Shown here: in pieces, positions 1-64,000 of the stretch
How positions within the stretch are numbered: the first letter of the stretch is position 1
How the letters are laid out: every line of letters starts with the position of its first letter
Assembly (NCBI GenBank): GCA_045633625.1
Contig: JAZQYP010000034.1
Coordinates: forward strand, 4,530 to 68,529
From: Eubacteriales bacterium
GTDB lineage: Bacteria > Bacillota > Clostridia > Oscillospirales > CAG-272
Direction of reading: 5' to 3'
DNA: 64,000 nucleotides
Translations under genes and position numbers: made by a program
Notes under the pieces: model-generated
Database searches by the model: none
Told to the model about the DNA's origin: nothing
Seen by the model: only the letters and a program-made list of their open reading frames with translations

Positions 1-479
1 AACGTCAAGAAGATTTGGATCGAATTGAAAAAGAACGAAAAGAAGAAGAACGAAAAAAATATGTTCCTTTTATTAATTTTTATACAAATAAAGTTTTTAT
101 ACCTGACCACACAGTATATGTATCCAGCTTAAATTTTTCAGAAACTTCTAAAGAAAAAAAGTTCTTTATTGACTCTTTCTTTTTAAAGAATACAGATTTC
201 ACACCATTTTGTTTAGCTGGAATTTATTTTAATAATCATATTGCTATATGCCAACCTGCTGCATATATCGATAAGCAATGGATAGTAGAAATACGTCTTG
301 ATGAACATTTGATTTTATCGGAAGATTTATTTGCTTTAGGTATTTGTGCGAGAGATTTATTAGGCAATGAATATAGGATACCATTAGATTATAGTCTTAC
401 CGTGGATGAAAACCAGAATACTATTATCATACTTAAAGGTAGTTATTTAGCAGAGCACATAGAAAAAAAGCAAGTGTAA
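1..479 (+). CDS. Hypothetical protein, 5'-truncated by the window edge (AT-rich, probably cargo of an upstream cassette)
   Basis: Frame is open from base 3 to TAA at 477-479; markedly AT-rich codons; no recognisable motif. Confidence 0.6.
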   Translation, partial: RQEDLDRIEKERKEEERKKYVPFINFYTNKVFIPDHTVYVSSLNFSETSKEKKFFIDSFFLKNTDFTPFCLAGIYFNNHIAICQPAAYIDKQWIVEIRLDEHLILSEDLFALGICARDLLGNEYRIPLDYSLTVDENQNTIIILKGSYLAEHIEKKQV

Positions 480-674
480 TTAAGTTGAAAATAAAGACAC
501 ATAACCTTTTCCCATCATCATTGTATCAATTTGCGTGGTTCACGAAAAAGTTGCAAATGATTTATTCAAAAACCGTGTACAAAAACATCCAAACACGATA
601 TAATGCATTCAGCAAAACTTAAAGTGATGTGTTCAGACAGGTAAGATTTTGCAATGTAATTATCTAAATACTGC

Positions 675-703
675 TTGATTTACAAGGCTTTATATGATAT
701 AAT
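675..703 (+). promoter_or_regulatory. sigmaA-type promoter in repeat copy 1
   Basis: TTGATT-17 bp-TATAAT with extended -10 (TGn); conserved in copy 2. Confidence 0.65.
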
Positions 704-737
704 AATCTCATCCCCAAAGCTATAAAGCCTCTAATGC

Positions 738-830
738 GTTGAGATGATGGGACTTATCGGCGCTGGTAACAACCCCATGGTCGGAATGACCGTTGCAGTT
801 GCAGTTGCTATCGAAGAGGCAAGCAAGTAA
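738..830 (+). pseudogene. Displaced 3' fragment (30 codons plus stop) of a GGGtGRT-family gene
   Basis: Translates VEMMGLIGAGNNPMVGMTVAVAVAIEEASK*, which I recognise as the C-terminus of GGGtGRT proteins (...AHVEMMGLIGxGNNPMVG); no RBS or upstream coding continuity. Confidence 0.8.
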
Positions 831-850
831 GCCTTGATTCATAAGGCTTC

Positions 851-900
851 GTAGGGTCGATTCACGAATCGACCGCGGGGCATTCGTGAATGCCCCCTAC
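851..900. repeat. REPIN-like doublet: two inverted 25-bp GTAG-type REP palindromes
   Basis: GTAGGGTCGATTCACGAATCGACCG followed by the reverse complement of GTAGGGGGCATTCACGAATGCCCCG; compensatory stem changes. Confidence 0.75.
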
Positions 901-911
901 AAATCATAAAT

Positions 912-967
912 AAAAAAGTTGGACACATCATAAACGTTTTTTCGTTCGTGATGTGTTCAACTTTTTT
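912..967. repeat. Inverted-repeat site IR-1 (AAAAAAGTTGGACACATCA-N18-TGATGTGTTCAACTTTTTT); may double as a bidirectional terminator
   Basis: Near-perfect 19-bp arms; recurs at 9409 and 10194. Confidence 0.9.
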
Positions 968-973
968 ATATAC

Positions 974-2944
974 TTAATCCTTAACTAACATGTAGTACAT
1001 CGAGCGCGCGGTGTTGCCCAGCTTGAATTTAAGCTTTCCGTCACTCTCCACGGCAGGTATTGCACCAATGTAGTATCCCTCGGCGCTGATAGACCAGATC
1101 TTGAGGTTTTTAACGCTTGTGCTAAGCTCGATCTCGACCTCGATATTCTCAATGGTAATAGGTCCATGACCAACATCAACTACCACCTCGCCGTCAAACT
1201 TTGCTTCGGTGTTCATAGCCTTTCCAACAGTTGTGAGAAGTATATTATCAGAGCTTGATATCGGTTCTTTTGTAAGTGAGCTCATAGCTATGACGGCAAA
1301 CTTTGTATCGCATTTTATCTTAAGCCCGTCAAGCTCTATTTCTCCGTTTTGAGCGAGAAATCCGTATGCACATTTAGTCATAGGAGTATCTATCGTTCCG
1401 AAATTTTTCTCCCAATCTCTATAAAGCTCGCCCGTATCAGAGCTTGCCGATCCATTCTCTGCCTCGGTTGGCAATATTTCAAGGCCGTCGCTTTCATCAA
1501 ACGAGGAAACTATCTTATGTCTGTCAACTTGTGTTTCGAGGGATGCAAGGTCAAACTTCAAGGGATCGGTCACAGGAAGCTTATAAATCATGTCGCTCTC
1601 CCTTACATCACCACGACGCATAATAAGCGCCGCGTGGTAAAACAGTCCAAATCTTGCAGGATCGTTCCACGTCATATATACACCCTGACGGTACGGAACG
1701 CCCATCATCATAGGTGACGAAAGCTCTTCACCGAGCTTATTGACTCTCTCAAGTTTTCTCATATAAGAATAGGTATGTATCGAAAAGCCCGACCAGCCCT
1801 GAAACGCACCTACTGCCGCCGCATAGAGCACCGCATCTGCGCGATAGGCATCGGGCCACTGTGAGCACCATTCGGAAATATACGTTGGGTGGTCGATATC
1901 CGAAATACAAGCCGTCTTATGCAAGAAAGAAGCTCTCTCACGGCAGACCGATATATTCGGCATACTTCTCTCAAATTCCTTCCAACAGCCGAGTGTTGCA
2001 GGTGAGAATAGATATGCGTGGTTATCTATAAAGTCACAAGTAAGCTGTGCTATATGGTGCGCAGGATTTCTATACCAATTAGTACCGGCGATGGGAATCT
2101 TTACACCGATCGAGCGCAAATGCTCACGCATTTCGGCATAGTATCTTGTCTCAAGATCACTCTTAAAATTCACGTAATCTATATCATCATTATCAAAAGG
2201 ATCTATCTCTTCGGGGTTGCGTTCAATTCCCTTCTCACAAAGCCACTTGCGAAAGAGCTCAATAAATTCGCTTCTGTAAGGCTCAATATAGCCGTCAGGA
2301 AATCTCTTTCTGTAATTTGAAAAGAGATCGCTTTCGTTAGCTATCTCACAAAGCACAAAAGCAGGGTCGTCACAGTATTTTAGCGAGGTATAGGGATTAA
2401 AATGCGTCCAAAGCTCGGTGGCATACTCCTTTTGAAGCTCAATAAGCTTATGTGAGAAGCTGCTGAATGGACTCGACCCAAAAAGATGTGCGTTCTCTAC
2501 CCCTTCTTCCTCGTGGAATTTTCTATGCACCAGAAGATCGAGATAGACGTATATTCCTTCATTTTTAAGACAGCTTACAAAATAGTCGAGTCTGTCCATC
2601 GACTCATCGCAAAGGTGTGCATTCGTTATTCTCTTGCCTCTCTCAAAAGCAAAAATATTTGGAACCTGCCCCTCGGAGTCAAGCTGATGAAGCCTTACTA
2701 TATTTATTCCTACTTTTGCAAGTCGATGAGCAAGCTTTCTTGCATAATCGTGCTCGGGAAAGCACGCCATTCCATTCATACACGTACCCCAGAATTTTGC
2801 GATCGTGCCGTCCTCAAAAACAAATCTTCTACCCTCGGCACGTATAAAACCGTGCTTACCCGCAGGCTTTTCGTCCCCAAATACAAACGAGATATCTATT
2901 GGCATATCATCGTGATAAAATGGATAAGGAATGTATGTTGACAT
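974..2944 (-). CDS. Clan GH-A (GH5-like) glycoside hydrolase, cytoplasmic
   Basis: GINIVRLHQ, YVYLDL, acid/base motif EIANE, nucleophile-like ISEW; no signal peptide. Confidence 0.75.
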   Translation of the reverse strand: MSTYIPYPFYHDDMPIDISFVFGDEKPAGKHGFIRAEGRRFVFEDGTIAKFWGTCMNGMACFPEHDYARKLAHRLAKVGINIVRLHQLDSEGQVPNIFAFERGKRITNAHLCDESMDRLDYFVSCLKNEGIYVYLDLLVHRKFHEEEGVENAHLFGSSPFSSFSHKLIELQKEYATELWTHFNPYTSLKYCDDPAFVLCEIANESDLFSNYRKRFPDGYIEPYRSEFIELFRKWLCEKGIERNPEEIDPFDNDDIDYVNFKSDLETRYYAEMREHLRSIGVKIPIAGTNWYRNPAHHIAQLTCDFIDNHAYLFSPATLGCWKEFERSMPNISVCRERASFLHKTACISDIDHPTYISEWCSQWPDAYRADAVLYAAAVGAFQGWSGFSIHTYSYMRKLERVNKLGEELSSPMMMGVPYRQGVYMTWNDPARFGLFYHAALIMRRGDVRESDMIYKLPVTDPLKFDLASLETQVDRHKIVSSFDESDGLEILPTEAENGSASSDTGELYRDWEKNFGTIDTPMTKCAYGFLAQNGEIELDGLKIKCDTKFAVIAMSSLTKEPISSSDNILLTTVGKAMNTEAKFDGEVVVDVGHGPITIENIEVEIELSTSVKNLKIWSISAEGYYIGAIPAVESDGKLKFKLGNTARSMYYMLVKD

Positions 2945-2956
2945 ATTTTTTCTCCT

Positions 2957-4186
2957 TTATTTTGTTAGTGCAAATTCCATTTGTGCAAGTATTCTCATAG
3001 GATCATCGGCAAACAATTCCTCGGCAAGCAAGGACGCTTCAACGGGCTTTCCGTCAAATGTAGGCGGATACACGTCACCAAGAGCTAATGCCTTATCTAT
3101 CTTTTGTCCGAGGATCTTTTCTGCCAATTCATTTGTTGTTATTGCTCCGTCGGGATAGTCAAATCGACAGCCTACGTCCATCAAATTCGGTGTAGTCATA
3201 TCGGCTTTAGGCACACCTAAATGACGGCAGAAAAAGTCAGTAAGCACAAGAACATCTTCTTCCTCCCAAGAGTGTTTGGTGGCGGTGATCGATGACTCGA
3301 AATTATAGCCAGCCCCCATTTTCTCATAAACGGCACGCACCTTTCGAACAGTTTTACGAAAGAGGTCAGCAGGAAAAAGGTCGTCGTATCTTCCGTTACA
3401 AAGCATAAGCGGCTTTGGAGCAAATGCAGAATATATTTCAGGCATATCCGCAAGATGTGCAGAACCGCGAAGAAGATTACAAGCACAATGCTTTTTCTCC
3501 TTTGCGTGAACGTAGGAAAACTCAGACGGATAGCCGCAAGAAGCAACTGCCGAGAGTCGCTTATTTGTTGCTGTCAAAAAGAGCGTCAGCGTTCCGCCAC
3601 CCGAATTGCCGCAGGCTCCTATACGTGAGCTGTCAATAAAAGGCTGCTCTGCGAGCCATTCTATCCAGGCATTAGTCTCCCTGACTATCATACCTTGGAG
3701 GGTAATACCTCCAACAAGTGGAGAGATGGCATCAAGATGCCCGAACTCCTTGCGTGAGCCCTGACCGAGGTTGTCGCTCATAAGTACGGCAAAGCCCTGT
3801 GACGCAAAGCTGAAAGCCATTTTTTGATAAGCCTCATCAAGTCGCCCGTCGGTGCTGTGTCCGTTGCATATAATTATTGCGGGAAACTTTTTTTCGCTTG
3901 TATTTGGAAAAATAAGATTTGCCTCTCCGTAAGTGTTTTTAAAGGAGCCAAACTGCATAAAGCGAACACAATATCCGTTATGCTCCTCATCTTTTGAGGC
4001 AATAATTTTTATATTTGGCATCGGTATCTTGTCAAGACAGAGCATCTGTTGCGCTTCTTTTTTGATATCGTTGCGAACATCCGCTAATGCGGCATCGCGA
4101 AAGCGCTTATCAAACCGCGCCTTAGCAAATCGCCTTTCATACGAATCGAACACCCGTAAGGTATATTCAAATTTATCTGTATTCAT
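2957..4186 (-). CDS. Alpha/beta hydrolase (acetyl xylan esterase / dienelactone hydrolase-like)
   Basis: Nucleophile elbow GNSGGG, PAIIICNGH, downstream Asp (DDLFP) and His (KHSW). Confidence 0.75.
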   Translation of the reverse strand: MNTDKFEYTLRVFDSYERRFAKARFDKRFRDAALADVRNDIKKEAQQMLCLDKIPMPNIKIIASKDEEHNGYCVRFMQFGSFKNTYGEANLIFPNTSEKKFPAIIICNGHSTDGRLDEAYQKMAFSFASQGFAVLMSDNLGQGSRKEFGHLDAISPLVGGITLQGMIVRETNAWIEWLAEQPFIDSSRIGACGNSGGGTLTLFLTATNKRLSAVASCGYPSEFSYVHAKEKKHCACNLLRGSAHLADMPEIYSAFAPKPLMLCNGRYDDLFPADLFRKTVRKVRAVYEKMGAGYNFESSITATKHSWEEEDVLVLTDFFCRHLGVPKADMTTPNLMDVGCRFDYPDGAITTNELAEKILGQKIDKALALGDVYPPTFDGKPVEASLLAEELFADDPMRILAQMEFALTK

Positions 4187-4206
4187 AGCACTACCTCGTC
4201 ATTATA

Positions 4207-5256
4207 TCACATTTCCTCGGAATTTACAAACACCTTTTCCCTTACCGTCTCGCAGTATCCGCATTTTTCACAATCCTTTTTGCAAGCGGTGGTACGCTCA
4301 AACCAATCGGAAGGAAAACGGTCGTTGTCGATAACGTAAGGCGCAAAGGTAGGTCCGTGACCCGGTTCAAAGAGATCGGCGAGATTACCGTTGTAGCTTC
4401 TGCGCGCATAGGCATCGATCACCATAGCGGGAAGCGCGTGCATACGTGTTGCAAGCTTTATGCCGTCAACAAGACCATCGTAGTTATGTATATCCTCGGG
4501 TCTTATCCATGTGTTTTCTAAAAACGACGCCCAATTTTCGGGATTTTTGAGATAGCTTCTGCACCCCGATGCTCCTGCCCAAGAAAGATTTTCCTTTGTC
4601 ATAATTGACGATTCGTGCGCGACCGCATTGTCGTGGAAGGTCTGCATCGAGCAAGAACGCATACAACCGCTGTTTGCAAGAAGAGTAATTCCTTTTCCGT
4701 TACCACGCAGATATTCTGACACCCTGCCAAGTGCGTCAAGGTCTCGGTTTATGTCACGGAATATACAAAACGAATCAAAAATATGCTCAATATATTGAAT
4801 TCCTTTTATAGTCGATATACGCATATTGACCGAGGCTCTGATGTCGATATTTTTATCGTATCTGCGTACTATCTCGGCAGTTACAGGAGATGCGGTAGTT
4901 ACTATCTCCGGAGAGATATCCTTGCGGTAAAGATAATCGAGCACTGATACGACCTCGCGCTCGTGAGCAAGACTCAAAGCATCGTCTCCGTTACAGAGCG
5001 CATTAAAAAGAAGGTCTAATTTTACACCCATTCGCTTTATTTGTACAAGCTCCTCGGTAAGCATTTCGAGGGATTCAAAATCGGTATAACCGCGCACTGT
5101 CCCAAGAGGACTTCTGCCACCCGCAATACCCGGAAATGAGAAATATACCTCGCCTATCGCCTCGCGGTAAGTCTCGACGATTTTTGGAAATGGCATCTGC
5201 CCCTCACCCGTAAAGCTATGGCCTACGAGCAAGGGTGTTTTATTATTAGTCTGCAT
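4207..5256 (-). CDS. Peptidase U32-family-like Fe-S protein
   Basis: IRASVN, RDINRDL, LANSGCMRSC, WIRPED, IKLATR motifs and C-terminal CxxxCxxCxxC; start moved to the ATG at 5256 (GGAG RBS). Confidence 0.75.
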   Translation of the reverse strand: MQTNNKTPLLVGHSFTGEGQMPFPKIVETYREAIGEVYFSFPGIAGGRSPLGTVRGYTDFESLEMLTEELVQIKRMGVKLDLLFNALCNGDDALSLAHEREVVSVLDYLYRKDISPEIVTTASPVTAEIVRRYDKNIDIRASVNMRISTIKGIQYIEHIFDSFCIFRDINRDLDALGRVSEYLRGNGKGITLLANSGCMRSCSMQTFHDNAVAHESSIMTKENLSWAGASGCRSYLKNPENWASFLENTWIRPEDIHNYDGLVDGIKLATRMHALPAMVIDAYARRSYNGNLADLFEPGHGPTFAPYVIDNDRFPSDWFERTTACKKDCEKCGYCETVREKVFVNSEEM

Positions 5257-6268
5257 CTGATTCTGCTCCACCGTCTGCAATGTCAATAATATCGTCAAGG
5301 TACTTTTCATTTCCATCCTCGCTCCAATCTACCTGCCAAGGACGGCGGCGACGGAATGGCTCCTTGAACTGGTTTTTCAGAACCCCACGCGCTTCAAGGC
5401 TCATCATACAAGCGCGTGTGCAGCCGCGTGCTCCGCAGACAGCTTGACCGCTTTGATAAAGTATCTTCGGACGCTTAAAGAAAGGTGTGTGTGCGCCCCT
5501 TTTTATGTTGTCTCTGCCGGGCACGTCTATGTAGTCTCCCTTGCCAAAGTCGGTGCGCTCTCCGCCACTAAAGTAATCGTTACACTTTACTGTGTCGATC
5601 TCACCCCACTCGACCTCGTGTCCGGCAAGAGTTACCTTAACAGTCTTTGTTTCGCTAATGCAGTGACCGGGACATGCACGAACGCAAGCCATGCACTTGT
5701 TGCAAAGCTTGGGACCATCATAGATGGGATCAGGCTCAAGCTCCATTTCGGTAAGCACGACACCTATACGAACGCGGGGACCGAACTCGGGACAAAGGAA
5801 CATCTTGCTGTATCCTATCTCACCAAGTCCCGCGAGATATGCCGCGATTCGAAGATGTATCATAATGTCGGGTGCCGGTAATCCCTTTCTGACAGGAACA
5901 CTGTATTTTTTCTTGAGCTTTCCCTCATTATCTATCGCGCGCCAATCGCTCTGATGTCCTATCGGAATAGCCTCATATCCCTCGTCCTCAATATGCTTGC
6001 AAAGATTTATTACCGTCATCGGTATGTAATTATATGTAAGCCCTCCATATCCCATTGCGGAATAGTTACTGAAGAACGTTCCCTCTTCAATACCGCGCAA
6101 CGATCCCCGCATAACGCGGAAGCCCATAACTATCATACTCTTTGCCTCGGGCATAATGTATCGAGGATCCATTTGCTTAGGTGCCCCCTCAAATCGATCC
6201 ATCGAAGCTATACCTACAATATCGGCGCCAAGACTTTTTGCTAACTGCTTAATTTCTTCTTTTGTCAT
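5246..6268 (-). CDS. QueG/reductive dehalogenase-like (cobalamin, 4Fe-4S) reductase
   Basis: GADIVGIA N-terminus, AAYLAGLGEIG, PEFGPRVR, CxxCxxCxxxCP and a later CGxxGCxxxC. Confidence 0.75.
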   Translation of the reverse strand: MTKEEIKQLAKSLGADIVGIASMDRFEGAPKQMDPRYIMPEAKSMIVMGFRVMRGSLRGIEEGTFFSNYSAMGYGGLTYNYIPMTVINLCKHIEDEGYEAIPIGHQSDWRAIDNEGKLKKKYSVPVRKGLPAPDIMIHLRIAAYLAGLGEIGYSKMFLCPEFGPRVRIGVVLTEMELEPDPIYDGPKLCNKCMACVRACPGHCISETKTVKVTLAGHEVEWGEIDTVKCNDYFSGGERTDFGKGDYIDVPGRDNIKRGAHTPFFKRPKILYQSGQAVCGARGCTRACMMSLEARGVLKNQFKEPFRRRRPWQVDWSEDGNEKYLDDIIDIADGGAESDAD

Positions 6269-6288
6269 AATAAAAGTTTCCTTTCTGT

Positions 6289-7485
6289 CTATTTTGTAAA
6301 TTTCTTTGACAATTCCATAGATGCTTCTATTATCATATCAGCGGCATCGGGATAGTATGCTGTGCTCCCTTCCGCTCCGTAGCCACCTCTCGGTATAGCC
6401 TCACGGGTAGGAATATAGCTTATCCAGTCATTTGTATTACAAGTAGGTATAGTCATCTTGAAAGCGGAACCTGTTTTTATTTTTCTCCCTATCTCTCCGA
6501 ATGCCTCTCCGGGGAGACCCATAAACGCAACTTCACCAAGAGCCAAGCAACTGACTCTGGCGCTTCTCGCGCTTGCCCTGTCGCTTACCGACGGAATTAA
6601 TATTTCTTTTATCTCAAAGGAGATCTTTCCTGTCATTACAGGCTCGGCATAGGTATAAGCACTAAGGACTGCACCTGCTATGACGCGGCCTATATGCTGT
6701 ATATGCGTATAACCTCTCTTTGCGTTATAAATATCAATCGTACCCGTATCTCCCTCGGCTCCGTTAAAAAATGCTACCTTTGCACCCTTTCCATTTGCCT
6801 CATCGGAGAGGGCTTGCTCGAGTGTCAGTCTTACAAAATGAATGTAATCGGCTGAAAACTTTGTTATCGAACCAAGCGTGCAGGGATGTGTGGCAAAATT
6901 CACAATAACAACATCGTGTCCGCCGTTGCGTACGAACTTTATAAATTGAACGCTCTCGTCAGGCTCACTCTCACGGCAAATGACATCGGAATCGTCCTTT
7001 GAGGGATTCATCTTACAGGTGCCGTCCTTCATTATAAACCGTCGGACAAAGGAAACGTTTTTAGCCTCACCCCTACCGACGTACGCTTCAGCCTCTTTGA
7101 GATCGGCTATTGCAATACCCGCAGAATCTGCAACTCTCCCAAAAAAGAAATCGACGTATCTCCAATCCTTCTCGAACATAACCCCGCTTATTTCGGGGGT
7201 ATAATGCGAATGCGTACAATGGATAAACACTGCGTCACCATCCACGCCGTATCGTTCTGATATCATATTTCTTATTTTATCGTGATCGACGCGGCGCATT
7301 TCAAGTATGTCGAGCGTGATCGCAACAGCAATCCTGTCCCCGTCGGAAAATGCGACGGCAGTCGCATAAAGCCCGTCAAGAATGCCGTCCGCTATCCTCG
7401 GTTTGCCAAGACCGTTTATCACTGTCCCGAGCGGCGCCGTTATCTCAAGTCGTGAATATCCTACTTTCATATAGCTCAAACTCAA
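6289..7485 (-). CDS. Neutral/alkaline ceramidase-like metallo-amidohydrolase
   Basis: HCTHSH, NFATHP, SADY, FFNGAEGD, LPGEAF, YIPT motifs; start may be the ATG at 7470. Confidence 0.7.
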   Translation of the reverse strand: MSLSYMKVGYSRLEITAPLGTVINGLGKPRIADGILDGLYATAVAFSDGDRIAVAITLDILEMRRVDHDKIRNMISERYGVDGDAVFIHCTHSHYTPEISGVMFEKDWRYVDFFFGRVADSAGIAIADLKEAEAYVGRGEAKNVSFVRRFIMKDGTCKMNPSKDDSDVICRESEPDESVQFIKFVRNGGHDVVIVNFATHPCTLGSITKFSADYIHFVRLTLEQALSDEANGKGAKVAFFNGAEGDTGTIDIYNAKRGYTHIQHIGRVIAGAVLSAYTYAEPVMTGKISFEIKEILIPSVSDRASARSARVSCLALGEVAFMGLPGEAFGEIGRKIKTGSAFKMTIPTCNTNDWISYIPTREAIPRGGYGAEGSTAYYPDAADMIIEASMELSKKFTK

Positions 7486-8465
7486 TCATTCTTTTTGATT
7501 TTTGTAAATGTTGCAAAAGTACTTATAGCTATTATCATCGAGACGAATGCTGCGGAAAGAGATGACCCACATCCCTTGTCGGCAGCCACATTATCACTTG
7601 AAATCTCATTATTAGAAGAGTCAAGTACGGTTTCTCTCGGATCAGTTTCAGCAGGTATCACATCCTCACCCCCCGTCTCCGTATAAGGTTCCTCGGTCTC
7701 GGGTGCCTCACCGAAAGTCATTACGTGAGGAAAACGTCTGCCGTCTGCTCCCTTACCCCAAAGTTTGCCTTCAACCTCTGCGGCATCCGCAGAGGTTGCA
7801 AGTGCTTCATGCTCGCGGGGGAGTATAGTTCCAAACCATATTTCAGGATAGTCATTGGGATAGTTTTCGACATCGCGGTCATCTCTCATCATAAGAAGTA
7901 TAGAAAAAACCGTTATATCCTCAGGCTCAACGCCTATATAATCCGCAAGAGCAGTTCTTCCTATAACAAGCTCGTATACGATGGTATTTCCAATCGTTGA
8001 CGTTTCAAAAGCGTATGCCTCGTCACTTTCGGGAAAGCCTCCAAATACGTATCTTACGTAGACTCCGTCCAGAAAATCCTTTTCGTTGCAGGAAAGATAG
8101 AAGCAAATATATTCGCCGTCAAGGATTTCTCTCTCGGTAACCTCAGCTCCTATGTAGACGTAATCGTCATCATAGCTGAAATAGAGGTTAAAATTTTCAA
8201 CGTCAAGCGTTGCGGGATCAATACAAAAGAATCTGTTGTCCTCTGCGTCATTTGCGGGATTCATATCCTTGACCTCAAGGGTATATTCACCGTCCTCGAC
8301 AACTCCGTCTGCGATAGGCGGGACGGACGTTTTACCTTCGATGACCCAATGCTGCTGACCTGCATCCTCAAGCTCCATATTCGAATATTCTTCCGCAAAA
8401 GCGCAAAGAGACAAAGCAGTCGCCAAAATAGCCGCGACAATTAACGTACAGGTGAATTTTTTCAT
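7482..8465 (-). CDS. Secreted acidic protein (CBM9/DOMON-like) with a C-terminal GCGS-TM-basic anchor
   Basis: Signal peptide (AFA), PxxDGxxxxGEY and YDDDYVYIG motifs, PETE-rich linker, GCGSS plus hydrophobic helix plus KIKK. Confidence 0.65.
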   Translation of the reverse strand: MKKFTCTLIVAAILATALSLCAFAEEYSNMELEDAGQQHWVIEGKTSVPPIADGVVEDGEYTLEVKDMNPANDAEDNRFFCIDPATLDVENFNLYFSYDDDYVYIGAEVTEREILDGEYICFYLSCNEKDFLDGVYVRYVFGGFPESDEAYAFETSTIGNTIVYELVIGRTALADYIGVEPEDITVFSILLMMRDDRDVENYPNDYPEIWFGTILPREHEALATSADAAEVEGKLWGKGADGRRFPHVMTFGEAPETEEPYTETGGEDVIPAETDPRETVLDSSNNEISSDNVAADKGCGSSLSAAFVSMIIAISTFATFTKIKKND

Positions 8466-8627
8466 AAAATTTCTCCGATCTTCAAATTTATGTTTTAATT
8501 ATATACTCCAAACTGTCTGCTGTAAATTAATAAAACAAATATTTTTTTATATTTTTCAATTTTTATTCTTGTATTTATAGCGGTTTATGATATAATTATT
8601 TTCAATAAACGATTTTAGTGAGGATAT

Positions 8628-9395
8628 ATGAAAGAGATAAATTTTACAGTAACGGACGTAGCATTTGCATATGCAAGACACTATGATAAGGGACATATTT
8701 TTGTGGCAAATAAAAGACCGAAGCACGGCCTTACACTTATTACAAGCGGAGAATTTGAGATGACCATAGCCGGCAAGAAGCTCTCTGTCCCTCAAGGAAG
8801 CGTCATCATGCAGAGAAAAAATGACAGCTACAAGCTTACGTCTGTGAGCGACAGCGGAGTTGATTACATTGTAATTTCCTATGACGTAGAGCCCGAAACG
8901 GAAATTTTCTCACTTATTCCTGACAGAATATTTTTTGCCGAGCATATCGGGCGCTATATCCACGCATTTGAGAGTGCTGCGCGTTTGTTTGGATCTTGTG
9001 GAATTTGCAATAAAACCCTTTTACGCACAATAGTTCAGGAAATACTTTGCAATATTATTGATGACATCTATTCGACGCTCCTATACTCTCAAAGAAATCC
9101 CGTGGAGTATGCCAAAAGCTATATTGAACAGTATTTCAACTGCCCCTTAAGTGTTGATAATATCTCATCGGTAGTCGGACTTTCCCCCTCTTATCTGCGA
9201 ACGCTGTTCAAAAAAAGCGAGGGTGAAAGCCCTAATCACTATCTCAATCGCACAAGAATAGAGCACGCCAAAGAAATGCTACTTTCCGAGATGTTCACCA
9301 TTGAAGAGGTAGCGTCTGCCTGCGGTTTTCAAAACGTCTATTATTTCAGCCGCGTTTTTAAAAAATATACAGGAATCCCACCCGGAAAATATTAA
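8628..9395 (+). CDS. AraC-family transcriptional regulator, divergent from the cargo operon
   Basis: C-terminal AraC HTH (IEEVASACGFQNVYYFSRVFKKYTGIPP). Confidence 0.92.
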   Translation: MKEINFTVTDVAFAYARHYDKGHIFVANKRPKHGLTLITSGEFEMTIAGKKLSVPQGSVIMQRKNDSYKLTSVSDSGVDYIVISYDVEPETEIFSLIPDRIFFAEHIGRYIHAFESAARLFGSCGICNKTLLRTIVQEILCNIIDDIYSTLLYSQRNPVEYAKSYIEQYFNCPLSVDNISSVVGLSPSYLRTLFKKSEGESPNHYLNRTRIEHAKEMLLSEMFTIEEVASACGFQNVYYFSRVFKKYTGIPPGKY

Positions 9396-9408
9396 ATCAA
9401 ATCAAATT

Positions 9409-9465
9409 AAAAAAGTTGGACACATCATAAACGTTTTTTCGTTCGTGATGTGTCCAATATTTTTT
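9409..9465. repeat. Inverted-repeat site IR-2
   Basis: Same arms and identical 18-bp spacer as IR-1. Confidence 0.9.
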
Positions 9466-9613
9466 GCTTGAAAAAGTACTATATACCGTCGGTGTATAAG
9501 TATATAGAGGTGATAGGATTTGCCATTGCCAAATATATTTATCCCTAATAGTAACTATTGGATTATCCGCAACATTTCCGCAAACTCTTCGACCACATCA
9601 TTTACGGCGACGT

Positions 9614-9853
9614 CAAAACGCGATATAATGTTTTCAGGAAAATTGAATATGATGTGTTCAGCGATAAGGATTTTGCAATTTAGAGACTAAAAAATGCTTG
9701 ATTTACAAGGCTTTATATGTTATAATAATTTCATCCCCAAAGCTATAAAGCCTCTAATGCGTTGAGATGATGGGACTTATCGGCGCTGGTAACAACCCCA
9801 TGGTTGGTATGACGGTGGCTGTAGCTGTTGCTATCGAAGAGGCAAGCAAGTAA
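9614..9853 (+). repeat. Direct repeat copy 2 (att-like module)
   Basis: Matches 590-830; contains promoter TTGATT-17-TATAAT at 9698-9726. Confidence 0.95.
9761..9853 (+). pseudogene. Second displaced 3' fragment of the GGGtGRT-family gene
   Basis: Same peptide as 738-830, with 7 synonymous third-position differences. Confidence 0.8.
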
Positions 9854-9917
9854 TTTGATCTTTTAGCTCTTCATGGGTTTTTCCCTATTTTTTTAATGTA
9901 ATTAAGGAGGCCTTATC

Positions 9918-10133
9918 ATGTCTTATCAAATGGCAGGACATTCCAAGCTGTGCGCGACTTGCAATTACTGGCTCGGCCCGCGTCAGATCAATTGGTGCGC
10001 AAGTCATGTTGTGCTTGAAGCGCAAAGTATAAAGGGCAAATGCTGGTGTCAGGGCGGTCCTCACATGCGTGCTGATAGACTCAGCAATTTTTGTGCTTGC
10101 TCGCGCTATGAAAAGTGGTCGGTGTTGAAATAA
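9918..10133 (+). CDS. Small cysteine-rich protein (71 aa), possibly metal-binding
   Basis: Strong AAGGAGG RBS; CATCNYW, GKCWC and CAC motifs. Confidence 0.75.
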   Translation: MSYQMAGHSKLCATCNYWLGPRQINWCASHVVLEAQSIKGKCWCQGGPHMRADRLSNFCACSRYEKWSVLK

Positions 10134-10193
10134 GGATGCGTGTTACTTTTCTTTTGAAAAAAAGTAACCAAAAGAAAGCTTTACATACTTAAT

Positions 10194-10248
10194 AAAAAGT
10201 TGGACACATCATTTTGGAGAAATCCGTAGTGATGTGTCCAATATTTTT
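10194..10248. repeat. Inverted-repeat site IR-3
   Basis: GTTGGACACATCA-N18-TGATGTGTCCAA with a different spacer sequence of the same length. Confidence 0.85.
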
Positions 10249-10327
10249 CTATATTAGAAAAAGTGAAATTGAATTTCCGAATAATAAAAATTTCCTCGGG
10301 GGTACGTCCAAAACGTGTATATAACTA

Positions 10328-10356
10328 TTGACAAAATTGCAAAAAAATTGTAGAAT
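10328..10356 (+). promoter_or_regulatory. sigmaA promoter of the large surface protein
   Basis: TTGACA-17-TAGAAT. Confidence 0.7.
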
Positions 10357-10453
10357 TAATATGTATAGGTGTTTACATCTTTAATTAATTTTTATTTCTA
10401 TGTTTTTGGGTCCCCCAAAAAAGCAAAAAAACAATTCACCACGGAGGTAAAAA

Positions 10454-13400
10454 ATGGCTACAAGAAAAGTTACAAAGCGCGCCTTGTTTTTGAGCTTTGT
10501 GTCCATGTTTTTGTGTTTCACAATGCTTATTGGAACAACTTATGCATGGTTTACTGACTCTGTAAGCAGCGCAACAAACATTATTACTGCTGGAAACCTC
10601 GACGTTGAGCTTTACCATGCCAACGAGGGTACAAACGATGCCGACGAAAAGGTTACAAGCACAACTACTCTCTTCACCGACGTTGATTCGGCAAAGTGGG
10701 AGCCCGGCGCTATGGCTTGGGAGAAGTTCACCGTTAAGAACGTGGGAACACTTGCTCTCAAGTATGAGTTCGCGCTCAACGTAACGAGCGCAAGCGTTGT
10801 AGACGGCATATCCTTTGCAAAGATGCTTAAGGTTGCCGTTGTTGACGAGAGCTTTGATTATACACGCGAGAACGTAAACAACATTCCCGCTACCGAGTGG
10901 AAGGATCTCGATTCCTTTGAGGTCATCGCTTCCGCACCCGAGGGACTTGAGAATAATGAGTCCAAGACCTTTGGTGTAATCATTTGGTGGCAGCCCTCGG
11001 AGAAAGACAACCTCTTTAATATGAACAATGGCAAGCAGGTCGGCTCTATAGGTGTTGACGTAGGCGTTGTACTTAACGCAAGCCAGTTCACGTTTGAAGA
11101 GGATAGCTTTGGTATAGATTACGATACTACCGCAACCTTCCCGATGGCAAAGATCAACTTTACATCCGAGGAGGACGTAACCGATAAGATCGACCAGACA
11201 AGTGGCGCTCTTACCGAGAACGTTACCGTTGGTGACGATAGAAACGATATTCAGGCAGAGGTTCCTGCAGGCGTTACTATGGCAGAGGGAGCAGATAAGC
11301 TTGAGCTTACTGTAAAGACTATCGAGGAAAGCTCTGCAAATATCGTTATTGACGAGGAGAATCAGTCTACAGTTTCGGTAGACGTACATATCGAGGGCGT
11401 TGCAGAGGACAATACCGTTCCTATGAAGATAGTTATGAAGGGATTTATGAAGCCCGGACTTAACGATAACAACTATGCGCTCTATCACGTTGAGAACGGC
11501 GTTACCAATGCTATGACCTTGGTACCCTATTCGGAGCTTGACGCGCACAACGAGTTTTCGTATAACGCAGTAACCGGTGACGTAACCCTTTGCCTTGCAT
11601 CCTTCTCAGAGGTTGCAGCAGTTGCCGATGAGGTCGTTCACTGGGACGGAAAATCTGCTACTGCATTTGCTACATATGAAAATGGTACTTATGGTACTGG
11701 TTCTGCTGAAAAACCCCACCTCATCGCAAACGCAAGCCAGCTTGCATATTTCCGTGATCTTGTTGATGGTGGAAGAACATTTGAAGGTGAGTACGTCAAG
11801 CTTGCTAATGACATAATTCTTAACCACCATGGTGAGACAAGAAACCAGTTCGATCCTATCGGCTGGGGCTATGCTAATAGCGCCTACAATGCAGGCGGCG
11901 CTGCCGGCAAGGTCTTTATGGGAACCTTCGACGGCGGCGAGTATGACGCAAGTGGCAAGCTCGTTGGCCGTCACGGCATTCACGGTCTCTGGCAGAACGG
12001 CTGGGATCTTGAAGCCAAGACCAAAACCGACTACACCTACACTAACTGTGGCTTCGGTCTCTTCGCATCTGTTAAGGACGCTACAATTAAGAACCTTGAG
12101 ATCAAGCACGCAAACGTTGTTGTTGAGTGCGTTGAGGCAGGTATTGTAGTAGGTCTTGCGCAGGGTAATTGTACCTTTGAGAATCTTTATGTTTACTCGT
12201 CCCACATCGCTAACTACCAGCGTCCCGCGGGCGGTGTTGTCGGTGAGGTCAGCCCTCGATTCGAGAACGGTGTAGCACAGGAGAGCACAGTTACCTTCAA
12301 CAACGTACACGTTGGTTCTTCCTGTACCGTAGGTTCTCTTTGGGGTGATTTTGATACTCCCTGCGGCGGTGTTATCGGCGCATATTGGGATGATGCGGGA
12401 AAGACCACGGTTAATATGAATAGCGTTGACGTGTCCTGCGTTCTTGACGTTTACAGCGACGTTACTTCCGCATATCAGTGGTACGCATACCGCCGTGCGG
12501 GTATGCTTATCGGTAATACCGACCAGCCCCCTGCAGATGGTAAGAATGCCAAGGTTGCTACTGCGAATTTCCTAAACTGTACAAACTGCGTAGTTATCTA
12601 CGATTATTGGGCAGATTATAAGTATTGTCAGTTTACAAACAACAATAACCCCGGCAAAAACTATCCTTGGGTAAGAATTCAGGCAAGCCAGTATAACGGC
12701 GCATATTCTAACCCCAGATACGGTCATCCTAAGGACCTTCACGATCACTTGGTAACCAGCGATAACCATGAGCATCAGGAAGGAGACAAATGCCACGAAT
12801 ACATCCCCTTCAATCAGCTTTACGGCGGCGGTCAGGGTGTTTACGGTCAGACCGGTCATCCCGGTGTTACCATCGGTAAGTACACCATTGTCTATATGGT
12901 TGGTGATGAGATTCAGGACGTACACTACGTTGCAAACAACTCTGTTCCTTATACCGCTCTTCTGCCTCTTGAAGCGGGATATGAGTGGGTTGACATAGAC
13001 AGTAATAAAGTTACCCAGATTCCCGCGGGCAACACCAGTCACATAGTCCTTTACCGTAACACAACTGATAAGAATATGGTGCGTTTCGTTGATAAGGACG
13101 GCTACGTTATCACAGAGCAGGAATTTGCTTACGGTAAGGATGCGAGTTATTACCAGACAAATATAACACCCCCTTCCGTTCCTCCTGTTGAGGGATACTA
13201 CGGTGTATGGCCCGAATGGTGGAAGATGCTTGCGGCTGTAACAAAAGATGGAGAGGATGTTACAGTCCATGCAGTTTATACCGTAATCTATGAGGAAGAT
13301 AACGAGGCAGTTACTCCTGATAAGGAGATCGTAATCTTTGACGAGAACGGCGACACAGGTGACCTCTTCCAGATGATCTCTCAGGGCAAGAGCGTTGTAA

Positions 13401-13981
13401 TGTACAAAGATCTTGCGGGTAATATCGGAAGCGCAAGCATCAAGACCTTTGCTACAGTAGGTGATCCAAATACTAATGGTTGGGTTTCTAACCATGCACG
13501 TCTTGATCTTGATTCCTTCGAATTGGTGTATGATAATGACAGCAATGCCGCTCAGAACTGGACACTCTTTACCATCAAGGAAGGTGCTTCATTGACCGTT
13601 GGAGGCGGTGTGCACGGTGGCGGTAAGCTTTCCTTCGTATTTAATACGCTAAATAAAAACTCTGCACCTCGTCTCTTCAATCTTGAATACGTAGAGGGCA
13701 ACGTGGATAATGGCGGACACGAGATTCACTCCACTCTTATCCTTGAGCGTGGTGTTGTTATCGAAATGAAGTTCCATAAGAACATTTTCAATAAAAATAG
13801 TAATTTCAGCATTTCCGAAGAAAATATTAAAACTTTAATCACCGGTCACTCCCATCCGGACGGTACCGAGGAACAGCATCATCCTGGAATTCAGGTAGAA
13901 ATAAGCGAAGAAGGTGATTACAAAGTTATTCGCCTCATCGTTAATTCCTATACCACCTTCGTTGGTAACACGGCTAACTAA
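10454..13981 (+). CDS. Large surface protein with SipW-class (TasA/camelysin-like) signal peptide and GLUG-like beta-rich region
   Basis: GTTYAWFTDSV...ITAGNLDVEL N-terminus; WDG...GSAEKPHLIANASQLA motif; GGAGG RBS. Confidence 0.8.
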   Translation: MATRKVTKRALFLSFVSMFLCFTMLIGTTYAWFTDSVSSATNIITAGNLDVELYHANEGTNDADEKVTSTTTLFTDVDSAKWEPGAMAWEKFTVKNVGTLALKYEFALNVTSASVVDGISFAKMLKVAVVDESFDYTRENVNNIPATEWKDLDSFEVIASAPEGLENNESKTFGVIIWWQPSEKDNLFNMNNGKQVGSIGVDVGVVLNASQFTFEEDSFGIDYDTTATFPMAKINFTSEEDVTDKIDQTSGALTENVTVGDDRNDIQAEVPAGVTMAEGADKLELTVKTIEESSANIVIDEENQSTVSVDVHIEGVAEDNTVPMKIVMKGFMKPGLNDNNYALYHVENGVTNAMTLVPYSELDAHNEFSYNAVTGDVTLCLASFSEVAAVADEVVHWDGKSATAFATYENGTYGTGSAEKPHLIANASQLAYFRDLVDGGRTFEGEYVKLANDIILNHHGETRNQFDPIGWGYANSAYNAGGAAGKVFMGTFDGGEYDASGKLVGRHGIHGLWQNGWDLEAKTKTDYTYTNCGFGLFASVKDATIKNLEIKHANVVVECVEAGIVVGLAQGNCTFENLYVYSSHIANYQRPAGGVVGEVSPRFENGVAQESTVTFNNVHVGSSCTVGSLWGDFDTPCGGVIGAYWDDAGKTTVNMNSVDVSCVLDVYSDVTSAYQWYAYRRAGMLIGNTDQPPADGKNAKVATANFLNCTNCVVIYDYWADYKYCQFTNNNNPGKNYPWVRIQASQYNGAYSNPRYGHPKDLHDHLVTSDNHEHQEGDKCHEYIPFNQLYGGGQGVYGQTGHPGVTIGKYTIVYMVGDEIQDVHYVANNSVPYTALLPLEAGYEWVDIDSNKVTQIPAGNTSHIVLYRNTTDKNMVRFVDKDGYVITEQEFAYGKDASYYQTNITPPSVPPVEGYYGVWPEWWKMLAAVTKDGEDVTVHAVYTVIYEEDNEAVTPDKEIVIFDENGDTGDLFQMISQGKSVVMYKDLAGNIGSASIKTFATVGDPNTNGWVSNHARLDLDSFELVYDNDSNAAQNWTLFTIKEGASLTVGGGVHGGGKLSFVFNTLNKNSAPRLFNLEYVEGNVDNGGHEIHSTLILERGVVIEMKFHKNIFNKNSNFSISEENIKTLITGHSHPDGTEEQHHPGIQVEISEEGDYKVIRLIVNSYTTFVGNTAN

Positions 13982-13997
13982 TAACTAAACAAAGCTT

Positions 13998-14025
13998 AAA
14001 AGCCACCCGTACGGGTGGCTTTTTT
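13998..14025 (+). terminator. Rho-independent terminator
   Basis: AAAAGCCACCCGTACGGGTGGCTTTTTT. Confidence 0.85.
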
Positions 14026-14147
14026 GTATTGAAAAAAGCTATGTTTGGCGGACATGTTTGAGCTTTTCCTTAAAAACAACTTGAAAAACAGGAGCAATTA
14101 TGATATAATGTCAATATATATTTATACAAACGCAAGGAGCTGAATTT

Positions 14148-14561
14148 ATGACTCTTGAAGAGCGCCACGAGCAAGTGGAAGGATATCTTGGCAAGACCAT
14201 AACAATAGAGATCGATCGTCCAATCGGCTATATTCACCATAAGGGAGAAAAGACCTTGGTCTATCCGATCAACTATGGGTATATTCCCGATGTCCTTGGC
14301 GGAGACGGTGAGGAGCTTGACGTATTTTTAGTAGGGGTAAGCGAGCCACTCACTTCATACACAGGGCATATAATCGGGATAGTTTATCGCGCGGATGACG
14401 TAGAGGACAAGCTCGTTATGGCTCCCTCGGGAAAGATTTTTTCTGCCGAGGAAATCGCTCGCGCGGTATATTTTCAAGAAAAATACTACGAAACGACCAT
14501 TCGCACTCTCGACGGCTCATCGGTATTAATATCAAATCTAACAAGTTCAGAGAACAAATAA
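14148..14561 (+). CDS. Small family-I-like inorganic pyrophosphatase
   Basis: YPINYGYIP..GGDGEELDVF and EDKLV motifs. Confidence 0.8.
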   Translation: MTLEERHEQVEGYLGKTITIEIDRPIGYIHHKGEKTLVYPINYGYIPDVLGGDGEELDVFLVGVSEPLTSYTGHIIGIVYRADDVEDKLVMAPSGKIFSAEEIARAVYFQEKYYETTIRTLDGSSVLISNLTSSENK

Positions 14562-14574
14562 AGGAGGGGGCAGT

Positions 14575-15150
14575 ATGGCTAAAATTTGTCCGAATTGTTC
14601 GCTTAAGCACAAGAACGCTTCAACAGTTTGCGCTAAATGCGGAACTCCTCTAAAAAGCTCCAAAGTCAAAAAAAGTATCCCTTTTATCCTTACTATAGTG
14701 ACAATCTGTGTCATTCTTTCCCTTCTCTTTTATTTTGGTTACAACTTGTTTTTTGGCCCCTGCGCCAAGGCAATTTCAGTTATGAATGCAGCCGACAAGG
14801 GCGATTCAACGGCGCTTATCAGAATTCTTCCTGATTTTTTGTTTGAGAGCGAAAATTATGACGAAAAAATCATAAAATCACACATTTCTTCGTTCTCAAA
14901 TTCCCTCAAGGATAGAATACGATTCTTTTATCCCGAGCATCCTCAAACCGCATCAACTGCTCAGCGAACAGGCATCATAAAGTCACTAAAGGATATCGTT
15001 GGTGAAAGCTTTGATACAGACTCTATAGAGAATATGAAGACGGTTTGGGTATACGTTAGAGAAGGCACGTCCGACTATTGGGAAGGATATTGGATAAAGC
15101 TTACAATAATAAAATACAATGGCGAATGGTGCTGGTGGCCGTATTATTAA
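14575..15150 (+). CDS. Zinc-ribbon membrane protein (paralog 1)
   Basis: CPNC...CAKCG, one TM helix, ends KYNGEWCWWPYY. Confidence 0.8.
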   Translation: MAKICPNCSLKHKNASTVCAKCGTPLKSSKVKKSIPFILTIVTICVILSLLFYFGYNLFFGPCAKAISVMNAADKGDSTALIRILPDFLFESENYDEKIIKSHISSFSNSLKDRIRFFYPEHPQTASTAQRTGIIKSLKDIVGESFDTDSIENMKTVWVYVREGTSDYWEGYWIKLTIIKYNGEWCWWPYY

Positions 15151-15184
15151 GTCTTAAAACATTATTTTCTCCGGAGGTAATACT

Positions 15185-15769
15185 ATGTCAAAGATATGTC
15201 CTAATTGCAATATTAACTATTCAAATTCCGCTGTGAAGTGTGTTACCTGCGGTAGTCCGCTTGTGCTTCTTGAAATGCCTAAAAAGAAAAAGTCTATAAT
15301 TATATCTCTTATAATTACCGCGGCAATTCTTGTTATCGCTGCTATTACCACTATAACGGTAGTAAGCCTTACCGGGCCAAGAGGCAAGGTAAGATACATT
15401 ATGAATAACCTCAAGAAAAACGATATAGATGCCGTTCTGGATACTGTACCCGATTTTTTGCTAGATCCCGATTTGGAATATAAGGACGATATCTTGATAG
15501 GGCTTACAACATACACCGACAATATGTCGGGATATATATTCTCCTTCAACACCAATAAATGTGTAACTCCTTCAACAAGTCAGATCACCGAGCTAAAGCA
15601 ATCGATACAATCAATTGTTGGAGAAAATTTTGACACAAGCAAGATAGAGGACGTCAAGATGGTTTGGGTAGATATAAGAGGAGGTACATTTGCATTTTGG
15701 AATTCATCTGATGCAAGATTCGTTATGATCAAATACAACGATGAATGGCACTGGTGGCCGTATTATTGA
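15185..15769 (+). CDS. Zinc-ribbon membrane protein (paralog 2)
   Basis: CPNC...CVTCG, one TM helix, ends KYNDEWHWWPYY. Confidence 0.8.
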   Translation: MSKICPNCNINYSNSAVKCVTCGSPLVLLEMPKKKKSIIISLIITAAILVIAAITTITVVSLTGPRGKVRYIMNNLKKNDIDAVLDTVPDFLLDPDLEYKDDILIGLTTYTDNMSGYIFSFNTNKCVTPSTSQITELKQSIQSIVGENFDTSKIEDVKMVWVDIRGGTFAFWNSSDARFVMIKYNDEWHWWPYY

Positions 15770-15922
15770 TATAAAACAAAGGGAGATAACGTCTCCCTTT
15801 TTTATTAACATTTTCCCATATTAAATTAAAAAATGTATTGAAAAAAACTTGCGAGTGTGTTATAATTGGTTTGTTTTTGAGGAAATATATTCCTATACAA
15901 TTTTATCATCAGGAGAAAAACA

Positions 15923-17059
15923 ATGGCAGATTTTTTATCGTTATTTGAAAACGTAACGAATATAACCTGGCAGCAGGTAGTCATGTGGGCTATCGGTGCG
16001 CTTCTTATATTCCTTGCGATCAAGAAGGAGATGGAGCCTACCCTTCTCTTACCTATGGGCTTTGGCGCAATTCTCGTTAACCTTCCCCTTTCGGGTGCTG
16101 TCAACCAGATATATGGCGGTGAGCTTGAGGAAGGTGCGATCGACGTGCTCTTTAACGCAGGTATCGCAAACGAACTCTTCCCCTTGCTTCTTTTCATAGG
16201 AATCGGAGCAATGATAGACTTCGGTCCTCTTCTTTCAAACCCCAAGCTTATGATATTTGGAGCTGCGGCTCAGTTTGGTATATTCTTTACCCTCAGCCTT
16301 GCTTCCCTTATCGGATTTGAAACAAAGGATGCGGCATCTATCGCTATTATAGGCGCGGCTGACGGACCTACCTCCATTTTCGTTGCAAACTTCTTCGGTT
16401 CAAATTATATGGGAGCTATCGCAGTGGCGGCATACTCGTATATGGCGCTCGTTCCCGTCGTTCAGCCTCCTGTTATCAAGCTTCTCACCAGCAAAAAAGA
16501 GCGTATGATCCGTATGCCTTACAAGCCTGCAAACGTATCGAAGCTCACAAAGATACTCTTCCCCATCGTTATCACGGTAATTACGGGTATCGTATCTCCT
16601 CGTAGCGTAGCACTTATCGGATTCCTTATGTTCGGTAACCTCATTCGTGAGTGTACTGTTCTCGATTCCCTTTCGGAGACAGCGCAGAAGGTACTTGCAA
16701 ATCTTGTAACACTTTTCCTTGGTATCACGATCGCTACCAAGATGCAGGCAGAGCACTTCCTCACACTTGAGACTCTCGTAATTATTGGCCTTGGTCTTGT
16801 TGCCTTCGTATTTGACACCGCGGGCGGTGTTCTCGTTGCAAAGGCTATCAACGTGTTCCTTCCCAAGGACAAAAAGCTCAATCCTATGATCGGTGCGGCA
16901 GGTATTTCGGCTTTCCCGATGTCTGCACGTGTAGTTCACAAGATGGGACTTAAGGAGGACAACCAGAACTTCCTTCTTATGCACTCTATCGGTGTTAACG
17001 TTTCAGGACAGATCGCGTCGGTTATCGCGGGCGGTCTTATACTCAATATGATAGGATAA
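15923..17059 (+). CDS. oadB: Na+-translocating decarboxylase beta subunit (OadB/MmdB/GcdB family)
   Basis: EPTLLLPMGFG, IIGAADGPT, IGAAGISAFPMSARV motifs. Confidence 0.92.
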   Translation: MADFLSLFENVTNITWQQVVMWAIGALLIFLAIKKEMEPTLLLPMGFGAILVNLPLSGAVNQIYGGELEEGAIDVLFNAGIANELFPLLLFIGIGAMIDFGPLLSNPKLMIFGAAAQFGIFFTLSLASLIGFETKDAASIAIIGAADGPTSIFVANFFGSNYMGAIAVAAYSYMALVPVVQPPVIKLLTSKKERMIRMPYKPANVSKLTKILFPIVITVITGIVSPRSVALIGFLMFGNLIRECTVLDSLSETAQKVLANLVTLFLGITIATKMQAEHFLTLETLVIIGLGLVAFVFDTAGGVLVAKAINVFLPKDKKLNPMIGAAGISAFPMSARVVHKMGLKEDNQNFLLMHSIGVNVSGQIASVIAGGLILNMIG

Positions 17060-17068
17060 GGTGAAACA

Positions 17069-17224
17069 ATGAATAATTTTGATTTTCATATAGACGTAAA
17101 CGCTTTTGTTGAATCCCTTGGCTATATGGCAAAGGGCATGGTGGGAATTTTTATCGTTACGGCTGTCATCGTTCTCTCGATGGTTCTCCTCAATAAGTTC
17201 ACATCAAAAAAAGCAGACAAGTAA
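17069..17224 (+). CDS. OadG-like small membrane subunit (51 aa; below the ORF-track cutoff)
   Basis: MNNFDFHIDVNAFVESLGYMAKGMVGIFIVTAVIVLSMVLLNKFTSKKADK; AAGGTG RBS; directly after oadB. Confidence 0.8.
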   Translation: MNNFDFHIDVNAFVESLGYMAKGMVGIFIVTAVIVLSMVLLNKFTSKKADK

Positions 17225-17227
17225 AAA

Positions 17228-17255
17228 AATAAAGCCGCGAAAGCGGCTTTATTTT
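17228..17255. terminator. Bidirectional terminator
   Basis: AATAAAGCCGCGAAAGCGGCTTTATT between convergent genes. Confidence 0.8.
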
Positions 17256-17671
17256 TATGCTATTTTTTTGTTGAGCTTCTTGCGGGTCGCGCGTACTATA
17301 AAGTAAACGGTGAGCCATATAGCAAGATAAGAGATCACGAATATTGCCGTGAATATAACGAGCACCATAGGCTCAAATGGTATCCACGAATTTGCTACGT
17401 AGCAGATCGAATATGCAAGATAGAGTGAAATAAAATGGAACAGAAGCGATTTTCCTATTGACCAGTGCTCTATCTGATTGAATACGCTCACACCCGCCTG
17501 TATAAAGGCAAGCAGATACGTTGACACGATGGCAAGAAGCACCTGAGTGCCCGTGAGCGAAAAATCGTCAAGTGTGATCGAAAGTATAAAGAAAACTATT
17601 CCCGCAACTATCGGTCCAAAGCCGCCAAACAAAAGTCCGCGGTGCAAAAATCTTTTTACGTAAATATTCAT
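17255..17671 (-). CDS. DUF3021-like membrane protein (LytTR regulatory system partner)
   Basis: Four hydrophobic segments, IEHWS..K..L.HF motif, downstream of LytTR. Confidence 0.8.
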   Translation of the reverse strand: MNIYVKRFLHRGLLFGGFGPIVAGIVFFILSITLDDFSLTGTQVLLAIVSTYLLAFIQAGVSVFNQIEHWSIGKSLLFHFISLYLAYSICYVANSWIPFEPMVLVIFTAIFVISYLAIWLTVYFIVRATRKKLNKKIA

Positions 17672-17674
17672 AAA

Positions 17675-18106
17675 TTAAAAACCTATCCTTTCTTTAACAT
17701 TTTTTAGTTGACGGCGAGAGATATAATCTCTGTATCCATTTTTGAGTATCACCATAAGAGCGCCACCTATCGAGGAATCAAAACGCGCGATCTTCTTCAC
17801 ATTTACAAGGCAGGACTGATTGATTTTGAGAAAAACGCTTGCATATCGCTCCTCAAGCTGATAAAGCCTTTCGCGCAAAAGAAGCTTTTCATTCTCGGTC
17901 AGAGCATATACCTTTGTGTCCTCGACAACAAAGCAATACACATCCGAGGCACAAAGTCTTACCACTTCGCGCTCGCTATAACCCACAAGCTCCTCTCTAT
18001 CACCCGCGATGAGCGCCTCTATTTTCTCGATCAGCTCATTTTTTTCGTGGGCATAGATGATTATCTCTTCCTCCCTTTCGGGCTCAATAAAAATTTTGTA
18101 TTTCAC
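17675..18106 (-). CDS. Stand-alone LytTR DNA-binding regulator
   Basis: LYQLEE..FLKINQSCLVN...ISRRQL motif. Confidence 0.9.
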   Translation of the reverse strand: MKYKIFIEPEREEEIIIYAHEKNELIEKIEALIAGDREELVGYSEREVVRLCASDVYCFVVEDTKVYALTENEKLLLRERLYQLEERYASVFLKINQSCLVNVKKIARFDSSIGGALMVILKNGYRDYISRRQLKNVKERIGF

Positions 18107-18138
18107 AGGATACCTCCCTTTTGTAAGCTTACAATATC

Positions 18139-18207
18139 ATTATACAGCATCTTTTTCTAATGTCAACTGATTCTGATTATGCGGTAGTTTAGATAATTTA
18201 TGCGGTA
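18139..18207 (-). promoter_or_regulatory. Promoter with LytTR-type direct repeats
   Basis: TACCGCATAA repeated with a 21-bp period (18177-18186, 18198-18207), upstream of TTGACA-16-TATAAT. Confidence 0.75.
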
Positions 18208-18240
18208 AAAAGGACCTTGCCGATATCGGCAAGGTCTTTT
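18207..18240. terminator. Rho-independent terminator of the ABC operon
   Basis: AAAAAGGACCTTGCCGATATCGGCAAGGTCTTTT. Confidence 0.8.
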
Positions 18241-18242
18241 CT

Positions 18243-18983
18243 TTATAATACCTTCTGCAAGAACTGCACAAGTCGCGGATTTTGCGGATTCTCGAAGAAT
18301 TCCTTGGGAGGTGCATCCTCAACGATAACTCCGTCACTCACAAAAAGAACTCTATCTGAAACTTCACGGGCAAATCCCATCTCATGAGTAACTACTACCA
18401 TAGTCATTCCCTCACGAGCAAGCTCTTTCATAACGTCAAGCACCTCTCCTACCATCTCCGGATCAAGGGCTGAGGTGGGCTCATCGAACAGCATTACCTC
18501 CGGCTCCATACAAAGAGCACGAACAATAGCAACTCTCTGCTTTTGACCTCCAGAAAGTTGGTTGGGATAGGATTCTGCTCTATCCGCAAGACCTACTCTC
18601 GTAAGAAGAGCCATTGCCTTCGCTTCCGCCTCTTCTTTGGGTATCTTTTTTAGCATAGTAGGCGCCAAGGTAAGATTTTTCAGTATGGTCAAATGGGGAA
18701 AGAGATTGAACTGCTGGAAAACCATACCCATTTTCTGACGGTGAAGGTTAAGGTCAACCTTGGATCCAGTAAGATCTACACCGTTAAAGAAAATAGATCC
18801 GCTCGTAGGCTGTTCAAGCAAGTTAAGGCATCGGAGAAACGTTGATTTTCCCGAACCGGAGGCACCGATAACGCAAACCACATCACCTTTATGTATCTCT
18901 ATATCAATTCCTTTAAGTACTTCTAAATTGTCAAAGCTTTTACAAAGGCCCTGTGTCTTTATAATTATTTCCTTATTTTCCAT
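18243..18983 (-). CDS. Polar amino-acid ABC transporter ATPase (GlnQ-like)
   Basis: [28 protein letters not shown]; start set at MENKE. Confidence 0.93.
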
Positions 18984-19659
18984 CACTCTTGCGTAGCCTC
19001 CTTTCAAGAATTGCGAGAAGCTCAGTCAGTATAATAACCATTACAAGATATATGATCGCCAAAAGAATAATTGGATTTACTGCATCAAAAGTTTTGTTTC
19101 TTATATTCGTCGCAGCCTTTGTCACGTCGGTAACAGCAACGTATCCCGCAACAGAGGTCTCCTTAAGTAGAGCTATACATTCGTTACCGATAGCGGGAAG
19201 TATGTTCTTTATAGCCTGAGGAAAAATAATCTTGGTCATAGCCTGAAGCTTAGACATACCGAGGCTTCTTGCGGCCTCCATTTGTCCTTTATCTACAGCG
19301 TTAATACCGCTTCGTATAAGCTCAGCCATATATGCACCTGAGTTAATACCAAAGGCAGCAACTGCAACAGGAACACCGTTCTCTGCCGATGCAAAAATTA
19401 TAAAAAAGAATACAAGCAAAAGCACTGTAACAGGAACGCCACGGATAACTGTCGTATAAAGATCACAAATCCAGTTGAAAATACGCAACTTCTTGTTATC
19501 TTCGCAAAAATATTTTACAATAGCTATAATAGAACCGATAACAACACCTATAAGCAATGCGCCGAGGGTAATTATCAAGGTATTTTTAAGACCATCTACT
19601 AACCATAGATATCTATCGCCCTCAATAAAGGTCTTATGAAGCTTGTCAAACCAGCTCAT
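18973..19659 (-). CDS. Polar amino-acid ABC permease
   Basis: RGVP and EAA loop ([10 protein letters not shown]). Confidence 0.93.
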
Positions 19660-19749
19660 CTATATTTTTTCCTTTCTTTGTAATGAGTTTTATAAAACTC
19701 AAGAAGCAGCTCCGCAAAATTGTGCGGAGCCGCTACAACGTTATTTAAT

Positions 19750-20526
19750 TTAGGGCTTGAAGTATGTTTCACCGTAAGTCTCAAATATAGACTCAACTGT
19801 TCCGTTATCGATAAGAGTCTGGAGAATCTTATCAATCTCTGCTACGAGGTCCTCAGAACCAAATGCAAACGCAAACGCATAGGGCTCCTCTGTCATCTTC
19901 TCATCGAGAATAACAAGACCATCACTCTCCTCGACCATCTGAATAGCGGTAAGGTTATCAACTACCCAAGCATCAACCTTTCCTGTGGTAAGCGCCGCTT
20001 TAGCGTCAGCATTTGCCGCAAATGCGCTTACGTTATCAATGCCAAGAAGTTCCTTGCAACCTTCATCAGCGGTCGTACCTGTCTGAACGGAAACCTTCTT
20101 GCCGTCAAGGTCTACCTTACCCTTGATATCGCTGCCTTCCTTAACTACGATAACCTGTGCGGCATTGTAATAAGGAGTAGTGAAAAGCATATTTTCCTTG
20201 CGGTCTTCGGAAGCAGTGATGCCGGACATACCGCAATCAAACTTTGCAGCCTGAACACCGAGAAGAACGGAATCAAAATCCATCTGAACGATCTCAAGCT
20301 CAACACCAAGCTCCTTTGCAATGAGCTCCATAATGTCAACTTCGATACCAACTACCTTGTCGCCCTCAAGGCTCTCAAAGGGAGGAAAATCGGGAGATGT
20401 AGCTACAGTAAGCTTGCCAGCTTCTTTAACTTCAGCAAGAGCCTTTCCCTTTGCGCCACAGCTTGTAAAGCAAAATACCGAAGCGACCATAATAGCAACT
20501 AAAACTAAAGACAATATTTTTTTCAT
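19750..20526 (-). CDS. Polar amino-acid ABC substrate-binding lipoprotein (canonical domain order)
   Basis: Lipobox TSC, SPDFPPFE, SBP family 3 motifs. Confidence 0.92.
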   Translation of the reverse strand: MKKILSLVLVAIMVASVFCFTSCGAKGKALAEVKEAGKLTVATSPDFPPFESLEGDKVVGIEVDIMELIAKELGVELEIVQMDFDSVLLGVQAAKFDCGMSGITASEDRKENMLFTTPYYNAAQVIVVKEGSDIKGKVDLDGKKVSVQTGTTADEGCKELLGIDNVSAFAANADAKAALTTGKVDAWVVDNLTAIQMVEESDGLVILDEKMTEEPYAFAFAFGSEDLVAEIDKILQTLIDNGTVESIFETYGETYFKP

Positions 20527-20567
20527 TTTTCTTTCTCCTTGTATGGAAATTATTTTCTATGGATGTG

Positions 20568-20629
20568 ATTATACAACCTTTATACACATTTGTCAATAGG
20601 TTTTTGAAAACTTTTTGCATAAAAATTCA
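20568..20629 (-). promoter_or_regulatory. sigmaA promoter with upstream ARG-box-like site
   Basis: TTGACA-17-TATAAT (20596-20568); TGAATTTTTATGCA at 20616-20629. Confidence 0.6.
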
Positions 20630-20701
20630 ACTTTTTTGATAATTTCCGCAAAATAAAGGTGCATTTCTGCATATTTATGCATTTATGCACCTTATTTCTG
20701 A

Positions 20702-23527
20702 TTATTTAATCATCTTTTTAAGATACTGTCCTGTAAAGGATCCCTCAACCTTGGCAACTTCCTCGGGTGTTCCCTTTGCAATTACCGTTCCGCCGTTATC
20801 TCCGCCCTCGGGTCCGAGGTCGATGATATAGTCGGCTGTCTTTATAACGTCAAGATTGTGTTCAATTACGATAACCGAATTGCCACCCTCCACAAGACGC
20901 TGAAGAATCTCTATAAGCTTTGCCACGTCGGCGGTATGAAGTCCCGTTGTCGGCTCGTCAAGCACGTAGAGTGTCTTGCCTGTGCTTCTTCGTGCAAGCT
21001 CGGTAGCGAGCTTTACTCTCTGCGCCTCTCCGCCCGAAAGCAAGGTTGATGACTGTCCAAGCTTTATATATCCAAGCCCTACGTCGTAAAGAGTCTGTAT
21101 CTTCTGACGGATCCTCGGCATTCCGTCAAAGAAACCGACTGCCTCCTCGACCGTCATCTCAAGCACCTCGGAAATATTCTTTCCTTTATATTTAACCTCA
21201 AGTGTATCCTTGTTATATCTCTTGCCCTTGCAAACGTCACAGGTGACGTAAACGTCGGGAAGGAAGTGCATCTCTATCTTCTTGACACCGTCTCCCTCAC
21301 ACGCCTCGCATCTACCGCCCTTGACGTTAAAGGAGAATCTGCCAGATTTGTATCCCTTGGCATTAGCATCAGCCGTACGCGCGAAAAGATCGCGTATGTC
21401 GCTGAAAACTCCCGTATAGGTTGCGGGGTTAGAACGGGGTGTTCTGCCGATGGGGCTCTGATCGATGACGATTATCTTATCGAGATTCTCTCCACCCTCA
21501 ACCTTGTCATAGTTGCTTGCGTATCTTGCCGCGCCGTTTAGCTCGCGCGAAAGCACGGGGCTGATTATACCGTTGACAAGAGAGGATTTTCCCGAGCCCG
21601 ACACACCCGTAACGCAGGTAAAGCATCCGAGCGGAATATCGACGTCGATATTCTTGAGATTATGCTCGCGCGCACCCTTTACCGAAAGATATGCGCCATT
21701 TCCCTGTCTTCTTGATGCGGGAATACGGATCTTCTTTCTGCCCGAAAGATACGCACCCGTAATAGATGCCTCGTTTGCAGAAACCTCCTCGGGTGTGCCT
21801 GCGGCAACTATCTCACCGCCATGAACACCTGCTCCCGGACCGATATCAATGATATAATCCGACTCTGCCATCGTTTCCTCATCGTGCTCGACAACGATAA
21901 CGGTATTACCAAGGTCACGCAGACGCTTAAGCGTTGCAATGAGCTTTGAGTTATCTCTTTGATGCAGACCGATACTCGGCTCATCGAGTATATAAAGCAC
22001 TCCCATAAGTGATGAGCCTATCTGTGTTGCGAGTCTTATTCTCTGCGCCTCACCGCCCGAAAGCGTTCCTGCCGAGCGAGAGAGTGTAAGGTATTCAAGA
22101 CCGACACTCGAAAGAAAGCCAAGGCGGCTCTTTACCTCCTTGAGTATTTCCGTGGAAATGATCTTCTCATTTTCTGAAAGAACGAGACCATTTACAAATT
22201 CAAGCTCCTTCTCTACAGAAAGTGCGCAGAAATCGCTGATATTAAGTCCACCAACCGTTACCGAAAGCACTGTGGGTGAAAGTCTTTTGCCGTGGCATTC
22301 GGGACAGGGCGCTTCCTCAACGAACTGTTCGTAGTATTCCTCGGCATTTCCCTGCATCATTCTTGCTTCAAGCATAGGAACGAGTCCGTCGAATTTTGCC
22401 TTTTGTCTATGCGCCTCGCGCCCGAAATATCTTACGACGTCGTAAGTCTCGTTACCCGTTCCGTAATAAAGCTTGTGTATCTGCTCTTCGGTAAGCTCTG
22501 CGATAGGTGTATCTATCGTAAATCCAAGTCTCTTTGCTGCCTCGATAAACAAAGGACCGTTCCAGCTCTCCTCCTCAAGTGTCTTAAAGCCGTTTACGGC
22601 AATAGCTCCCTTGCGAAGCGAGAGAGATTTGTCGGGAATGAGCCTCTCAACGGCAACGCGGCGCATCTGACCGAGTCCTGCACAGTGCGGACACGCGCCC
22701 GCGGGGTTATTGAAGGAGAACATTCTCGGCTCAAGCTCACCAAAGGAAATTCCGTGCTCCTCACAGGCATAGTTCTGCGAGAACTCAAGCTCACGAGGCT
22801 CTCCCTCTCGCGGCACGGTCACGATAATAAGATGTCCGTCAGCGTGAGAGAGCGCATTCTCGACAGAGTCGGAAAGTCGAGGTCTTATGTCCTCGCGCAT
22901 AACCAGACGGTCAACCACCACCTCGATGTTATGCTTTTTGTTTTTGTCAAGCTTTATTTCCTCTGAAAGATCGTAAAGACTTCCGTCAACCCTTACTCTT
23001 ACGTATCCGCTCTTCTTGGCATCCGAGAATACCTTTTCGTGCATTCCCTTTTGCGCGCGGACTACGGGCGAGAGGACCATAAAGCGCTCGCCTACAGGCA
23101 ACTCAAGTATTTTATCAATAATTACGTCAGTCGTCTGCGCTTTTATTTCCTTATTACATATAGGACAGTGCGGCACACCTACTCTTGCATAGAGAAGACG
23201 GAGATAGTCGTATATCTCGGTGACTGTACCCACGGTCGAGCGCGGATTTTTTGACGTTGTTTTTTGGTCGATGGAAATTGCGGGAGAGAGTCCCTCTATA
23301 AAGTCAAGATCAGGCTTATCAAGCTGACCGAGGAACTGTCTTGCGTATGACGAAAGCGACTCTACGAAGCGTCTGTGCGCCTCGGCGTATATCGTATCAA
23401 ACGCAAGAGACGATTTTCCCGAGCCCGAAAGTCCTGTGAATACGACAAGCTTGTCTCTCGGTATCTCGACGTTTACGTTTTTTAGGTTATTCTCTCTTGC
23501 ACCCTTTATTACAATAGAATCGGACAT
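20702..23527 (-). CDS. uvrA: Excinuclease ABC subunit A
   Basis: GARENNLKN, two Walker A motifs, zinc fingers, LSGGEAQR. Confidence 0.98.
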
Positions 23528-23539
23528 ATATGCCTCTCT

Positions 23540-25537
23540 TTATTTTGTCTTCATCTCGCCTTCTGCGCGAAGCTGACTAATTCTGTCGCGGATAAAGGCG
23601 GCTTGTTCGAATTCGAGCTTACGCGATGCCTCTCGCATCTCCTTGGTAAGCTCTGCGATAAGCTTTTCCCTCTCGGTCTTTGAGAGCTTCTTCGTAGACG
23701 TCTTTTTTGCTTTCTTCTTGGCGTCAAGCTCCTCGTCGGGTCTGCCTATCTCTATGACGTCACGTATGCCCTTGACTATCGTCTTTGGCACGATTCCGTG
23801 CTCGTCATTATATTTCTTTTGTATCTCGCGACGGCGGTTTGTCTCGCGTATCGCCCTTTCCATAGAGCCCGTCACGGTATCTGCGTACATTATAACGCGT
23901 CCCTCGGCATTTCTCGCGGCACGGCCTATCGTCTGAATAAGACTTCGCTCGGCTCGAAGGAAGCCTTCCTTGTCGGCATCAAGTATTGCAACAAGGGATA
24001 CCTCGGGAATATCAAGTCCCTCACGAAGCAGATTGATTCCAACAAGCACGTCAAATACACCGAGACGAAGATTTCTGATTATCTCCATTCTCTCCATAGT
24101 ATCGACGTCAAAATGGATATAACGCACCTTTATGCCGTTATTTTCAAGATATTCGGTGAGATCCTCTGCCATCTTTCTTGTCAGCGTTGTAACAAGAACT
24201 CTCTCGTTCTTCGCCACTCTTGCGCGTATCTCTCCCATAAGATCGTCCACCTGACCTTCTATGGGGCGCACCTCAACTTCGGGATCAACAAGTCCCGTAG
24301 GACGAATAATCTGTTCAACCGTTCCCTCCGAGTGCTCTGACTCATAGTCACCTGGGGTTGCCGATACAAACACCGCTTGGTGTATCTTCTCTTCAAACTC
24401 CTCAAAGTAAAGAGGTCTGTTGTCGTAAGCCGAGGGCAGACGGAAGCCGAAGTCGATAAGATTCTTCTTTCTTGCGGTATCTCCGCCGCTCATTCCCCTT
24501 ACCTGTGGGAGTGTTACGTGCGACTCGTCGACAAAGAGCACGAAATCTTCGGGCATATAGTCAAGGAGCGTATAAGGTGTAGAGCCCGGCTCACGTCCCG
24601 AAAGAACTCTTGAATAATTCTCAACTCCCGAACAGAAGCCTACCTCGCGGAGCATCTCAAGGTCGTATTTTACCCTCTCTTCAATTCTCTGCGCCTCGAT
24701 AAGCTTGCCTTCGTTTCTGAATTCCTCGCGTCGCTCGATCATCTCACGCATGATCTCCTGAAGCGCTTTTTCTCGCTTCTCGTCGGAGACCGCATAGTGT
24801 GTCGCAGGGTGTATCGGGCAATATGAAAGAACCTTTACCATCTCACCCGTGACAATATTTATCTCGGAGACTCTATCTATCTCGTCACCGAAAAATTCAA
24901 CGCGAATAGCCTTATCCGACATATCAGATGGGATTATCTCCACAGTATCTCCACGAACTCTGAAGCGGTTACGCTCAAGGGCTATATCGTTTCGGTCGTA
25001 GCTAATACGCACAAGATCGTTTATGAGCTTCTCGCGCGACATCTGCGCACCGGGGCGCAGAGCTATGACGAGGCTCTTATATTCCTCGGGATCACCGAGT
25101 GAGTAGATACAGGACACACTCGCCACGACGATAACGTCACGTCTCTCAAAGAGCGCCGACGTCGCACTGTGGCGGAGCATATCTATCTCCTCGTTTATCA
25201 TTGCATCCTTTTCGATATACATATCCTTTCCGGGAATGTACGCCTCGGGCTGATAGTAATCGTAGTAGGACACGAAATACTCTACCGCGTTATCGGGAAA
25301 GAACTCGCGGAATTCAGAGCAAAGCTGTGCCGCAAGGGTCTTATTATGCGCGAGAACGAGGGTTGGGCGGTTTATCTTTTCTATGACGTTTGCCATAGTA
25401 AAGGTCTTACCCGAGCCTGTAACTCCGAGCAAGGTCTGCATTCTTTTGCCCTCTTCGAGTCCTTTTACAAGCGCGTCTATCGCCTCGGGCTGATCTCCCG
25501 TGGGCTTATATTCACTTTTGAGCACAAACTTATCCAT
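23540..25537 (-). CDS. uvrB: Excinuclease ABC subunit B
   Basis: [26 protein letters not shown]-terminal UVR domain. Confidence 0.98.
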
Positions 25538-25561
25538 ACGGCACCTCCTTTGCTGTGATTT

Positions 25562-28500
25562 TTAGAAAAACGTTAACTGGTCTGTTTCATTTAGCGAATC
25601 GAGCGCCCCTATATCACGAAGCACCTCGATAACGCTCTTTGTAAGCTTTGCGCGGGTACGAAGATCCTCTACTGAGAAGAAGGGCTCCTCGTCTCTCGCC
25701 TTAACAATATTAAGCGCGGCATTCTCACCAAGTCCGCCAAGCGCCGAGAAAGGCATTCTGATTGCTCCGTTTTCGGGAAGGAATGCGTAAGCATCAGATT
25801 TTTCGAGGTCAATGGGAAGGAACTTGTAGCCTCGCGCCATACACTCGTTTATGAGCTGCAAGGACGAAACCGAGCTCTGCTCCTTAGCAGATGCTTCCTT
25901 GCCCCTTGCCTCAATGTCCTTTATAGTTGCGACAACCTTATGTCTGCCGCCCATAACCGTCTTTGCATCAAAGCCTCCGGGAGCGACTGTAAACATAGCA
26001 CAGTAGAAGGCTATCGGCATATGTACCTTGTACCATCCAAGACGGATCGCCGACATAACGTATGCCGATGCGTGCGCCTTCGGGAACATGTATTTTATCT
26101 TCTTACAGGACGAAATATACCACTCGGGCACTTCGTGGGCACGCATATCTGCCTCCCACTCGGGGGTAAGTCCCTTACCCTTACGGACCGACTCCATTAT
26201 CTTAAAGGAGGTAGCATTCTCAACTCCGTAGCGGATAAGGTCGTTCATTATGTTATCTCGACATCCAATAACCTGCGAAATATCGCATATTCCCTCGTTG
26301 ATGAGGTCCTGCGCGTTACCCGTCCAAACGTCGGTTCCGTGCGAAAGACCCGATATCTGAAGCAGGTCGGCAAAGCTCTTCGGCTTTTCTTCCTCAACCA
26401 TCTTCATAACGAATCGCGTACCAAACTCGGGCAGACCGTACGTACCGATCTTCGCGTCGATATCCTCGGGCTTAACACCGAGAGGCTTGGTCGAGAGGAA
26501 GAGGTCGTAGACGGCTCTGTCGTTCATAGGAACGTCAAGCACGCTTGTGTCGGAATACTTCTCAAGATACTTATATTTGGTCGGAATATCGTGTCCAAGC
26601 TCGTCGAGCTTAAGTATCGTATCGTGCAGATACGAGAATGCAAAGTGAGTTGTGACTATATCGGAATTGGGGTCATCAGCGGGGTGCTGAACGGGAGTAA
26701 AGTCATAGACCTCATATTCACGAGGCACAACGATAATACCGCCCGGGTGCTGACCTGTGGTACGCTTAACACCCATACAGTTGCCGATAAGTCGCTCCAT
26801 CTCGGCGCGACCGACGCTCACGCCCTTCGACTCAAAATACTTTGCGATAAATCCGTATGCAGTCTTATCCGCAAGAGTACCGAGAGTTCCCGCACGGAAG
26901 ACGTTCTCCGCACCGAAAAGCTCCTCGGTGTACTTATGAACGCGTCCCTGCACGTCACCTGAGAAGTTAAGGTCGATATCGGGTGACTTATCACCCTTAA
27001 AGCCAAGGAAGGTCTCAAAGGGTATATCGTGTCCGTCGGCATAGAGCTTTGTGCCACACTTTGGACACATAGCGTCGGGCATATCAAAGCCCGAGCCGTA
27101 TGCCTTGCCCGTCTCAAAATCGGAGTACTGACACTTCGGACAATAATAGTGAGGCGGCAAGGGGTTAACCTCGGAAATTCCCGCCATCGTTGCAACGAAG
27201 GACGAGCCGACCGAGCCACGTGAGCCGACAAGATAGCCCTGACTCTCACTGTACCAAACGAGCTTCTGCGCTATCATATAAAGCACGGCAAATCCGTTTT
27301 TGATAATTGAGGTAAGCTCCTTATCAAGTCTGTTTTTAACTATTTCGGGAACGTCCTCGCCGTACATAGACTTGGCTCTTGTCCAGCAAAGCTGTTGGAG
27401 CTCCTCCTCTGCGCCCTCCATATTAGGTGTGTACGAGCCCTTGGGTATGGGACGCACCTCACCAATCATATCGTTTATGAGATTGGTGTTGGTGACAACC
27501 ACCTCGTATGCCTTTTCCTCACCGAGATACGAGAATTCCTCAAGCATCTCCTCGGTGGTTCTGAAATAGAGATGTATATCCCTATCGGCATCCTGGAATT
27601 TCATTCCTGCAAGGAGTATCTTACGGTGTATCTCGTCTTCGTCATTTAAGAAATGCGCGTCACAGGTAGCCACAACGGGCTTTCCGTATTTTTCGCCAAG
27701 CGCTACGATCTTGCGGTTAAGCTCACGAAGCCCCTCGTCATCCTTTACTCTTCCCTCTGCGACAAGGAATCGGTTATTGCAGATAGGCTGGATCTCAAGG
27801 TAATCGTAGAAGTTTACGATATCCTCTATCTCCTTTTCGGGCTTGTCCTCAAGCACGGCGTGGAAAAGCTCGCCCGCCTCGCAGGCAGAGCCGATGATAA
27901 GTCCCTCGCGGTGCTTTTCAAGCTCGGTCTTTGGGATTCGGGGATTTCGCTTATAATAATTAAGATAACTCTTTGAAATAAGCTTATAGAGATTTTTGAG
28001 TCCCTCTTGGTTTTTAACGAGAATTATCTGGTGATACGGACGCAGATTAAGGGGATTGGTCTTTGAAGCCATATCTGCCTTGAGCACTGCGAAGCTCTTT
28101 ACGTCAAGCTCTGTGAGCTTGTCCGTCATCTTGAAGAATATCTGCGAGAGCATCTCTGCGTCATCAGCAGCTCTGTGGTGATTAAAATCACCAAGTCCGT
28201 AGAATTTTGCAAGCACGTCGAGCTTGTGTGACTTAAGATCGGTATTAAGATATCTTGAAAGCGCCACAGTATCAAGGTAGGCGTTCTCAAACGGAATGCC
28301 CAGCTCCTTTGCCGCGACTCGAATAAAACCGATATCAAAGTCGGCGTTATGTGCGATGAGTAGTCTGTCGCCCACAAATTCGAGGAATTTCGGAAGCGCT
28401 ACGTCTATCTTATCGGCATCCGCCACCATCTCGTCGGTAATACCCGTGAGCTTTACTATCTCCTCGGGTATCGGTGTTTCAGGATTGACAAAAATGTTGA

Positions 28501-29959
28501 ATCTATCAAGCACCTTGCCGTCCTTTACCTTAACGGCACCGATCTCGGTTATCTTGCAGGTCTTGTTTGAAAGGCCCGTCGTCTCGATATCGAATACGAT
28601 GAACTCCTCGTCAAAGCCACTGTCAAAGTCACCGTAAACTGCACTCGACGTATCGTTTACAAAATACGCCTCCATTCCGTAAATGACCTTCATACCCGTC
28701 TTATCTGCGGTAAGCATAGCATCGGGAAAGCCCTGAACGTTTCCGTGGTCGGTTATGGCAACGGCAGGGTGTCCCCACTTTTGTGCCGTCTTTACCGCGA
28801 CGTCGGGAGGAATAAGCGCATCCATAGTCGAGAGGTTTGTGTGCAGATGCAGCTCAACGCGCTTTACGGGAGCATTGTCCATTCTCTCTTTTTTCTTTAT
28901 CTTTGCTATATTCTGATAGACAAGGTAGACCTCGTCATCATTCTTTTCATATTTTGTGTAGCCTAAAATAGCTACAGAATCACCTTTTCTGATAGCACCG
29001 GAAAGCTCCTTTGCCTCTTCGGGCGCAACTGAGAAGGCCTTCACAAATATCGACGCATTACCGTCGTAAATTCCGAAGGTTATGTTATATTTATCACCGT
29101 TTCGGTTGGTTTCGCTCTCATATGAGAAGATAGTTCCAACCACCACGATATTTCTCACGGGCTTATTTATAGCCGCAATGAGAGATGGCGTAATATCAAA
29201 CTCCTCGCCTACGCAAAATTCGGGAGCAGAGATATCGAACGTACTATTGCCTATCTTGCAAATTCCGTCAGTGATATCAACAGCAGCCTCGTCCGAGAAG
29301 ATAGATGCCACTCTCGGATACTGTGGCTTTTCGGGATCGACGGGCGCGCTTCTTTCGGGTGCTGACGATCTCTGACTCTGTGCGCTCTCGTACGCCTTCT
29401 CTGCCCTCTGAATCTGTCTGTCAAGCTCTTCAAGCCTTTGTCGCTGAAAATTCTGATAGTCAGCCGCACCGTTCTTCGTATGCTTGAGTGTAACCCTTAC
29501 CGATACAGAAAACTCACTCGCTATAATGTTTTCGATGACACGAGGTGTCTTTGCATCCTCAAGCAGATTTATACCTCCGTCGTCAAATGGGATCTCGATT
29601 ATAAGCTCACCCTTCTCAGTGTCAAGGCTATAATCGTAATTTGAGAAAAAGCCTCTTGCGACAACACCCACATTTTCTGTCTCACGAAGTATCTCGGGGA
29701 TATAGCTATACCCGAAAAGCTCCGCGGGATAGTGCGGAAGTATCTTTGCCACGTTTATCTTATACGCTTCCTTAATGCCCGCCTCTATATCGTAAAGCGT
29801 GCGCTTTGGAACTATTTTATCAAAATCGGCGCGTATCTCAAGAATTTTTGCCTCCTTGTTTGCGCGCGAACGAATGTTCTTTGCGGAAAGCAAAACTTCC
29901 TCATATTCCTTTGGTGGCGTATATCTTGCTAACAATTCAAGAAAGTTCTTTTTTTCCAT
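25562..29959 (-). CDS. polC: DNA polymerase III PolC-type alpha subunit
   Basis: PHP (ELHLHT), embedded exonuclease (DIETTG), PDIDLNFS, KYMFPKAH. Confidence 0.98.
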   Translation of the reverse strand: MEKKNFLELLARYTPPKEYEEVLLSAKNIRSRANKEAKILEIRADFDKIVPKRTLYDIEAGIKEAYKINVAKILPHYPAELFGYSYIPEILRETENVGVVARGFFSNYDYSLDTEKGELIIEIPFDDGGINLLEDAKTPRVIENIIASEFSVSVRVTLKHTKNGAADYQNFQRQRLEELDRQIQRAEKAYESAQSQRSSAPERSAPVDPEKPQYPRVASIFSDEAAVDITDGICKIGNSTFDISAPEFCVGEEFDITPSLIAAINKPVRNIVVVGTIFSYESETNRNGDKYNITFGIYDGNASIFVKAFSVAPEEAKELSGAIRKGDSVAILGYTKYEKNDDEVYLVYQNIAKIKKKERMDNAPVKRVELHLHTNLSTMDALIPPDVAVKTAQKWGHPAVAITDHGNVQGFPDAMLTADKTGMKVIYGMEAYFVNDTSSAVYGDFDSGFDEEFIVFDIETTGLSNKTCKITEIGAVKVKDGKVLDRFNIFVNPETPIPEEIVKLTGITDEMVADADKIDVALPKFLEFVGDRLLIAHNADFDIGFIRVAAKELGIPFENAYLDTVALSRYLNTDLKSHKLDVLAKFYGLGDFNHHRAADDAEMLSQIFFKMTDKLTELDVKSFAVLKADMASKTNPLNLRPYHQIILVKNQEGLKNLYKLISKSYLNYYKRNPRIPKTELEKHREGLIIGSACEAGELFHAVLEDKPEKEIEDIVNFYDYLEIQPICNNRFLVAEGRVKDDEGLRELNRKIVALGEKYGKPVVATCDAHFLNDEDEIHRKILLAGMKFQDADRDIHLYFRTTEEMLEEFSYLGEEKAYEVVVTNTNLINDMIGEVRPIPKGSYTPNMEGAEEELQQLCWTRAKSMYGEDVPEIVKNRLDKELTSIIKNGFAVLYMIAQKLVWYSESQGYLVGSRGSVGSSFVATMAGISEVNPLPPHYYCPKCQYSDFETGKAYGSGFDMPDAMCPKCGTKLYADGHDIPFETFLGFKGDKSPDIDLNFSGDVQGRVHKYTEELFGAENVFRAGTLGTLADKTAYGFIAKYFESKGVSVGRAEMERLIGNCMGVKRTTGQHPGGIIVVPREYEVYDFTPVQHPADDPNSDIVTTHFAFSYLHDTILKLDELGHDIPTKYKYLEKYSDTSVLDVPMNDRAVYDLFLSTKPLGVKPEDIDAKIGTYGLPEFGTRFVMKMVEEEKPKSFADLLQISGLSHGTDVWTGNAQDLINEGICDISQVIGCRDNIMNDLIRYGVENATSFKIMESVRKGKGLTPEWEADMRAHEVPEWYISSCKKIKYMFPKAHASAYVMSAIRLGWYKVHMPIAFYCAMFTVAPGGFDAKTVMGGRHKVVATIKDIEARGKEASAKEQSSVSSLQLINECMARGYKFLPIDLEKSDAYAFLPENGAIRMPFSALGGLGENAALNIVKARDEEPFFSVEDLRTRAKLTKSVIEVLRDIGALDSLNETDQLTFF

Positions 29960-29977
29960 TTTAACCTACTTTTTCTT

Positions 29978-31063
29978 TTATTTTCCGACTGTTCGTTTAA
30001 TTTCAGATATGAGCGCCGAGATAATGTCCTCCTCGGCTACCTTGGCGATAATCTCGCCCTTTTTGATAAGGACTGCCTCACCCTTACCGCCCGCAATACC
30101 GATATCTGCCTCTCGCGCCTCTCCGGGTCCGTTTACGACACAGCCCATTATCGCGACCTTTATCGGCAGATCAAAAAGACCTTGCTTTTTCACTTCATCC
30201 TCAAACTGCGACACAAGGGAGATGAGGTCTATCTTCGTTCTTCCGCAGGTGGGACAACTGACTATTCTCATCCCGCTCTGACCCTCTATCTCGCACGCCT
30301 TGAGTATTTTTTTTGCGGCGGCTATCTCCTCTATAGGATCATCTGTGAGAGAAACGCGGATCGTGTCCCCTATTCCCTCACAAAGAAGCGCACCGATACC
30401 GACAGCACTCTTGAGCGAGCCTATCTCACGGCTTCCCGCCTCGGTGACACCGAGGTGAAGCGGATAATCGCATTTTTCTGCGACTATCCTATTCGCAAGT
30501 ATCATATTTCTTGCATTTGATGCCTTGATTGATATTACAGTATTATAAAACCCGAATTTCTCAAGCAATGACGCATTATAAAGAGCCGATTCGGCAAGCG
30601 CCTCGGGCGTAGGTGCACCGTATTTTTCAAGTATCTGCTTCTCAAGCGAGCCACTGTTGACTCCTATCCTTATCGGGATATTTCGCTCCTTGCAAGCCGC
30701 AACTACCGCCTTTATTCTATCCTCGTCACCTATGTTACCGGGGTTTATTCTTATCTTATCGACACCGAGCTTGGCACAACGAAGCGCCACGCGATAGTCA
30801 AAATGAATATCGGCAACTATAGGCATAGTGATGCCTGCCGCCTTTATTTTTTGTACCGTTTCTGCCGCCTCGATATCGGGCACCGTTATGCGTGCGATAT
30901 CACAGCCTGCCGTCTCAAGTGCGCGAAGCTGTGCGATCGTCGATTCTGCATCGTGGGTGTCGGTATTTGTCATTGACTGTATCGAAATTGGTGAGTCAGC
31001 GCCTATTATTAGAGCGCCGACTTTAACATCTCTCGTTTTTCTTCTTACGTCGTTGTATTTCAT
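29978..31063 (-). CDS. ispG: 4-hydroxy-3-methylbut-2-enyl diphosphate synthase
   Basis: QSMTNT, RINPGN, SCPTCGR, GCVVNGPGE. Confidence 0.97.
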   Translation of the reverse strand: MKYNDVRRKTRDVKVGALIIGADSPISIQSMTNTDTHDAESTIAQLRALETAGCDIARITVPDIEAAETVQKIKAAGITMPIVADIHFDYRVALRCAKLGVDKIRINPGNIGDEDRIKAVVAACKERNIPIRIGVNSGSLEKQILEKYGAPTPEALAESALYNASLLEKFGFYNTVISIKASNARNMILANRIVAEKCDYPLHLGVTEAGSREIGSLKSAVGIGALLCEGIGDTIRVSLTDDPIEEIAAAKKILKACEIEGQSGMRIVSCPTCGRTKIDLISLVSQFEDEVKKQGLFDLPIKVAIMGCVVNGPGEAREADIGIAGGKGEAVLIKKGEIIAKVAEEDIISALISEIKRTVGK

Positions 31064-32103
31064 ACTCCTCCGAACAGTTTTAGTACGTCCTTAACTATTA
31101 CGAATGCCATAAATGCGAAAAGTATCATAAGACCTACAAAGTTGATATAGCCCTCGACCTCTTTTTTGACAGGCTTTCCTCGCACGACCTCTATGACGTA
31201 AAGCAAAAATCTGCCACCGTCAAGTGCGGGAAAAGGAATTAGGTTGAACACGCCAAGATTTATCGATATAACGATAACGACGTAGAGCAGCTGAAAAATG
31301 TTCGACTGCGCCGCGTCAACTATGATCTCTGTGACACCGACAGGACCTGAGACCGCCTCCATTCCGTATCTTCCCGAGATAAGATCCACAAGCGAATCGA
31401 CAACCATCTTCACAGTCGAGACCGAACGCGAGAATGCGTGCTTTACGTAATTGAGGGGCGTTGGCTCATCAAGATACGGAATAATATCGTACATTCCGAA
31501 CTCCACACCGTTTTCAACCACCGTAGGAAACTCAACGTCCTCAAGAATTGTCTTCTCTCCGTCGCGGATGACTGTTATATCGATAGGCTCATAGCCTTGA
31601 TGCATAATTTCGTATATTACGTCGTTAAAGGTGTGCACTCTGACCCAGCCCACCTTGATTATCTCGTCCCCCGACTCAAGCTGTGCCGAGCTTGTAGCAT
31701 TCTCGTGAAAATCGGCTACAGTAGTACCGATAAGGTTACCCTGTCCGACGACAAGAGCTATCATAAGAACAAAGCCAAGAATGACGTTCATCGCAGGACC
31801 CGCGAGGATTATCGCCATTCTCTTCCATACGCTCTTATTGCAGAACGCCTTTTCTGAGTCTGAGTCCTCATCCTCACCCACCATACTGACAAATCCGCCG
31901 ATCGGCAGGAGGCGCAGACCGTATTCGGTCTCGTATTTTTTGGATTTCCACGAAAAGAGCCTCGGTCCCATTCCTATGGCAAATTCCTTAACGGCTACTC
32001 CGCATGCGCGCGCCGCAAGAAAATGTCCAAGCTCGTGAATAAATATAAGAAGTCCGAAGACCAAAAGTGCTATAAGTATATAAAGAACGATCACAACGAT
32101 CAC
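31060..32103 (-). CDS. rseP: Site-2 membrane metalloprotease with PDZ domain
   Basis: HELGH, NLIPFPALDGG; conserved position after dxr. Confidence 0.93.
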   Translation of the reverse strand: MIVVIVLYILIALLVFGLLIFIHELGHFLAARACGVAVKEFAIGMGPRLFSWKSKKYETEYGLRLLPIGGFVSMVGEDEDSDSEKAFCNKSVWKRMAIILAGPAMNVILGFVLMIALVVGQGNLIGTTVADFHENATSSAQLESGDEIIKVGWVRVHTFNDVIYEIMHQGYEPIDITVIRDGEKTILEDVEFPTVVENGVEFGMYDIIPYLDEPTPLNYVKHAFSRSVSTVKMVVDSLVDLISGRYGMEAVSGPVGVTEIIVDAAQSNIFQLLYVVIVISINLGVFNLIPFPALDGGRFLLYVIEVVRGKPVKKEVEGYINFVGLMILFAFMAFVIVKDVLKLFGGV

Positions 32104-33269
32104 CTTCCGTTTTGTTTCTGTTTTATAATCTCACGCGTCAGCACGCGAGCCTCTCTGTCATATTCAAGTATATCCTCAAGGCTTTCTGCCCTTGACGAAT
32201 GAGCAAGTCGCTCTACCGCATCGCTCACGACCTCGGTTATCGAATAGAAGGAGAGCTTCTCCGAGAGGAATGCCGCTACAGCCTCCTCATTTGCGGCATT
32301 GAGCACCGCGGGGAGCGCACCACCCTTCTTTATTGCCTTGACAGCAAGCGCAAGCAGCGCGAAGGTATCGGTATCGGGCTTTGCAAAATGCAGACCCGAA
32401 AGACGTGTCAGGTCAAGCTCGTCAATTACTGCCTCCGTCCTCTCAGGATAGCTCACTGCATACTGCACGCAAAGGCGCATGTCGGGCACCGACATCTGCG
32501 CTATGATACTGTTATCAACGTATTCAACCATTGAGTGTATTATACTCTCTCTGTGTATAAGAACCTCGATATTTTCGGGAGCTACGCCGAAAAGATGCAC
32601 CGCCTCGATTACCTCAAAGCCCTTATTCATAAGTGTTGCACTATCAACGGTTATCTTTGCCCCCATCTTCCACGTGGGGTGTGCGAGCGCCTCTGCGACG
32701 CTTATTCTTTCAAGCTCGGCACGGCTTCTTCCGTAAAAGGGACCGCCCGATGCTGTGAGGAGTATTTTTTTGATCTCCTTACGTGCTCCTGCCTTCAAGC
32801 ACTGAAAAATAGCGCAATGCTCGCTATCCACGGGCAGAATTTCGATATTTTTTTCTCTTGCGCGGCTCATAACTATATCTCCCGCAACAACGAGAGACTC
32901 CTTATTTGCAAGTGCAAGCCTTTTGCCGCTGTCTATCGCTGCAAGGGTAGGCTCAAGGCCTGCCTTTCCGAGTATTGAGTTGAGCACGACGTCTCCGTCA
33001 GCCAGCGCTATCATCTCACAGATCCCCTCACTACCGGAGAAGACCTTTATATTGGTATCAGCAAGACGTGTGCGCAGCTCCTTTGCCGCCTTCTCATCAG
33101 CCATAGCGCAAAAGCGCACTCCGAATTCTCTTGCCTGCTCCTCGACTCTCTTTACGTTTGAATGCGCGCTCAGAGCACTGACTCTCACGCCGTCACGTCT
33201 TGCAACGTCTATAGCCTGCTCGCCGACAGAACCCGTCGAGCCGAGAATTATCATAGTTTTTTTATCCAT
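32100..33269 (-). CDS. dxr: 1-deoxy-D-xylulose 5-phosphate reductoisomerase
   Basis: LGSTGSVG, LANKESL, PVDSEH, HPTWKMG. Confidence 0.98.
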   Translation of the reverse strand: MDKKTMIILGSTGSVGEQAIDVARRDGVRVSALSAHSNVKRVEEQAREFGVRFCAMADEKAAKELRTRLADTNIKVFSGSEGICEMIALADGDVVLNSILGKAGLEPTLAAIDSGKRLALANKESLVVAGDIVMSRAREKNIEILPVDSEHCAIFQCLKAGARKEIKKILLTASGGPFYGRSRAELERISVAEALAHPTWKMGAKITVDSATLMNKGFEVIEAVHLFGVAPENIEVLIHRESIIHSMVEYVDNSIIAQMSVPDMRLCVQYAVSYPERTEAVIDELDLTRLSGLHFAKPDTDTFALLALAVKAIKKGGALPAVLNAANEEAVAAFLSEKLSFYSITEVVSDAVERLAHSSRAESLEDILEYDREARVLTREIIKQKQNGR

Positions 33270-33281
33270 ATTTTCCTCAGA

Positions 33282-34121
33282 TCAAAGTATATCAATGCCT
33301 ACAAGTCTTGAGAAGAAGCATATTACAGAAAGTGCGAGAGACACCGCGAGTATCGAATCAAATCGGTCGAGCATTCCTCCGTGTCCGGGAAAGATCTTGC
33401 CGTAATCCTTGACCCCGTGCTCACGCTTTATGACCGACATAATAAGATCTCCAATCTGTGAGACAACTGCCGCAAGGATTCCGCTTACGACAAGAAGCAC
33501 GTAGTTTGCCTCAAGGCTTGTAAGTGCCTCGATGACCACGCCGAACAAAACGAACGCCGCGGCACAAAAGAGAGTACCGCCAATGCTTCCCTCGACCGTT
33601 TTCTTGGGACTGACCTCGGGTATAAGCTTATGCTTTCCAAAAAGCATTCCCGTAAAATACGCAAAAATGTCAGTGACCCACGCACCAACAAAAATAAGGA
33701 GATAGAGGTATTTTCCGCCCTCTCCGAAATCTCTTATGTAAATTATACCGTTTATTGCGGCGACAATATACAAAGAAAGAGTAAAATGCTCTCCTATCTC
33801 GCTAAATCTCATATCTCCTCTTGACCTTATGCAAACAAAGAAAAGATAAAGCAAAAAGAGTGCTCCGAAAATAAAGGCTACCACACCGCGTGCCGCCCCA
33901 TTTTCCATATATCGCATCGCAAACGGATATACCGCCGCAAAAAGATAGGCGGGTATACAGAGTGAAAGTCTTTTATGCTTTCCTATACATCTATACATCT
34001 CAAAAAGTGAAATAATACTGACTATTGCTACCGATATAGGAAAAACCACGGTATCTGAAAATATCAGCACGGGCACAAGCACGCAAAAGGCCACTAACCC
34101 CGTAATAATTCTTTTTAACAT
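33282..34121 (-). CDS. cdsA: Phosphatidate cytidylyltransferase
   Basis: SPKKTVEG, KDYG.IFPGHGGMLDRFDS; start set at MLKRII (GGAGG RBS). Confidence 0.95.
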   Translation of the reverse strand: MLKRIITGLVAFCVLVPVLIFSDTVVFPISVAIVSIISLFEMYRCIGKHKRLSLCIPAYLFAAVYPFAMRYMENGAARGVVAFIFGALFLLYLFFVCIRSRGDMRFSEIGEHFTLSLYIVAAINGIIYIRDFGEGGKYLYLLIFVGAWVTDIFAYFTGMLFGKHKLIPEVSPKKTVEGSIGGTLFCAAAFVLFGVVIEALTSLEANYVLLVVSGILAAVVSQIGDLIMSVIKREHGVKDYGKIFPGHGGMLDRFDSILAVSLALSVICFFSRLVGIDIL

Positions 34122-34131
34122 TTTTCCTCCG

Positions 34132-34821
34132 TCAAACTCCGCCGTATCGGCGTTTTCTCTTATAAAATGCCTCGACCGCCGCGTCAACTGCATCGGCGTC
34201 CATATCGGGCCAAAGGGTATCTGTAAAATAGAGCTCGGCATAAGCCGCCTGCCAGAGCAAGAAATTCGACAAGCGAAGCTCTCCACCCGTTCTTACAAGT
34301 AAATCAAGCGGGGGCATTCCCGCAGTATAAAGGGACGAGTCGATATCCTCCTCGCTCACCTGTGTCATACCGTTTGCCACAAGCGTATTCACAGCATGAA
34401 CAAGCTCACTTTTTGCTCCATAATTCAATGCTATGTTAACGATGAATTTTTTATCACTCGTGCTCTTTTCGATCCTTTGGATCTTTGCCCTGAGATCAGC
34501 GGAAAATGCCGACATATCTCCGATAAATCTATAACGGATATCGTGCTTGTCCATATCCTTTGTAAGCTCCGAAAGATAGCTTCCAAAAAGAGCCATCAGA
34601 GAATCGACCTCTTTTTTGGGTCTTTTCCAGTTCTCCGTTGAGAAGGCATAAAAGGTAGCGACCTCTATTCCGTGATGCGCGAGTCGGCGGAGTACCGTTT
34701 TCAACGCCTCAGCTCCGTACTTGTGACCTCTCTCACGCGACATCCCGCGCGCCTCTGCCCAACGGCCGTTACCGTCCATTATAAAGGCTATGTGCTTTAT
34801 CTTTGCTTCTTCCTTGTGCAT
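34132..34821 (-). CDS. uppS: Undecaprenyl diphosphate synthase
   Basis: IMDGNGRWA, FSTENWKRP, RTGGELRLSNFLLWQ. Confidence 0.96.
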   Translation of the reverse strand: MHKEEAKIKHIAFIMDGNGRWAEARGMSRERGHKYGAEALKTVLRRLAHHGIEVATFYAFSTENWKRPKKEVDSLMALFGSYLSELTKDMDKHDIRYRFIGDMSAFSADLRAKIQRIEKSTSDKKFIVNIALNYGAKSELVHAVNTLVANGMTQVSEEDIDSSLYTAGMPPLDLLVRTGGELRLSNFLLWQAAYAELYFTDTLWPDMDADAVDAAVEAFYKRKRRYGGV

Positions 34822-34884
34822 AGCATCTCCCTGATTCATTAAAATTTGGGGCGGGAAGACACCCGCCCCAAAAGAGTGCAGAAC

Positions 34885-35439
34885 TTAGATCTGCATAATT
34901 TCCTTTTCCTTCTTGGCGCTGACAGCATCAACACTCTTGATGTATTTATCGGTCAGATCCTGAATTGCCTTTTCTGCATTCTTTACGTCGTCCTCAGTGA
35001 GCTCGCCGTCCTTCTTTGCCTTCTTTGCAGCGTCGTTCGCATCACGTCTGATGTTTCTTATCGCAACCTTTGCGTCCTCACCCATATTCTTGACCTGCTT
35101 AACAAGCTCGCGGCGGCGCTCCTCGGTGGGCTGGGGGAATACAAGGCGTATTACCTTACCGTCGTTCGTGGGGGTGATACCGATATCGGATGCGAGAATT
35201 GCCTTCTCCATCTCCTTAAGAGTTGTTGCGTCGTAAGGAGTGATAGTAACAGTCTTTGTATCAGCTACTCTTACGTCTGCCATAGTTGTAAGAAGTGTAG
35301 GTGCTCCCCAATACTCAAAGGTTACCTTTGAGAGAACGGCGGTATTTGCCTGTCCTGCTCTGATAATGGCAAGGCTCTGCTCGTAAGAGTCGATAGACTT
35401 TATCATTTTTTCCTCATAAGGCTTTGTGTTGAATCCCAT
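34885..35439 (-). CDS. frr: Ribosome recycling factor
   Basis: IRAGQAN, TEERRRELVK, AIRNIRRDAN. Confidence 0.97.
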   Translation of the reverse strand: MGFNTKPYEEKMIKSIDSYEQSLAIIRAGQANTAVLSKVTFEYWGAPTLLTTMADVRVADTKTVTITPYDATTLKEMEKAILASDIGITPTNDGKVIRLVFPQPTEERRRELVKQVKNMGEDAKVAIRNIRRDANDAAKKAKKDGELTEDDVKNAEKAIQDLTDKYIKSVDAVSAKKEKEIMQI

Positions 35440-35481
35440 AATAATCCTCCAAATATGTAAAATGTGTTTTTATTTTATATT

Positions 35482-36192
35482 TTATACATGCATTTCCGTT
35501 CCTATTTTTTCGCCCATAACAACTCTGTATATATTCATAGGATCGCGAAGCTCAAAGGCATATGCCTTGATAGCGTTATCCATGCAGAAGGTCGTTGCTG
35601 TGAGATCGAGTGCCTTGAGCTTCTTTTCAAGCACCTCGGCATAAGTTATCTCGTCGTATCTTACAGCGGACTTGTCCTTCATAGGATCTGCACTATATAC
35701 GCCGTCTATATTCTTTGCAAGGAGTACTGCGTCCGCCTCTATTTCTGCCGCACGAAGCACTGCCGCGGTATCGGTTGAGAAGTAAGGTGAGCCAAGTCCA
35801 CAACCGAAGATGACAACCTTGCCCTCCTTAAGTGCCGCTACTGCCTCGCGAGGACTGTATCTGTCGGCGTAAGCATTCATCTCGACTGCCGTCATAACCT
35901 TTGTGTCAATACCCGCCTGAATAAAGGTATCCTGAAGCGCAAGACAATTTATCGCCGTTGCAAGCATTCCCATACTGTCGGCACGTACTCTATCCATCTT
36001 GCCGCCCTGTCTACCGCGCCAGATGTTACCTGCACCTACTATAATTGCTATCTCAACTCCCTCGTTAAGACACTTCTTTACAACCTCGGCAACCTCACCG
36101 ATAAAATCGAAGTTGAGGATGCCATCAGAGCCTGCCGCAAGTGCCTCGCCCGAAAGCTTGAGAAGTACTCTTTTATACTTTGCGTTCTGCAT
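35482..36192 (-). CDS. pyrH: UMP kinase
   Basis: RVLLKLSGEAL, GAGNIWRG, PYFSTDT; start set at MQNAKY. Confidence 0.97.
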   Translation of the reverse strand: MQNAKYKRVLLKLSGEALAAGSDGILNFDFIGEVAEVVKKCLNEGVEIAIIVGAGNIWRGRQGGKMDRVRADSMGMLATAINCLALQDTFIQAGIDTKVMTAVEMNAYADRYSPREAVAALKEGKVVIFGCGLGSPYFSTDTAAVLRAAEIEADAVLLAKNIDGVYSADPMKDKSAVRYDEITYAEVLEKKLKALDLTATTFCMDNAIKAYAFELRDPMNIYRVVMGEKIGTEMHV

Positions 36193-36339
36193 AACTTTTC
36201 CTTCCGTAATTACATTATAATTATACTTCTTATATTTTACTACATTTAATCCGTTTTGTAAACACCAAATTTGATTTTTTTCAATTTTTTTCAACAAAAA
36301 ATTCCCACGCCTATGAGCGCGGGAATTTTATCGTTAATT

Positions 36340-38016
36340 TCAGCAATCCTTCTCAAAAACTGCACGAAGATCGGCAAGCTTCTTAAGAGCGCTTGCCTTA
36401 TCCTTACCGCATACGCAGTAGTAGAACTTACACTTAGGCTCGGTGCCGCTCGGACGGACTGCCACCCAGCTGTTGTCCTCAAACATAAAGCGCAGAACGT
36501 TAGACCTCGGGAAGCCCTTCTCTATCATCTTCTGCGAGGTATAGTCCTCAAGCTCCCTGACCTTGACTCCACCCACTTCGGCGGGGGGATCGTTACGAAG
36601 GTTCTCAACAAGCGACTTTATCTTCTCAATTCCGTCAAGTCCCTTAAAGGTGAAGCTGTTTACAGAATCGTGATAATATCCGTGCTTGACGTAAAGCGCC
36701 TCAAGGGCATCAACAAGTGTCATTCCCTTTTCCTTGTAATGTGCCGCGCACTCGCAAAGCATAAGAGATGCCTGAACGGCGTCCTTGTCTCTTACAAAAT
36801 CTGCCGCAAGACAGCCATAGCTCTCCTCGTATCCAAAGACGAAATTCTTATCTCCCTTTGTTTCGTGTCCGTATATCTTGTCACCGATAAACTTAAAGCC
36901 AGTAAGGGTTTTCTCTACCGACACACCGTAATGCTCACATATTCTGTCACCAAGATCGGAGGTAACGACAGTATTGAACATAACGGGATTTTCGGGCATC
37001 GTTCCCTGACGCACTCTCTCAGAAAGAATATAATCAAGGAGAACTGCCGCCGACTGATTTCCCGTCATAAGTATATACTCACCGTTCTGCTTAACTGCAA
37101 CACCAAGTCTGTCGCAGTCGGGGTCGGTGGTGATGGCGATATCGGCATCATTCTTTACTGCATATTCAAGAGAAAGCTCGAATGCCTCGCGCGTCTCGGG
37201 ATTAGGGTTCTTTGTTGCGCTGAACTCGGTGTCGGGAACACACTGCTCCTCAACCGCGATAACGTTGTAGCCGAGTCGCTTCAGCACCTCGCGTACGGGA
37301 ACATTACCCGTTCCGTGCTGAGGCGAATATACTACCTTTATATCCTTATTTATCTCGGGACGAAGGGCTATTGCCTTTACTGCTTCGTAGTACTTCTCAT
37401 CTATCGTACCGTCAAGAACGGTAACAAGCTCACCCGCCTCAGCAAGTGTGAGCGCTTCAACTGCAAGGGGATCAGTGACGGCCTCAACACACGCAATGAC
37501 CTTATCGGTAAGCGCGGGGATAAGCTGACAGCCTCTCTCATCATATATCTTATATCCATTGTATTCCGCAGGATTATGCGAAGCAGTTATCATAATACCG
37601 CCGAATGCGTGAAGCTCTCTTACCGCAAAGGAAAGCTCGGGCGTCGGACGCAATGCGTCAAAAATGAAGGATCTGATGCCGTTCTTGGCAAGCACTCCAG
37701 CCGCCTCGTGCGAAAACTCTACGCTGAAGCGTCTATTATCGTGCGCGATAACAACACCGCGCTCGCAAGCATCAGCTCCGTTTGCCTTTATATAGTCGGC
37801 AAAGCCCTGAGTTGCCTTTCTTACAGTGTATTTATTCATTCTGCCGATTCCCGCACCGAGAACACCGCGCATTCCCGCCGTGCCGAATTCTATATCCTGA
37901 TAAAATCTTTCCTTGATCTCATTATCGTTATCTTTAATTGACAAAAGCTCCGCCCTTGTAGCCTCGTCTACGTGGGGGCTCTCTAACCAATGCTCATAGT
38001 TCGAAATATAACTCAT
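36340..38016 (-). CDS. pgm: Phosphoglucomutase/phosphomannomutase
   Basis: FGTAGMRG, TASHNP, DPDCDR, RPSGTEPK; start set at MSYISN. Confidence 0.93.
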   Translation of the reverse strand: MSYISNYEHWLESPHVDEATRAELLSIKDNDNEIKERFYQDIEFGTAGMRGVLGAGIGRMNKYTVRKATQGFADYIKANGADACERGVVIAHDNRRFSVEFSHEAAGVLAKNGIRSFIFDALRPTPELSFAVRELHAFGGIMITASHNPAEYNGYKIYDERGCQLIPALTDKVIACVEAVTDPLAVEALTLAEAGELVTVLDGTIDEKYYEAVKAIALRPEINKDIKVVYSPQHGTGNVPVREVLKRLGYNVIAVEEQCVPDTEFSATKNPNPETREAFELSLEYAVKNDADIAITTDPDCDRLGVAVKQNGEYILMTGNQSAAVLLDYILSERVRQGTMPENPVMFNTVVTSDLGDRICEHYGVSVEKTLTGFKFIGDKIYGHETKGDKNFVFGYEESYGCLAADFVRDKDAVQASLMLCECAAHYKEKGMTLVDALEALYVKHGYYHDSVNSFTFKGLDGIEKIKSLVENLRNDPPAEVGGVKVRELEDYTSQKMIEKGFPRSNVLRFMFEDNSWVAVRPSGTEPKCKFYYCVCGKDKASALKKLADLRAVFEKDC

Positions 38017-38125
38017 AATACTCCTCCTTTTTCTTATCGATATAATTATACACCCGTTTCCTCTCAAATTCAACTGATTTTTTGTCGCTTAAAATAAAAT
38101 ATTTTCATTTTTTTCCTAAAAAGGC

Positions 38126-38182
38126 TTGACAAGCATCCTTTCTTGTGTTAATATGTTAGTGCTTTACTATGATAAAGCGTTA
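38126..38182 (+). promoter_or_regulatory. Promoter with a palindromic operator candidate
   Basis: TTGACA-17-TAATAT followed by GCTTTA-N6-TAAAGC over the start region. Confidence 0.55.
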
Positions 38183-38208
38183 AAACATTCAACACAGGAG
38201 AAAATATT

Positions 38209-39057
38209 ATGAAAAAAATTCTTTGTTCAGTTATGGCAATCATTATGATGATCGGTGCTCTTTTCGCATTCTCATCTTGCAACTCGGAAGAGCTTAAAAT
38301 AGGAAAGCAGTATAACGCGCTCTCTGGTCAGACAGACGTTCTTGTTCAGCTAAACAGCGGTTCTATCGATGTTGGCGTAATGGACAGCATCATGGCAGGA
38401 TATTATATGAGTCAGGACAGCGCATATTCAGACTCTCTGATGATAGTCGAGAATCTGACTCTTGCAACTGAGCAGTATGGTATCGCCGCAAGAAAAGGCA
38501 GTGGATTTGCAAAGAAGATAAACGAAGCCTTGATACAGTTGGCAAAGGACGGAACAGTTGAAGCTCTTGCAGACAAGTACGGTATTGCCAGTGAGCTCTG
38601 TATTGATAAAAACGCAACTGTTGAACCTTTAACTGCATCCGAAGAGGTTGACTGGAACGATATCGTTGAAAACGGTACTTTCGTAGTAGGCTACACCCTT
38701 TTCGCTCCTATTGCTTATAAGGATGAGGCAGGAGAGCTTATAGGATTTGACATCGAACTTGCAAAGGCTGTTGCTGACGTCTTAAATCTTGAAGTTAAAT
38801 TCGAATTGATCGAGTGGAGTGCTAAGGAAGCAAAGCTTGAGGGCGGAAGCATTGACTGCATTTGGAACGGTATGACCATTACCGAAGAACGCCTTGCAGC
38901 TATGGAAATCTCTATTCCTTACTTAAACAACAAGCAGGTTGCTGTTATACGCAAGGCAGACAAGGATAAATATACTGACATAGCAAGCATGTCCGATGCT
39001 ATTATGGGTGCTGAGGAAGGCTCTGCGGGAGAATCCTGCATTATAGTTGCTGAATAA
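38209..39057 (+). CDS. Amino-acid ABC substrate-binding lipoprotein, apparently circularly permuted
   Basis: Lipobox FSSC; family-3 C-half motifs (IDVGVMD, EQYGIAARK, INEAL..DGT) precede N-half motifs (VVGYTLFAP, GFDIELA, IWNGMTITEER). Confidence 0.85.
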   Translation: MKKILCSVMAIIMMIGALFAFSSCNSEELKIGKQYNALSGQTDVLVQLNSGSIDVGVMDSIMAGYYMSQDSAYSDSLMIVENLTLATEQYGIAARKGSGFAKKINEALIQLAKDGTVEALADKYGIASELCIDKNATVEPLTASEEVDWNDIVENGTFVVGYTLFAPIAYKDEAGELIGFDIELAKAVADVLNLEVKFELIEWSAKEAKLEGGSIDCIWNGMTITEERLAAMEISIPYLNNKQVAVIRKADKDKYTDIASMSDAIMGAEEGSAGESCIIVAE

Positions 39058-39075
39058 GGATAATTTAATTATTTC

Positions 39076-39774
39076 TTGTTGATAAACATGAGATTTATTA
39101 ACCTTGTCATCTATCCTTTGTTGGAAGGGTTGCTTTACACGGGTCTGATCTTCATGATCACCCTGGCGGCTTCCCTTCCGCTTGGTTTAGTTATATCATT
39201 TGGCTCGAAATCAAAAATAAAACCTATAAAGTTTTTTACACGCGGCTTAGTTTGGGTAATACGTGGAACACCTTTAATGTTGCAGATTTTGTTTTTGGAT
39301 ATTGCTCCGGGACTTATTTCACAAGCCTTGGGATACGGCATACAATTTGCTCTCAGATCCCCCTGGCAACATTTTGCAATGGTCTGCGTTGCCTTTACTA
39401 TCAACTATTCGTGTTACTTTTCAGAAATATACCGTGGTGGTATCCAAAGCATACCTGCAGGTCAGTATGAGGCGGCTCAAGTTCTTGGATTTACAAAGTC
39501 GCAGACTTTTAGCAAGATAATTTTTTTGCAGGTAATTAAGCGCATTATTGCTCCTATGTCAAATGAGATAATTACGCTTGTAAAGGATACCGCTTTGGCA
39601 AGCGTAGTCATTCATATCGATCTCTTCACTGTTGCCAAAGGCATCGTTAATACGAACCCTCAATATTTTTTGTGGCCGCTCATTATATCGGCTGTGTTTT
39701 ATTTAATTATCAATGGTCTTCTGACTGTCCTCCTGGGCAAATTTGAAAAGAAACTTAATTATTTTAAGGTATAA
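39076..39774 (+). CDS. Polar amino-acid ABC permease
   Basis: IRGTPLMLQ, GQYEAAQVLG; start uncertain (39076 or 39088). Confidence 0.9.
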   Translation: MLINMRFINLVIYPLLEGLLYTGLIFMITLAASLPLGLVISFGSKSKIKPIKFFTRGLVWVIRGTPLMLQILFLDIAPGLISQALGYGIQFALRSPWQHFAMVCVAFTINYSCYFSEIYRGGIQSIPAGQYEAAQVLGFTKSQTFSKIIFLQVIKRIIAPMSNEIITLVKDTALASVVIHIDLFTVAKGIVNTNPQYFLWPLIISAVFYLIINGLLTVLLGKFEKKLNYFKV

Positions 39775-39784
39775 GGAGGACGGT

Positions 39785-40585
39785 ATGGCATTACTTGAAG
39801 TAAATAATATTGTAAAAAGCTTTGGTAAGACAGAGGTCCTCAAGGGCATCAGCTTCAGTCTTGAGAAAGGTGAGGTGCTTGCTATAATCGGCTCCTCGGG
39901 AAGCGGTAAGACCACCCTTCTCCGCTGTCTCAACTACCTTGAGATACCCGATTTTGGACAGATAACGGTAAACGACAAAACGGTGTTCGACTCTTCTCTT
40001 ACATTTGGCAACAATGAAAAAGAAATAAGAAATCTAAGACTCCATTTTGGACTTGTATTCCAGTCATTCAATCTTTTCCCACAGTATACGGCGTTTGAAA
40101 ATATCACTTTAGCCCCCAAGCTCAAGGTCAAGGAGGCTATAAAAAACAAAACGCTTGATCCCAATATGAAAAACGTAGAGCTTCTCAAGATCGAATATGA
40201 AGCGGAAGAGCTTCTTGAGAAGGTTGGACTTTCGGCAAAAAGAGATTCCTACCCTTGGCAGCTCTCGGGAGGTCAGCAGCAACGCGTGGCAATAGCCCGT
40301 GCGCTCGCTCTTGCCCCCGACATTCTCTGCTTTGACGAGCCTACGTCAGCACTTGACCCCGAGCTTACGGGTGAAGTGCTCAAGGTAATAAAGGGACTCA
40401 AATCGTCTGACAGGACAATGATAGTCGTTACACACGAAATGGAATTTGCCAAGAATGTTGCCGACAAGGTGATATTTATGGCTGACGGTGTTATTGAGGA
40501 GATGGGTACTCCTGAGGAATTGTTCGAAAATCCAAGATCCCCCAAAACCCGAGCATTTCTCAACAAATCCCTCGAAACCTTCTAA
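39785..40585 (+). CDS. Polar amino-acid ABC ATPase
   Basis: [27 protein letters not shown]; AAGGAGG RBS before ATG 39785. Confidence 0.93.
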   Translation: MALLEVNNIVKSFGKTEVLKGISFSLEKGEVLAIIGSSGSGKTTLLRCLNYLEIPDFGQITVNDKTVFDSSLTFGNNEKEIRNLRLHFGLVFQSFNLFPQYTAFENITLAPKLKVKEAIKNKTLDPNMKNVELLKIEYEAEELLEKVGLSAKRDSYPWQLSGGQQQRVAIARALALAPDILCFDEPTSALDPELTGEVLKVIKGLKSSDRTMIVVTHEMEFAKNVADKVIFMADGVIEEMGTPEELFENPRSPKTRAFLNKSLETF

Positions 40586-40586
40586 T

Positions 40587-40614
40587 AAAAAGGCTGTCTG
40601 TGACAGCCTTTTTT
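40587..40614 (+). terminator. Rho-independent terminator
   Basis: AAAAAGGCTGTCTGTGACAGCCTTTTTT. Confidence 0.8.
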
Positions 40615-40673
40615 GTACTTGAAAAGCTTCGCTTTTTGTGGTATAATGAGATATCAATATTTTGGAGATTAAA

Positions 40674-41465
40674 ATGTCTGAGAAAATAGTTATTACTGAA
40701 GAAAAAATATTAAAATATCTTCCCGACAAGACAGAAATTCCCTTTTATATTTACAACACCGTTGATTCAACGAATAATATTGCAAAGGAGCTGGCTAAGG
40801 GGGACGTCAAGAATGCGGTCGTGATCTCACATCATCAAAACGCGGGACGAGGCAGACGCGGACGCTCATTTTTCTCACCCGACGGCTGTGGAATATATAT
40901 GTCACTATTGCTCCGCACCGATGAGAATGCCGAGCAAATAGCGCTTATGACAAGCGCCTCCGCAGTCGCAGTTGCCGAGGCTATAGAGAAGCTTTGCGAC
41001 AAATCTGTCGGCATAAAATGGATAAACGATATATATATCGACGGCAAAAAGGCGTGCGGAATTCTTTGCGAATCCGTCTTCTCCGAGAATTCGGGCAGAC
41101 CCGAATATACCGTTGTTGGCATAGGTATAAACCTTATATCACCCAATGGATTTCCCGAAGAAATTGCAAGCATCGCCACCTCCGTTTTCGGCGATCGTAT
41201 TCCCGATGAGGATATCCCGTCAGAGCTTTGCGCTATGATCGCAGAGAGAATTTTTGATTGTTCAAGAACACTTTCAAAAAAGGATTTTCTCAAGAAATAC
41301 AAGGAAAAATCCATTGTTTTAGGACGTGAGATCACAGTCCATTCGGCAAGCGAAAGCTACCCCGCTACAGCTGTGGATATTGACGACGACTGCCACCTTA
41401 TCGTGCGTCTTAACGATGGCACGAAAAGGCTCTTATCATCGGGTGAGATAAGCACAAAAATATAA
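40674..41465 (+). CDS. birA: Biotin-protein ligase lacking an N-terminal HTH
   Basis: DSTN, QNAGRGRRGRSF, KWINDI..KKACGIL. Confidence 0.93.
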   Translation: MSEKIVITEEKILKYLPDKTEIPFYIYNTVDSTNNIAKELAKGDVKNAVVISHHQNAGRGRRGRSFFSPDGCGIYMSLLLRTDENAEQIALMTSASAVAVAEAIEKLCDKSVGIKWINDIYIDGKKACGILCESVFSENSGRPEYTVVGIGINLISPNGFPEEIASIATSVFGDRIPDEDIPSELCAMIAERIFDCSRTLSKKDFLKKYKEKSIVLGREITVHSASESYPATAVDIDDDCHLIVRLNDGTKRLLSSGEISTKI

Positions 41466-41806
41466 CATCCGAATACTCTTTTTGCAATCATAAGCATGCA
41501 ACCGAGCAAAAAGAATCCTTCATTTTATTAGTAACCCCATGACGTCTCCCTTTGTGTGAGAAAGAATAATAATATAAATGTAGAAATTGGTCGCAAACGT
41601 CAGATCGTTCATTTTTTTGACCGCCAAAACACAACTAAAAAAAATGCATATTAGAAAAATAATCTTGCAAGATGTCAACCAAGAATATAATGAACATTTT
41701 GTTAATATTTGTTTAATAAAATGTTAAGAGCGGACAAAGCGTATTGCCTTTTTATATTTTATATGATATAATATGGCGAAAATCTTTTTATGAAAGGAAA
41801 GTTTTT

Positions 41807-44296
41807 ATGAACACCAAAACACTTCTCAGAAGCATCCTTGCGATTCTTATGGTTGCAACAATGATGCTCTCTCTCTTCGCGTGTACAGATCCTGTTGATC
41901 CCGTTGATCCTACTGATTCGGACACAGAGCCTTCTGACGTTGTAGAGACACCCAAGGAGTATACGTACAATACGTACCTTACTCTTTCTCCTTCCAACTG
42001 GAACGAGCTTACATACCAGGACAATAACGACACAGAGGTTATGTCTTGGATCGGCTCTTCCTTCTTCACATTCGATTTCAAGTTCGATGAGAACGGCGAA
42101 ATCGTTCCCGGTGCTTTCGAGATCAAGTACTCGGCAGCTACCAAGCTTGAGGATGTCTCCGCTGACTATGTTGGCGACAAGTGGGGCGTTCCCGCAGGCG
42201 AAAAGGGTTATGCATACAAGATCACTCTTCGTGATGATCTTAAGTGGGAGAATGGCGACCCCATCAAGGCTGAGGACTTTGTTTACACAATGCAGCAGCA
42301 GCTTGATCCCCTCTTCCAGAACTACCGTGCAGACTCCTTCTACACCGGTGCTACAACAATCGTTAATGCTGAGGCGTACGTAAAGCAGGGTCAGACAGTT
42401 ATGTCTGATAACTCCATGACAGGCAAGTACACCGTTGCTGATCTCGTTAAGGGTGATGACGGCGTTTACACACAGCCTGATGGAACTTCCATCTTCTTCG
42501 CTCTCACAACCGGCCTTGACTGGTGCAGCGGTTACTCCGTAACAGATTATTCCGCTTACCTCGATGCTGATGCTTTCGCAGCTCTTCAGGCTCTTGCAGA
42601 TGAGAACGGCAACGTTGCAGTTACAGACGAGACAATCGCTCTCGTAACAAAGCTCATCGACACTGAGGACTGGGGCAACGAGCCTCCCGAGAACGTTCCC
42701 TACTACATGGTATACGAGACCACCTTCTCTGCAGTTGATTTCTCTGACGTTGGTATTTTCGTAGGCGACACAGAGTACGAGATCGTTATCGTTCTTGCTA
42801 AGCCCCTTGATCTTCTTAAGGACGATGGTTCTCTCTCCTACAAGGCAGCTTACAACATGTCCTCTCTTCCCCTTGTTCACAAGGCAACATACGAGGCATG
42901 CAAGATAGCTCCTACAGAGGGTGTTGATCTTTGGACAACAAACTACAACACAAGCATCGAGACAACAATGTCTTGGGGCGCTTACAAGCTTGAGAGCTTC
43001 CAGGCTGGTAAGGAGTTCACACTTGTAAAGAACGACACTTGGTATGGTTACAATATGCCCGAGAACGAGGGTCTCTACCAGACAACAAGAGTTGTTTACA
43101 GCATCGTTGAGGACTGGAACTCTGCATGGCTTCTCTTCCAGGCAGGTAAGGTTGACGGTATCTCCATCGACGTTTCCATCGCTGACGACTACAAGGGCTC
43201 TTCCAGAGCTTACTTCACACCTTCTGACTACGTTGGATCTCTCCAGCTTCAGTCTGATGTAGCACAGCTCAAGGCTCGTGAGACAGACGGCATCAACAAG
43301 TCTATCCTTGGTTACAAGGACTTCAGACAGGCTCTCTCTCTTGGTATCAACAGAGCTGACTACAACGCAAAGTGCACAACATCCTCTCTCGCAGGATTTG
43401 GTCTCTTTAACTCTATGCACTACTATGACGTTGCTAACGGCGGCGCATTCAGAGAGACAGACGAGGCAAGACAGGTTCTCTGCAACGTATACGGTGTTGA
43501 CGCAACAAAGTATGACAGCCTTGAGGACGCTGTAGACGCTATCACAGGTTACGACCTCACACTTGCAAGAGAGCTTCTCACAAAGGCATACAATGAGGCT
43601 CTTGCTAACGGCGATATCAAGGAGACCGATAAGGTTCTTCTTACATTCGGTACTGGCTCTATCACTGAGACAGTTCAGAGAAGAGCTGACTACATCAAGG
43701 CAGCTTGGCAGGAGCTTGCAGTTGGTACTCCCCTTGAGGGCAGAATCGACGTTGAGCTTAAGGACTTCGCAACAGCTTGGGCTAACGACTTCCGTGCAGG
43801 CGCATATGACGTTTGTATGGGTGGTTGGACCGGAGCAGCTTGGGATCCCGGCTACTTCCTCCTTGCTTACCTCAGCCCCGCTTACATGTACTCCAAGGCT
43901 TGGGATACATCCTCTGTTCAGATGACATTCACAATGAAGGGTGTTGGCGAGAACGGCGCTGACATAACCGAGACAATGTCTCTCCTTGATTGGTACGCTT
44001 GTCTTAACGGTTCCGAGGGCGCTAAGTACAACTGGAGCGCAACTGCACTTGAGCAGGACAAGAGACTCCAGCTTATCGCAGCTCTTGAGGAGCAGGTTCT
44101 TGGTGTATACTACACAGTTCCTCTCCAGAACGAGTTCAGTGCTTCCCTCCTCTCTTACAAGGTTGACTACATCACATACGAGTACAATACCTTCATGAGC
44201 TACGGTGGAACAAAGTACATGACATACAACTATGACGACGAGGCTTGGGCAGCAGAGGTTGCAGCTCAGGGCGGCGAGCTTAATTATAAGAACTAA
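41807..44296 (+). CDS. oppA: Oligopeptide ABC substrate-binding lipoprotein
   Basis: Lipobox LFAC, LRDDLKWENG.PIKAEDF, FRQALSLGINR; heads an oppBCDF operon. Confidence 0.88.
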   Translation: MNTKTLLRSILAILMVATMMLSLFACTDPVDPVDPTDSDTEPSDVVETPKEYTYNTYLTLSPSNWNELTYQDNNDTEVMSWIGSSFFTFDFKFDENGEIVPGAFEIKYSAATKLEDVSADYVGDKWGVPAGEKGYAYKITLRDDLKWENGDPIKAEDFVYTMQQQLDPLFQNYRADSFYTGATTIVNAEAYVKQGQTVMSDNSMTGKYTVADLVKGDDGVYTQPDGTSIFFALTTGLDWCSGYSVTDYSAYLDADAFAALQALADENGNVAVTDETIALVTKLIDTEDWGNEPPENVPYYMVYETTFSAVDFSDVGIFVGDTEYEIVIVLAKPLDLLKDDGSLSYKAAYNMSSLPLVHKATYEACKIAPTEGVDLWTTNYNTSIETTMSWGAYKLESFQAGKEFTLVKNDTWYGYNMPENEGLYQTTRVVYSIVEDWNSAWLLFQAGKVDGISIDVSIADDYKGSSRAYFTPSDYVGSLQLQSDVAQLKARETDGINKSILGYKDFRQALSLGINRADYNAKCTTSSLAGFGLFNSMHYYDVANGGAFRETDEARQVLCNVYGVDATKYDSLEDAVDAITGYDLTLARELLTKAYNEALANGDIKETDKVLLTFGTGSITETVQRRADYIKAAWQELAVGTPLEGRIDVELKDFATAWANDFRAGAYDVCMGGWTGAAWDPGYFLLAYLSPAYMYSKAWDTSSVQMTFTMKGVGENGADITETMSLLDWYACLNGSEGAKYNWSATALEQDKRLQLIAALEEQVLGVYYTVPLQNEFSASLLSYKVDYITYEYNTFMSYGGTKYMTYNYDDEAWAAEVAAQGGELNYKN

Positions 44297-44385
44297 TCGC
44301 CAATAAAATTTAACGGCGGTGGGGGATAGTTGTTTAACTATCCCTCATTGTCGGTTTAATAAACAAAGAAAGGAGAGCACAAAAG

Positions 44386-45411
44386 ATGTATATGTTCAAA
44401 TATATTTGTAAAAGAATAGGTCTTATGATCATGACTTTTACTATTATTTTTGTAACATGCTTTGTATTAGTCAAGCTTCTTCCTATTGATACGTCCGTTG
44501 GATTTGGCGAGGATACTGCAAAGATCATTGCACAGTTCGAGGCAAGAGGATACTTTGATCCAATCCCCGAGCAGCTTGTAAGATATATCAAGAGAATCAT
44601 TCTTGACGGCGATTTCGGTATCGGATTCAGAATGCCTTCATACCGCGGTCGTGCTGTATGGGACGTTTTTATTGAGAAACTCCCCCCCACAATACTCATC
44701 AACATCTATTCATCCCTCTTTGCCGTTCCTACCGGAATAGCATTGGGTATTTTTGCCGCGCTCAAGAAAAACAAATGGCAGGACCACTTTATCAGCACGA
44801 TAGTTATGGTCTTCATTTCAGTTCCTTCATTCGTGTACGCTTCTCTTTTGTTGTTCACGATATGCTTTAAGCTTGAGCTTTTACCTTTGAGTTTTGCTTC
44901 TTTTGCGGAGATTATTCGAGCATATCCGGAAAAGAATCTTGTATATACCCCAGGTACGTTTAACTGGCCCTTGTACTTTAACAAGGAGATGTTCCTCTCT
45001 ATGCTCCCCGCCGTTTTTGCTATGTCCTTCGGATCTATCGCAGGATATGCGCGATTCACACGTGCGGAGCTTACCGAGGTCCTCACAAGCGAGTTTATGC
45101 TTCTTGCAAGAACAAAGGGACTTACAAAGTCTCAAGCTACTGTAAGACATGCACTTCGTAACTCGATGGTTCCGATCTTCCCCTCTATCGTCGGAGAATT
45201 TGTAAGCGTTCTCTCGGGATCGCTTGTTATAGAGAAGATCTTCTCTATCCCCGGCGTTGGAGGACTTTACCTTAATGCGATCAACTCGCAGGACTATGAC
45301 TTCTTTATGATGCTTTCGGGATTCTACCTCTTAGTAGGACTTGCAGCAGGTCTTGTTATCGACCTCTCCTACGGAGTAATCGACCCGAGAATTAGAATGG
45401 GGGCGAAATAA
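44386..45411 (+). CDS. oppB: Oligopeptide ABC permease
   Basis: ARTKGL...RHALRNS, IEKIFSIPGVG. Confidence 0.92.
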   Translation: MYMFKYICKRIGLMIMTFTIIFVTCFVLVKLLPIDTSVGFGEDTAKIIAQFEARGYFDPIPEQLVRYIKRIILDGDFGIGFRMPSYRGRAVWDVFIEKLPPTILINIYSSLFAVPTGIALGIFAALKKNKWQDHFISTIVMVFISVPSFVYASLLLFTICFKLELLPLSFASFAEIIRAYPEKNLVYTPGTFNWPLYFNKEMFLSMLPAVFAMSFGSIAGYARFTRAELTEVLTSEFMLLARTKGLTKSQATVRHALRNSMVPIFPSIVGEFVSVLSGSLVIEKIFSIPGVGGLYLNAINSQDYDFFMMLSGFYLLVGLAAGLVIDLSYGVIDPRIRMGAK

Positions 45412-46958
45412 TGAGAGCTGAAGAATACAAGATTTCAAGCGAAAAATTCGTTTTCCATTCAACAGGAGACAATCTCCACGACAAAAAACTCGAAACAAAG
45501 CCTGTCACCTATTTTAGAGACGCACTTAACCGTTTTGCAAAAAACAAGGCTTCTATAGTAGCTACGGTAATTATTGCTATCCTCGTTCTCTTTGCACTTA
45601 TCGGTCCCTTGCTCTCCCCTTATACGGTTGCTTATGAGGACCCCAGCTATGCTTACGTTCTTCCTAAGAACCCGATCTTCCACAGTCTTGGAATTCCCTT
45701 CTGGGACGGCGGACAGAACAAGGAAGTAAATAAGGCAACTTATGAACAGTACCGCGCAATTCAAGAGGAAACAAGACGCGACGTCATTATGAACGAGCCC
45801 AAGATCTCGACAACCGAGTATATGGGCAAGACAAGCGAGCTTTACAGCTTCCGTCTTGACACATATAATGCAGTTGGTGTAAAGTACGTTCTTCTTTCCA
45901 CTGAGCAGTATTTGGCTCTTCAGGAATATCAGGATGAAATGGGTGTTCAGGTAATACTTCCTATTACCGATCCCAAGCAGCGTCCCGAGGCCGAGCAGGA
46001 TAAGACAAATGCTAACATCTGGTACAAGACCAAGATGGGTGCAGGAAGAAAGACCACCGTCGTTTATGATAAGGATGGAAACTTTATTCCGATCTATCAG
46101 GCAAATGACGGCAATGATATGTACACCTCCAAGATGTATTGGGAGGGTGAAGAAAAGCTTTACAATTATGCTGAGGCCAAGTCAGGCGGTATTTGGAACG
46201 TCAGAGTAGACTACCGTGAATACTATATTTACCAGCACTATCTTCTCGACGATGGCATAAAGGAGCCCCTCTTTATCCTCGGTGCAAACAATGCAGGCAA
46301 GGATCTCTTCGTTTGTCTTTCAAGCGGTGCAAGATTCTCCTTCATCCTCGCTGTTATAGTTGCATCTGTTAACCTTTTTGTTGGTGCTATCTACGGCTCC
46401 ATCGAGGGTTACTACGGCGGAAAGATCGACCTTATCATGGAAAGAATCGTCGACCTTCTCGCATCTATCCCCTTCATGATCGTAATTACTCTTTTGAAGT
46501 ATCACTTCAATGCATCACACCTTATAATTCTGTTTATATCCTTCTTCCTTACCGGCTGGACGGGTATGGCAGGACGTACGAGAATGCAGTTCTACCGCTT
46601 CAAGAATCAGGAGTACGTTTTGGTTGCGAGAACACTTGGTGCTCGCGACAGAAGAATTATGTTCAAGCATATCTTCCCGAACTCCATCGGTACCCTTATC
46701 ACAAGTAGCGTTCTTGTTATCCCGAGCGTTATCTTCTCGGAGACAAGCCTTTCCTACCTTGGAATCATAAACCTTAGTACAGGTAATATGACCAGCGTTG
46801 GTACACTTCTTGCTACGGGACAGAATTATCTTTTCACGTACCCGCACATGATCCTCTTCCCCTCGATCTTTATCAGCTTGTTGATGCTCTCCTTCAACTT
46901 GTTCGGTAACGGTCTCCGTGACGCGTTCAACCCGTCGCTCAGAGGAACTGAGGAATAA
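45411..46958 (+). CDS. oppC: Oligopeptide ABC permease with a large extracellular loop
   Basis: RFAKNKAS, EYVLVARTLGA, GNGLRDAFNP. Confidence 0.92.
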   Translation: MRAEEYKISSEKFVFHSTGDNLHDKKLETKPVTYFRDALNRFAKNKASIVATVIIAILVLFALIGPLLSPYTVAYEDPSYAYVLPKNPIFHSLGIPFWDGGQNKEVNKATYEQYRAIQEETRRDVIMNEPKISTTEYMGKTSELYSFRLDTYNAVGVKYVLLSTEQYLALQEYQDEMGVQVILPITDPKQRPEAEQDKTNANIWYKTKMGAGRKTTVVYDKDGNFIPIYQANDGNDMYTSKMYWEGEEKLYNYAEAKSGGIWNVRVDYREYYIYQHYLLDDGIKEPLFILGANNAGKDLFVCLSSGARFSFILAVIVASVNLFVGAIYGSIEGYYGGKIDLIMERIVDLLASIPFMIVITLLKYHFNASHLIILFISFFLTGWTGMAGRTRMQFYRFKNQEYVLVARTLGARDRRIMFKHIFPNSIGTLITSSVLVIPSVIFSETSLSYLGIINLSTGNMTSVGTLLATGQNYLFTYPHMILFPSIFISLLMLSFNLFGNGLRDAFNPSLRGTEE

Positions 46959-47026
46959 AAATTCTCAAAATGATTGCCGCAAAACACGTTTGAGTGATTA
47001 AGCGGCGGAAAGGAATGGTCATATTT

Positions 47027-49174
47027 ATGGATAAGAAATTAGAAGTAAAGAATCTGCAAATATCATTCCGTACACAAGGTGGAATTGTAAAAGCCGTCCG
47101 AAACATCTCCTTTGATCTTTATAAGGGAGAAACTCTTGCTATAGTTGGTGAATCAGGCTCAGGAAAATCCGTAACAAGTAAAGCTGTTATGGGTATTCTC
47201 GCAGGTAACTCTATAGTTGAGGGCGGCGAAATACGATATGATGGTCAGGATCTTCTTAAAATTTCTGAGGAAGATTTTCACAAAATCCGTGGCGATAAAA
47301 TTGCGATGATCTTCCAGGATCCCATGTCTAGCCTTAATCCTATTATGAGAGTAGGTCAGCAGCTCACAGAGGCTATGATCCTTAAGGCTAAGACGGGAAA
47401 GAAGAACGCAAAAACAGCGTTCAACTCTATGCTCAAGACATTGGGCACAAATATAAATGCCGCAAACACCAAGCTCGGTGTTGACGAGTCGGCAAATATT
47501 GCAGAAAAGCTCAAGAAATTTGATACCTTCTGCATCACTGCAACAAAGATAGAAAGCGCATTCAACGATGCATCGGGCAACGCTATTCAGCTTGACGTTG
47601 ACGTTGAAAATGCTATTCTTATGCTTGAAAGACAGAAGAAGATTGACGTTGCGGCAGAGCTCAAGAGATTCAAAAAGCTCTTTATTGGCTCAATTAACCA
47701 ATACGTTATTGTAAAGGATGAAACATCCGATGCCTGCCTTAACAAGCTCTCTACACTCATCTCTCAGGGCAAGGCGATCTCTACAGATGATGCGCTTGCA
47801 GCTCTTAAGGAGCTTCACGCAATAGTCAAGGATGCTCTCGCCAAGGACAAGCCCAACTTCTTCACTCTCGGATACTACATCACCGCAAATCCCGATAAGG
47901 ATATAAGCGGTATGTCTATCGCAGAGATGAATAAGATGACTCGTGAGTTCCTTGATAACGACTTTATGCTCGATTTCATTGCTACTGCCGAGAAGGGTGT
48001 TCTCTACTCACACAACGGTTCTATTGAGGCTAAATCCGCATGTCTTGCAGAGCTCAAGGAAGCCCTTGAGTATTTCAAGGCAGGCAAGATCGAAGAGTCT
48101 CGTGCAACAGCATATTGCAAGAGCCTCAGCGAAAAGGTAACAAAGGCCATCGATAGACTTAGCGTTAAGAAGGCAAGTGTTGAATACGTATTCCACTCCG
48201 CTCTTGAAAACGCTATTGAGGAATATTTCGTAGGAATCAAGAGAAATCCCATTGAGGAGAAAAAGTATCTCAGAAACAAGGCCAAGTTTGATGCTATCGT
48301 CAGAAAGGGTCAGCAGCCTGATTGGGTGCTTGCTCCCCAGGTAGTAATTGATCTTGAGCTTAAGCTTGACAATATCTGCAAGGTTATTGAGGGAATCATC
48401 AATCATTACGAGGCAGATATTAAAGCAAACGCTGAGTTTGATGCAACAACTCACGTAGTTGAGATCATTGATTTCTTCAAGGATCAGGCATCAAAGTTCG
48501 TTGTAAAAATGAACAAGAGAATTGCAAAGGCAAAGGCTATAAAGCTTCTTGAGGAGGTTGGTATCCCTGAGCCTGCTACACGTTTCCGTCAGTTCCCCTT
48601 CGAGTTCTCGGGTGGTATGAGACAGCGTATAGTTATTGCAATTGCCCTTTCGGCTAACCCTGATATCCTTATCTGTGACGAGCCTACGACAGCGCTTGAC
48701 GTTACCATTCAGGCGCAGATCCTTGAGCTTATCAATCAGATCAAGGAGCAGAGAAATCTCTCTGTAATCTTTATCACACATAACATGGGTGTTGTTGCTA
48801 ACATGGCTGACAGAATTGCAGTTATGTATGCAGGTAAGATAGTTGAGCATGGTACGGCCGAGGAGATATTCTACGAGCCCGCTCATCCTTACACCTGGGC
48901 ACTTCTCAGCTCTATGCCCGACCTTAACACCACAGAGAAGCTTGAGTCTATTCCCGGTACTCCTCCTAACATGATCTACCCGCCTAAGGGTGACGCGTTT
49001 GCAGCGAGAAACAAGTACGCTCTTGAGATAGACTTTGAGATAGAGCCTCCTCTCTTTGAGATAACGCCTACTCACTGTGCGGCGACATGGTTGCTCCATC
49101 CCAATGCTCCCAAGGTTGAGATGCCTCAGCTTATAAAGTCGCGTATTGAACGTATGAAGAAGGAGAGAGAATAA
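47027..49174 (+). CDS. oppD: Oligopeptide ABC ATPase with a ~375-aa internal insertion
   Basis: GESGSGKS and IFQDPMSSLNP, then long helical insert, then FSGGMRQR, HPYTWALL. Confidence 0.9.
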   Translation: MDKKLEVKNLQISFRTQGGIVKAVRNISFDLYKGETLAIVGESGSGKSVTSKAVMGILAGNSIVEGGEIRYDGQDLLKISEEDFHKIRGDKIAMIFQDPMSSLNPIMRVGQQLTEAMILKAKTGKKNAKTAFNSMLKTLGTNINAANTKLGVDESANIAEKLKKFDTFCITATKIESAFNDASGNAIQLDVDVENAILMLERQKKIDVAAELKRFKKLFIGSINQYVIVKDETSDACLNKLSTLISQGKAISTDDALAALKELHAIVKDALAKDKPNFFTLGYYITANPDKDISGMSIAEMNKMTREFLDNDFMLDFIATAEKGVLYSHNGSIEAKSACLAELKEALEYFKAGKIEESRATAYCKSLSEKVTKAIDRLSVKKASVEYVFHSALENAIEEYFVGIKRNPIEEKKYLRNKAKFDAIVRKGQQPDWVLAPQVVIDLELKLDNICKVIEGIINHYEADIKANAEFDATTHVVEIIDFFKDQASKFVVKMNKRIAKAKAIKLLEEVGIPEPATRFRQFPFEFSGGMRQRIVIAIALSANPDILICDEPTTALDVTIQAQILELINQIKEQRNLSVIFITHNMGVVANMADRIAVMYAGKIVEHGTAEEIFYEPAHPYTWALLSSMPDLNTTEKLESIPGTPPNMIYPPKGDAFAARNKYALEIDFEIEPPLFEITPTHCAATWLLHPNAPKVEMPQLIKSRIERMKKERE

Positions 49175-49175
49175 T

Positions 49176-50258
49176 ATGGAAAAGCAAGTTTTACTCAGTG
49201 TTAAAAATCTCCAACAGTACTTCAAGCTTGGTAAGCGTGAGCTTAAGGCAGTTGATAACGTAAGCTTTGATATCTATAAGGGAGAGGTCTTCGGTCTCGT
49301 TGGTGAATCGGGATGCGGAAAGACAACTACCGGTAGATCTATCATCCGTCTTTACGACATCACCGGCGGCTCTGTCTACTATAAGGGCGAGCGTATTTGC
49401 GCGGGTGTTCGTAGCTACAAGGATGCTATAAAGCAGGCACGCAAGGATTATGCAGAGAAAAAGATCTCCAAGGAGGAGCTTGACAAGATCGTCAAGGAAA
49501 ACCGCGCAGAAATAAAGGCTGCCGTTGCCGACCACAACAAATGGGCTCGTACCAAGGCCGGTGAAAACCGCCTTACAAACGAGATCCAGATGATCTTCCA
49601 GGATCCTATCGCTTCACTTGACCCCCGTATGACCGTCCGCGATATCATCGCAGAGGGACTTATCATTCGTGGCGTTAAGGATAAGGATTATATTGATCAG
49701 CAGGTTTATAAGATCCTTGAGACAGTAGGTCTTGTTCAGGAGCACGCTACCCGTTATCCTCACGAGTTCTCGGGTGGTCAGCGTCAGCGTATCGGAATTG
49801 CTCGTGCAGTCATTATGAACCCCGAGCTTATAATTGCCGATGAGCCTATCTCTGCTCTTGACGTTTCGATTCAGGCACAGGTAATAAACCTTCTTAACGA
49901 TCTTTCGGAAAAGATGGGACTTACCATTATGTTCATAGCGCACGACCTTGCTGTCGTTAAGTACTTCTCTAACAGAATTGCCGTTATGTACTTTGGTAAG
50001 ATAGTTGAGCTTGGAACGTCGGATGAGCTTTTCGCACATCCCTTCCATCCCTACACTCGTTCCCTTCTCTCCGCTATTCCCCTTCCCGATCCTATAACGG
50101 AAAAGAACAGAAAGAGAATAGTTTACAATCCTATGCTCGATCACGATTATTCGAAGGAAGCTCCTTCGATGAGAGAGGTATATCCCGGACATTTCGTTCT
50201 CTGCAACACAGAGGAATTCGAAAGATACAAGAAGGAGTATGAGGAAAAGGCAGAATGA
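49176..50258 (+). CDS. oppF: Oligopeptide ABC ATPase
   Basis: GESGCGKT, FSGGQRQR, HPYTRSLL. Confidence 0.93.
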   Translation: MEKQVLLSVKNLQQYFKLGKRELKAVDNVSFDIYKGEVFGLVGESGCGKTTTGRSIIRLYDITGGSVYYKGERICAGVRSYKDAIKQARKDYAEKKISKEELDKIVKENRAEIKAAVADHNKWARTKAGENRLTNEIQMIFQDPIASLDPRMTVRDIIAEGLIIRGVKDKDYIDQQVYKILETVGLVQEHATRYPHEFSGGQRQRIGIARAVIMNPELIIADEPISALDVSIQAQVINLLNDLSEKMGLTIMFIAHDLAVVKYFSNRIAVMYFGKIVELGTSDELFAHPFHPYTRSLLSAIPLPDPITEKNRKRIVYNPMLDHDYSKEAPSMREVYPGHFVLCNTEEFERYKKEYEEKAE

Positions 50259-50647
50259 AAACTCTTAAAAAATATTTGATCACACTGATTATCGGTTTTT
50301 TGACTGTTTTTCTGATAGCCTTATCAAAGGATATTTTTGAACAGACCAGCATCGTTAAGATACTTCATATTTTGTGTGATTGCTTCTTCGTTGTCGGAGT
50401 TGTGACAACGTCTATTGGACTTTTGATATTCTCAAGCAACGAGGGTACGTTTGACATTCTTGTTTACGGTGTCAGCTCATTCGTTGATATGTTCAGAAAA
50501 ACAAGCAAAAAGAAATATGAAACCTTCTACGATTACAGAGATAGCAGAGCGGATAAGAAAATAAGCTTTGGCTTCTTGCTGATCTGTGGTCTTATCATCC
50601 TTGCAATATCCCTTATAATATATCTCTTCTACAGAGTATACAAATAA
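50255..50647 (+). CDS. DUF3899-like small membrane protein
   Basis: Three TM segments, NEGTFD...YG motif, follows oppF. Confidence 0.7.
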   Translation: MKTLKKYLITLIIGFLTVFLIALSKDIFEQTSIVKILHILCDCFFVVGVVTTSIGLLIFSSNEGTFDILVYGVSSFVDMFRKTSKKKYETFYDYRDSRADKKISFGFLLICGLIILAISLIIYLFYRVYK

Positions 50648-50648
50648 C

Positions 50649-50681
50649 AAAAAGCCTCCAAGTTAACTTGGAGGCTTTTTT
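50649..50681. terminator. Bidirectional terminator
   Basis: AAAAAGCCTCCAAGTTAACTTGGAGGCTTTTTT. Confidence 0.85.
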
Positions 50682-50682
50682 A

Positions 50683-51513
50683 TTACTTATTTAATTTTTT
50701 TACAATATTCTCTGCCGCGTCCTCAAGATAGGTGTTGTCCATCATCTCGATCCAGCCCTTATCAACAAGAGCCGCAAGCTTCTGATCCATAGGAAGCTTT
50801 GCAAGCACGTCATAGCCGTGCTTCTCTGCTACCTCTTCGATATGGCTGTCACCGAAGATCTTTATCTCCTTGCCACAGTCGGGGCACTTAACGTAGCTCA
50901 TGTTCTCAACAAGTCCAAGCACGGGAATATTCATCATATTCGCCATATTTGCCGCCTTCTCAACGATCATCGAAACAAGCTCCTGAGGGCTGCTGACGAT
51001 AACGATTCCGTCAAGCGGAATGGACTGGAAAATGGTAAGGGGCACGTCACCCGTTCCGGGAGGACAGTCTATGAACATATAGTCGATATCGTTCCAGATA
51101 ACGTCGGTCCAGAACTGCTTTACGGTTCCCGCAATAACGGGTCCGCGCCATACAACAGGCTTTGTATCCTCATCAAGAAGAAGATTTATCGACATAACGT
51201 CGATTCCCGAGGTGGTCGTTGCGGGGAAAAGTCCGCTTCCGTCACCCTCAACTCCGTCCTTAAGACCAAACGCTTTGGGGATAGAGGGGCCTGTGATGTC
51301 GGCGTCAAGAATCGCAGTCTTAAAGCCAAGGCGCTGCATATTGACCGCAAGCATCGAGGTAACCATCGACTTTCCAACTCCGCCCTTACCGCTGACAACG
51401 GCAATTACGTGCTTTATTGAGCTGAGGCTGTGAGGCTGCTCAAGAAGGCTATTTTTTTCTCTGCTCGAGCAATTGCTTGAGCAAGTAGAACAGTTATGTG
51501 TACATTCTGACAT
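50683..51513 (-). CDS. mrp: Mrp/NBP35 (ApbC) Fe-S carrier ATPase
   Basis: SGKGGVGKS, DADITGPS, WRGP, DCPPGTGD, CPDC; start set at MSECTH. Confidence 0.92.
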   Translation of the reverse strand: MSECTHNCSTCSSNCSSREKNSLLEQPHSLSSIKHVIAVVSGKGGVGKSMVTSMLAVNMQRLGFKTAILDADITGPSIPKAFGLKDGVEGDGSGLFPATTTSGIDVMSINLLLDEDTKPVVWRGPVIAGTVKQFWTDVIWNDIDYMFIDCPPGTGDVPLTIFQSIPLDGIVIVSSPQELVSMIVEKAANMANMMNIPVLGLVENMSYVKCPDCGKEIKIFGDSHIEEVAEKHGYDVLAKLPMDQKLAALVDKGWIEMMDNTYLEDAAENIVKKLNK

Positions 51514-51703
51514 TTTACATATTTCCTTTCGTAAGGGGTATTTTTTATTCCCATTGATTATACACCTTTTTTCTCTCTTAATCAACCTTTTTGATAAATT
51601 TTTATCATTTTTTTAATAATTCTCTCATTTTGCTCTTGAAAAAAAGGCAAAAAAAGGTTATACTATATAAGATTGATAAAAACTTATTATTCGGAGGTCA
51701 TTT

Positions 51704-53359
51704 ATGGCAAACTCTCTTAAGAAAAATGCTTTTGCTGGCGTTAAGGGCCCCGTCCTCACTATCGTTATGGACGGTGTAGGAATTGCTCCCGAGATAGAGT
51801 CTAACGCAGTTTACAGCGCATACACACCCACGCTTGATATGCTTATGGCGAAGTACCCCACAGTCAAGCTCAAGGCTCACGGAACGGCAGTAGGTCTTCC
51901 CTCTGACGACGATATGGGTAACTCTGAGGTCGGACATAACGCTCTCGGCGCCGGTCAGGTCTTCGCACAGGGCGCAAAGCTTGTTTCTCAGTCTATCGAG
52001 TCGGGCAAAATGTTCGCAAGCAACACTTGGTGCGAGCTTATCTCTAACGTAAAGAGCAACGGCAGCACCCTTCACTTCCTCGGACTTTTCTCTGACGGAA
52101 ACGTTCACTCTCACATCGATCACCTCAAGGCTATGCTTAAGCAGGCTAAAGCTGATGGTGTCGCAAAGGTTCGCGTTCACATCCTTATCGACGGACGTGA
52201 CGTTGGTGAGACAAGTGCACTTGATTACATCGAGCCTTTCGAGGCATTTATCGCAGAGCTCCGCGCTCCCGAGTTTGACGTTAAGATCGCATCGGGCGGC
52301 GGAAGAATGAAGATAACAATGGACAGATATGAGGCTAACTGGGCAATGGTTGACCTCGGATGGAAGACTCACGTTCTCGGCGAGGGCAGACAGTTCGCGT
52401 CGGCTGCTGAGGCAGTTAAGACGTACCGCGATGAGCTTCACGTCATCGACCAGGATCTTCCCCCCTTCGTTATTGCAGAGGACGGCAAGGCAGTCGGTAC
52501 AGTTGAGGATGGCGACAGCGTAATATTCTACAACTTCCGCGGAGACCGTTCCATTGAGATCTCCAAGGCATTTGACGCTCCCGCAGGTGAGTTTGATAAA
52601 TTTGACAGAGTTCGCGTTCCCGCAGTCGTTTATGCAGGTATGCTTGAGTACGACGGCGACCTTCATATCCCCAATAAGTACCTCGTTTCTCCTCCTGAGA
52701 TCACGAATACTATGAGTGAGTATCTTACAAATACAGGCGTAAACCAGCTTGCTATCTCCGAGACTCAGAAGTACGGTCACGTAACTTACTTCTGGAACGG
52801 AAACAAGTCGGGCAAGTTCTCCGAGGAGCTTGAGACATACATCGAGATCCCCTCTGACGTAGTTCCCTTTGAGCAAAGACCTTGGATGAAGTGCGCAGAG
52901 ATCACCGACAAGCTCATCGAGTGTCTTGAGTCGGGCGAGTACAAGTACCTCCGCGTAAACTTCCCGAATGGCGATATGGTCGGTCACACAGGCTCTCTCC
53001 TTGCAACAAGATGCTCTATGGAAGCGCTTGACCTTCAGCTCGCAAGAATCCTCGCTGTAGTTGACAAGCTCGAGGGTGTGGCTGTTATCACCGCTGACCA
53101 CGGAAACGCAGACGAGATGTGCGAGGTCGACAAGAAGGGCAACCTCAAGCTCGACAAGAACGGCAAGGCAAAGGCAAAGACGAGCCACACGCTCAACCCC
53201 GTTCCCTGCATCTTCTATGATAACTTCTATACCGATAAGTACACGGTAAAGGCTGACGAGGGACAGTTCGGTCTTTCTAACGTAGCCGCTACTATGGTAA
53301 ATCTTCTTGGCTACGAAGCACCCGAAATGTGGGACGAGAGCATTATTGAGGTTAAATAA
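51704..53359 (+). CDS. gpmI: 2,3-bisphosphoglycerate-independent phosphoglycerate mutase
   Basis: MGNSEVGH, DGNVHSH, NFRGDR, DMVGHTG, TADHGN. Confidence 0.97.
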   Translation: MANSLKKNAFAGVKGPVLTIVMDGVGIAPEIESNAVYSAYTPTLDMLMAKYPTVKLKAHGTAVGLPSDDDMGNSEVGHNALGAGQVFAQGAKLVSQSIESGKMFASNTWCELISNVKSNGSTLHFLGLFSDGNVHSHIDHLKAMLKQAKADGVAKVRVHILIDGRDVGETSALDYIEPFEAFIAELRAPEFDVKIASGGGRMKITMDRYEANWAMVDLGWKTHVLGEGRQFASAAEAVKTYRDELHVIDQDLPPFVIAEDGKAVGTVEDGDSVIFYNFRGDRSIEISKAFDAPAGEFDKFDRVRVPAVVYAGMLEYDGDLHIPNKYLVSPPEITNTMSEYLTNTGVNQLAISETQKYGHVTYFWNGNKSGKFSEELETYIEIPSDVVPFEQRPWMKCAEITDKLIECLESGEYKYLRVNFPNGDMVGHTGSLLATRCSMEALDLQLARILAVVDKLEGVAVITADHGNADEMCEVDKKGNLKLDKNGKAKAKTSHTLNPVPCIFYDNFYTDKYTVKADEGQFGLSNVAATMVNLLGYEAPEMWDESIIEVK

Positions 53360-53362
53360 GAC

Positions 53363-53397
53363 AAAAAAAGCGTTGCACCACGGTGCAACGCTTTTAT
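53363..53397. terminator. Bidirectional terminator shared by gpmI and the displaced tyrS tail
   Basis: AAAAAAAGCGTTGCACCACGGTGCAACGCTTTT. Confidence 0.85.
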
Positions 53398-53400
53398 TTT

Positions 53401-53490
53401 TTACTTAAGGATTACCTTCTTGAAGCTCTTCTTACCACGCTTGATAACGATTCCCGCCTTGAGCGCATCTGCTGTAAATGCTGCACGAAG
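53401..53490 (-). pseudogene. Displaced duplicate of the tyrS 3' end (29 codons plus stop)
   Basis: Translates [29 protein letters not shown]; 12 mismatches in 90 bp vs 57643-57732, 11 of them synonymous. Confidence 0.95.
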
Positions 53491-53520
53491 GTGGGGTCTA
53501 CTACATAATTTTATTTATAA

Positions 53521-54972
53521 TTACTTAAACCTTGCTATATCATGAACGAGCCATTCATATATAACATTAAAGTTTCTTTTTGCATAATCTATATTTTCTT
53601 GTGTAACATCACACTTGTATGAATTGGAATTATATTTATTGAGTGTTAAAGATATATTTGAAGAATAATTGATATCATCGCTTACAATAGTGTAATAACT
53701 ACCGTCTGCCCATTGATACTTAAATTCAAAGGTAAAGTTAGCAAAACCCTTTTTATGGTCATATATTCCATAAAAAGATTGTGTTCTTCTGTCCCCAACA
53801 CCCCAATAAAACTCTTCTGTATAGTAAATAAAACCGTCGCTTCCAATAGTAAATGTCTTCGCACTTATCAGCGGAGTTCCATCATCCGCAGCATCTTCCT
53901 CTGTCCACTCATAAACATATGCTATAGTTCCGTCATCTAATTCAACACGCTCACTTCTTCCAGTTTTCTCATGGTTCTTTGCTTCATTAAAGTAACCTAT
54001 AAAAGCTTTTTCCTCGCTATGAAATCTATCCTGAAGCGTAAGCAATTTAGATGTACCAGTAGTTTTGAGAAGGTTGCTGTAATTAAAAGCACTTATCGCA
54101 GCCCCACTTATAAATTCGTTATTGCGATCAGTCCACCCCAACGTTGTAATACCAATAACTTCTAAATTATCGTTAACTAAAATTCCTCCGCTACTTCCAG
54201 GTGCTATATAACTTGAGGAACATATATAAGAATTACCACTATAAAGTTTTTCGTAGAGATCACTCCAATTTTCTGTAATCTCCCCTTCGTTAATCATCAA
54301 ATCAGTAGACGAATGTGGATACCCAACAGAATATGTTTTATCTCCTACTTCATAATCCAAATTAAACGGAAATTCACGATAATATGACTTTATGCTTAAA
54401 TAATTATCAATTTTTCCAATGTATATATCCTTGTCAAGATGATAATAGATACCGCTATTAATATCAAAATATCTAAAAGACTCACCTGTTGAGCTATTCT
54501 CAATATTAAAAATAGCTTGCGCATAGTATGCCCCTTCCATAACATGAGCATTTGTAATAAACCAGCCATACTCATCAAACACAAAAGCGCTTCCTGTAGC
54601 TATGGGTGTTCCTCCCAAATCTTTAACCACAATCTGAAATACATTTCCAACAAAATATGAATTTTGTGGAATACGGCACGCTGTAAATTCGTTATTATTT
54701 TCCCCATCTATCCATTCAATATAATCCCATTTATCATTATCGGCAGGAAGAGGATAATAATCGGCGTCTACATTTTCGTTAAGCTGCTCCTCGTGCAATA
54801 ATGTACCATCGGCATCATACCAATAATAAATAGTTTGACTGCTCAAATTTGGCATTTTATTAATGTCATCAATAAAATTATCTTTCAAAAACGAAACAAC
54901 ATCGCAGGATACAAAAAACATTGCTACTATTAAAATCAATATTAATGTGCTTATTTTATACCTTTTCCCCAT
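53521..54972 (-). CDS. Trypsin-like (S1) serine protease lipoprotein
   Basis: Lipobox FVSC; TNAHV, KDI and PGSSGG catalytic motifs; own TTGACA-17-TATAAT promoter at 55045-55017. Confidence 0.85.
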   Translation of the reverse strand: MGKRYKISTLILILIVAMFFVSCDVVSFLKDNFIDDINKMPNLSSQTIYYWYDADGTLLHEEQLNENVDADYYPLPADNDKWDYIEWIDGENNNEFTACRIPQNSYFVGNVFQIVVKDLGGTPIATGSAFVFDEYGWFITNAHVMEGAYYAQAIFNIENSSTGESFRYFDINSGIYYHLDKDIYIGKIDNYLSIKSYYREFPFNLDYEVGDKTYSVGYPHSSTDLMINEGEITENWSDLYEKLYSGNSYICSSSYIAPGSSGGILVNDNLEVIGITTLGWTDRNNEFISGAAISAFNYSNLLKTTGTSKLLTLQDRFHSEEKAFIGYFNEAKNHEKTGRSERVELDDGTIAYVYEWTEEDAADDGTPLISAKTFTIGSDGFIYYTEEFYWGVGDRRTQSFYGIYDHKKGFANFTFEFKYQWADGSYYTIVSDDINYSSNISLTLNKYNSNSYKCDVTQENIDYAKRNFNVIYEWLVHDIARFK

Positions 54973-55069
54973 TTTCTCCCCCCGAAAAGCAAAATGCATA
55001 TTTGGCTTACCTCTTAATTATAGCATCATTTAATAAAATTGTCAAAACAAATAATAGTTTTTTAAAAAA

Positions 55070-55093
55070 GGCGGGAGCAAGCCCCCGCCCTAT
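55070..55093 (-). repeat. REP-like palindrome (ATAGGGCGGGGGCTTGCTCCCGCC)
   Basis: GTAG-like foot plus GC-rich imperfect hairpin with no U-tract directly attached on its 5' side; could instead be a terminator. Confidence 0.45.
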
Positions 55094-55148
55094 GTTATTG
55101 AATTGTTTGCACATTGAAAAAAACCACGGTGCAACGCTTTTGTTTTTC

Positions 55149-57623
55149 TTATTTTTGAAGTGCTTCGTCAAGGACCTCATAGCAAGCTTTTGCCATATAA
55201 TAGAATCCTGCGTCGTTGGGGTGGCAGTTGTCTATAGTATAAAGATCTGCCATCTCCTTAAACGGGAATATCTGATCTCCGCGTATAATGTAGACGTTCT
55301 TATCTCCGGCGGCAACTGCTTTATTATAGGTGTCCTCCACGATCCTTATTCGCTGAAGCTCTGCGGCGGACGGTGAGCTTCTGAAGATAGGACGGCTCAT
55401 CATCACTATCGGTATATCGGGATGTGCATCCCTTACAGTCTTATAGAAATTATAGTGATTTTCCGCAAGCTCCTCTACGGCACTGTTATAATCGTAATCG
55501 AGAACAAAGGCAGCCATATCGAGAGTGGCAATGTATTCTGCCATTATCTGCTCGCCGCGGGCAGATGACGCAAAGCCAAGATTTTTAGAGTCTGCATCAA
55601 GAAATCTTGATACGATGTTGGTGTAGATAAGTCCCGGTCTTGCCGCGCTGCAGCCCTGCGTTATCGAGGAACCGTAGAAAACGATCTGTCCGGTCTCTCT
55701 CTCTGTGGGCGCACATATCTTGGCATTGCTGTCAGAGAAGCCTATCGACACCTTGCTTACGCCCGAATAGGTCGGGAAATCTATCATTACCTCAACAAAA
55801 CCGCCGGGAAGCTTTATCTTCTCATAAAACCTCTTACCCGTCATATCCTGACCGGCCTCGCCACAATAAACTCTGTTGCTACCACTTCCGACGTAAACGT
55901 CAAAGCCGCCTACTCCGCGCGGGGAGAAATCGATCGAATTAAGAGTATCAGTGCTAAGCTCCGCGTTAAGATATATCTCCTCGGCGTTAGTAATAAACCT
56001 AAGTGTTACGCCGGGCGTTCTCTCAAAGAGGTAGGTATATCCTGCGGAATGAAGATTTGAGATAAATTCTTCCTTTCGCTCAATGTCTACTCTGAGATAC
56101 ATTCCGCCATTCTCAGAGGGCTTTTCAATACCGCCGAGAGAAAATTGGGGAGTTTCAACGCTAAGATAGGTAACCCCGTCCTTTATTAAATCAACGTATT
56201 TCTCATCAACATCGGATATTGCAACCGCAGAGCTTTCATCTATACTCAGATCATTGCTCTCGGGCACAAAATCTATAGGATCGAAAAGGCCGGGAAGTCT
56301 ATCGGTTCCACTCTTCTCGCTATCAGGCACAAACGCGCTGTTTATAACGTCATAAACAGCCGCGGCAAGATACTGCGCTCCCGTATCCGAAAGGGTCTCT
56401 GCGTCACCCGTATAAAGCTCAATGAGACCGCCCGTCATCGGGAAGACCTTGGCACCGTCAAGGAAGTAAATATTTTCGTCCCCCTCAGCGCGCGCTCTCT
56501 CGCAAGTAGCCTTGATTATCGCTGCCCTCTCTGCAGCCTCTTCGGGCGCAGTCATAGGAAGGATGGGATCGGACATTATTACCATTGGAACGTCGGGGTG
56601 TGCGTCTCTTACAGTCTTGTAAAAGTTATAATGGTTTGCACGAAGCTCGTCTACCGTGCTGTCAGAATCGTATTCCATGACAAACGCCGACATCTTCTCA
56701 AGCCCCGCGATATAGTCAGCCATTATCTGCTCGCCGTGCGCGCCCTCGTAAAAACCGAGATTTATGCAGTCTGCATTAAGCATACGGCAAACGGTATTTG
56801 CATACGTTGTGCCCGCCCTTGAAGATGACATTCCCTGCGTTATACCCGATCCGTAGAAAACGATGGGATCCATCGCTCTGTCTGTCGGAGGGGCGATAAG
56901 TACGTTAGCATTATCAAAGCCAATTTGAAATGACTTCAACGCCGCCATCTGAGGTAGATGTATAAGCACCTCACAGTAACCACCAGGAAGCGTTACCTTT
57001 TCACCATTTGAAACAGAAATAAGCGATTGCGCTACCGCCAAACCATACGTTCTGCTTGTTCCGGTTCCGATATAAAGATCAAAGCCCATCGTGCCTCTTT
57101 TTTCCGTGGTGTTTGAGTTGTACTGCATCATCTGCGTAGCCTTGATAGTTATAGATTTTGCGTTCGTGCAGAATCTAAGCGTAGCACCTGCAGTATGATA
57201 TGAAAATTTTGGCGCAATATCGTCCGAAATGAGTGCACTCTTGAATTCCTCAAGGCGCGTTCCGTCAAGGCGGTTAAGTATACCCCCGTTATTGTCGGGA
57301 TGGGCTATACCACCAAGCTCAAAGATAGGAGCGGTATAATCGATATACGTTATTTCGCCTTCTGTTGAGCTATACTTTTCATCAACTTGGGACACCTTAA
57401 CGTAATCGAGTGATGAAAGCTTTGTGTTATCACTTGTAGCTTTGAAAACAAATTCATCGGTCAACATAATTTCCTCGCAAAGTTCTTCAATTCCTGTATT
57501 TTCCGGTTCTTCGGTTTCGATATGATCAGACGTTTTATCGGTTTCTCCAATATTTTCGTCATTACACCCAAAGATACATAACATGGCAAGGAGCAAGGAA
57601 ACCATCGCTAAAAGCTTTTTCAT
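55149..57623 (-). CDS. Lipoprotein with tandem GxDLY + SGNH/GDSL hydrolase modules
   Basis: Lipobox IFGC; two repeats of GFD(L/V)Y, FYGS.ITQG and NLGF; DNCHPND only in module 2. Confidence 0.85.
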   Translation of the reverse strand: MKKLLAMVSLLLAMLCIFGCNDENIGETDKTSDHIETEEPENTGIEELCEEIMLTDEFVFKATSDNTKLSSLDYVKVSQVDEKYSSTEGEITYIDYTAPIFELGGIAHPDNNGGILNRLDGTRLEEFKSALISDDIAPKFSYHTAGATLRFCTNAKSITIKATQMMQYNSNTTEKRGTMGFDLYIGTGTSRTYGLAVAQSLISVSNGEKVTLPGGYCEVLIHLPQMAALKSFQIGFDNANVLIAPPTDRAMDPIVFYGSGITQGMSSSRAGTTYANTVCRMLNADCINLGFYEGAHGEQIMADYIAGLEKMSAFVMEYDSDSTVDELRANHYNFYKTVRDAHPDVPMVIMSDPILPMTAPEEAAERAAIIKATCERARAEGDENIYFLDGAKVFPMTGGLIELYTGDAETLSDTGAQYLAAAVYDVINSAFVPDSEKSGTDRLPGLFDPIDFVPESNDLSIDESSAVAISDVDEKYVDLIKDGVTYLSVETPQFSLGGIEKPSENGGMYLRVDIERKEEFISNLHSAGYTYLFERTPGVTLRFITNAEEIYLNAELSTDTLNSIDFSPRGVGGFDVYVGSGSNRVYCGEAGQDMTGKRFYEKIKLPGGFVEVMIDFPTYSGVSKVSIGFSDSNAKICAPTERETGQIVFYGSSITQGCSAARPGLIYTNIVSRFLDADSKNLGFASSARGEQIMAEYIATLDMAAFVLDYDYNSAVEELAENHYNFYKTVRDAHPDIPIVMMSRPIFRSSPSAAELQRIRIVEDTYNKAVAAGDKNVYIIRGDQIFPFKEMADLYTIDNCHPNDAGFYYMAKACYEVLDEALQK

Positions 57624-57642
57624 GGCGACCCCCATATACTAT

Positions 57643-58863
57643 TTATTTCAAAATTATCTTCTTAAAGCTCTTCTTTCCGCGCTTGATAACGATGCCCGCC
57701 TTGAGCGCGTCTGCTGTAAATGCTGCGCGGAGGTCGGTGATCTTCTCGCCGTCAACCGACACACCGCCCTGCTCTACTGCACGTCTTGCCTCGCTTCTCG
57801 AGGGAACGAGCTCGGACTTAACAAGGAGTGTAAGAATGTCAGCCGCACCGTCGGTAAGATCAGCGTCGCTGATCTCTGCTGTGGGGATCTCGGCATTAGC
57901 TCCCTGTGCGAAGAGTGCCTTAGCACTAGCCTCTGCCTTCTGCGCCTCTTCCTCGCCGTGAACAAGCTTTGTGAGCTCGTATGCGAGTATCTCTTTCGCG
58001 CGGTTGAGCTGTGCGCCCTCCCAAGCGTCCATCTTATCTATCTCCTCAAGAGGAAGGAATGTGAGCATTCTGATGCACTTGAGAACGTCGGCATCGCCCA
58101 CGTTTCTCCAGTACTGATAGAAGTCATAGGGTGTGGTCTTTGCGGGATCGAGCCATACTGCACCCGATGCCGTCTTACCCATCTTCTTGCCCTCGGAGTT
58201 GAGAAGGAGGGTTATAGTCATAGCGTGCGCGTCCTTGCCGAGCTTACGTCTGATAAGCTCTGTACCGCCAAGCATATTCGACCACTGGTCATCACCACCG
58301 AACTGGAGGTTACAGCCGTGTGTCTGGAAGAGACGGTAGAAGTCGTAGGACTGCATTATCATGTAGTTAAACTCAAGGAAGGAGAGTCCCTTCTCCATTC
58401 TCTGCTTGTAGCACTCTGCAGAAAGCATACGGTTAACCGAGAAGCAAGCTCCAACGTCACGAAGCACCTCTACGTAGTTGAGGTCGAGGAGCCAGTCTGC
58501 ATTGTTTACCATCTGCGCCTTGCCCTCGCCAAATTCAATAAAGCGCTCCATCTGCTTCTTGAAGCAGTCACAGTTGTGAGCGATAGTCTCCTTGGTCATC
58601 ATAGAACGCATATCGGTTCTGCCCGAGGGGTCGCCGACCATAGCCGTACCGCCACCGATAAGAGCTATAGGCTTGTTGCCCGCCATCTGAAGTCTCTTCA
58701 TAAGGCAAAGAGCCATAAAGTGACCTACGTGAAGGCTGTCAGCCGTGGGGTCAAAGCCAATGTAGAAGGTTGCCTTTCCCGCATTTATAAGATTTTTGAT
58801 CTCTTCTTCATTCGTCACCTGCGCGATAAGACCGCGCGCGACGAGTTCGTCATAAATTGTCAT
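57643..58863 (-). CDS. tyrS: Tyrosine--tRNA ligase
   Basis: [27 protein letters not shown]-terminal S4 domain; start set at MTIYDEL. Confidence 0.98.
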
Positions 58864-58896
58864 AATGTTTGCCTCCAAACTATATTTATCCTTATA

Positions 58897-58925
58897 ATTA
58901 TAACCTATTGGCATTATTTTGTCAA
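58897..58925 (-). promoter_or_regulatory. sigmaA promoter of tyrS
   Basis: TTGACA-17-TATAAT ending 33 bp before the ATG. Confidence 0.75.
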
Positions 58926-58992
58926 TGGATAAAAAGTTTTTTATAAAATAAAACGCCGCACCATAGTGGTGCGGCAACATTGCATTTATGTA

Positions 58993-59379
58993 TCACTTTT
59001 CATAATAGCTAATTGGTATCATATTTCCCGATTGATCTCTTTCAAAAACAACAATGTATTCTTTGACGCCGAAGAATAATTCAACCGAGCTTTCGCCAAC
59101 TCTTGTCGTCGCTTCCATTCTTGTACATACTTTTGTTTCACCGTCATCGAGATAACCATACGAATAGCTGATCATATCAACTGTAAATTTGGCATCTTCA
59201 CTTATTGCTCCCTCGTACTGCAGCTCATTTTTTAGATATTCCACGGCTTGCGAGCTGATTTTTTCAAACTCGTCGTCATTAACTCTGTTTATCACAGATT
59301 TTAGAACTACCGAAAAGCTAAAAATTGATATGAGTACAGCTACGACGATAACTACAATCAAAATGGTCATATTTTTCAT
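58993..59379 (-). CDS. Hypothetical membrane-anchored protein
   Basis: AGGAG RBS, N-terminal hydrophobic helix, followed by a hairpin at 58953-58976. Confidence 0.7.
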   Translation of the reverse strand: MKNMTILIVVIVVAVLISIFSFSVVLKSVINRVNDDEFEKISSQAVEYLKNELQYEGAISEDAKFTVDMISYSYGYLDDGETKVCTRMEATTRVGESSVELFFGVKEYIVVFERDQSGNMIPISYYEK

Positions 59380-59500
59380 ACAGTTCTCCTATAAAATTGC
59401 TACTTTAATTATAACACCAAAGCGGCTTCAAGTCAACTATTTTCTTCTTTAACGAATATGAAATCGCTTGCTTGTCATATTCTCTCTTGAGGTGATTTTT

Positions 59501-60595
59501 ATAAAAAAGATAATGCTTATTTTCGGCACGAGGCCTGAGGCGATAAAGATGTGTCCGTTAGTGCTTGAGCTCAAAAAGCGGGTGGAGTTGGATGTCATAG
59601 TGTGTGTGACAGGTCAGCACAGAGAGCTACTTTCGGGTGTGCTTGACTTTTTCGGTATCTCTCCCGACTACGACCTTGCAGTTATGAAGGCGGGGCAAAC
59701 GCTCTCACACGTGACGTCCGAGGTGCTTTTGGCTCTCAAAGATATTCTCTGCCGTGAGCAGCCCGACGCTGTGCTTGTTCACGGTGACACAAGCACTGCG
59801 TTCTCAGCGACGCTCGCCGCATTTTATCAGCATATTCCCGTATATCACGTTGAGGCGGGGCTTCGCACACACAATATTCTCTCCCCCTTTCCCGAGGAAT
59901 TCAACCGTCGCGCAGTATCCCTTATGGCAAGCCACCATTTCGCACCGACCGAGCGGGCAAGGCAAAATCTTCTCTCCGAGGGGGTGCGCGACACCGACGT
60001 GACGGTTACGGGAAACACGGTGATCGATGCGCTCTCATACACGGTAAGAGAGGATTTTTCCCACCCCGAGCTTGCCTTTGCAGAGAGCAGACGGCTGATA
60101 CTTCTGACAATGCACCGACGCGAGAATATTGGCAACAATATGCGCTCGGTATTTCGCGCGGTAAGGCGCATTTGTGAGGAATACGATGACGTGCGAGTGC
60201 TCTTCCCTTGCCACCCGAACCCCGAGGTGAGACGTATTGCAAATGAAGAGCTTGGCTCTCTTGCGCGACTCCGTATCATAGAGCCGCTTGACACGCTTGA
60301 TTTTCACAACTTCCTCTCTCGCGCCTATTTAGTTCTCACCGACAGCGGAGGTATTCAAGAGGAAGCGCCCTCATTCTCCGTCCCCGTGCTTGTCCTGCGC
60401 GACACCACCGAGCGTCCCGAGGGACTCGCCGCAGGCACACTTATGCTTGTGGGAACGGATGAGGAAAACGTGTATGAATACACGAGGCTTTTACTTGATA
60501 ACAAAGAAGCCTACAAAAAAATGACAAGCACCGAAAATCCTTACGGTGACGGCAACGCGTGCCGAAGGATTGCCGACGTTATTGAGAGAATATAA
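59501..60595 (+). CDS. mnaA: UDP-N-acetylglucosamine 2-epimerase (non-hydrolysing)
   Basis: FGTRPEAIKM, TGQHR, HVEAGLR, TDSGGIQEEAP, NPYGDG; start ambiguous (ATA 59501 or ATG 59513). Confidence 0.93.
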   Translation: MKKIMLIFGTRPEAIKMCPLVLELKKRVELDVIVCVTGQHRELLSGVLDFFGISPDYDLAVMKAGQTLSHVTSEVLLALKDILCREQPDAVLVHGDTSTAFSATLAAFYQHIPVYHVEAGLRTHNILSPFPEEFNRRAVSLMASHHFAPTERARQNLLSEGVRDTDVTVTGNTVIDALSYTVREDFSHPELAFAESRRLILLTMHRRENIGNNMRSVFRAVRRICEEYDDVRVLFPCHPNPEVRRIANEELGSLARLRIIEPLDTLDFHNFLSRAYLVLTDSGGIQEEAPSFSVPVLVLRDTTERPEGLAAGTLMLVGTDEENVYEYTRLLLDNKEAYKKMTSTENPYGDGNACRRIADVIERI

Positions 60596-60622
60596 AAAAC
60601 CGCCGCGAATGCGGCGGGTTTT
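60594..60622. terminator. Bidirectional terminator
   Basis: AAAAAACCGCCGCGAATGCGGCGGGTTTT. Confidence 0.75.
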
Positions 60623-60625
60623 GTT

Positions 60626-62116
60626 TTATTTCTTTGTGAATTTCACGTCGGTTGTGACGTATTCGTCAAAGAACCATTCGGCTGTTTTTGTTACATTGAG
60701 TGTTGCGGTGTCGCCCTCAAAATCAAAGGTCAGCTTCATATTACCGAAGTAGTCGTCAATTACCTGCACCTTGAGGGCAAAGCGGGTGTCGGTCTCCCAC
60801 GCGCCCGAGAACATTGTGCGGTATCCGCGACCTATCGGGTGCTTTATGCGAATTCCCGAATACTGCGGCTCGTCAATGGTGCCTGTGACGTTTTTAAGTA
60901 TTCCAAAATCGAAGTTTTTCGTTCCTCTTGGAGTAACGTAGGTAAACGTACCCTCGCCGTCGCGGAGGTCGATCTTGAACTCGGATATATTATCGTAATC
61001 GGCGGTAAAAGTTACGCCATTTATCTTCTCTGCCATAGATGAGGTAGCCTCACCCTTTACATATGGTATCTGCATTCTCTCATAAGCCTCGGCAAGCATC
61101 TTCTCGCCCTCTTTGTCCTCATTTAGAGGCTCGTCGGAGAGCGTTTCAAGAACGTATTTCACAAAGTTGCCATATACAATACCCCTTGCATTGCCGTTAC
61201 CCTGATTGTCGGCGGTGCAGACGAAAATAAGATCCTTGTCGGGTATGCAGAATGCTTGCTGATTGCCCATTCCGTGGAATGCAAAGCCATTCGGAAGCTG
61301 CCATATCTGATAGCCGTAGCCATATCGCATAAGCTCATTGGTTTCGCTGACCGTTGTATCTATGAGATTTGAAGTCGCCGCCTTTACGTAGTCTGCGGGA
61401 ACGAGCTGCTCGTCCTTATATCTGCCGCCGTTCATAACAAGGTACGCAAATCTCATAAGGTCGCGAGAGGTGCAAAGGATTCCCGAGCCACCCCACGAAT
61501 AACCCTCGGGCGCACCGACACACCACGCGGCAGTCGAGAAGCCCATTCTCATAAGGGCTTTTTCTTTCATATAGTCGAGGAATTTCATACCCGTGACACG
61601 CTCAACAATAACGTCGAGGACGTAGGATGCGCTTGTATCATAAAGAAACTCACTTCCAGGCTCCTTGCTTGTGGGGGCTACAAAAAAGGTCGAGAGCCAA
61701 TCATCATCGGTCCTTCCATTGTAAGTCGCGCCCGTCGGGAATGGCGACGCCATACGGAGAAGATCAACGATCTTGGTTTTTCTTATTAAAGGATCTGTAT
61801 TTTCATCTATCTTATCGGGAAAATATTTATCTATCGTATCGTTTATCGATATCTTGCCCTCGCCCTCAAGAATGCCTATGGCAATTCCCACAAAGCTCTT
61901 TGAAATAGAGTACATTCTGTGGAAAGAGTCCTTATTAAACGGCTCGGCATATCCCTCAGCTACAAGCTTTCCGTGACGGAGCACGAGCACGCTATGCATA
62001 GCGAGGTCTGCCTCACGGTACGCATCAAGCACTTTGGCGATATTTGCCGACGATATGCCTACGCTTTCAGGGGTGCCACCGAATTCAATAGGTGGAACGT
62101 AGCTTTGAACTTTCAT
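60626..62116 (-). CDS. Serine hydrolase of the beta-lactamase/class C (esterase/amidase) family, cytoplasmic
   Basis: SISK (SxxK), FLYD, YGYGYQIW, HGMGNQ; no signal peptide. Confidence 0.85.
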   Translation of the reverse strand: MKVQSYVPPIEFGGTPESVGISSANIAKVLDAYREADLAMHSVLVLRHGKLVAEGYAEPFNKDSFHRMYSISKSFVGIAIGILEGEGKISINDTIDKYFPDKIDENTDPLIRKTKIVDLLRMASPFPTGATYNGRTDDDWLSTFFVAPTSKEPGSEFLYDTSASYVLDVIVERVTGMKFLDYMKEKALMRMGFSTAAWCVGAPEGYSWGGSGILCTSRDLMRFAYLVMNGGRYKDEQLVPADYVKAATSNLIDTTVSETNELMRYGYGYQIWQLPNGFAFHGMGNQQAFCIPDKDLIFVCTADNQGNGNARGIVYGNFVKYVLETLSDEPLNEDKEGEKMLAEAYERMQIPYVKGEATSSMAEKINGVTFTADYDNISEFKIDLRDGEGTFTYVTPRGTKNFDFGILKNVTGTIDEPQYSGIRIKHPIGRGYRTMFSGAWETDTRFALKVQVIDDYFGNMKLTFDFEGDTATLNVTKTAEWFFDEYVTTDVKFTKK

Positions 62117-62234
62117 TTTTGTAACTCCTTTTGCGTATAAAGATATAATTTATAAATTATTGCGATTTTATATTGCAATATTTTGAAATCTATTGTAAAA
62201 TAGATCTATACCATGATATTTGAGGTGAAAAGCT

Positions 62235-63083
62235 ATGGCACAGATAATTTTTGACGAGCAACCGAGCCTGTACATAGAGCAGGAAACCTGCAAGATGCTG
62301 ATGCCCGATATGCACTATCACAACACCTGTGAGCTCTACTATATTCTCGAGGGCGGACGCGAATATTTCATTGAGGACAAGTTCTTTACAACCCACAAGG
62401 GTGACTTTGTATATATCCCCGCCGAGATGCTTCACCGCACCGACGGTCAGCTAACAACAAGGATCCTCACGTACGTCAGCACGGGCTTTATGGAAAAATT
62501 TTTCACAAAAGCAATGGAGGGCACGATCTTGCCCCACGAACCCTTTGTTTTTCGTCCTGAGGAATCGCTCTCAGAAGAATTTGACGGAATGCTCGTAGAG
62601 CTTTACACAAAATACCGCGCACATATTGACGATCCAAGTGGCAAGGACGACACTGTGATTGCAGGGCTTCTTTTCAAGATTTTGTTCTTCTGTGCAACAG
62701 AGAAAAACACCTACGTTGAACAGCCATTCCCCGACAAGCGCATCTCGTCGATCGTACAGTATATAAACCGAAACTTCGCACAGATAACCTCGATTGAGGA
62801 GATCGCAAATCATTTCTTTTTGTCAAAATACTACCTTTGCCATATGTTCAAAGCGTCTCTTGGCGTACCACTTATTACCTATCTGCATACGATACGCATA
62901 AAGGCGGCGTGCGAGATGATAGAGTCAGGCAAGTACAAGATAACCGAAATCGCAACGAAGTGTGGATTTAACACGACGCCCTATTTCTGTAAGGTCTTTA
63001 AGGACGAAAAAGGAATGACTCCCAGCGAATACAAGCTCTCCCTCAAAAAAGATTATAACACATACGATTCAGTTTTTCAATAA
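62235..63083 (+). CDS. AraC-family regulator with cupin sensor domain
   Basis: MHYH..CELYY cupin; C-terminal HTH (IATKCGFN..PYFCKVFK). Confidence 0.92.
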   Translation: MAQIIFDEQPSLYIEQETCKMLMPDMHYHNTCELYYILEGGREYFIEDKFFTTHKGDFVYIPAEMLHRTDGQLTTRILTYVSTGFMEKFFTKAMEGTILPHEPFVFRPEESLSEEFDGMLVELYTKYRAHIDDPSGKDDTVIAGLLFKILFFCATEKNTYVEQPFPDKRISSIVQYINRNFAQITSIEEIANHFFLSKYYLCHMFKASLGVPLITYLHTIRIKAACEMIESGKYKITEIATKCGFNTTPYFCKVFKDEKGMTPSEYKLSLKKDYNTYDSVFQ

Positions 63084-63241
63084 TTATATTGCTTTCTTCC
63101 TGTTGTTTGTTACAATAAATTGCTCAAAAAATGAAGCAATATTTTGATACTTTTGGGACAAACAAAGCAATATCGTTATTGCTTTATTTTCTGATTTGTT
63201 CTATACTATTTGACAAAGTAAGCTTTTTAGGAGAAAATACT

Positions 63242-64000
63242 ATGGAATTCAAAAAAACACAGCTTCCCGAGAGGGTAATACAGTTTGGCGAGGGCGGATT
63301 TCTCCGCGGATTTGCAGATTGGATGCTTCAGAAGATGAACGACTGCGGTGCCTTTGGCGGCAGTGTTGTTGTGGTTCAGCCCATTGAGAATGGACTTTGC
63401 GACGCGCTGACAGCGCAAAACTGCAACTACACGCACGTAATACGTGGCGCAGAGGGCGTTGAAACGACACTTTGCAACGTTATTTCCCGTTGCGTTAAGC
63501 CCTATGATAATTTTGAGGAATATCTCGAGCTGGCAGATGCGCCCGAAATGAGATTTATTATTTCGAACACCACCGAATCGGGTATCGTTTATAATGAGGT
63601 GGATACCCCCGAAAAAGCACCCTGCGTTTCCTTCCCCGCAAAGCTCACTCTTCTTCTCAAGAGAAGATTTGACAAGGGCCTTGACGGATTTATAATCCTT
63701 CCCTGTGAGCTTATCGATCGCAACGGCGATAACCTTAAGAAATGCATACTCAAGTATGCGGCACAGTGGGAGCTCGGTGACGATTTTTCTGCATGGGTCG
63801 AAAAGGAGAACGTTTTCTGCAACACGCTCGTTGACAGAATAAACACAGGCTTCCCCAAGGACGAAAAGATTGATCTCGGATACACCGACAATATGCTCAA
63901 CACCTCGGAGTTCTTCCATCTTTGGGTAATCGAGACCGACTACGATATCGAAAAGGAGCTCCCCTTCTCTGCGGCGGGACTTAACGTCATAGTAACAAAG
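63242..64000 (+). CDS. uxaB: Tagaturonate (altronate) oxidoreductase, 3'-truncated by the window edge
   Basis: MEFKKTQLPERVIQFGEGGFLRGFADW, ISNTTESGI, SFPAKL, PCELIDRNGDNL; AGGAG RBS; absent from the ORF track because it lacks a stop. Confidence 0.93.
   Translation, partial: MEFKKTQLPERVIQFGEGGFLRGFADWMLQKMNDCGAFGGSVVVVQPIENGLCDALTAQNCNYTHVIRGAEGVETTLCNVISRCVKPYDNFEEYLELADAPEMRFIISNTTESGIVYNEVDTPEKAPCVSFPAKLTLLLKRRFDKGLDGFIILPCELIDRNGDNLKKCILKYAAQWELGDDFSAWVEKENVFCNTLVDRINTGFPKDEKIDLGYTDNMLNTSEFFHLWVIETDYDIEKELPFSAAGLNVIVTK

Follow-up and report, generated by a model that had tools for sequence, protein, structure and literature searches.

Putative site-specific islands stacked at the 3' end of a GGGtGRT gene in uncultured gut Clostridia

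A module of about 240 bp occurs twice, 9023 bp apart, near the start of the window (the whole stretch of 64,000 nucleotides analysed here), and each copy ends in a short reading frame that is attached to no gene. What these modules are, and how they came to be repeated, is the question this locus raises. The initial annotation had described the pair and its seven coding differences, all synonymous, and the repeat search, BLAST and alignment confirmed that description. We consider it likely that the window holds the distal part of a site-specific genomic-island pile-up at the 3' end of a single-copy GGGtGRT gene.

The two copies extend over about 538-830 (copy A) and about 9568-9853 (copy B). 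The repeat search of the window paired 664-830 with 9687-9853 (167 nt, 93%, spacing 9023) and 585-636 with 9610-9661 (81%, spacing 9025), and BLAST inside the own genome aligned the copies over 247 nt at 87%. The ORFs at 744-830 and 9767-9853 both encode one identical 28-residue peptide, MMGLIGAGNNPMVGMTVAVAVAIEEASK; with the two preceding codons (V-E) these are the 30 codons noted initially. Each ORF begins with ATG-ATG, and its frame is shut by a TAA three codons ahead of the ATG. Both peptides match positions 300-327 of the 327 positions of PF14057 (E 4.6e-10; 39.4 bits, the cut-off being 27 bits), so the initial identification of the tails as GGGtGRT C-termini held. The two small ORFs appear to be fragments of this family, not members of it. 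The seven differences between the copies all fall at third codon positions, and such a pattern would fit tails that once served as real gene ends in earlier hosts.

Arm A (538-737, + strand) forms the non-coding right end of an upstream element and aligns with the arms of eight other genomes; its conserved blocks are CGATATAATG, a GATGTGTTCAGC-like block, GATTTTGCAATG and AAGGCTTT, and a promoter scan placed promoter-like sites directed towards the tail at 576-604 and 675-703. Core A (738-830, + strand) consists of GTTGAG, 28 codons and a stop, its protein being identical to the GGGtGRT C-terminus, and the gene, the elements and all junctions have this core stretch in common. Next comes a second arm (P', 831-972), which includes the first hairpin and was recognised by similarity to contig C35: tail and P' arm together align over 240 nt, at 81% identity, with the sequence that follows the intact gene there. 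Arm B (9568-9760, + strand), the right end of a 9-kb unit, was placed by alignment to arm A and to relatives, its left limit at about 9568 coming from the latter; it carries promoter-like sites at 9601-9629 and 9698-9726 and leads into core B (9761-9853, + strand). The non-coding arm had no further occurrence in this genome by BLAST. The proximal 80 nt of arm B are nearly identical to those of arm A, and the distal parts are of different subtypes, each closer to arms from other genera than to its counterpart here; that of arm B is common to G124, G134 and G036. Therefore, the window contains a stack of two or more units that differ in origin, as the initial annotation had proposed.

A 60-nt hairpin repeat was found at 908-967, 9405-9464 and 10189-10248 by the repeat search of the window. 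Hairpin 1 (908-972) has a folding energy of -32.9 kcal/mol (z -10.9), and where an integrase is present, its start lies about 25 nt past the hairpin. Hairpin 2 (9405-9469) is 93% identical to hairpin 1, follows the stop codon of an AraC-family gene directly, has no preceding tail and, together with hairpin 1, brackets the cargo of the 9-kb unit; its origin lies outside what the island model explains. Hairpin 3 (10189-10253) has the same stem sequence with another loop, and beyond it nothing of the system can be recognised in the window. In the interval from tail B to this hairpin there is a 71-aa Cys-rich ORF (9918-10133, + strand), which had no family in Pfam or NCBIfam and is not regularly associated with the system. 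Only four true hairpins occur in the genome, all within this system.

The genome (G000) is a metagenome-assembled draft of 77 contigs. Its one intact GGGtGRT gene is located at the end of contig C35 (171514-172494), followed by the tail flank, a hairpin and the first 30 codons of an integrase gene, 93% identical to the integrase N-terminus, where the contig ends; the rest of this integrase is absent from the assembly. An intact gene had been expected upstream of the tails: it exists, with an integrase start behind it, but on another contig. The array is thus not seen in one piece here, and we infer the linkage of the gene to the window.

The integrase belongs to a family of Xer-like tyrosine integrases of about 313 aa, and its association with the target is strict. 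From 138 relatives in reference genomes, 80 integrase loci were retained; at 79 of them a GGGtGRT C-terminus precedes the integrase on the same strand, at a distance of 115-1306 bp, and at the remaining one there is none. A script rule classed the 79 C-termini as belonging to 59 full genes, 11 genes truncated by the end of a contig and 8 detached tails, with 1 classed as partial. The integrases themselves were full length at 67 loci, cut by contig ends at 4, and reduced to the first 100-205 residues at 9. The integrase scored 46.7 bits against TIGR02249 (cut-off 265) and 31.2 bits against NF011946 (cut-off 435); its best models are of the Xer type, with scores also below their own cut-offs. 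It has no separate arm-binding domain, and the role assigned to the conserved arms is therefore a guess. The elements contained no recognisable conjugation or relaxase genes. A prophage or phage satellite was also considered and rejected: no integrase relative was present in IMG/VR contigs, and a PHROGs search with 10 element proteins returned only two matches, one of them replication-initiation O-like and the other, to a family of unknown function, weak (E 9e-4).

The comparison with relatives that the initial annotation had suggested partly bore it out: the arm-plus-tail module is also present in eight other genomes from several genera, with arrays of up to a gene and four tails. On single contigs, the gene is accompanied by two tails in G134, by one tail each in G124, G032 and G131, by four tails and two integrases in G201, and by one or more detached tails in G202; a metagenome contig (L157) holds a complete element of about 9 kb. 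These arrays, together with the 79 integrase loci, support the initial proposal of insertion at the gene's 3' end with a replacement tail. An integrase at a fixed target, a direct repeat of the gene's 3' end at the far boundary (on the gene's own contig in all seven of these arrays) and unoccupied sites elsewhere mark the elements as genomic islands. Unoccupied sites were found in 8 of 16 hand-picked genomes with a single gene copy each; there, the gene is followed by unrelated GC-rich terminators, with no intact hairpin and no integrase. Two more of the 16 (L125 and L132) combine a tail of the G000 type with an unrelated terminator. Together with the truncated integrases, frameshifts or alterations in detached tails of G131, G104 and G134 make up a decay series.

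Integrase-bearing islands are mixed in these arrays with integrase-less units of 1-9 kb, of which the 9-kb unit of the window is one. The others are a 3.7-kb unit in G134 (PocR/AraC regulator and GHL6 hydrolase), a 2.1-kb unit in G124 (Sel1-repeat protein), a 1.6-kb unit in G131 (barnase-like RNase and barstar), a 1.1-kb unit in G036 (SHOCT protein) and units a (TIR protein, about 1 kb) and d (metallophosphoesterase) in G201. The hairpin is kept at the left end of the checked units (G000, G134, G124, G131 and both from G201), and the right-end arm in most of them, the arm motif not being found for G201 unit d. Cargo begins about 7-65 nt from the hairpin in four units; its orientation is mostly opposite to the target gene, and it brings its own regulators, including AraC proteins.

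The cargo of the 9-kb unit is a six-gene operon (974-8465, - strand) and an AraC-family regulator (8628-9395, + strand), identified from ORFs and by Pfam and NCBIfam scans. The operon encodes a 656-aa protein without a family (only a weak GH5-like match), an alpha/beta-hydrolase or esterase of 409 aa, a 340-aa protein with a 4Fe-4S domain like that of reductive dehalogenase/QueG, and proteins of 369, 398 and 327 aa. The 656-aa protein was found in 10 of 201 genomes of the family, and none of three congeners has it. No recombinase was detected by the Pfam and NCBIfam scans in the seven ORFs between the copies (974-9395), and in the own-genome search the one PF00589 match of the contig, marking a tyrosine recombinase, lay upstream of the window, not between the copies. 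Thus, the label "integrase-less" is right for the 9-kb unit but not for the system, which has a dedicated integrase whose start is seen on C35. Both ends of the unit are intact by sequence: core A, P' arm and hairpin on the left, arm B and core B on the right. Since both site arms (attL and attR) are kept and no integration or transfer genes were found, the unit would be a CIME-like island, either decayed or cargo-only. The DNA just upstream of copy A contains a pseudo-DUF6809 gene, an XRE gene, a 279-aa recombinase and an SPFH protein, in an order inverted relative to related elements; this first element as assembled does not fit a simple layout of gene, integrase, cargo and arm.

The evidence on gene, integrase and arrays from this genome and its relatives indicates that the modules are att junctions composed of element arm, 93-nt core, second arm and hairpin. 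In the mechanism we propose, the integrase would place its elements within a stretch of roughly 93 nt at the very end of the GGGtGRT gene. Each element would bring its own 93-nt stretch, with a conserved arm of about 200 nt on one flank and, on the other, a stretch of about 90 nt and the conserved hairpin, with the integrase gene behind it. An insertion would leave the GGGtGRT gene with a complete tail and a terminator, and a detached tail would mark the far end behind the element's arm. Further insertion into any tail would produce a tandem array with inner junctions of arm, core, second arm and hairpin; copy A would be such an inner junction and copy B the right end of the 9-kb unit. Recombination presumably takes place within the tail, possibly near its middle, and the hairpin may act both as gene terminator and as recognition element. 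An integrase from a neighbour might still excise the 9-kb unit. Against this mechanism, the excised circles and empty sites proposed as a check did not appear: none of these, and no bridging contig, was found in the assembled contigs of four gut metagenome runs or at 42 loci on metagenome contigs, none of which was circular.

Two simpler readings of the repeat were considered. A local duplication, or an assembly or binning artefact, could be suspected in a metagenome-assembled draft of 77 contigs, the more so as public-run contigs break at hairpins and tails. However, the copies are only 87% identical and differ in their distal arms, independent assemblies show the same architecture on contigs of up to 245 kb, and two runs of a single study gave contigs that span the cargo with about 98% identity, so we regard an artefact as very improbable. 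We give as little credence to a duplicated stand-alone small gene, that is, a promoter with a 28-codon ORF or a small RNA with its own function. The ATG-ATG start, the exclusively synonymous differences and the two promoter-like sites, which recur at corresponding positions in each copy and one of which has an extended -10, would suit such a gene, but the peptide is identical to the C-terminus of the GGGtGRT protein that this genome itself encodes, and the module, which had no Rfam family at E <= 1, always lies at island junctions beside the integrase or its hairpin. In the arms of other genomes the stronger promoter is not conserved, and the detached copies in relatives are frameshifted or replaced.

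A more serious alternative, though still an unlikely one, is a true cassette platform, in which integrase-less units of one or a few genes (hairpin, genes, arm and core) are the normal mobile currency and not wreckage, and a resident or neighbouring Xer-like integrase excises and re-inserts them in trans, as in an integron. The cargo-only units of tRNA-targeting island arrays offer another model for it; among the tycheposons of Prochlorococcus there are members that carry only cargo between partial repeats of the target. Roughly half the units seen on contiguous arrays are integrase-less, their ends are kept as described above with cargo close to the hairpin in four, and in G201 an integrase-less unit is placed between the gene and the first integrase. 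Against this, the integrase is not of the integron type by its TIGR02249 score, and it lies within the units, co-oriented with the target gene, twice in the G201 array. The cargo is mostly antisense to the target gene with its own regulators, and for the same reasons the integron-like character proposed initially was not upheld. The truncated integrases (9 of 80) offer a plain route to integrase-less remnants. No integrase-less unit was met twice, the TIR unit of G201 is present in none of 200 other family genomes, and the closest relatives of the G000 cargo protein are at most 53% identical and do not adjoin tails. If true, the cassette reading would mean integron-like gene capture at a protein-coding att site in uncultured gut Clostridia, with the tail of a highly expressed housekeeping gene as the capture point.

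Accretion and decay at a gene's 3' end, as we propose for the islands here, is a textbook mechanism, and the pattern that had been thought novel matches known tandem accretion with decayed, cis-mobilizable remnants, as far as the available text of two reports describes it (PMC5704250, PMC3146451). CIMEs are defined there as decayed units that retain attL and attR after losing their integration genes, within a three-step accretion scenario (PMC5704250), and the examples include ICESt1/ICESt3-type elements and CIMEs of Streptococcus thermophilus (Pavlovic 2004; Bellanger 2011, as cited in PMC5704250). On that partial account, our islands share with them site-specific insertion where a protein gene ends (3'), arrays that grow in tandem as att sites are used again, and decayed units. 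Here, however, the target is GGGtGRT, the integrase is Xer-like, of about 313 aa, the hosts are uncultured gut Clostridia and no transfer genes were recognised. For the streptococcal elements, the target gene is fda. The ssrA islands of Dehalococcoides, in the available portion of their description, form a tandem series of several units downstream of one conserved gene present in single copy, and a direct repeat of that gene's 3' end delimits every island; the insertion point is marked by a conserved motif immediately before the repeat, the integration module adjoins attL, and 15 islands without this module were proposed to be cis-mobilizable (PMC3146451). As far as described there, that system uses a tmRNA gene, a 20 bp repeat and a serine recombinase, in contrast to the 93-nt coding tail and tyrosine recombinase here. 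Prochlorococcus tycheposons, in the part of the preprint available, are likewise tyrosine-recombinase elements that stack at few conserved sites and form variable islands, but with tRNA gene targets and other hosts and recombinases (bioRxiv 10.1101/2020.12.28.424599). Integrons share the small, often single-gene, recombinase-less units arrayed beside a tyrosine recombinase. However, the integrase here is non-IntI and itself part of the mobile units, recurring inside the G201 array; the boundaries are gene-tail copies with conserved arms instead of attC sites of conserved structure and variable sequence, and the mostly antisense, self-regulated cargo differs from promoterless, co-oriented cassettes behind Pc.

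Neither GGGtGRT, a conserved gut-bacterial gene, as a target nor this integrase family seems to have been described before. They would represent a dedicated insertion hot spot with a serving integrase family in a large group of uncultured animal-gut Clostridia, and island insertion would explain why even congeneric species differ completely in the DNA that follows the GGGtGRT gene. With a coding att core, the repeat records synonymous changes and with them earlier hosts, which tRNA-type sites cannot. Fragmented metagenome assemblies tend to break exactly at these tail, hairpin and arm sites, and the gene tail, hairpin stem motif and arm motifs provide a sequence handle for accessory islands in such assemblies. 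The cargo seen at the site includes type I restriction-modification-like genes, a TIR protein, a SocA/Panacea antitoxin-domain protein, an RNase-barstar pair and carbohydrate-use genes.

Two copies of the repeat module, about 9 kb apart, were recovered in the window by repeat search, and the modules were confirmed as the initial annotation had recorded them. Positions 664-830 and 9687-9853 align over 167 nt at 93% identity, and positions 585-636 and 9610-9661 at 81% identity. The small ORFs at 744-830 and 9767-9853 encode one identical 28-residue peptide, and pairwise alignment of the two detached tails (A and B) places seven differences inside the ORFs, each at a third codon position. When the ORFs were translated from two codons further upstream, both matched the last 28 positions of PF14057 (GGGtGRT; E 4.6e-10, 39.4 bits against a cut-off of 27), which bears out the earlier assignment of the peptides to the GGGtGRT C-terminus. 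With seven synonymous differences out of seven, the tails show that protein-level selection acted on them in the past. Such a pattern would be expected if each tail had once been the real end of a gene in an earlier host or insertion.

Copy A comprises an arm, the conserved non-coding stretch 5' of the tail (538-737), the core (738-830), and a P' arm, 3' of the tail, with a hairpin (831-972); copy B comprises an arm (9568-9760) and a core (9761-9853). Copy A is an inner junction, where an upstream element meets the 9-kb unit, and copy B is the right end of that unit. The two arms are nearly identical over the approximately 80 nt adjoining the core, and their distal parts belong to different subtypes; the distal part of arm B matches the arms of three other genomes (G124, G134, and G036), and arm A does not match them there. 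These different subtypes support separate origins of A and B rather than a local duplication. The RNAalifold consensus of eight arms contained only a 6-pair stem (GGCUUU/AAAGCC, -5.1 kcal/mol) in the proximal arm. Promoter-like sites reading towards the tail were located at matching places in arm A (576-604 and 675-703) and arm B (9601-9629 and 9698-9726), and the TATAAT of the distal site falls in the arm block that is most conserved across genera. In an excised circle, this distal site would face the hairpin and the integrase across the att site, the junction at the element ends.

A 60-nt hairpin repeat, found by repeat search at 908-967, 9405-9464, and 10189-10248, belongs to the same structure as the arm-tail modules. 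The window hairpins have folding energies of -28 to -33 kcal/mol (z-scores -7.6 to -10.9) and are flanked by an A-run on the 5' side and a U-run on the 3' side. An Rfam scan of 1-14000 at E ≤1 gave no match in arm or tail; its four weak matches all lie on hairpins, far under the gathering scores. The genome of the window, G000 (GCA_045633625.1), holds four true copies, three in the window and one behind its intact GGGtGRT gene. The arm contains a single GATGTGT(T/C)CA motif and the hairpin two inverted copies of it, which may hint at a putative protein recognition site. The second hairpin (9405-9469) does not fit the model, as it directly follows the stop codon of the AraC regulator gene with no tail in front. 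It is 93% identical to the first, and the pair brackets the cargo at 7–10 nt from the outer stop codons; no second hairpin upstream of the arm was seen in the other arrays examined.

The single full GGGtGRT gene of G000 lies at the extreme end of contig C35 (C35:171514-172494). The intact gene that the initial annotation would place upstream of the tails is present in the genome, but it sits on C35 and not on C34 (JAZQYP010000034.1), the contig of the window, and no contig spans both. Its stop codon is followed by about 90 nt resembling the sequence after tail A, then the same hairpin, then 30 codons up to the contig end. These codons match, at 93% identity, the N-terminus of a tyrosine recombinase of about 313 aa that follows the GGGtGRT gene in relatives; the remainder of this integrase gene was not found in the G000 assembly.

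Using an alignment of five integrases (73–94% identical to the first) as the query, we scanned one reference genome per species and obtained 138 relatives; 80 loci were retained. At 79 of these 80 loci, a GGGtGRT C-terminus precedes the integrase on the same strand, at a distance of 115–1306 bp. By a script rule, this upstream context is a full gene at 59 loci, a gene cut by a contig end at 11, a detached tail at eight, a partial copy at one, and none at one. One locus counted among the detached tails, L066, lies against the end of its contig and could be a truncated gene. The sole integrase locus without the GGGtGRT C-terminus is L113. The target proteins are 73–95% identical to the GGGtGRT protein of G000, so the association between integrase and target holds over a wide divergence. 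With this dedicated integrase, and with the integrase start behind the intact gene on C35, the label "integrase-less" does not hold for the system as a whole.

A SAM-like N-terminal domain and a catalytic domain take up the integrase, which is too short to hold a separate arm-binding domain as well. Among NCBIfam models, the Xer-type ones match it best, each under the cut-off, and the closest relatives with a solved structure are XerA, XerC, and XerD. Among 201 genomes, G000 and 200 sampled from its family, 175 were found to have the GGGtGRT gene and eight the integrase at ≥72% identity; two more distant integrase relatives came from other genomes of the sample. A search for the arm at E ≤1e-3 was positive in 16 of these 201 genomes, with clear matches in eight besides G000. 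No integrase relatives were found in viral contigs.

Gene and detached tails occur together on one contig in several relatives, always in the same orientation. In G124, of the same genus as G000, the gene is followed by a 2.1-kb unit and a tail; in G032 by a 19.6-kb island and a tail; in G131 by a 1.6-kb unit and a decayed tail; and in G134 by a 14-kb integrase island, a tail, a 3.7-kb unit, and another tail. The longest succession, in G201, runs from the gene through a 1-kb unit, a tail, a 16-kb integrase island, a tail, a 3.4-kb integrase island, a tail, and a 2.3-kb unit to a partial tail. The metagenome contig L157 carries the gene, hairpin, integrase, about 9 kb of further sequence, arm, and tail. 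The junction order is uniform: arm, tail, about 90 nt, and hairpin, behind which the integrase starts or cargo follows. When 21 detached modules were aligned, similarity to the gene started sharply at GT(A/T/C)GA(A/G)ATGATGG, and arm blocks were common to several genera, with two main arm types plus subtypes. The TIR unit of G201 was not found in 200 other genomes of its family.

These single-contig arrays bear out the earlier proposal of a gene-tail att site at which elements accrete. They match the accretion-and-decay scheme of integrative elements, in which, as outlined in PMC5704250, an element inserted at a gene 3' end decays to a cis-mobilizable element (CIME) with attL and attR still in place, and another element later stacks alongside. 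They also match the tandem ssrA islands of Dehalococcoides, 15 of which lack an integration module and in which each repeat is immediately preceded by a conserved motif, according to PMC3146451. The proposed likeness to an integron platform was not sustained: the integrase family (46.7 bits with the integron-integrase model, against a cut-off of 265), the type of site, the position of the integrase, and the orientation of the cassettes all differ. Judged by their titles and abstract openings, none of the listed papers using the term "GGGtGRT" concerns mobile elements. The kind of system is known, and the target gene and integrase subfamily in uncultured gut Clostridia appear to be new.

The more interesting question raised by the integrase-less units is whether they are wreckage or working cassettes. 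Decay of integrases and tails is common: nine of the 80 integrases stop after the first 100–205 residues despite 3 kb of available downstream DNA (67 are full length and four are cut by contig ends), and frameshifted or altered detached tails occur in G131, in G104, and as the second tail of G134. We consider it improbable that the units of one or two genes without an integrase are working cassettes rather than wreckage.

We also compared 16 genomes with a single gene copy on a long contig (L119-L134), which were hand-picked rather than random and include relatives that are not independent. Eight have the tail GMGNNPMVGA(T/S), unrelated terminators, no intact hairpin, and no integrase; the terminators behind such tails are ordinary GC-rich ones, and the system has left no complete trace there. 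A degenerate hairpin trace is present in L127, a member of this group. The other eight have the G000-type tail GAGNNPMVGMT, followed by the hairpin in six and by other terminators in two; among the six, a full integrase is present in one genome and a fragment of it in another. The hairpin is thus a frequent companion of this tail, also where an integrase is lacking (L123, L124, and L134). Either the elements use the tail of one lineage only, or many lineages have had their gene end and terminator rewritten by them.

Within arrays, tail differences cluster 3' of codon 13, in both G000 and G201. In G124 (L026, C12, ~3760-3850), a partial tail starting at AACAACCCC directly follows the stop codon of the detached tail. 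Contigs of the public sequencing run X1 likewise contain a full tail and then a partial tail starting at AACAACCCC or inside it, and a joint in this run leads from just behind tail B (9856) back to 771, inside AACAACCCC. The clustering and the partial tails hint at a crossover near mid-tail, a position that we hold loosely.

Public metagenomes were used as contigs: the stretch occurs in 20 runs of animal-gut metagenomes in nine studies, and four runs from three studies were compared. Their contigs break at tails and hairpins, and uncovered parts carry no information; the four runs gave no direct evidence of excision. The joints that link tail A to hairpin 3, or lead from tail B back to tail A, rest on sides just 18–42 letters long. 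They were rejected as excision products on account of these short sides and a depth dominated by GGGtGRT genes of other organisms. Most of the 42 metagenome loci are shorter than 4 kb and end at a tail or hairpin, and an end-overlap test detected no circular form among them (0/42). The elements carry no recognisable virion, relaxase, or conjugation genes. Their genes encode DUF6809 proteins, resolvases, a replication-initiation O-like protein, type I restriction-modification-like proteins, SocA/Panacea, WYL, and AAA_21 proteins, and a PARG-NMNAT-like fusion.

The 9-kb unit consists of the AraC regulator and six genes on the minus strand; no recombinase was found in it, and the GC profile does not distinguish it. 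The six genes include one for an esterase-like alpha/beta-hydrolase and one for a 4Fe-4S-domain protein, and the other four could be placed in neither a Pfam nor an NCBIfam family under the thresholds applied. One of these four encodes a 656-aa protein (974-2944, minus strand) with a sole GH5-like match (E 0.005). This protein was found in 10 of the 201 family genomes and in none of three congeners. G000 has five copies, counting four paralogs at 47–53% identity, with contigs C18, C60, and C47 involved; no relative adjoins a tail or hairpin within the flanks examined. A 2.8-kb contig of a second run, X2, has 106 other letters in place of 6238-8538 and thus lacks the 398-aa and 327-aa genes, and low-depth contigs of the same run also cover parts of 6238-8538; together they indicate that the cargo operon is polymorphic among close strains.

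Behind tail B, a 71-aa ORF was rejected as a regular part of the system, since it has just two distant relatives among the loci (L066 and L067, 33–39% identity). The region behind the last hairpin, at about 10.3–20.7 kb (10300-20700), which opens with a 1175-aa protein with a SipW-type signal peptide and a camelysin-like N-terminus, is also non-conserved in the three congeners. Synteny with G124 resumes only past ~20.7 kb, on a G124 contig other than the one that carries the GGGtGRT gene, and the variable region may therefore extend beyond copy B.

In the 3.5 kb with which C34 begins, shortly before the window (L004, C34:1-5400), lies a block that is inverted relative to the tails. Besides a pseudo-DUF6809 gene, it encodes an XRE regulator, a 279-aa Xer-like second recombinase, and an SPFH/zinc-ribbon protein. 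The second recombinase is 97% identical to that of locus L049, and identity is 89–97% across L049 and G032. In these two, the same block follows the integrase on the strand of the gene, whereas in G000 it is inverted with no integrase alongside. The block may reflect an inversion, possibly by the second recombinase, or may be the remnant of another element.

Follow-up and report, generated by a model that had tools for sequence, protein, structure and literature searches.

Accretion of ICESt1/ICESt3-type elements and of CIMEs is said to have been described by Pavlovic et al. in 2004. In ICESt1/ICESt3-type elements and streptococcal IMEs, integrative elements and CIMEs (cis-mobilizable elements) accumulate in tandem at a target gene's 3' end (PMC5704250). 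The locus analyzed here lies in a 64,000-nt stretch of DNA (the window) from an uncultured gut bacterium, in which islands are stacked behind one metabolic gene. The locus resembles those elements (PMC5704250) in several respects: a tyrosine integrase enters a protein-coding gene at its end, a copy of that gene end travels with the element, newcomers join residents that are mostly decayed, and integrase-less units lie between attachment repeats. As in a CIME array, the integrase gene lies next to the intact target gene (30 codons of it on contig C35, full-length in relatives). The locus differs in its target, a GGGtGRT-family gene, and in its hosts, uncultured gut Clostridia, both of them new as far as our searches reach. 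It differs also in its islands, which where seen intact are 9-14 kb long, of defence type and without conjugation or mobilization genes among their Pfam hits, and in a conserved-arm hairpin and a promoter/half-site module that are fixed in the attachment region.

What the preliminary description called crossovers are copies of the last ~93 nt of the GGGtGRT-family gene, and for this reason we read the window as a tandem stack of decayed integrative islands. Copy 1 (738-830, + strand), which we take as the attachment core region, and copy 2 (9761-9853, + strand) each comprise the last 30 codons and the stop, with 100% identity to residues 303-332 by tblastn; these direct repeats bound the units, and the full gene is on C35. 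Ahead of copy 1 is the element-side arm (P arm) of attachment remnant 1 (576-737, + strand), with promoter-like sites at 576-604 and 675-703 that point toward the gene fragment and a lone half-site at 625-635; it is 87% identical to 9610-9853, and the same module stands upstream of gene fragments in other genera. The P arm of remnant 2 (9560-9760, + strand) carries promoter-like sites at 9601-9629 and 9698-9726 and a lone half-site at 9650-9660, and its 35-nt promoter block shows few mismatches against relatives. Between the two remnants lies an 8.4-kb cargo without an integrase (974-9395), made up of six ORFs on the - strand (656, 409, 369, 340, 398 and 327 aa, the second esterase-like) and an AraC-family regulator on the + strand (8628-9395); it was not found among 200 genomes of the host family. 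A 71-aa cysteine-rich ORF with a ribosome-binding site (9918-10133, + strand) follows fragment 2 and matches no Pfam or NCBIfam family, and in contigs of other organisms the gene end is joined to the hairpin without it. Two REP-like GC-rich hairpins can also be read at 851-905 (+ strand), between the stop of fragment 1 and the first of the hairpins described below. Several relatives have similar double hairpins ahead of the hairpin, and the empty site of G037 has them too.

Three arm-N18-arm sites had been noted in this region, and direct reading bears them out as three hairpins, IR-1 (912-967), IR-2 (9409-9465) and IR-3 (10194-10248), each built of an A-run, a 13-nt arm, an 18-nt spacer, a 13-nt arm and a T-run. 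In IR-1 these occupy 912-917 (A6), 918-930, 931-948, 949-961 and 962-967 (T6), between the gene-fragment transcript and the 656-aa ORF that runs toward it and stops at 974. IR-2 (+ strand; arms 9415-9427 and 9446-9458, spacer 9428-9445) begins 14 nt past the AraC stop, has no gene fragment ahead of it and differs by 1 nt from the C35 copy. IR-3 (+ strand) has its arms at 10199-10211 and 10230-10242 and its spacer at 10212-10229. The preliminary description was right that IR-1 and IR-2 share a spacer while that of IR-3 is unrelated and equally long, that IR-1 and IR-2 bracket the cargo as direct repeats (60 nt long) and that there are two lone half-sites, both of them exact; its statement that the motif occurs nowhere else in the window stands apart from a single one-mismatch site at 50485. 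With up to one mismatch allowed, TGATGTGTYCA has 9 matches in the window against 1.71 ± 1.23 in 100 shuffles, none of which reached 9. The spacing, described as fixed, is so within the window, but among 80 related hairpins it runs from 16 nt (1) and 17 (2) to 18 (52) and 19 (25).

The arms read GTTGGAC at the 5' end and GTCCAAY at the 3' end, and the second arm of IR-1 has a T in place of the C seen in the others, so that a G.U pair results on the + strand. Folding energies of the hairpins on that strand run from -28 to -33 kcal/mol (z -7.2 to -10.2), and in each case none of 200 shuffled sequences folded as well; for IR-1 the values are -32.9 on the + and -29.0 on the - strand. In both of its versions the spacer has its own 4-bp apical stem and is not an open loop. 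All three hairpins adjoin gene 3' ends (the fragment and convergent ORF, the AraC gene and the 71-aa ORF), and with a stable stem-loop, a T-run and a place at the 3' end of a transcription unit they have the shape of intrinsic terminators. A simple terminator scan left them uncalled, the stem being bulged and the "loop" longer than 8 nt, and Rfam covariance models gave no match at gathering scores over the whole window.

Across the genome (2.05 Mb in 77 contigs) there are four hairpins of this type, all at this system: the three in the window and IR-4 on C35, between the full-length target gene (PF14057, E 6.1e-191) and the start of a Xer-like tyrosine integrase gene. C35 ends at an assembly break 30 codons into the latter, the remainder of which is absent from the assembly; the adjacency of C35 and C34 is putative. 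One stray exact half-site is on contig C51. The motif is not scattered behind ordinary core genes, so the hairpins are not a scattered terminator family, the outcome that would have undone the original suggestion. A genome-wide repeat family (REP/BIME, MITE or uptake sequences), which has many dispersed copies, could likewise be ruled out, with hairpins at one system only and 1-3 exact copies per genome in relatives. The paired uptake sequences of Neisseria and Haemophilus also have identical short arms and free loops and form terminators at gene ends, but they number hundreds to thousands per genome, unlike the four hairpins and one stray half-site here.

The exact hairpin occurs in 23 of 201 host-family genomes, with its copies clustered within each genome except in G172 (two contigs). 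Relatives typically have the target gene, then the hairpin, the integrase 19-43 nt beyond it, the cargo, the P arm with half-site and a gene fragment, and the co-location with island ends and recombinase genes proposed earlier is seen in that the relatives' hairpins sit at integrase attachment regions. In a collection-wide scan, a gene end lay within 400 nt upstream of 56 of 80 hairpins and an integrase start 20-43 nt downstream of 22. In a larger set, 33 of 119 hairpins failed this gene-tail screen (≤400 nt upstream), about 8 of them having short, degenerate or variant-tailed gene ends by eye; an A-run was present in 114 and a T-run in 117 of the 119, the shape of a two-way intrinsic terminator. 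Overall the arms are 12-13 bp and the spacer 16-20 nt, and the spacer varies freely in sequence while its small apical stem persists (at least 4 pairs in 80% of 89 distinct spacers vs 39% of shuffles). Of 33 candidate fragments, 18 have GATGTG upstream, and in 17 of these it is preceded by a TAnAAT box at a distance of 27-28 nt. The P-arm half-site is a conserved part of the attachment region's other arm in relatives also, and the motif is present in both arms flanking the core, as a lone site in the P arm and an inverted pair on the integrase side. We count at least 128 loci in the species collection, and in one family 18 of the 97 genera sampled.

Searches led by the integrase do not rely on the hairpin motif. 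Arm invariance in the sets derived from a pattern is there by design, and only the integrase-based sets test it. All nine loci in other families with 59-86% identical integrases have the gene and such a hairpin, and on metagenome contigs 25 of the 34 integrase starts are accompanied by a hairpin, among them 12 of the 13 that begin a full-length gene; the nine starts lacking one mostly belong to truncated genes. Integrase clades do not track host families. Across integrases of this divergence, with differing spacers and flanks, the arms are near-invariant: outer positions change only as compensated pairs (TTAGAC/GTCTAA, which arose in two integrase clades, and ATGCAC/GTGCAT), and the inner 8-mer, TGATGTGT, is unchanged and present in three copies per attachment region. 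By these comparisons, arm sequence is constrained far beyond the needs of pairing, and TGATGTGT is probably a protein recognition motif, most likely for the integrase, which would use it as an accessory site or operator. The arm motif and the start of the core agree at 9 of 12 positions, only marginally above chance by a rough estimate.

The full-length integrase of relatives (313 aa, PF00589) has a SAM-like core-binding domain from residue ~15 and a catalytic domain at 121-284. Its best models are XerA, XerC and XerD, every one below cut-off, and its best solved relative is XerA 5hxy (E 7e-19). Because there is no separate arm-binding domain, any binding of the arms by the integrase would have to use the core-binding and catalytic domains. 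As in lambda attP, copies of the motif flank the core at distances of no more than a few hundred nucleotides, beside the integrase gene; lambda Int, however, binds its arm sites through a separate N-terminal domain, and the earlier label "integrase arm-type" fails in the lambda sense. The recombination site of TnpI, the recombinase of Tn4430, is 116 bp long. TnpI is a tyrosine recombinase without an arm-binding domain that uses the same binding motif at the core IR1-IR2 and the accessory DR1-DR2 (PMC2847244), and the present system resembles it in its small two-domain recombinase and in one motif repeated across the recombination region. By analogy with TnpI, we propose that a mechanism of that type could apply to the three copies of TGATGTGT. 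Here, unlike in TnpI, which resolves cointegrates, the copies are distributed across some 350-400 nt, a terminator hairpin is formed by two of the three, and their binding is putative.

Taking these observations together, we think it probable that the hairpins are the integrase-proximal part of the attachment arm of small islands, which have stacked and decayed, and that they are terminator-shaped with arms that serve also as a protein motif. Islands with a Xer-like tyrosine integrase would insert into the last ~93 nt of the GGGtGRT-family gene, each bringing its own copy of the gene end, then the hairpin and, 19-43 nt on, the integrase gene. After insertion, the hairpin would take over from the displaced native terminator of the target gene and would also guard the integrase gene against read-through. 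At the far end lies the promoter-bearing arm with one more arm motif, and then the displaced gene fragment; the outward promoter would drive the integrase only in the excised circle. Repeated insertion and decay could then have left IR-4 on C35, and IR-1, IR-2, IR-3 and two gene fragments in the window. Accretion of this kind needs extra deletions at IR-2 and at other hairpins without a gene fragment upstream, and several arrays have more hairpins than gene fragments.

The comparison of occupied and empty sites bears on where the hairpin came from. In G106 and G188, where the site is freshly occupied, a fragment forms the far end and leads into an ordinary terminator or no hairpin at all; the G106 repeat is exact over ~96 nt, with the host's atypical C-terminus included. 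Fragments of G002 and G172 likewise lack a hairpin there. In G037 the empty site carries an ordinary terminator and no such hairpin. Because fresh sites end in ordinary terminators and the empty site has no hairpin, the hairpin is element-borne and the main crossover falls within the gene end. Were the hairpin instead the ancestral chromosomal terminator of the GGGtGRT gene, merely copied into islands, one could understand why it always stands behind that gene or its fragments, and why gene and hairpin occur without an integrase in G040, G002, G161, G003, G066 and G111. We consider this very improbable: a query holding the gene's end matches 129 of the 201 family genomes, yet the exact hairpin is in only 23; of 20 further family target genes without it, none with an integrase, 15 (that of G037, from the same genus, included) have unrelated terminators; and hairpin variants follow neither host genus nor family, G188, of the window's genus, having the TTAGAC variant seen also in other families. 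It is conceivable, though unlikely, that the hairpin is a plain replacement terminator, acting in two directions and nothing more, its arms alike through the horizontal spread of one young block, the island's left end with hairpin, ribosome-binding site and integrase 5' end. The canonical A-run, stem and T-run, the placement at gene 3' ends and the compensated arm changes, which imply selection on pairing, all suit this, as do the integrase-less hairpins of L267 and L271, whose arms have drifted but still pair. Against it, the arms are identical where the adjacent integrases, spacers and flanks are not, and the same 8-mer recurs in the other arm at constant spacing from a promoter; it makes no terminator there, and in G106 and G188 that site is a compact palindrome. 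The preliminary view of a protein-binding or recombination site rather than a terminator is only partly upheld, with conserved arms and location at integrase sites in its favor, and terminator shape and gene 3'-end position against its second half.

That the hairpin is itself a recombination site, with the integrase joining two hairpins to capture or lose integrase-less cargo as a cassette, seems doubtful to us. The direct repeats around the 8.4-kb cargo share a spacer, and the C35 copy has the left flank of IR-1 and the right flank of IR-2, as an unoccupied site would. IR-1 and IR-2 resemble the two products of insertion into an IR-4-like hairpin. Hairpins are moreover the fixed points of arrays, the gene fragments to their left and the integrase stubs to their right varying in length, and all have one orientation within an array. 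As in integron attC sites, there is one site per cargo unit in some arrays, and the folded form combines a conserved proximal stem and unpaired, bulged bases with a variable tip. Yet the intact-island sites described above place the crossover in the gene end, the hairpins bounding most arrays have two different spacers, and array units, of 0.8-14 kb, hold several genes on both strands with their own regulators. The only strain-level indel seen in public contigs (6239-8537) ends away from the hairpins and not inside them, the outcome that the preliminary description proposed to look for; the 41-letter joint at a hairpin (9434 to 910), the only one, is ambiguous. An attC site proper, the other earlier suggestion, can be rejected: attC boxes have the consensus RYYYAAC ... 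GTTRRRY, the inverse of the order here; the integrase is not IntI (TIGR02249, 51.9 bits, cut-off 265; NF011946, 30.8 bits, cut-off 435); and the cargo consists of operons on either strand with promoters and regulators, not single-gene, mostly promoterless cassettes. The Xer/dif core has two ~11-bp inverted arms around a 6-8-bp central region, and the hairpin spacer is too long for that type. It also appears improbable that the hairpin is part of an RNA switch, in which the lone half-site in the P-arm transcript pairs with the 5' arm while the 3' arm has yet to be transcribed and acts as an antiterminator; transcription would then reach the integrase only in the excised circle, which brings promoter, core, hairpin and integrase gene together without interruption. 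The 5' arm does pair with the lone half-site in all four constructs folded to the end of the spacer, with duplex energies of -14.7 to -18.3 kcal/mol (arm with arm gives -17.6 to -19.2); wobble preserves the pairing where the lone site naturally varies, with Y at position 9 and R at position 11; and on contig L217 P arm, core-bearing fragment, hairpin and full integrase gene follow in that order. The partners, however, are 290-550 nt apart, the full-length minimum-energy fold always contains the terminator, the palindromic P-arm site of G106 and G188 would fold on itself, and invariant arms leave no covariation between lone site and 5' arm. More speculatively, and with little confidence, we can picture an attachment-state switch, in which the three copies of TGATGTGT sense integration. 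One copy would lie ~+15 to +25 from the outward promoter and the inverted pair would form the terminator before the integrase, which the promoter would face only in the excised circle; read-through would be set by the leader copy as an RNA antiterminator or by integrase bound to the three copies as an operator. To the same Xer-like enzyme, hairpins left in the chromosome might then offer secondary sites at which operons without an integrase, the block between IR-1 and IR-2 for one, are captured or shed.

On the reading we prefer, of an attachment arm left by stacked and decayed islands, a puzzling repeat finds its place in a coherent mobile system, widespread among uncultured Clostridia of animal guts, that builds variable regions behind a conserved and reportedly abundant gene. 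Its genes include regulators and operons for sugar utilisation, alongside restriction-modification and other genes of defence type. The attachment region is unusually legible, with a promoter, three copies of a motif, a core in coding sequence and a replacement terminator, and makes a good case in which to test how a simple Xer-like integrase obtains site choice, directionality and self-control without an arm-binding domain. The hairpin is also a sharp annotation marker of island boundaries and scars in such genomes. If the switch and capture reading were true, gut Clostridia would possess an integron-like cassette platform that works with a recombinase of non-integron type.

Three inverted-repeat sites with fixed spacing are present in the window as the preliminary description had them, at 912-967 (IR-1), 9409-9465 (IR-2) and 10194-10248 (IR-3). 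Each is built of an A-run, a 13-nt arm GTTGGACACATCA, a spacer, the complementary arm and a T-run, with the complementary arm consisting of TGATGTGTYCAA plus one base (C in IR-1, T in IR-2 and IR-3). The 18-nt spacer is, as claimed, identical in IR-1 and IR-2 and different in IR-3 at equal length, and the exact lone half-sites were found at 625-635 and 9650-9660. With up to one mismatch allowed, the 11-mer has nine matches in the window against 1.71 +/- 1.23 in shuffled sequence, and 0 of 100 shuffles reached nine. The plus-strand fold of each hairpin has a predicted energy of -28 to -33 kcal/mol, which 0 of 200 shuffles equaled. Both versions of the spacer contain a 4-bp apical stem; the spacer is not an open loop, and the complete structure is therefore a long bulged hairpin. 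An Rfam scan of the whole window gave no match, and a simple terminator scan of it did not flag the hairpins.

The window corresponds to C34:4530-68529 of a genome assembly of 2.05 Mb in 77 contigs. This assembly has four matches to the complete hairpin pattern: the three sites in the window and a fourth, IR-4, at C35:172590-172632 on a second contig, where a full-length GGGtGRT-family gene (PF14057, E 6.1e-191) stops about 90 nt ahead of it. The start of a tyrosine integrase gene lies about 30 nt beyond IR-4, with only its first 30 codons present before C35 ends; this end overlaps none of the other contig ends, and no contig continues the integrase gene. The two "crossovers" of the preliminary description do exist, at 738-830 and 9761-9853, and can now be identified as copies of the last 30 codons of the GGGtGRT-family gene. 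No further copy of the att-like region was found anywhere in the genome, and the exact 12-nt half-site has one stray genomic copy, on C51.

Among relatives, 23 of the 201 family genomes have the exact-arm pattern, spread over 18 of the 97 genera sampled, with one to three copies per genome clustered within 1-14 kb (the exception, G172, has three copies over two contigs). A species collection held at least 128 loci with the pattern, and all loci among the matches listed belong, by their record titles, to uncultured gut Clostridia. Viral contigs gave no match to the hairpin, and thus no free phage form was found. On 22 loci where both target gene and integrase were mapped, the order recurs: the full gene is separated from the hairpin by 50-110 intergenic nt, a 313-aa integrase starts about 30 nt past the hairpin, and cargo comes next; the far end has a conserved arm with a promoter and lone half-site and then a gene-end fragment, after which another hairpin often stands. 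Among the matches listed in the collection-wide scan with the arm pattern were 80 distinct hairpins; a gene end lies within 400 nt upstream of 56 (the full gene in 32, a fragment only in 20), an integrase start 20-43 nt downstream of 22, both at 16 and neither at 18. A looser screen placed a gene tail ahead of 86 of 119 hairpins, and inspection by eye of the remaining 33 showed several with very short or degenerate tails and IR-2 without any. The densest stack seen, at 421-17540 of L034 (contig C51 of genome G135), has at least seven hairpins in one array. Six fit the search pattern, the arms of one, at 8560-8598, are variant, and five stand behind the final ~15 codons of the gene variant that the host itself carries.

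Sets collected with the arm pattern are not independent of the motif, and we therefore repeated the search from the integrase. Order-wide, a homolog at E <= 1e-30 was found in 14 of 301 genomes. Integrases 59-86% identical occurred at nine loci, all in other families, and all nine have the target gene or its end, with a hairpin of the same architecture immediately ahead of the integrase gene. On metagenome contigs, the hairpin was present at 25 of the 34 integrase starts with enough upstream sequence, among them 12 of 13 full-length genes. Homologs of 33-44% identity adjoin tRNA genes and have different inverted repeats at the integrase start; at L197-L200 (33-36% identity, beside tRNA genes), a conserved inverted repeat with arms CTTGATT and AATCAAG overlaps the RBS. 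Inverted repeats at the start of the integrase gene may be a trait of the wider family. The protein itself is a two-domain Xer-like tyrosine recombinase (PF00589, with a SAM-like domain from residue 15), whose matches to the NCBIfam XerA, XerC and XerD models all fall under their cut-offs and whose closest solved structure is XerA (5hxy). Against the integron-integrase model it reaches 51.9 bits, where the cut-off is 265.

The far ends of islands bear on where crossover occurs. At the far end of the ~9-kb island of G106, the end of the host gene is repeated exactly over ~96 nt, down to the atypical C-terminus of that host; an ordinary GC-rich terminator comes next, and a conserved-arm hairpin is absent. 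G188, a member of the window's genus, has the same far-end pattern, and in G037, of the same genus, the empty site consists of the gene, REP-like hairpins and an ordinary terminator. These sites put the primary crossover within the last ~93 nt of the target gene. Of 20 further target genes, taken from family genomes that lack the exact hairpin, 0 had the integrase nearby; they were followed by unrelated terminators (15), a TTAGAC-variant hairpin (3) or the same architecture with compensated arm changes (2). By tree, the integrase clades do not follow host families. Taken from sequence comparison, the hairpin arrives with the island, which brings a spare gene end and the hairpin, and a hairpin after a fragment marks a site occupied beforehand. 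The left ends of the gene fragments fall at codon ~302 and ~316-319, or later, and do not mark one exact crossover point. REP-like double GC-rich hairpins (GTAGGG..TTCACGAA..CCC type) lie between target-gene stop and terminator at both occupied and empty sites, in the window at 851-905 and also ahead of the hairpins in L009, L014, L019, L021 and L207, and may represent a small repeat family in its own right.

The preliminary description took the conserved arms for a protein-binding or recombination site rather than a plain terminator. The terminator half of that opposition is supported: an A-run accompanies 114 of 119 hairpins and a T-run 117, all three window hairpins stand at gene 3' ends, with the symmetric IR-1 between convergent units, and the shape is clearly that of a terminator, putative in function. 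The 119 hairpins hold 89 distinct spacers, of which 80% form an apical stem of at least four pairs against 39% of shuffles. Compensated arm changes (U-A to C-G three times, G-C to A-U four times, A-U to G-C three times) indicate that pairing is selected. The other half also has support, in that pairing alone does not account for the constancy of the inner 8-mer (TGATGTGT and its complement), which is fixed while the integrase diverges to 59% identity and the spacer is free; arms change at outer positions only, as in ATGCAC/GTGCAT of L222 and L223. Coupled evolution of arm variant and integrase clade was considered and gets no support from the tree, the TTAGAC/GTCTAA variant having arisen in two separate clades. 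The 8-mer core occurs once more, in the other arm of the attachment region. There, GATGTG lies upstream of 18 of 33 candidate fragments and in 17 of the 18 starts 27-28 nt after a TAnAAT box, which would place the site at roughly +15 to +25 of a core-facing promoter, as judged from promoter-like sites; at this position G106 and G188 have a compact palindrome built from the 8-mer core. Because the inner 8-mer is fixed and recurs in the other arm, we read the arms as those of a terminator doubling as a putative recognition motif. The integrase is the likeliest binder, being the only protein common to all elements; a conserved second arm-binding protein was considered, and the DUF6809 gene after the integrase is present in only a subset of elements. 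The multiple use of an arm motif proposed here for an Xer-like integrase resembles that of TnpI of Tn4430, a simple tyrosine recombinase for which one motif serves core and accessory site (PMC2847244). The start of the core resembles the arm motif at 9 of 12 positions, a weak hint.

This layout could also regulate the integrase. In the integrated state a terminator would separate its gene from the target gene upstream; once the island is an excised circle, transcription from the other arm's outward promoter would cross the core and hairpin and enter the integrase gene. L217 has the order promoter arm, core, hairpin, integrase gene. An RNA switch, with the 5' arm pairing with the lone half-site before the 3' arm is transcribed, is thermodynamically possible, and such pairing formed in all four folded constructs lacking the 3' arm, although the two partners are far apart. 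At L231 (~1290-1400) and L252 (~1300-1417), the promoter and half-site join the integrase RBS directly, core and hairpin being missing, as if the lone half-site had recombined with the 3' arm.

Why hairpins persist within arrays can be explained in two ways. The hairpins are the fixed points of arrays, with gene fragments to their left that end at codon ~302, ~316-319, ~326 or the stop, and integrase stubs on their right ending anywhere from residue 27 to 187; only the first 23-87 integrase codons follow the hairpins of L066, L078, L091, L103, L105, L106, L109, L110, L121 and the metagenome loci L236-L254. Remnants of the integrase 3' part alone were not seen, and erosion is one-sided and anchored at the hairpin. 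The evidence from intact elements favors the explanation that hairpins are kept by selection as terminators for adjacent cargo while the rest erodes. The less favored explanation is that the hairpin is a secondary recombination site. IR-2 starts 14 nt past the AraC stop without a gene fragment and shares its spacer with IR-1, and IR-4 has its left flank as in IR-1 and its right as in IR-2, a mix that insertion of the 8.4-kb block into an IR-4-like hairpin would produce. Public contigs from bovine and other gut metagenomes gave no clear joint at IR-1/IR-2: an ambiguous joint from 9434 to 910 appears on one contig, over 41 letters inside the palindrome. These contigs also include gene-end-to-hairpin joints of other organisms, and their summed depth is much higher over the shared parts. 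The one strain-level indel observed, on contigs of two bovine-gut runs in which 6239-8537 (two cargo ORFs) is swapped for 106 other letters, does not end at the hairpins. Same-genus synteny did not locate where the array ends on the right, since genes downstream of it map to other contigs in G124, G188 and G037. An SSV-type split integrase, considered because many hairpins have stubs after them, was rejected on the varied stub ends and the intact genes of integrated elements.

The two intact elements annotated are small islands, one with a type I restriction-modification system, a SocA/Panacea-type gene and a resolvase, the other with a WYL protein, SprT-like and Cro-like genes and a resolvase. 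Between the hairpins of other arrays lie AraC regulators with oxidoreductases, a glycyl-radical enzyme with its activase, transporters, a leucine-rich-repeat surface protein, and Fic and PadR genes. The 8.4-kb block of the window encodes an AraC regulator and six minus-strand ORFs and no integrase. A search of 200 family genomes with the window cargo (968-9404) matched only gene-end, promoter-arm and hairpin parts, with no shared cargo with informative borders; beyond these parts, cargo genes had weak partial matches in G081, G039, G190 and G011. Paralogs of the 327-aa and 656-aa cargo ORFs lie adjacent at C60:19829-22569 of the window genome, at 68-76% DNA identity and in an order unlike the window's. 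Just upstream of the window on C34 (L007, 1929-3379, minus strand), a second, unrelated Xer-like integrase of 279 aa, 24% identical to the island integrase, neighbors an XRE-type HTH gene and a DUF6809 gene remnant and adjoins an SPFH/zinc-ribbon gene; it probably belongs to a different element of this stack. Between the second gene fragment and IR-3, an ORF of 71 aa (9918-10133), eight of them cysteines, is preceded by a good RBS and matches no Pfam or NCBIfam family, and other organisms' contigs join gene end to hairpin without it. After IR-3, a 1175-aa ORF (10454-13981) has a camelysin-like (Peptidase_M73) match at its N-terminus and a strong promoter-like site ahead of it at 10328-10356.

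Titles and abstract openings of the GGGtGRT papers among the matches listed have nothing on integration, the arm strings return human primers only, and Acutalibacteraceae with integrase and genomic island has no literature match. Section 2.3 of PMC5704250 describes tandem accretion, including decayed units of cis-mobilizable elements (CIMEs), and in its terms the 8.4-kb block is a decayed, CIME-like unit in such an accretion. We consider the finding real and specific. The kind of system, tyrosine-integrase islands accreting at a gene 3' end, is already known. Judging by literature searches for the gene, the arm sequences and the host family, the target gene is new and the anatomy of its attachment site previously undescribed.
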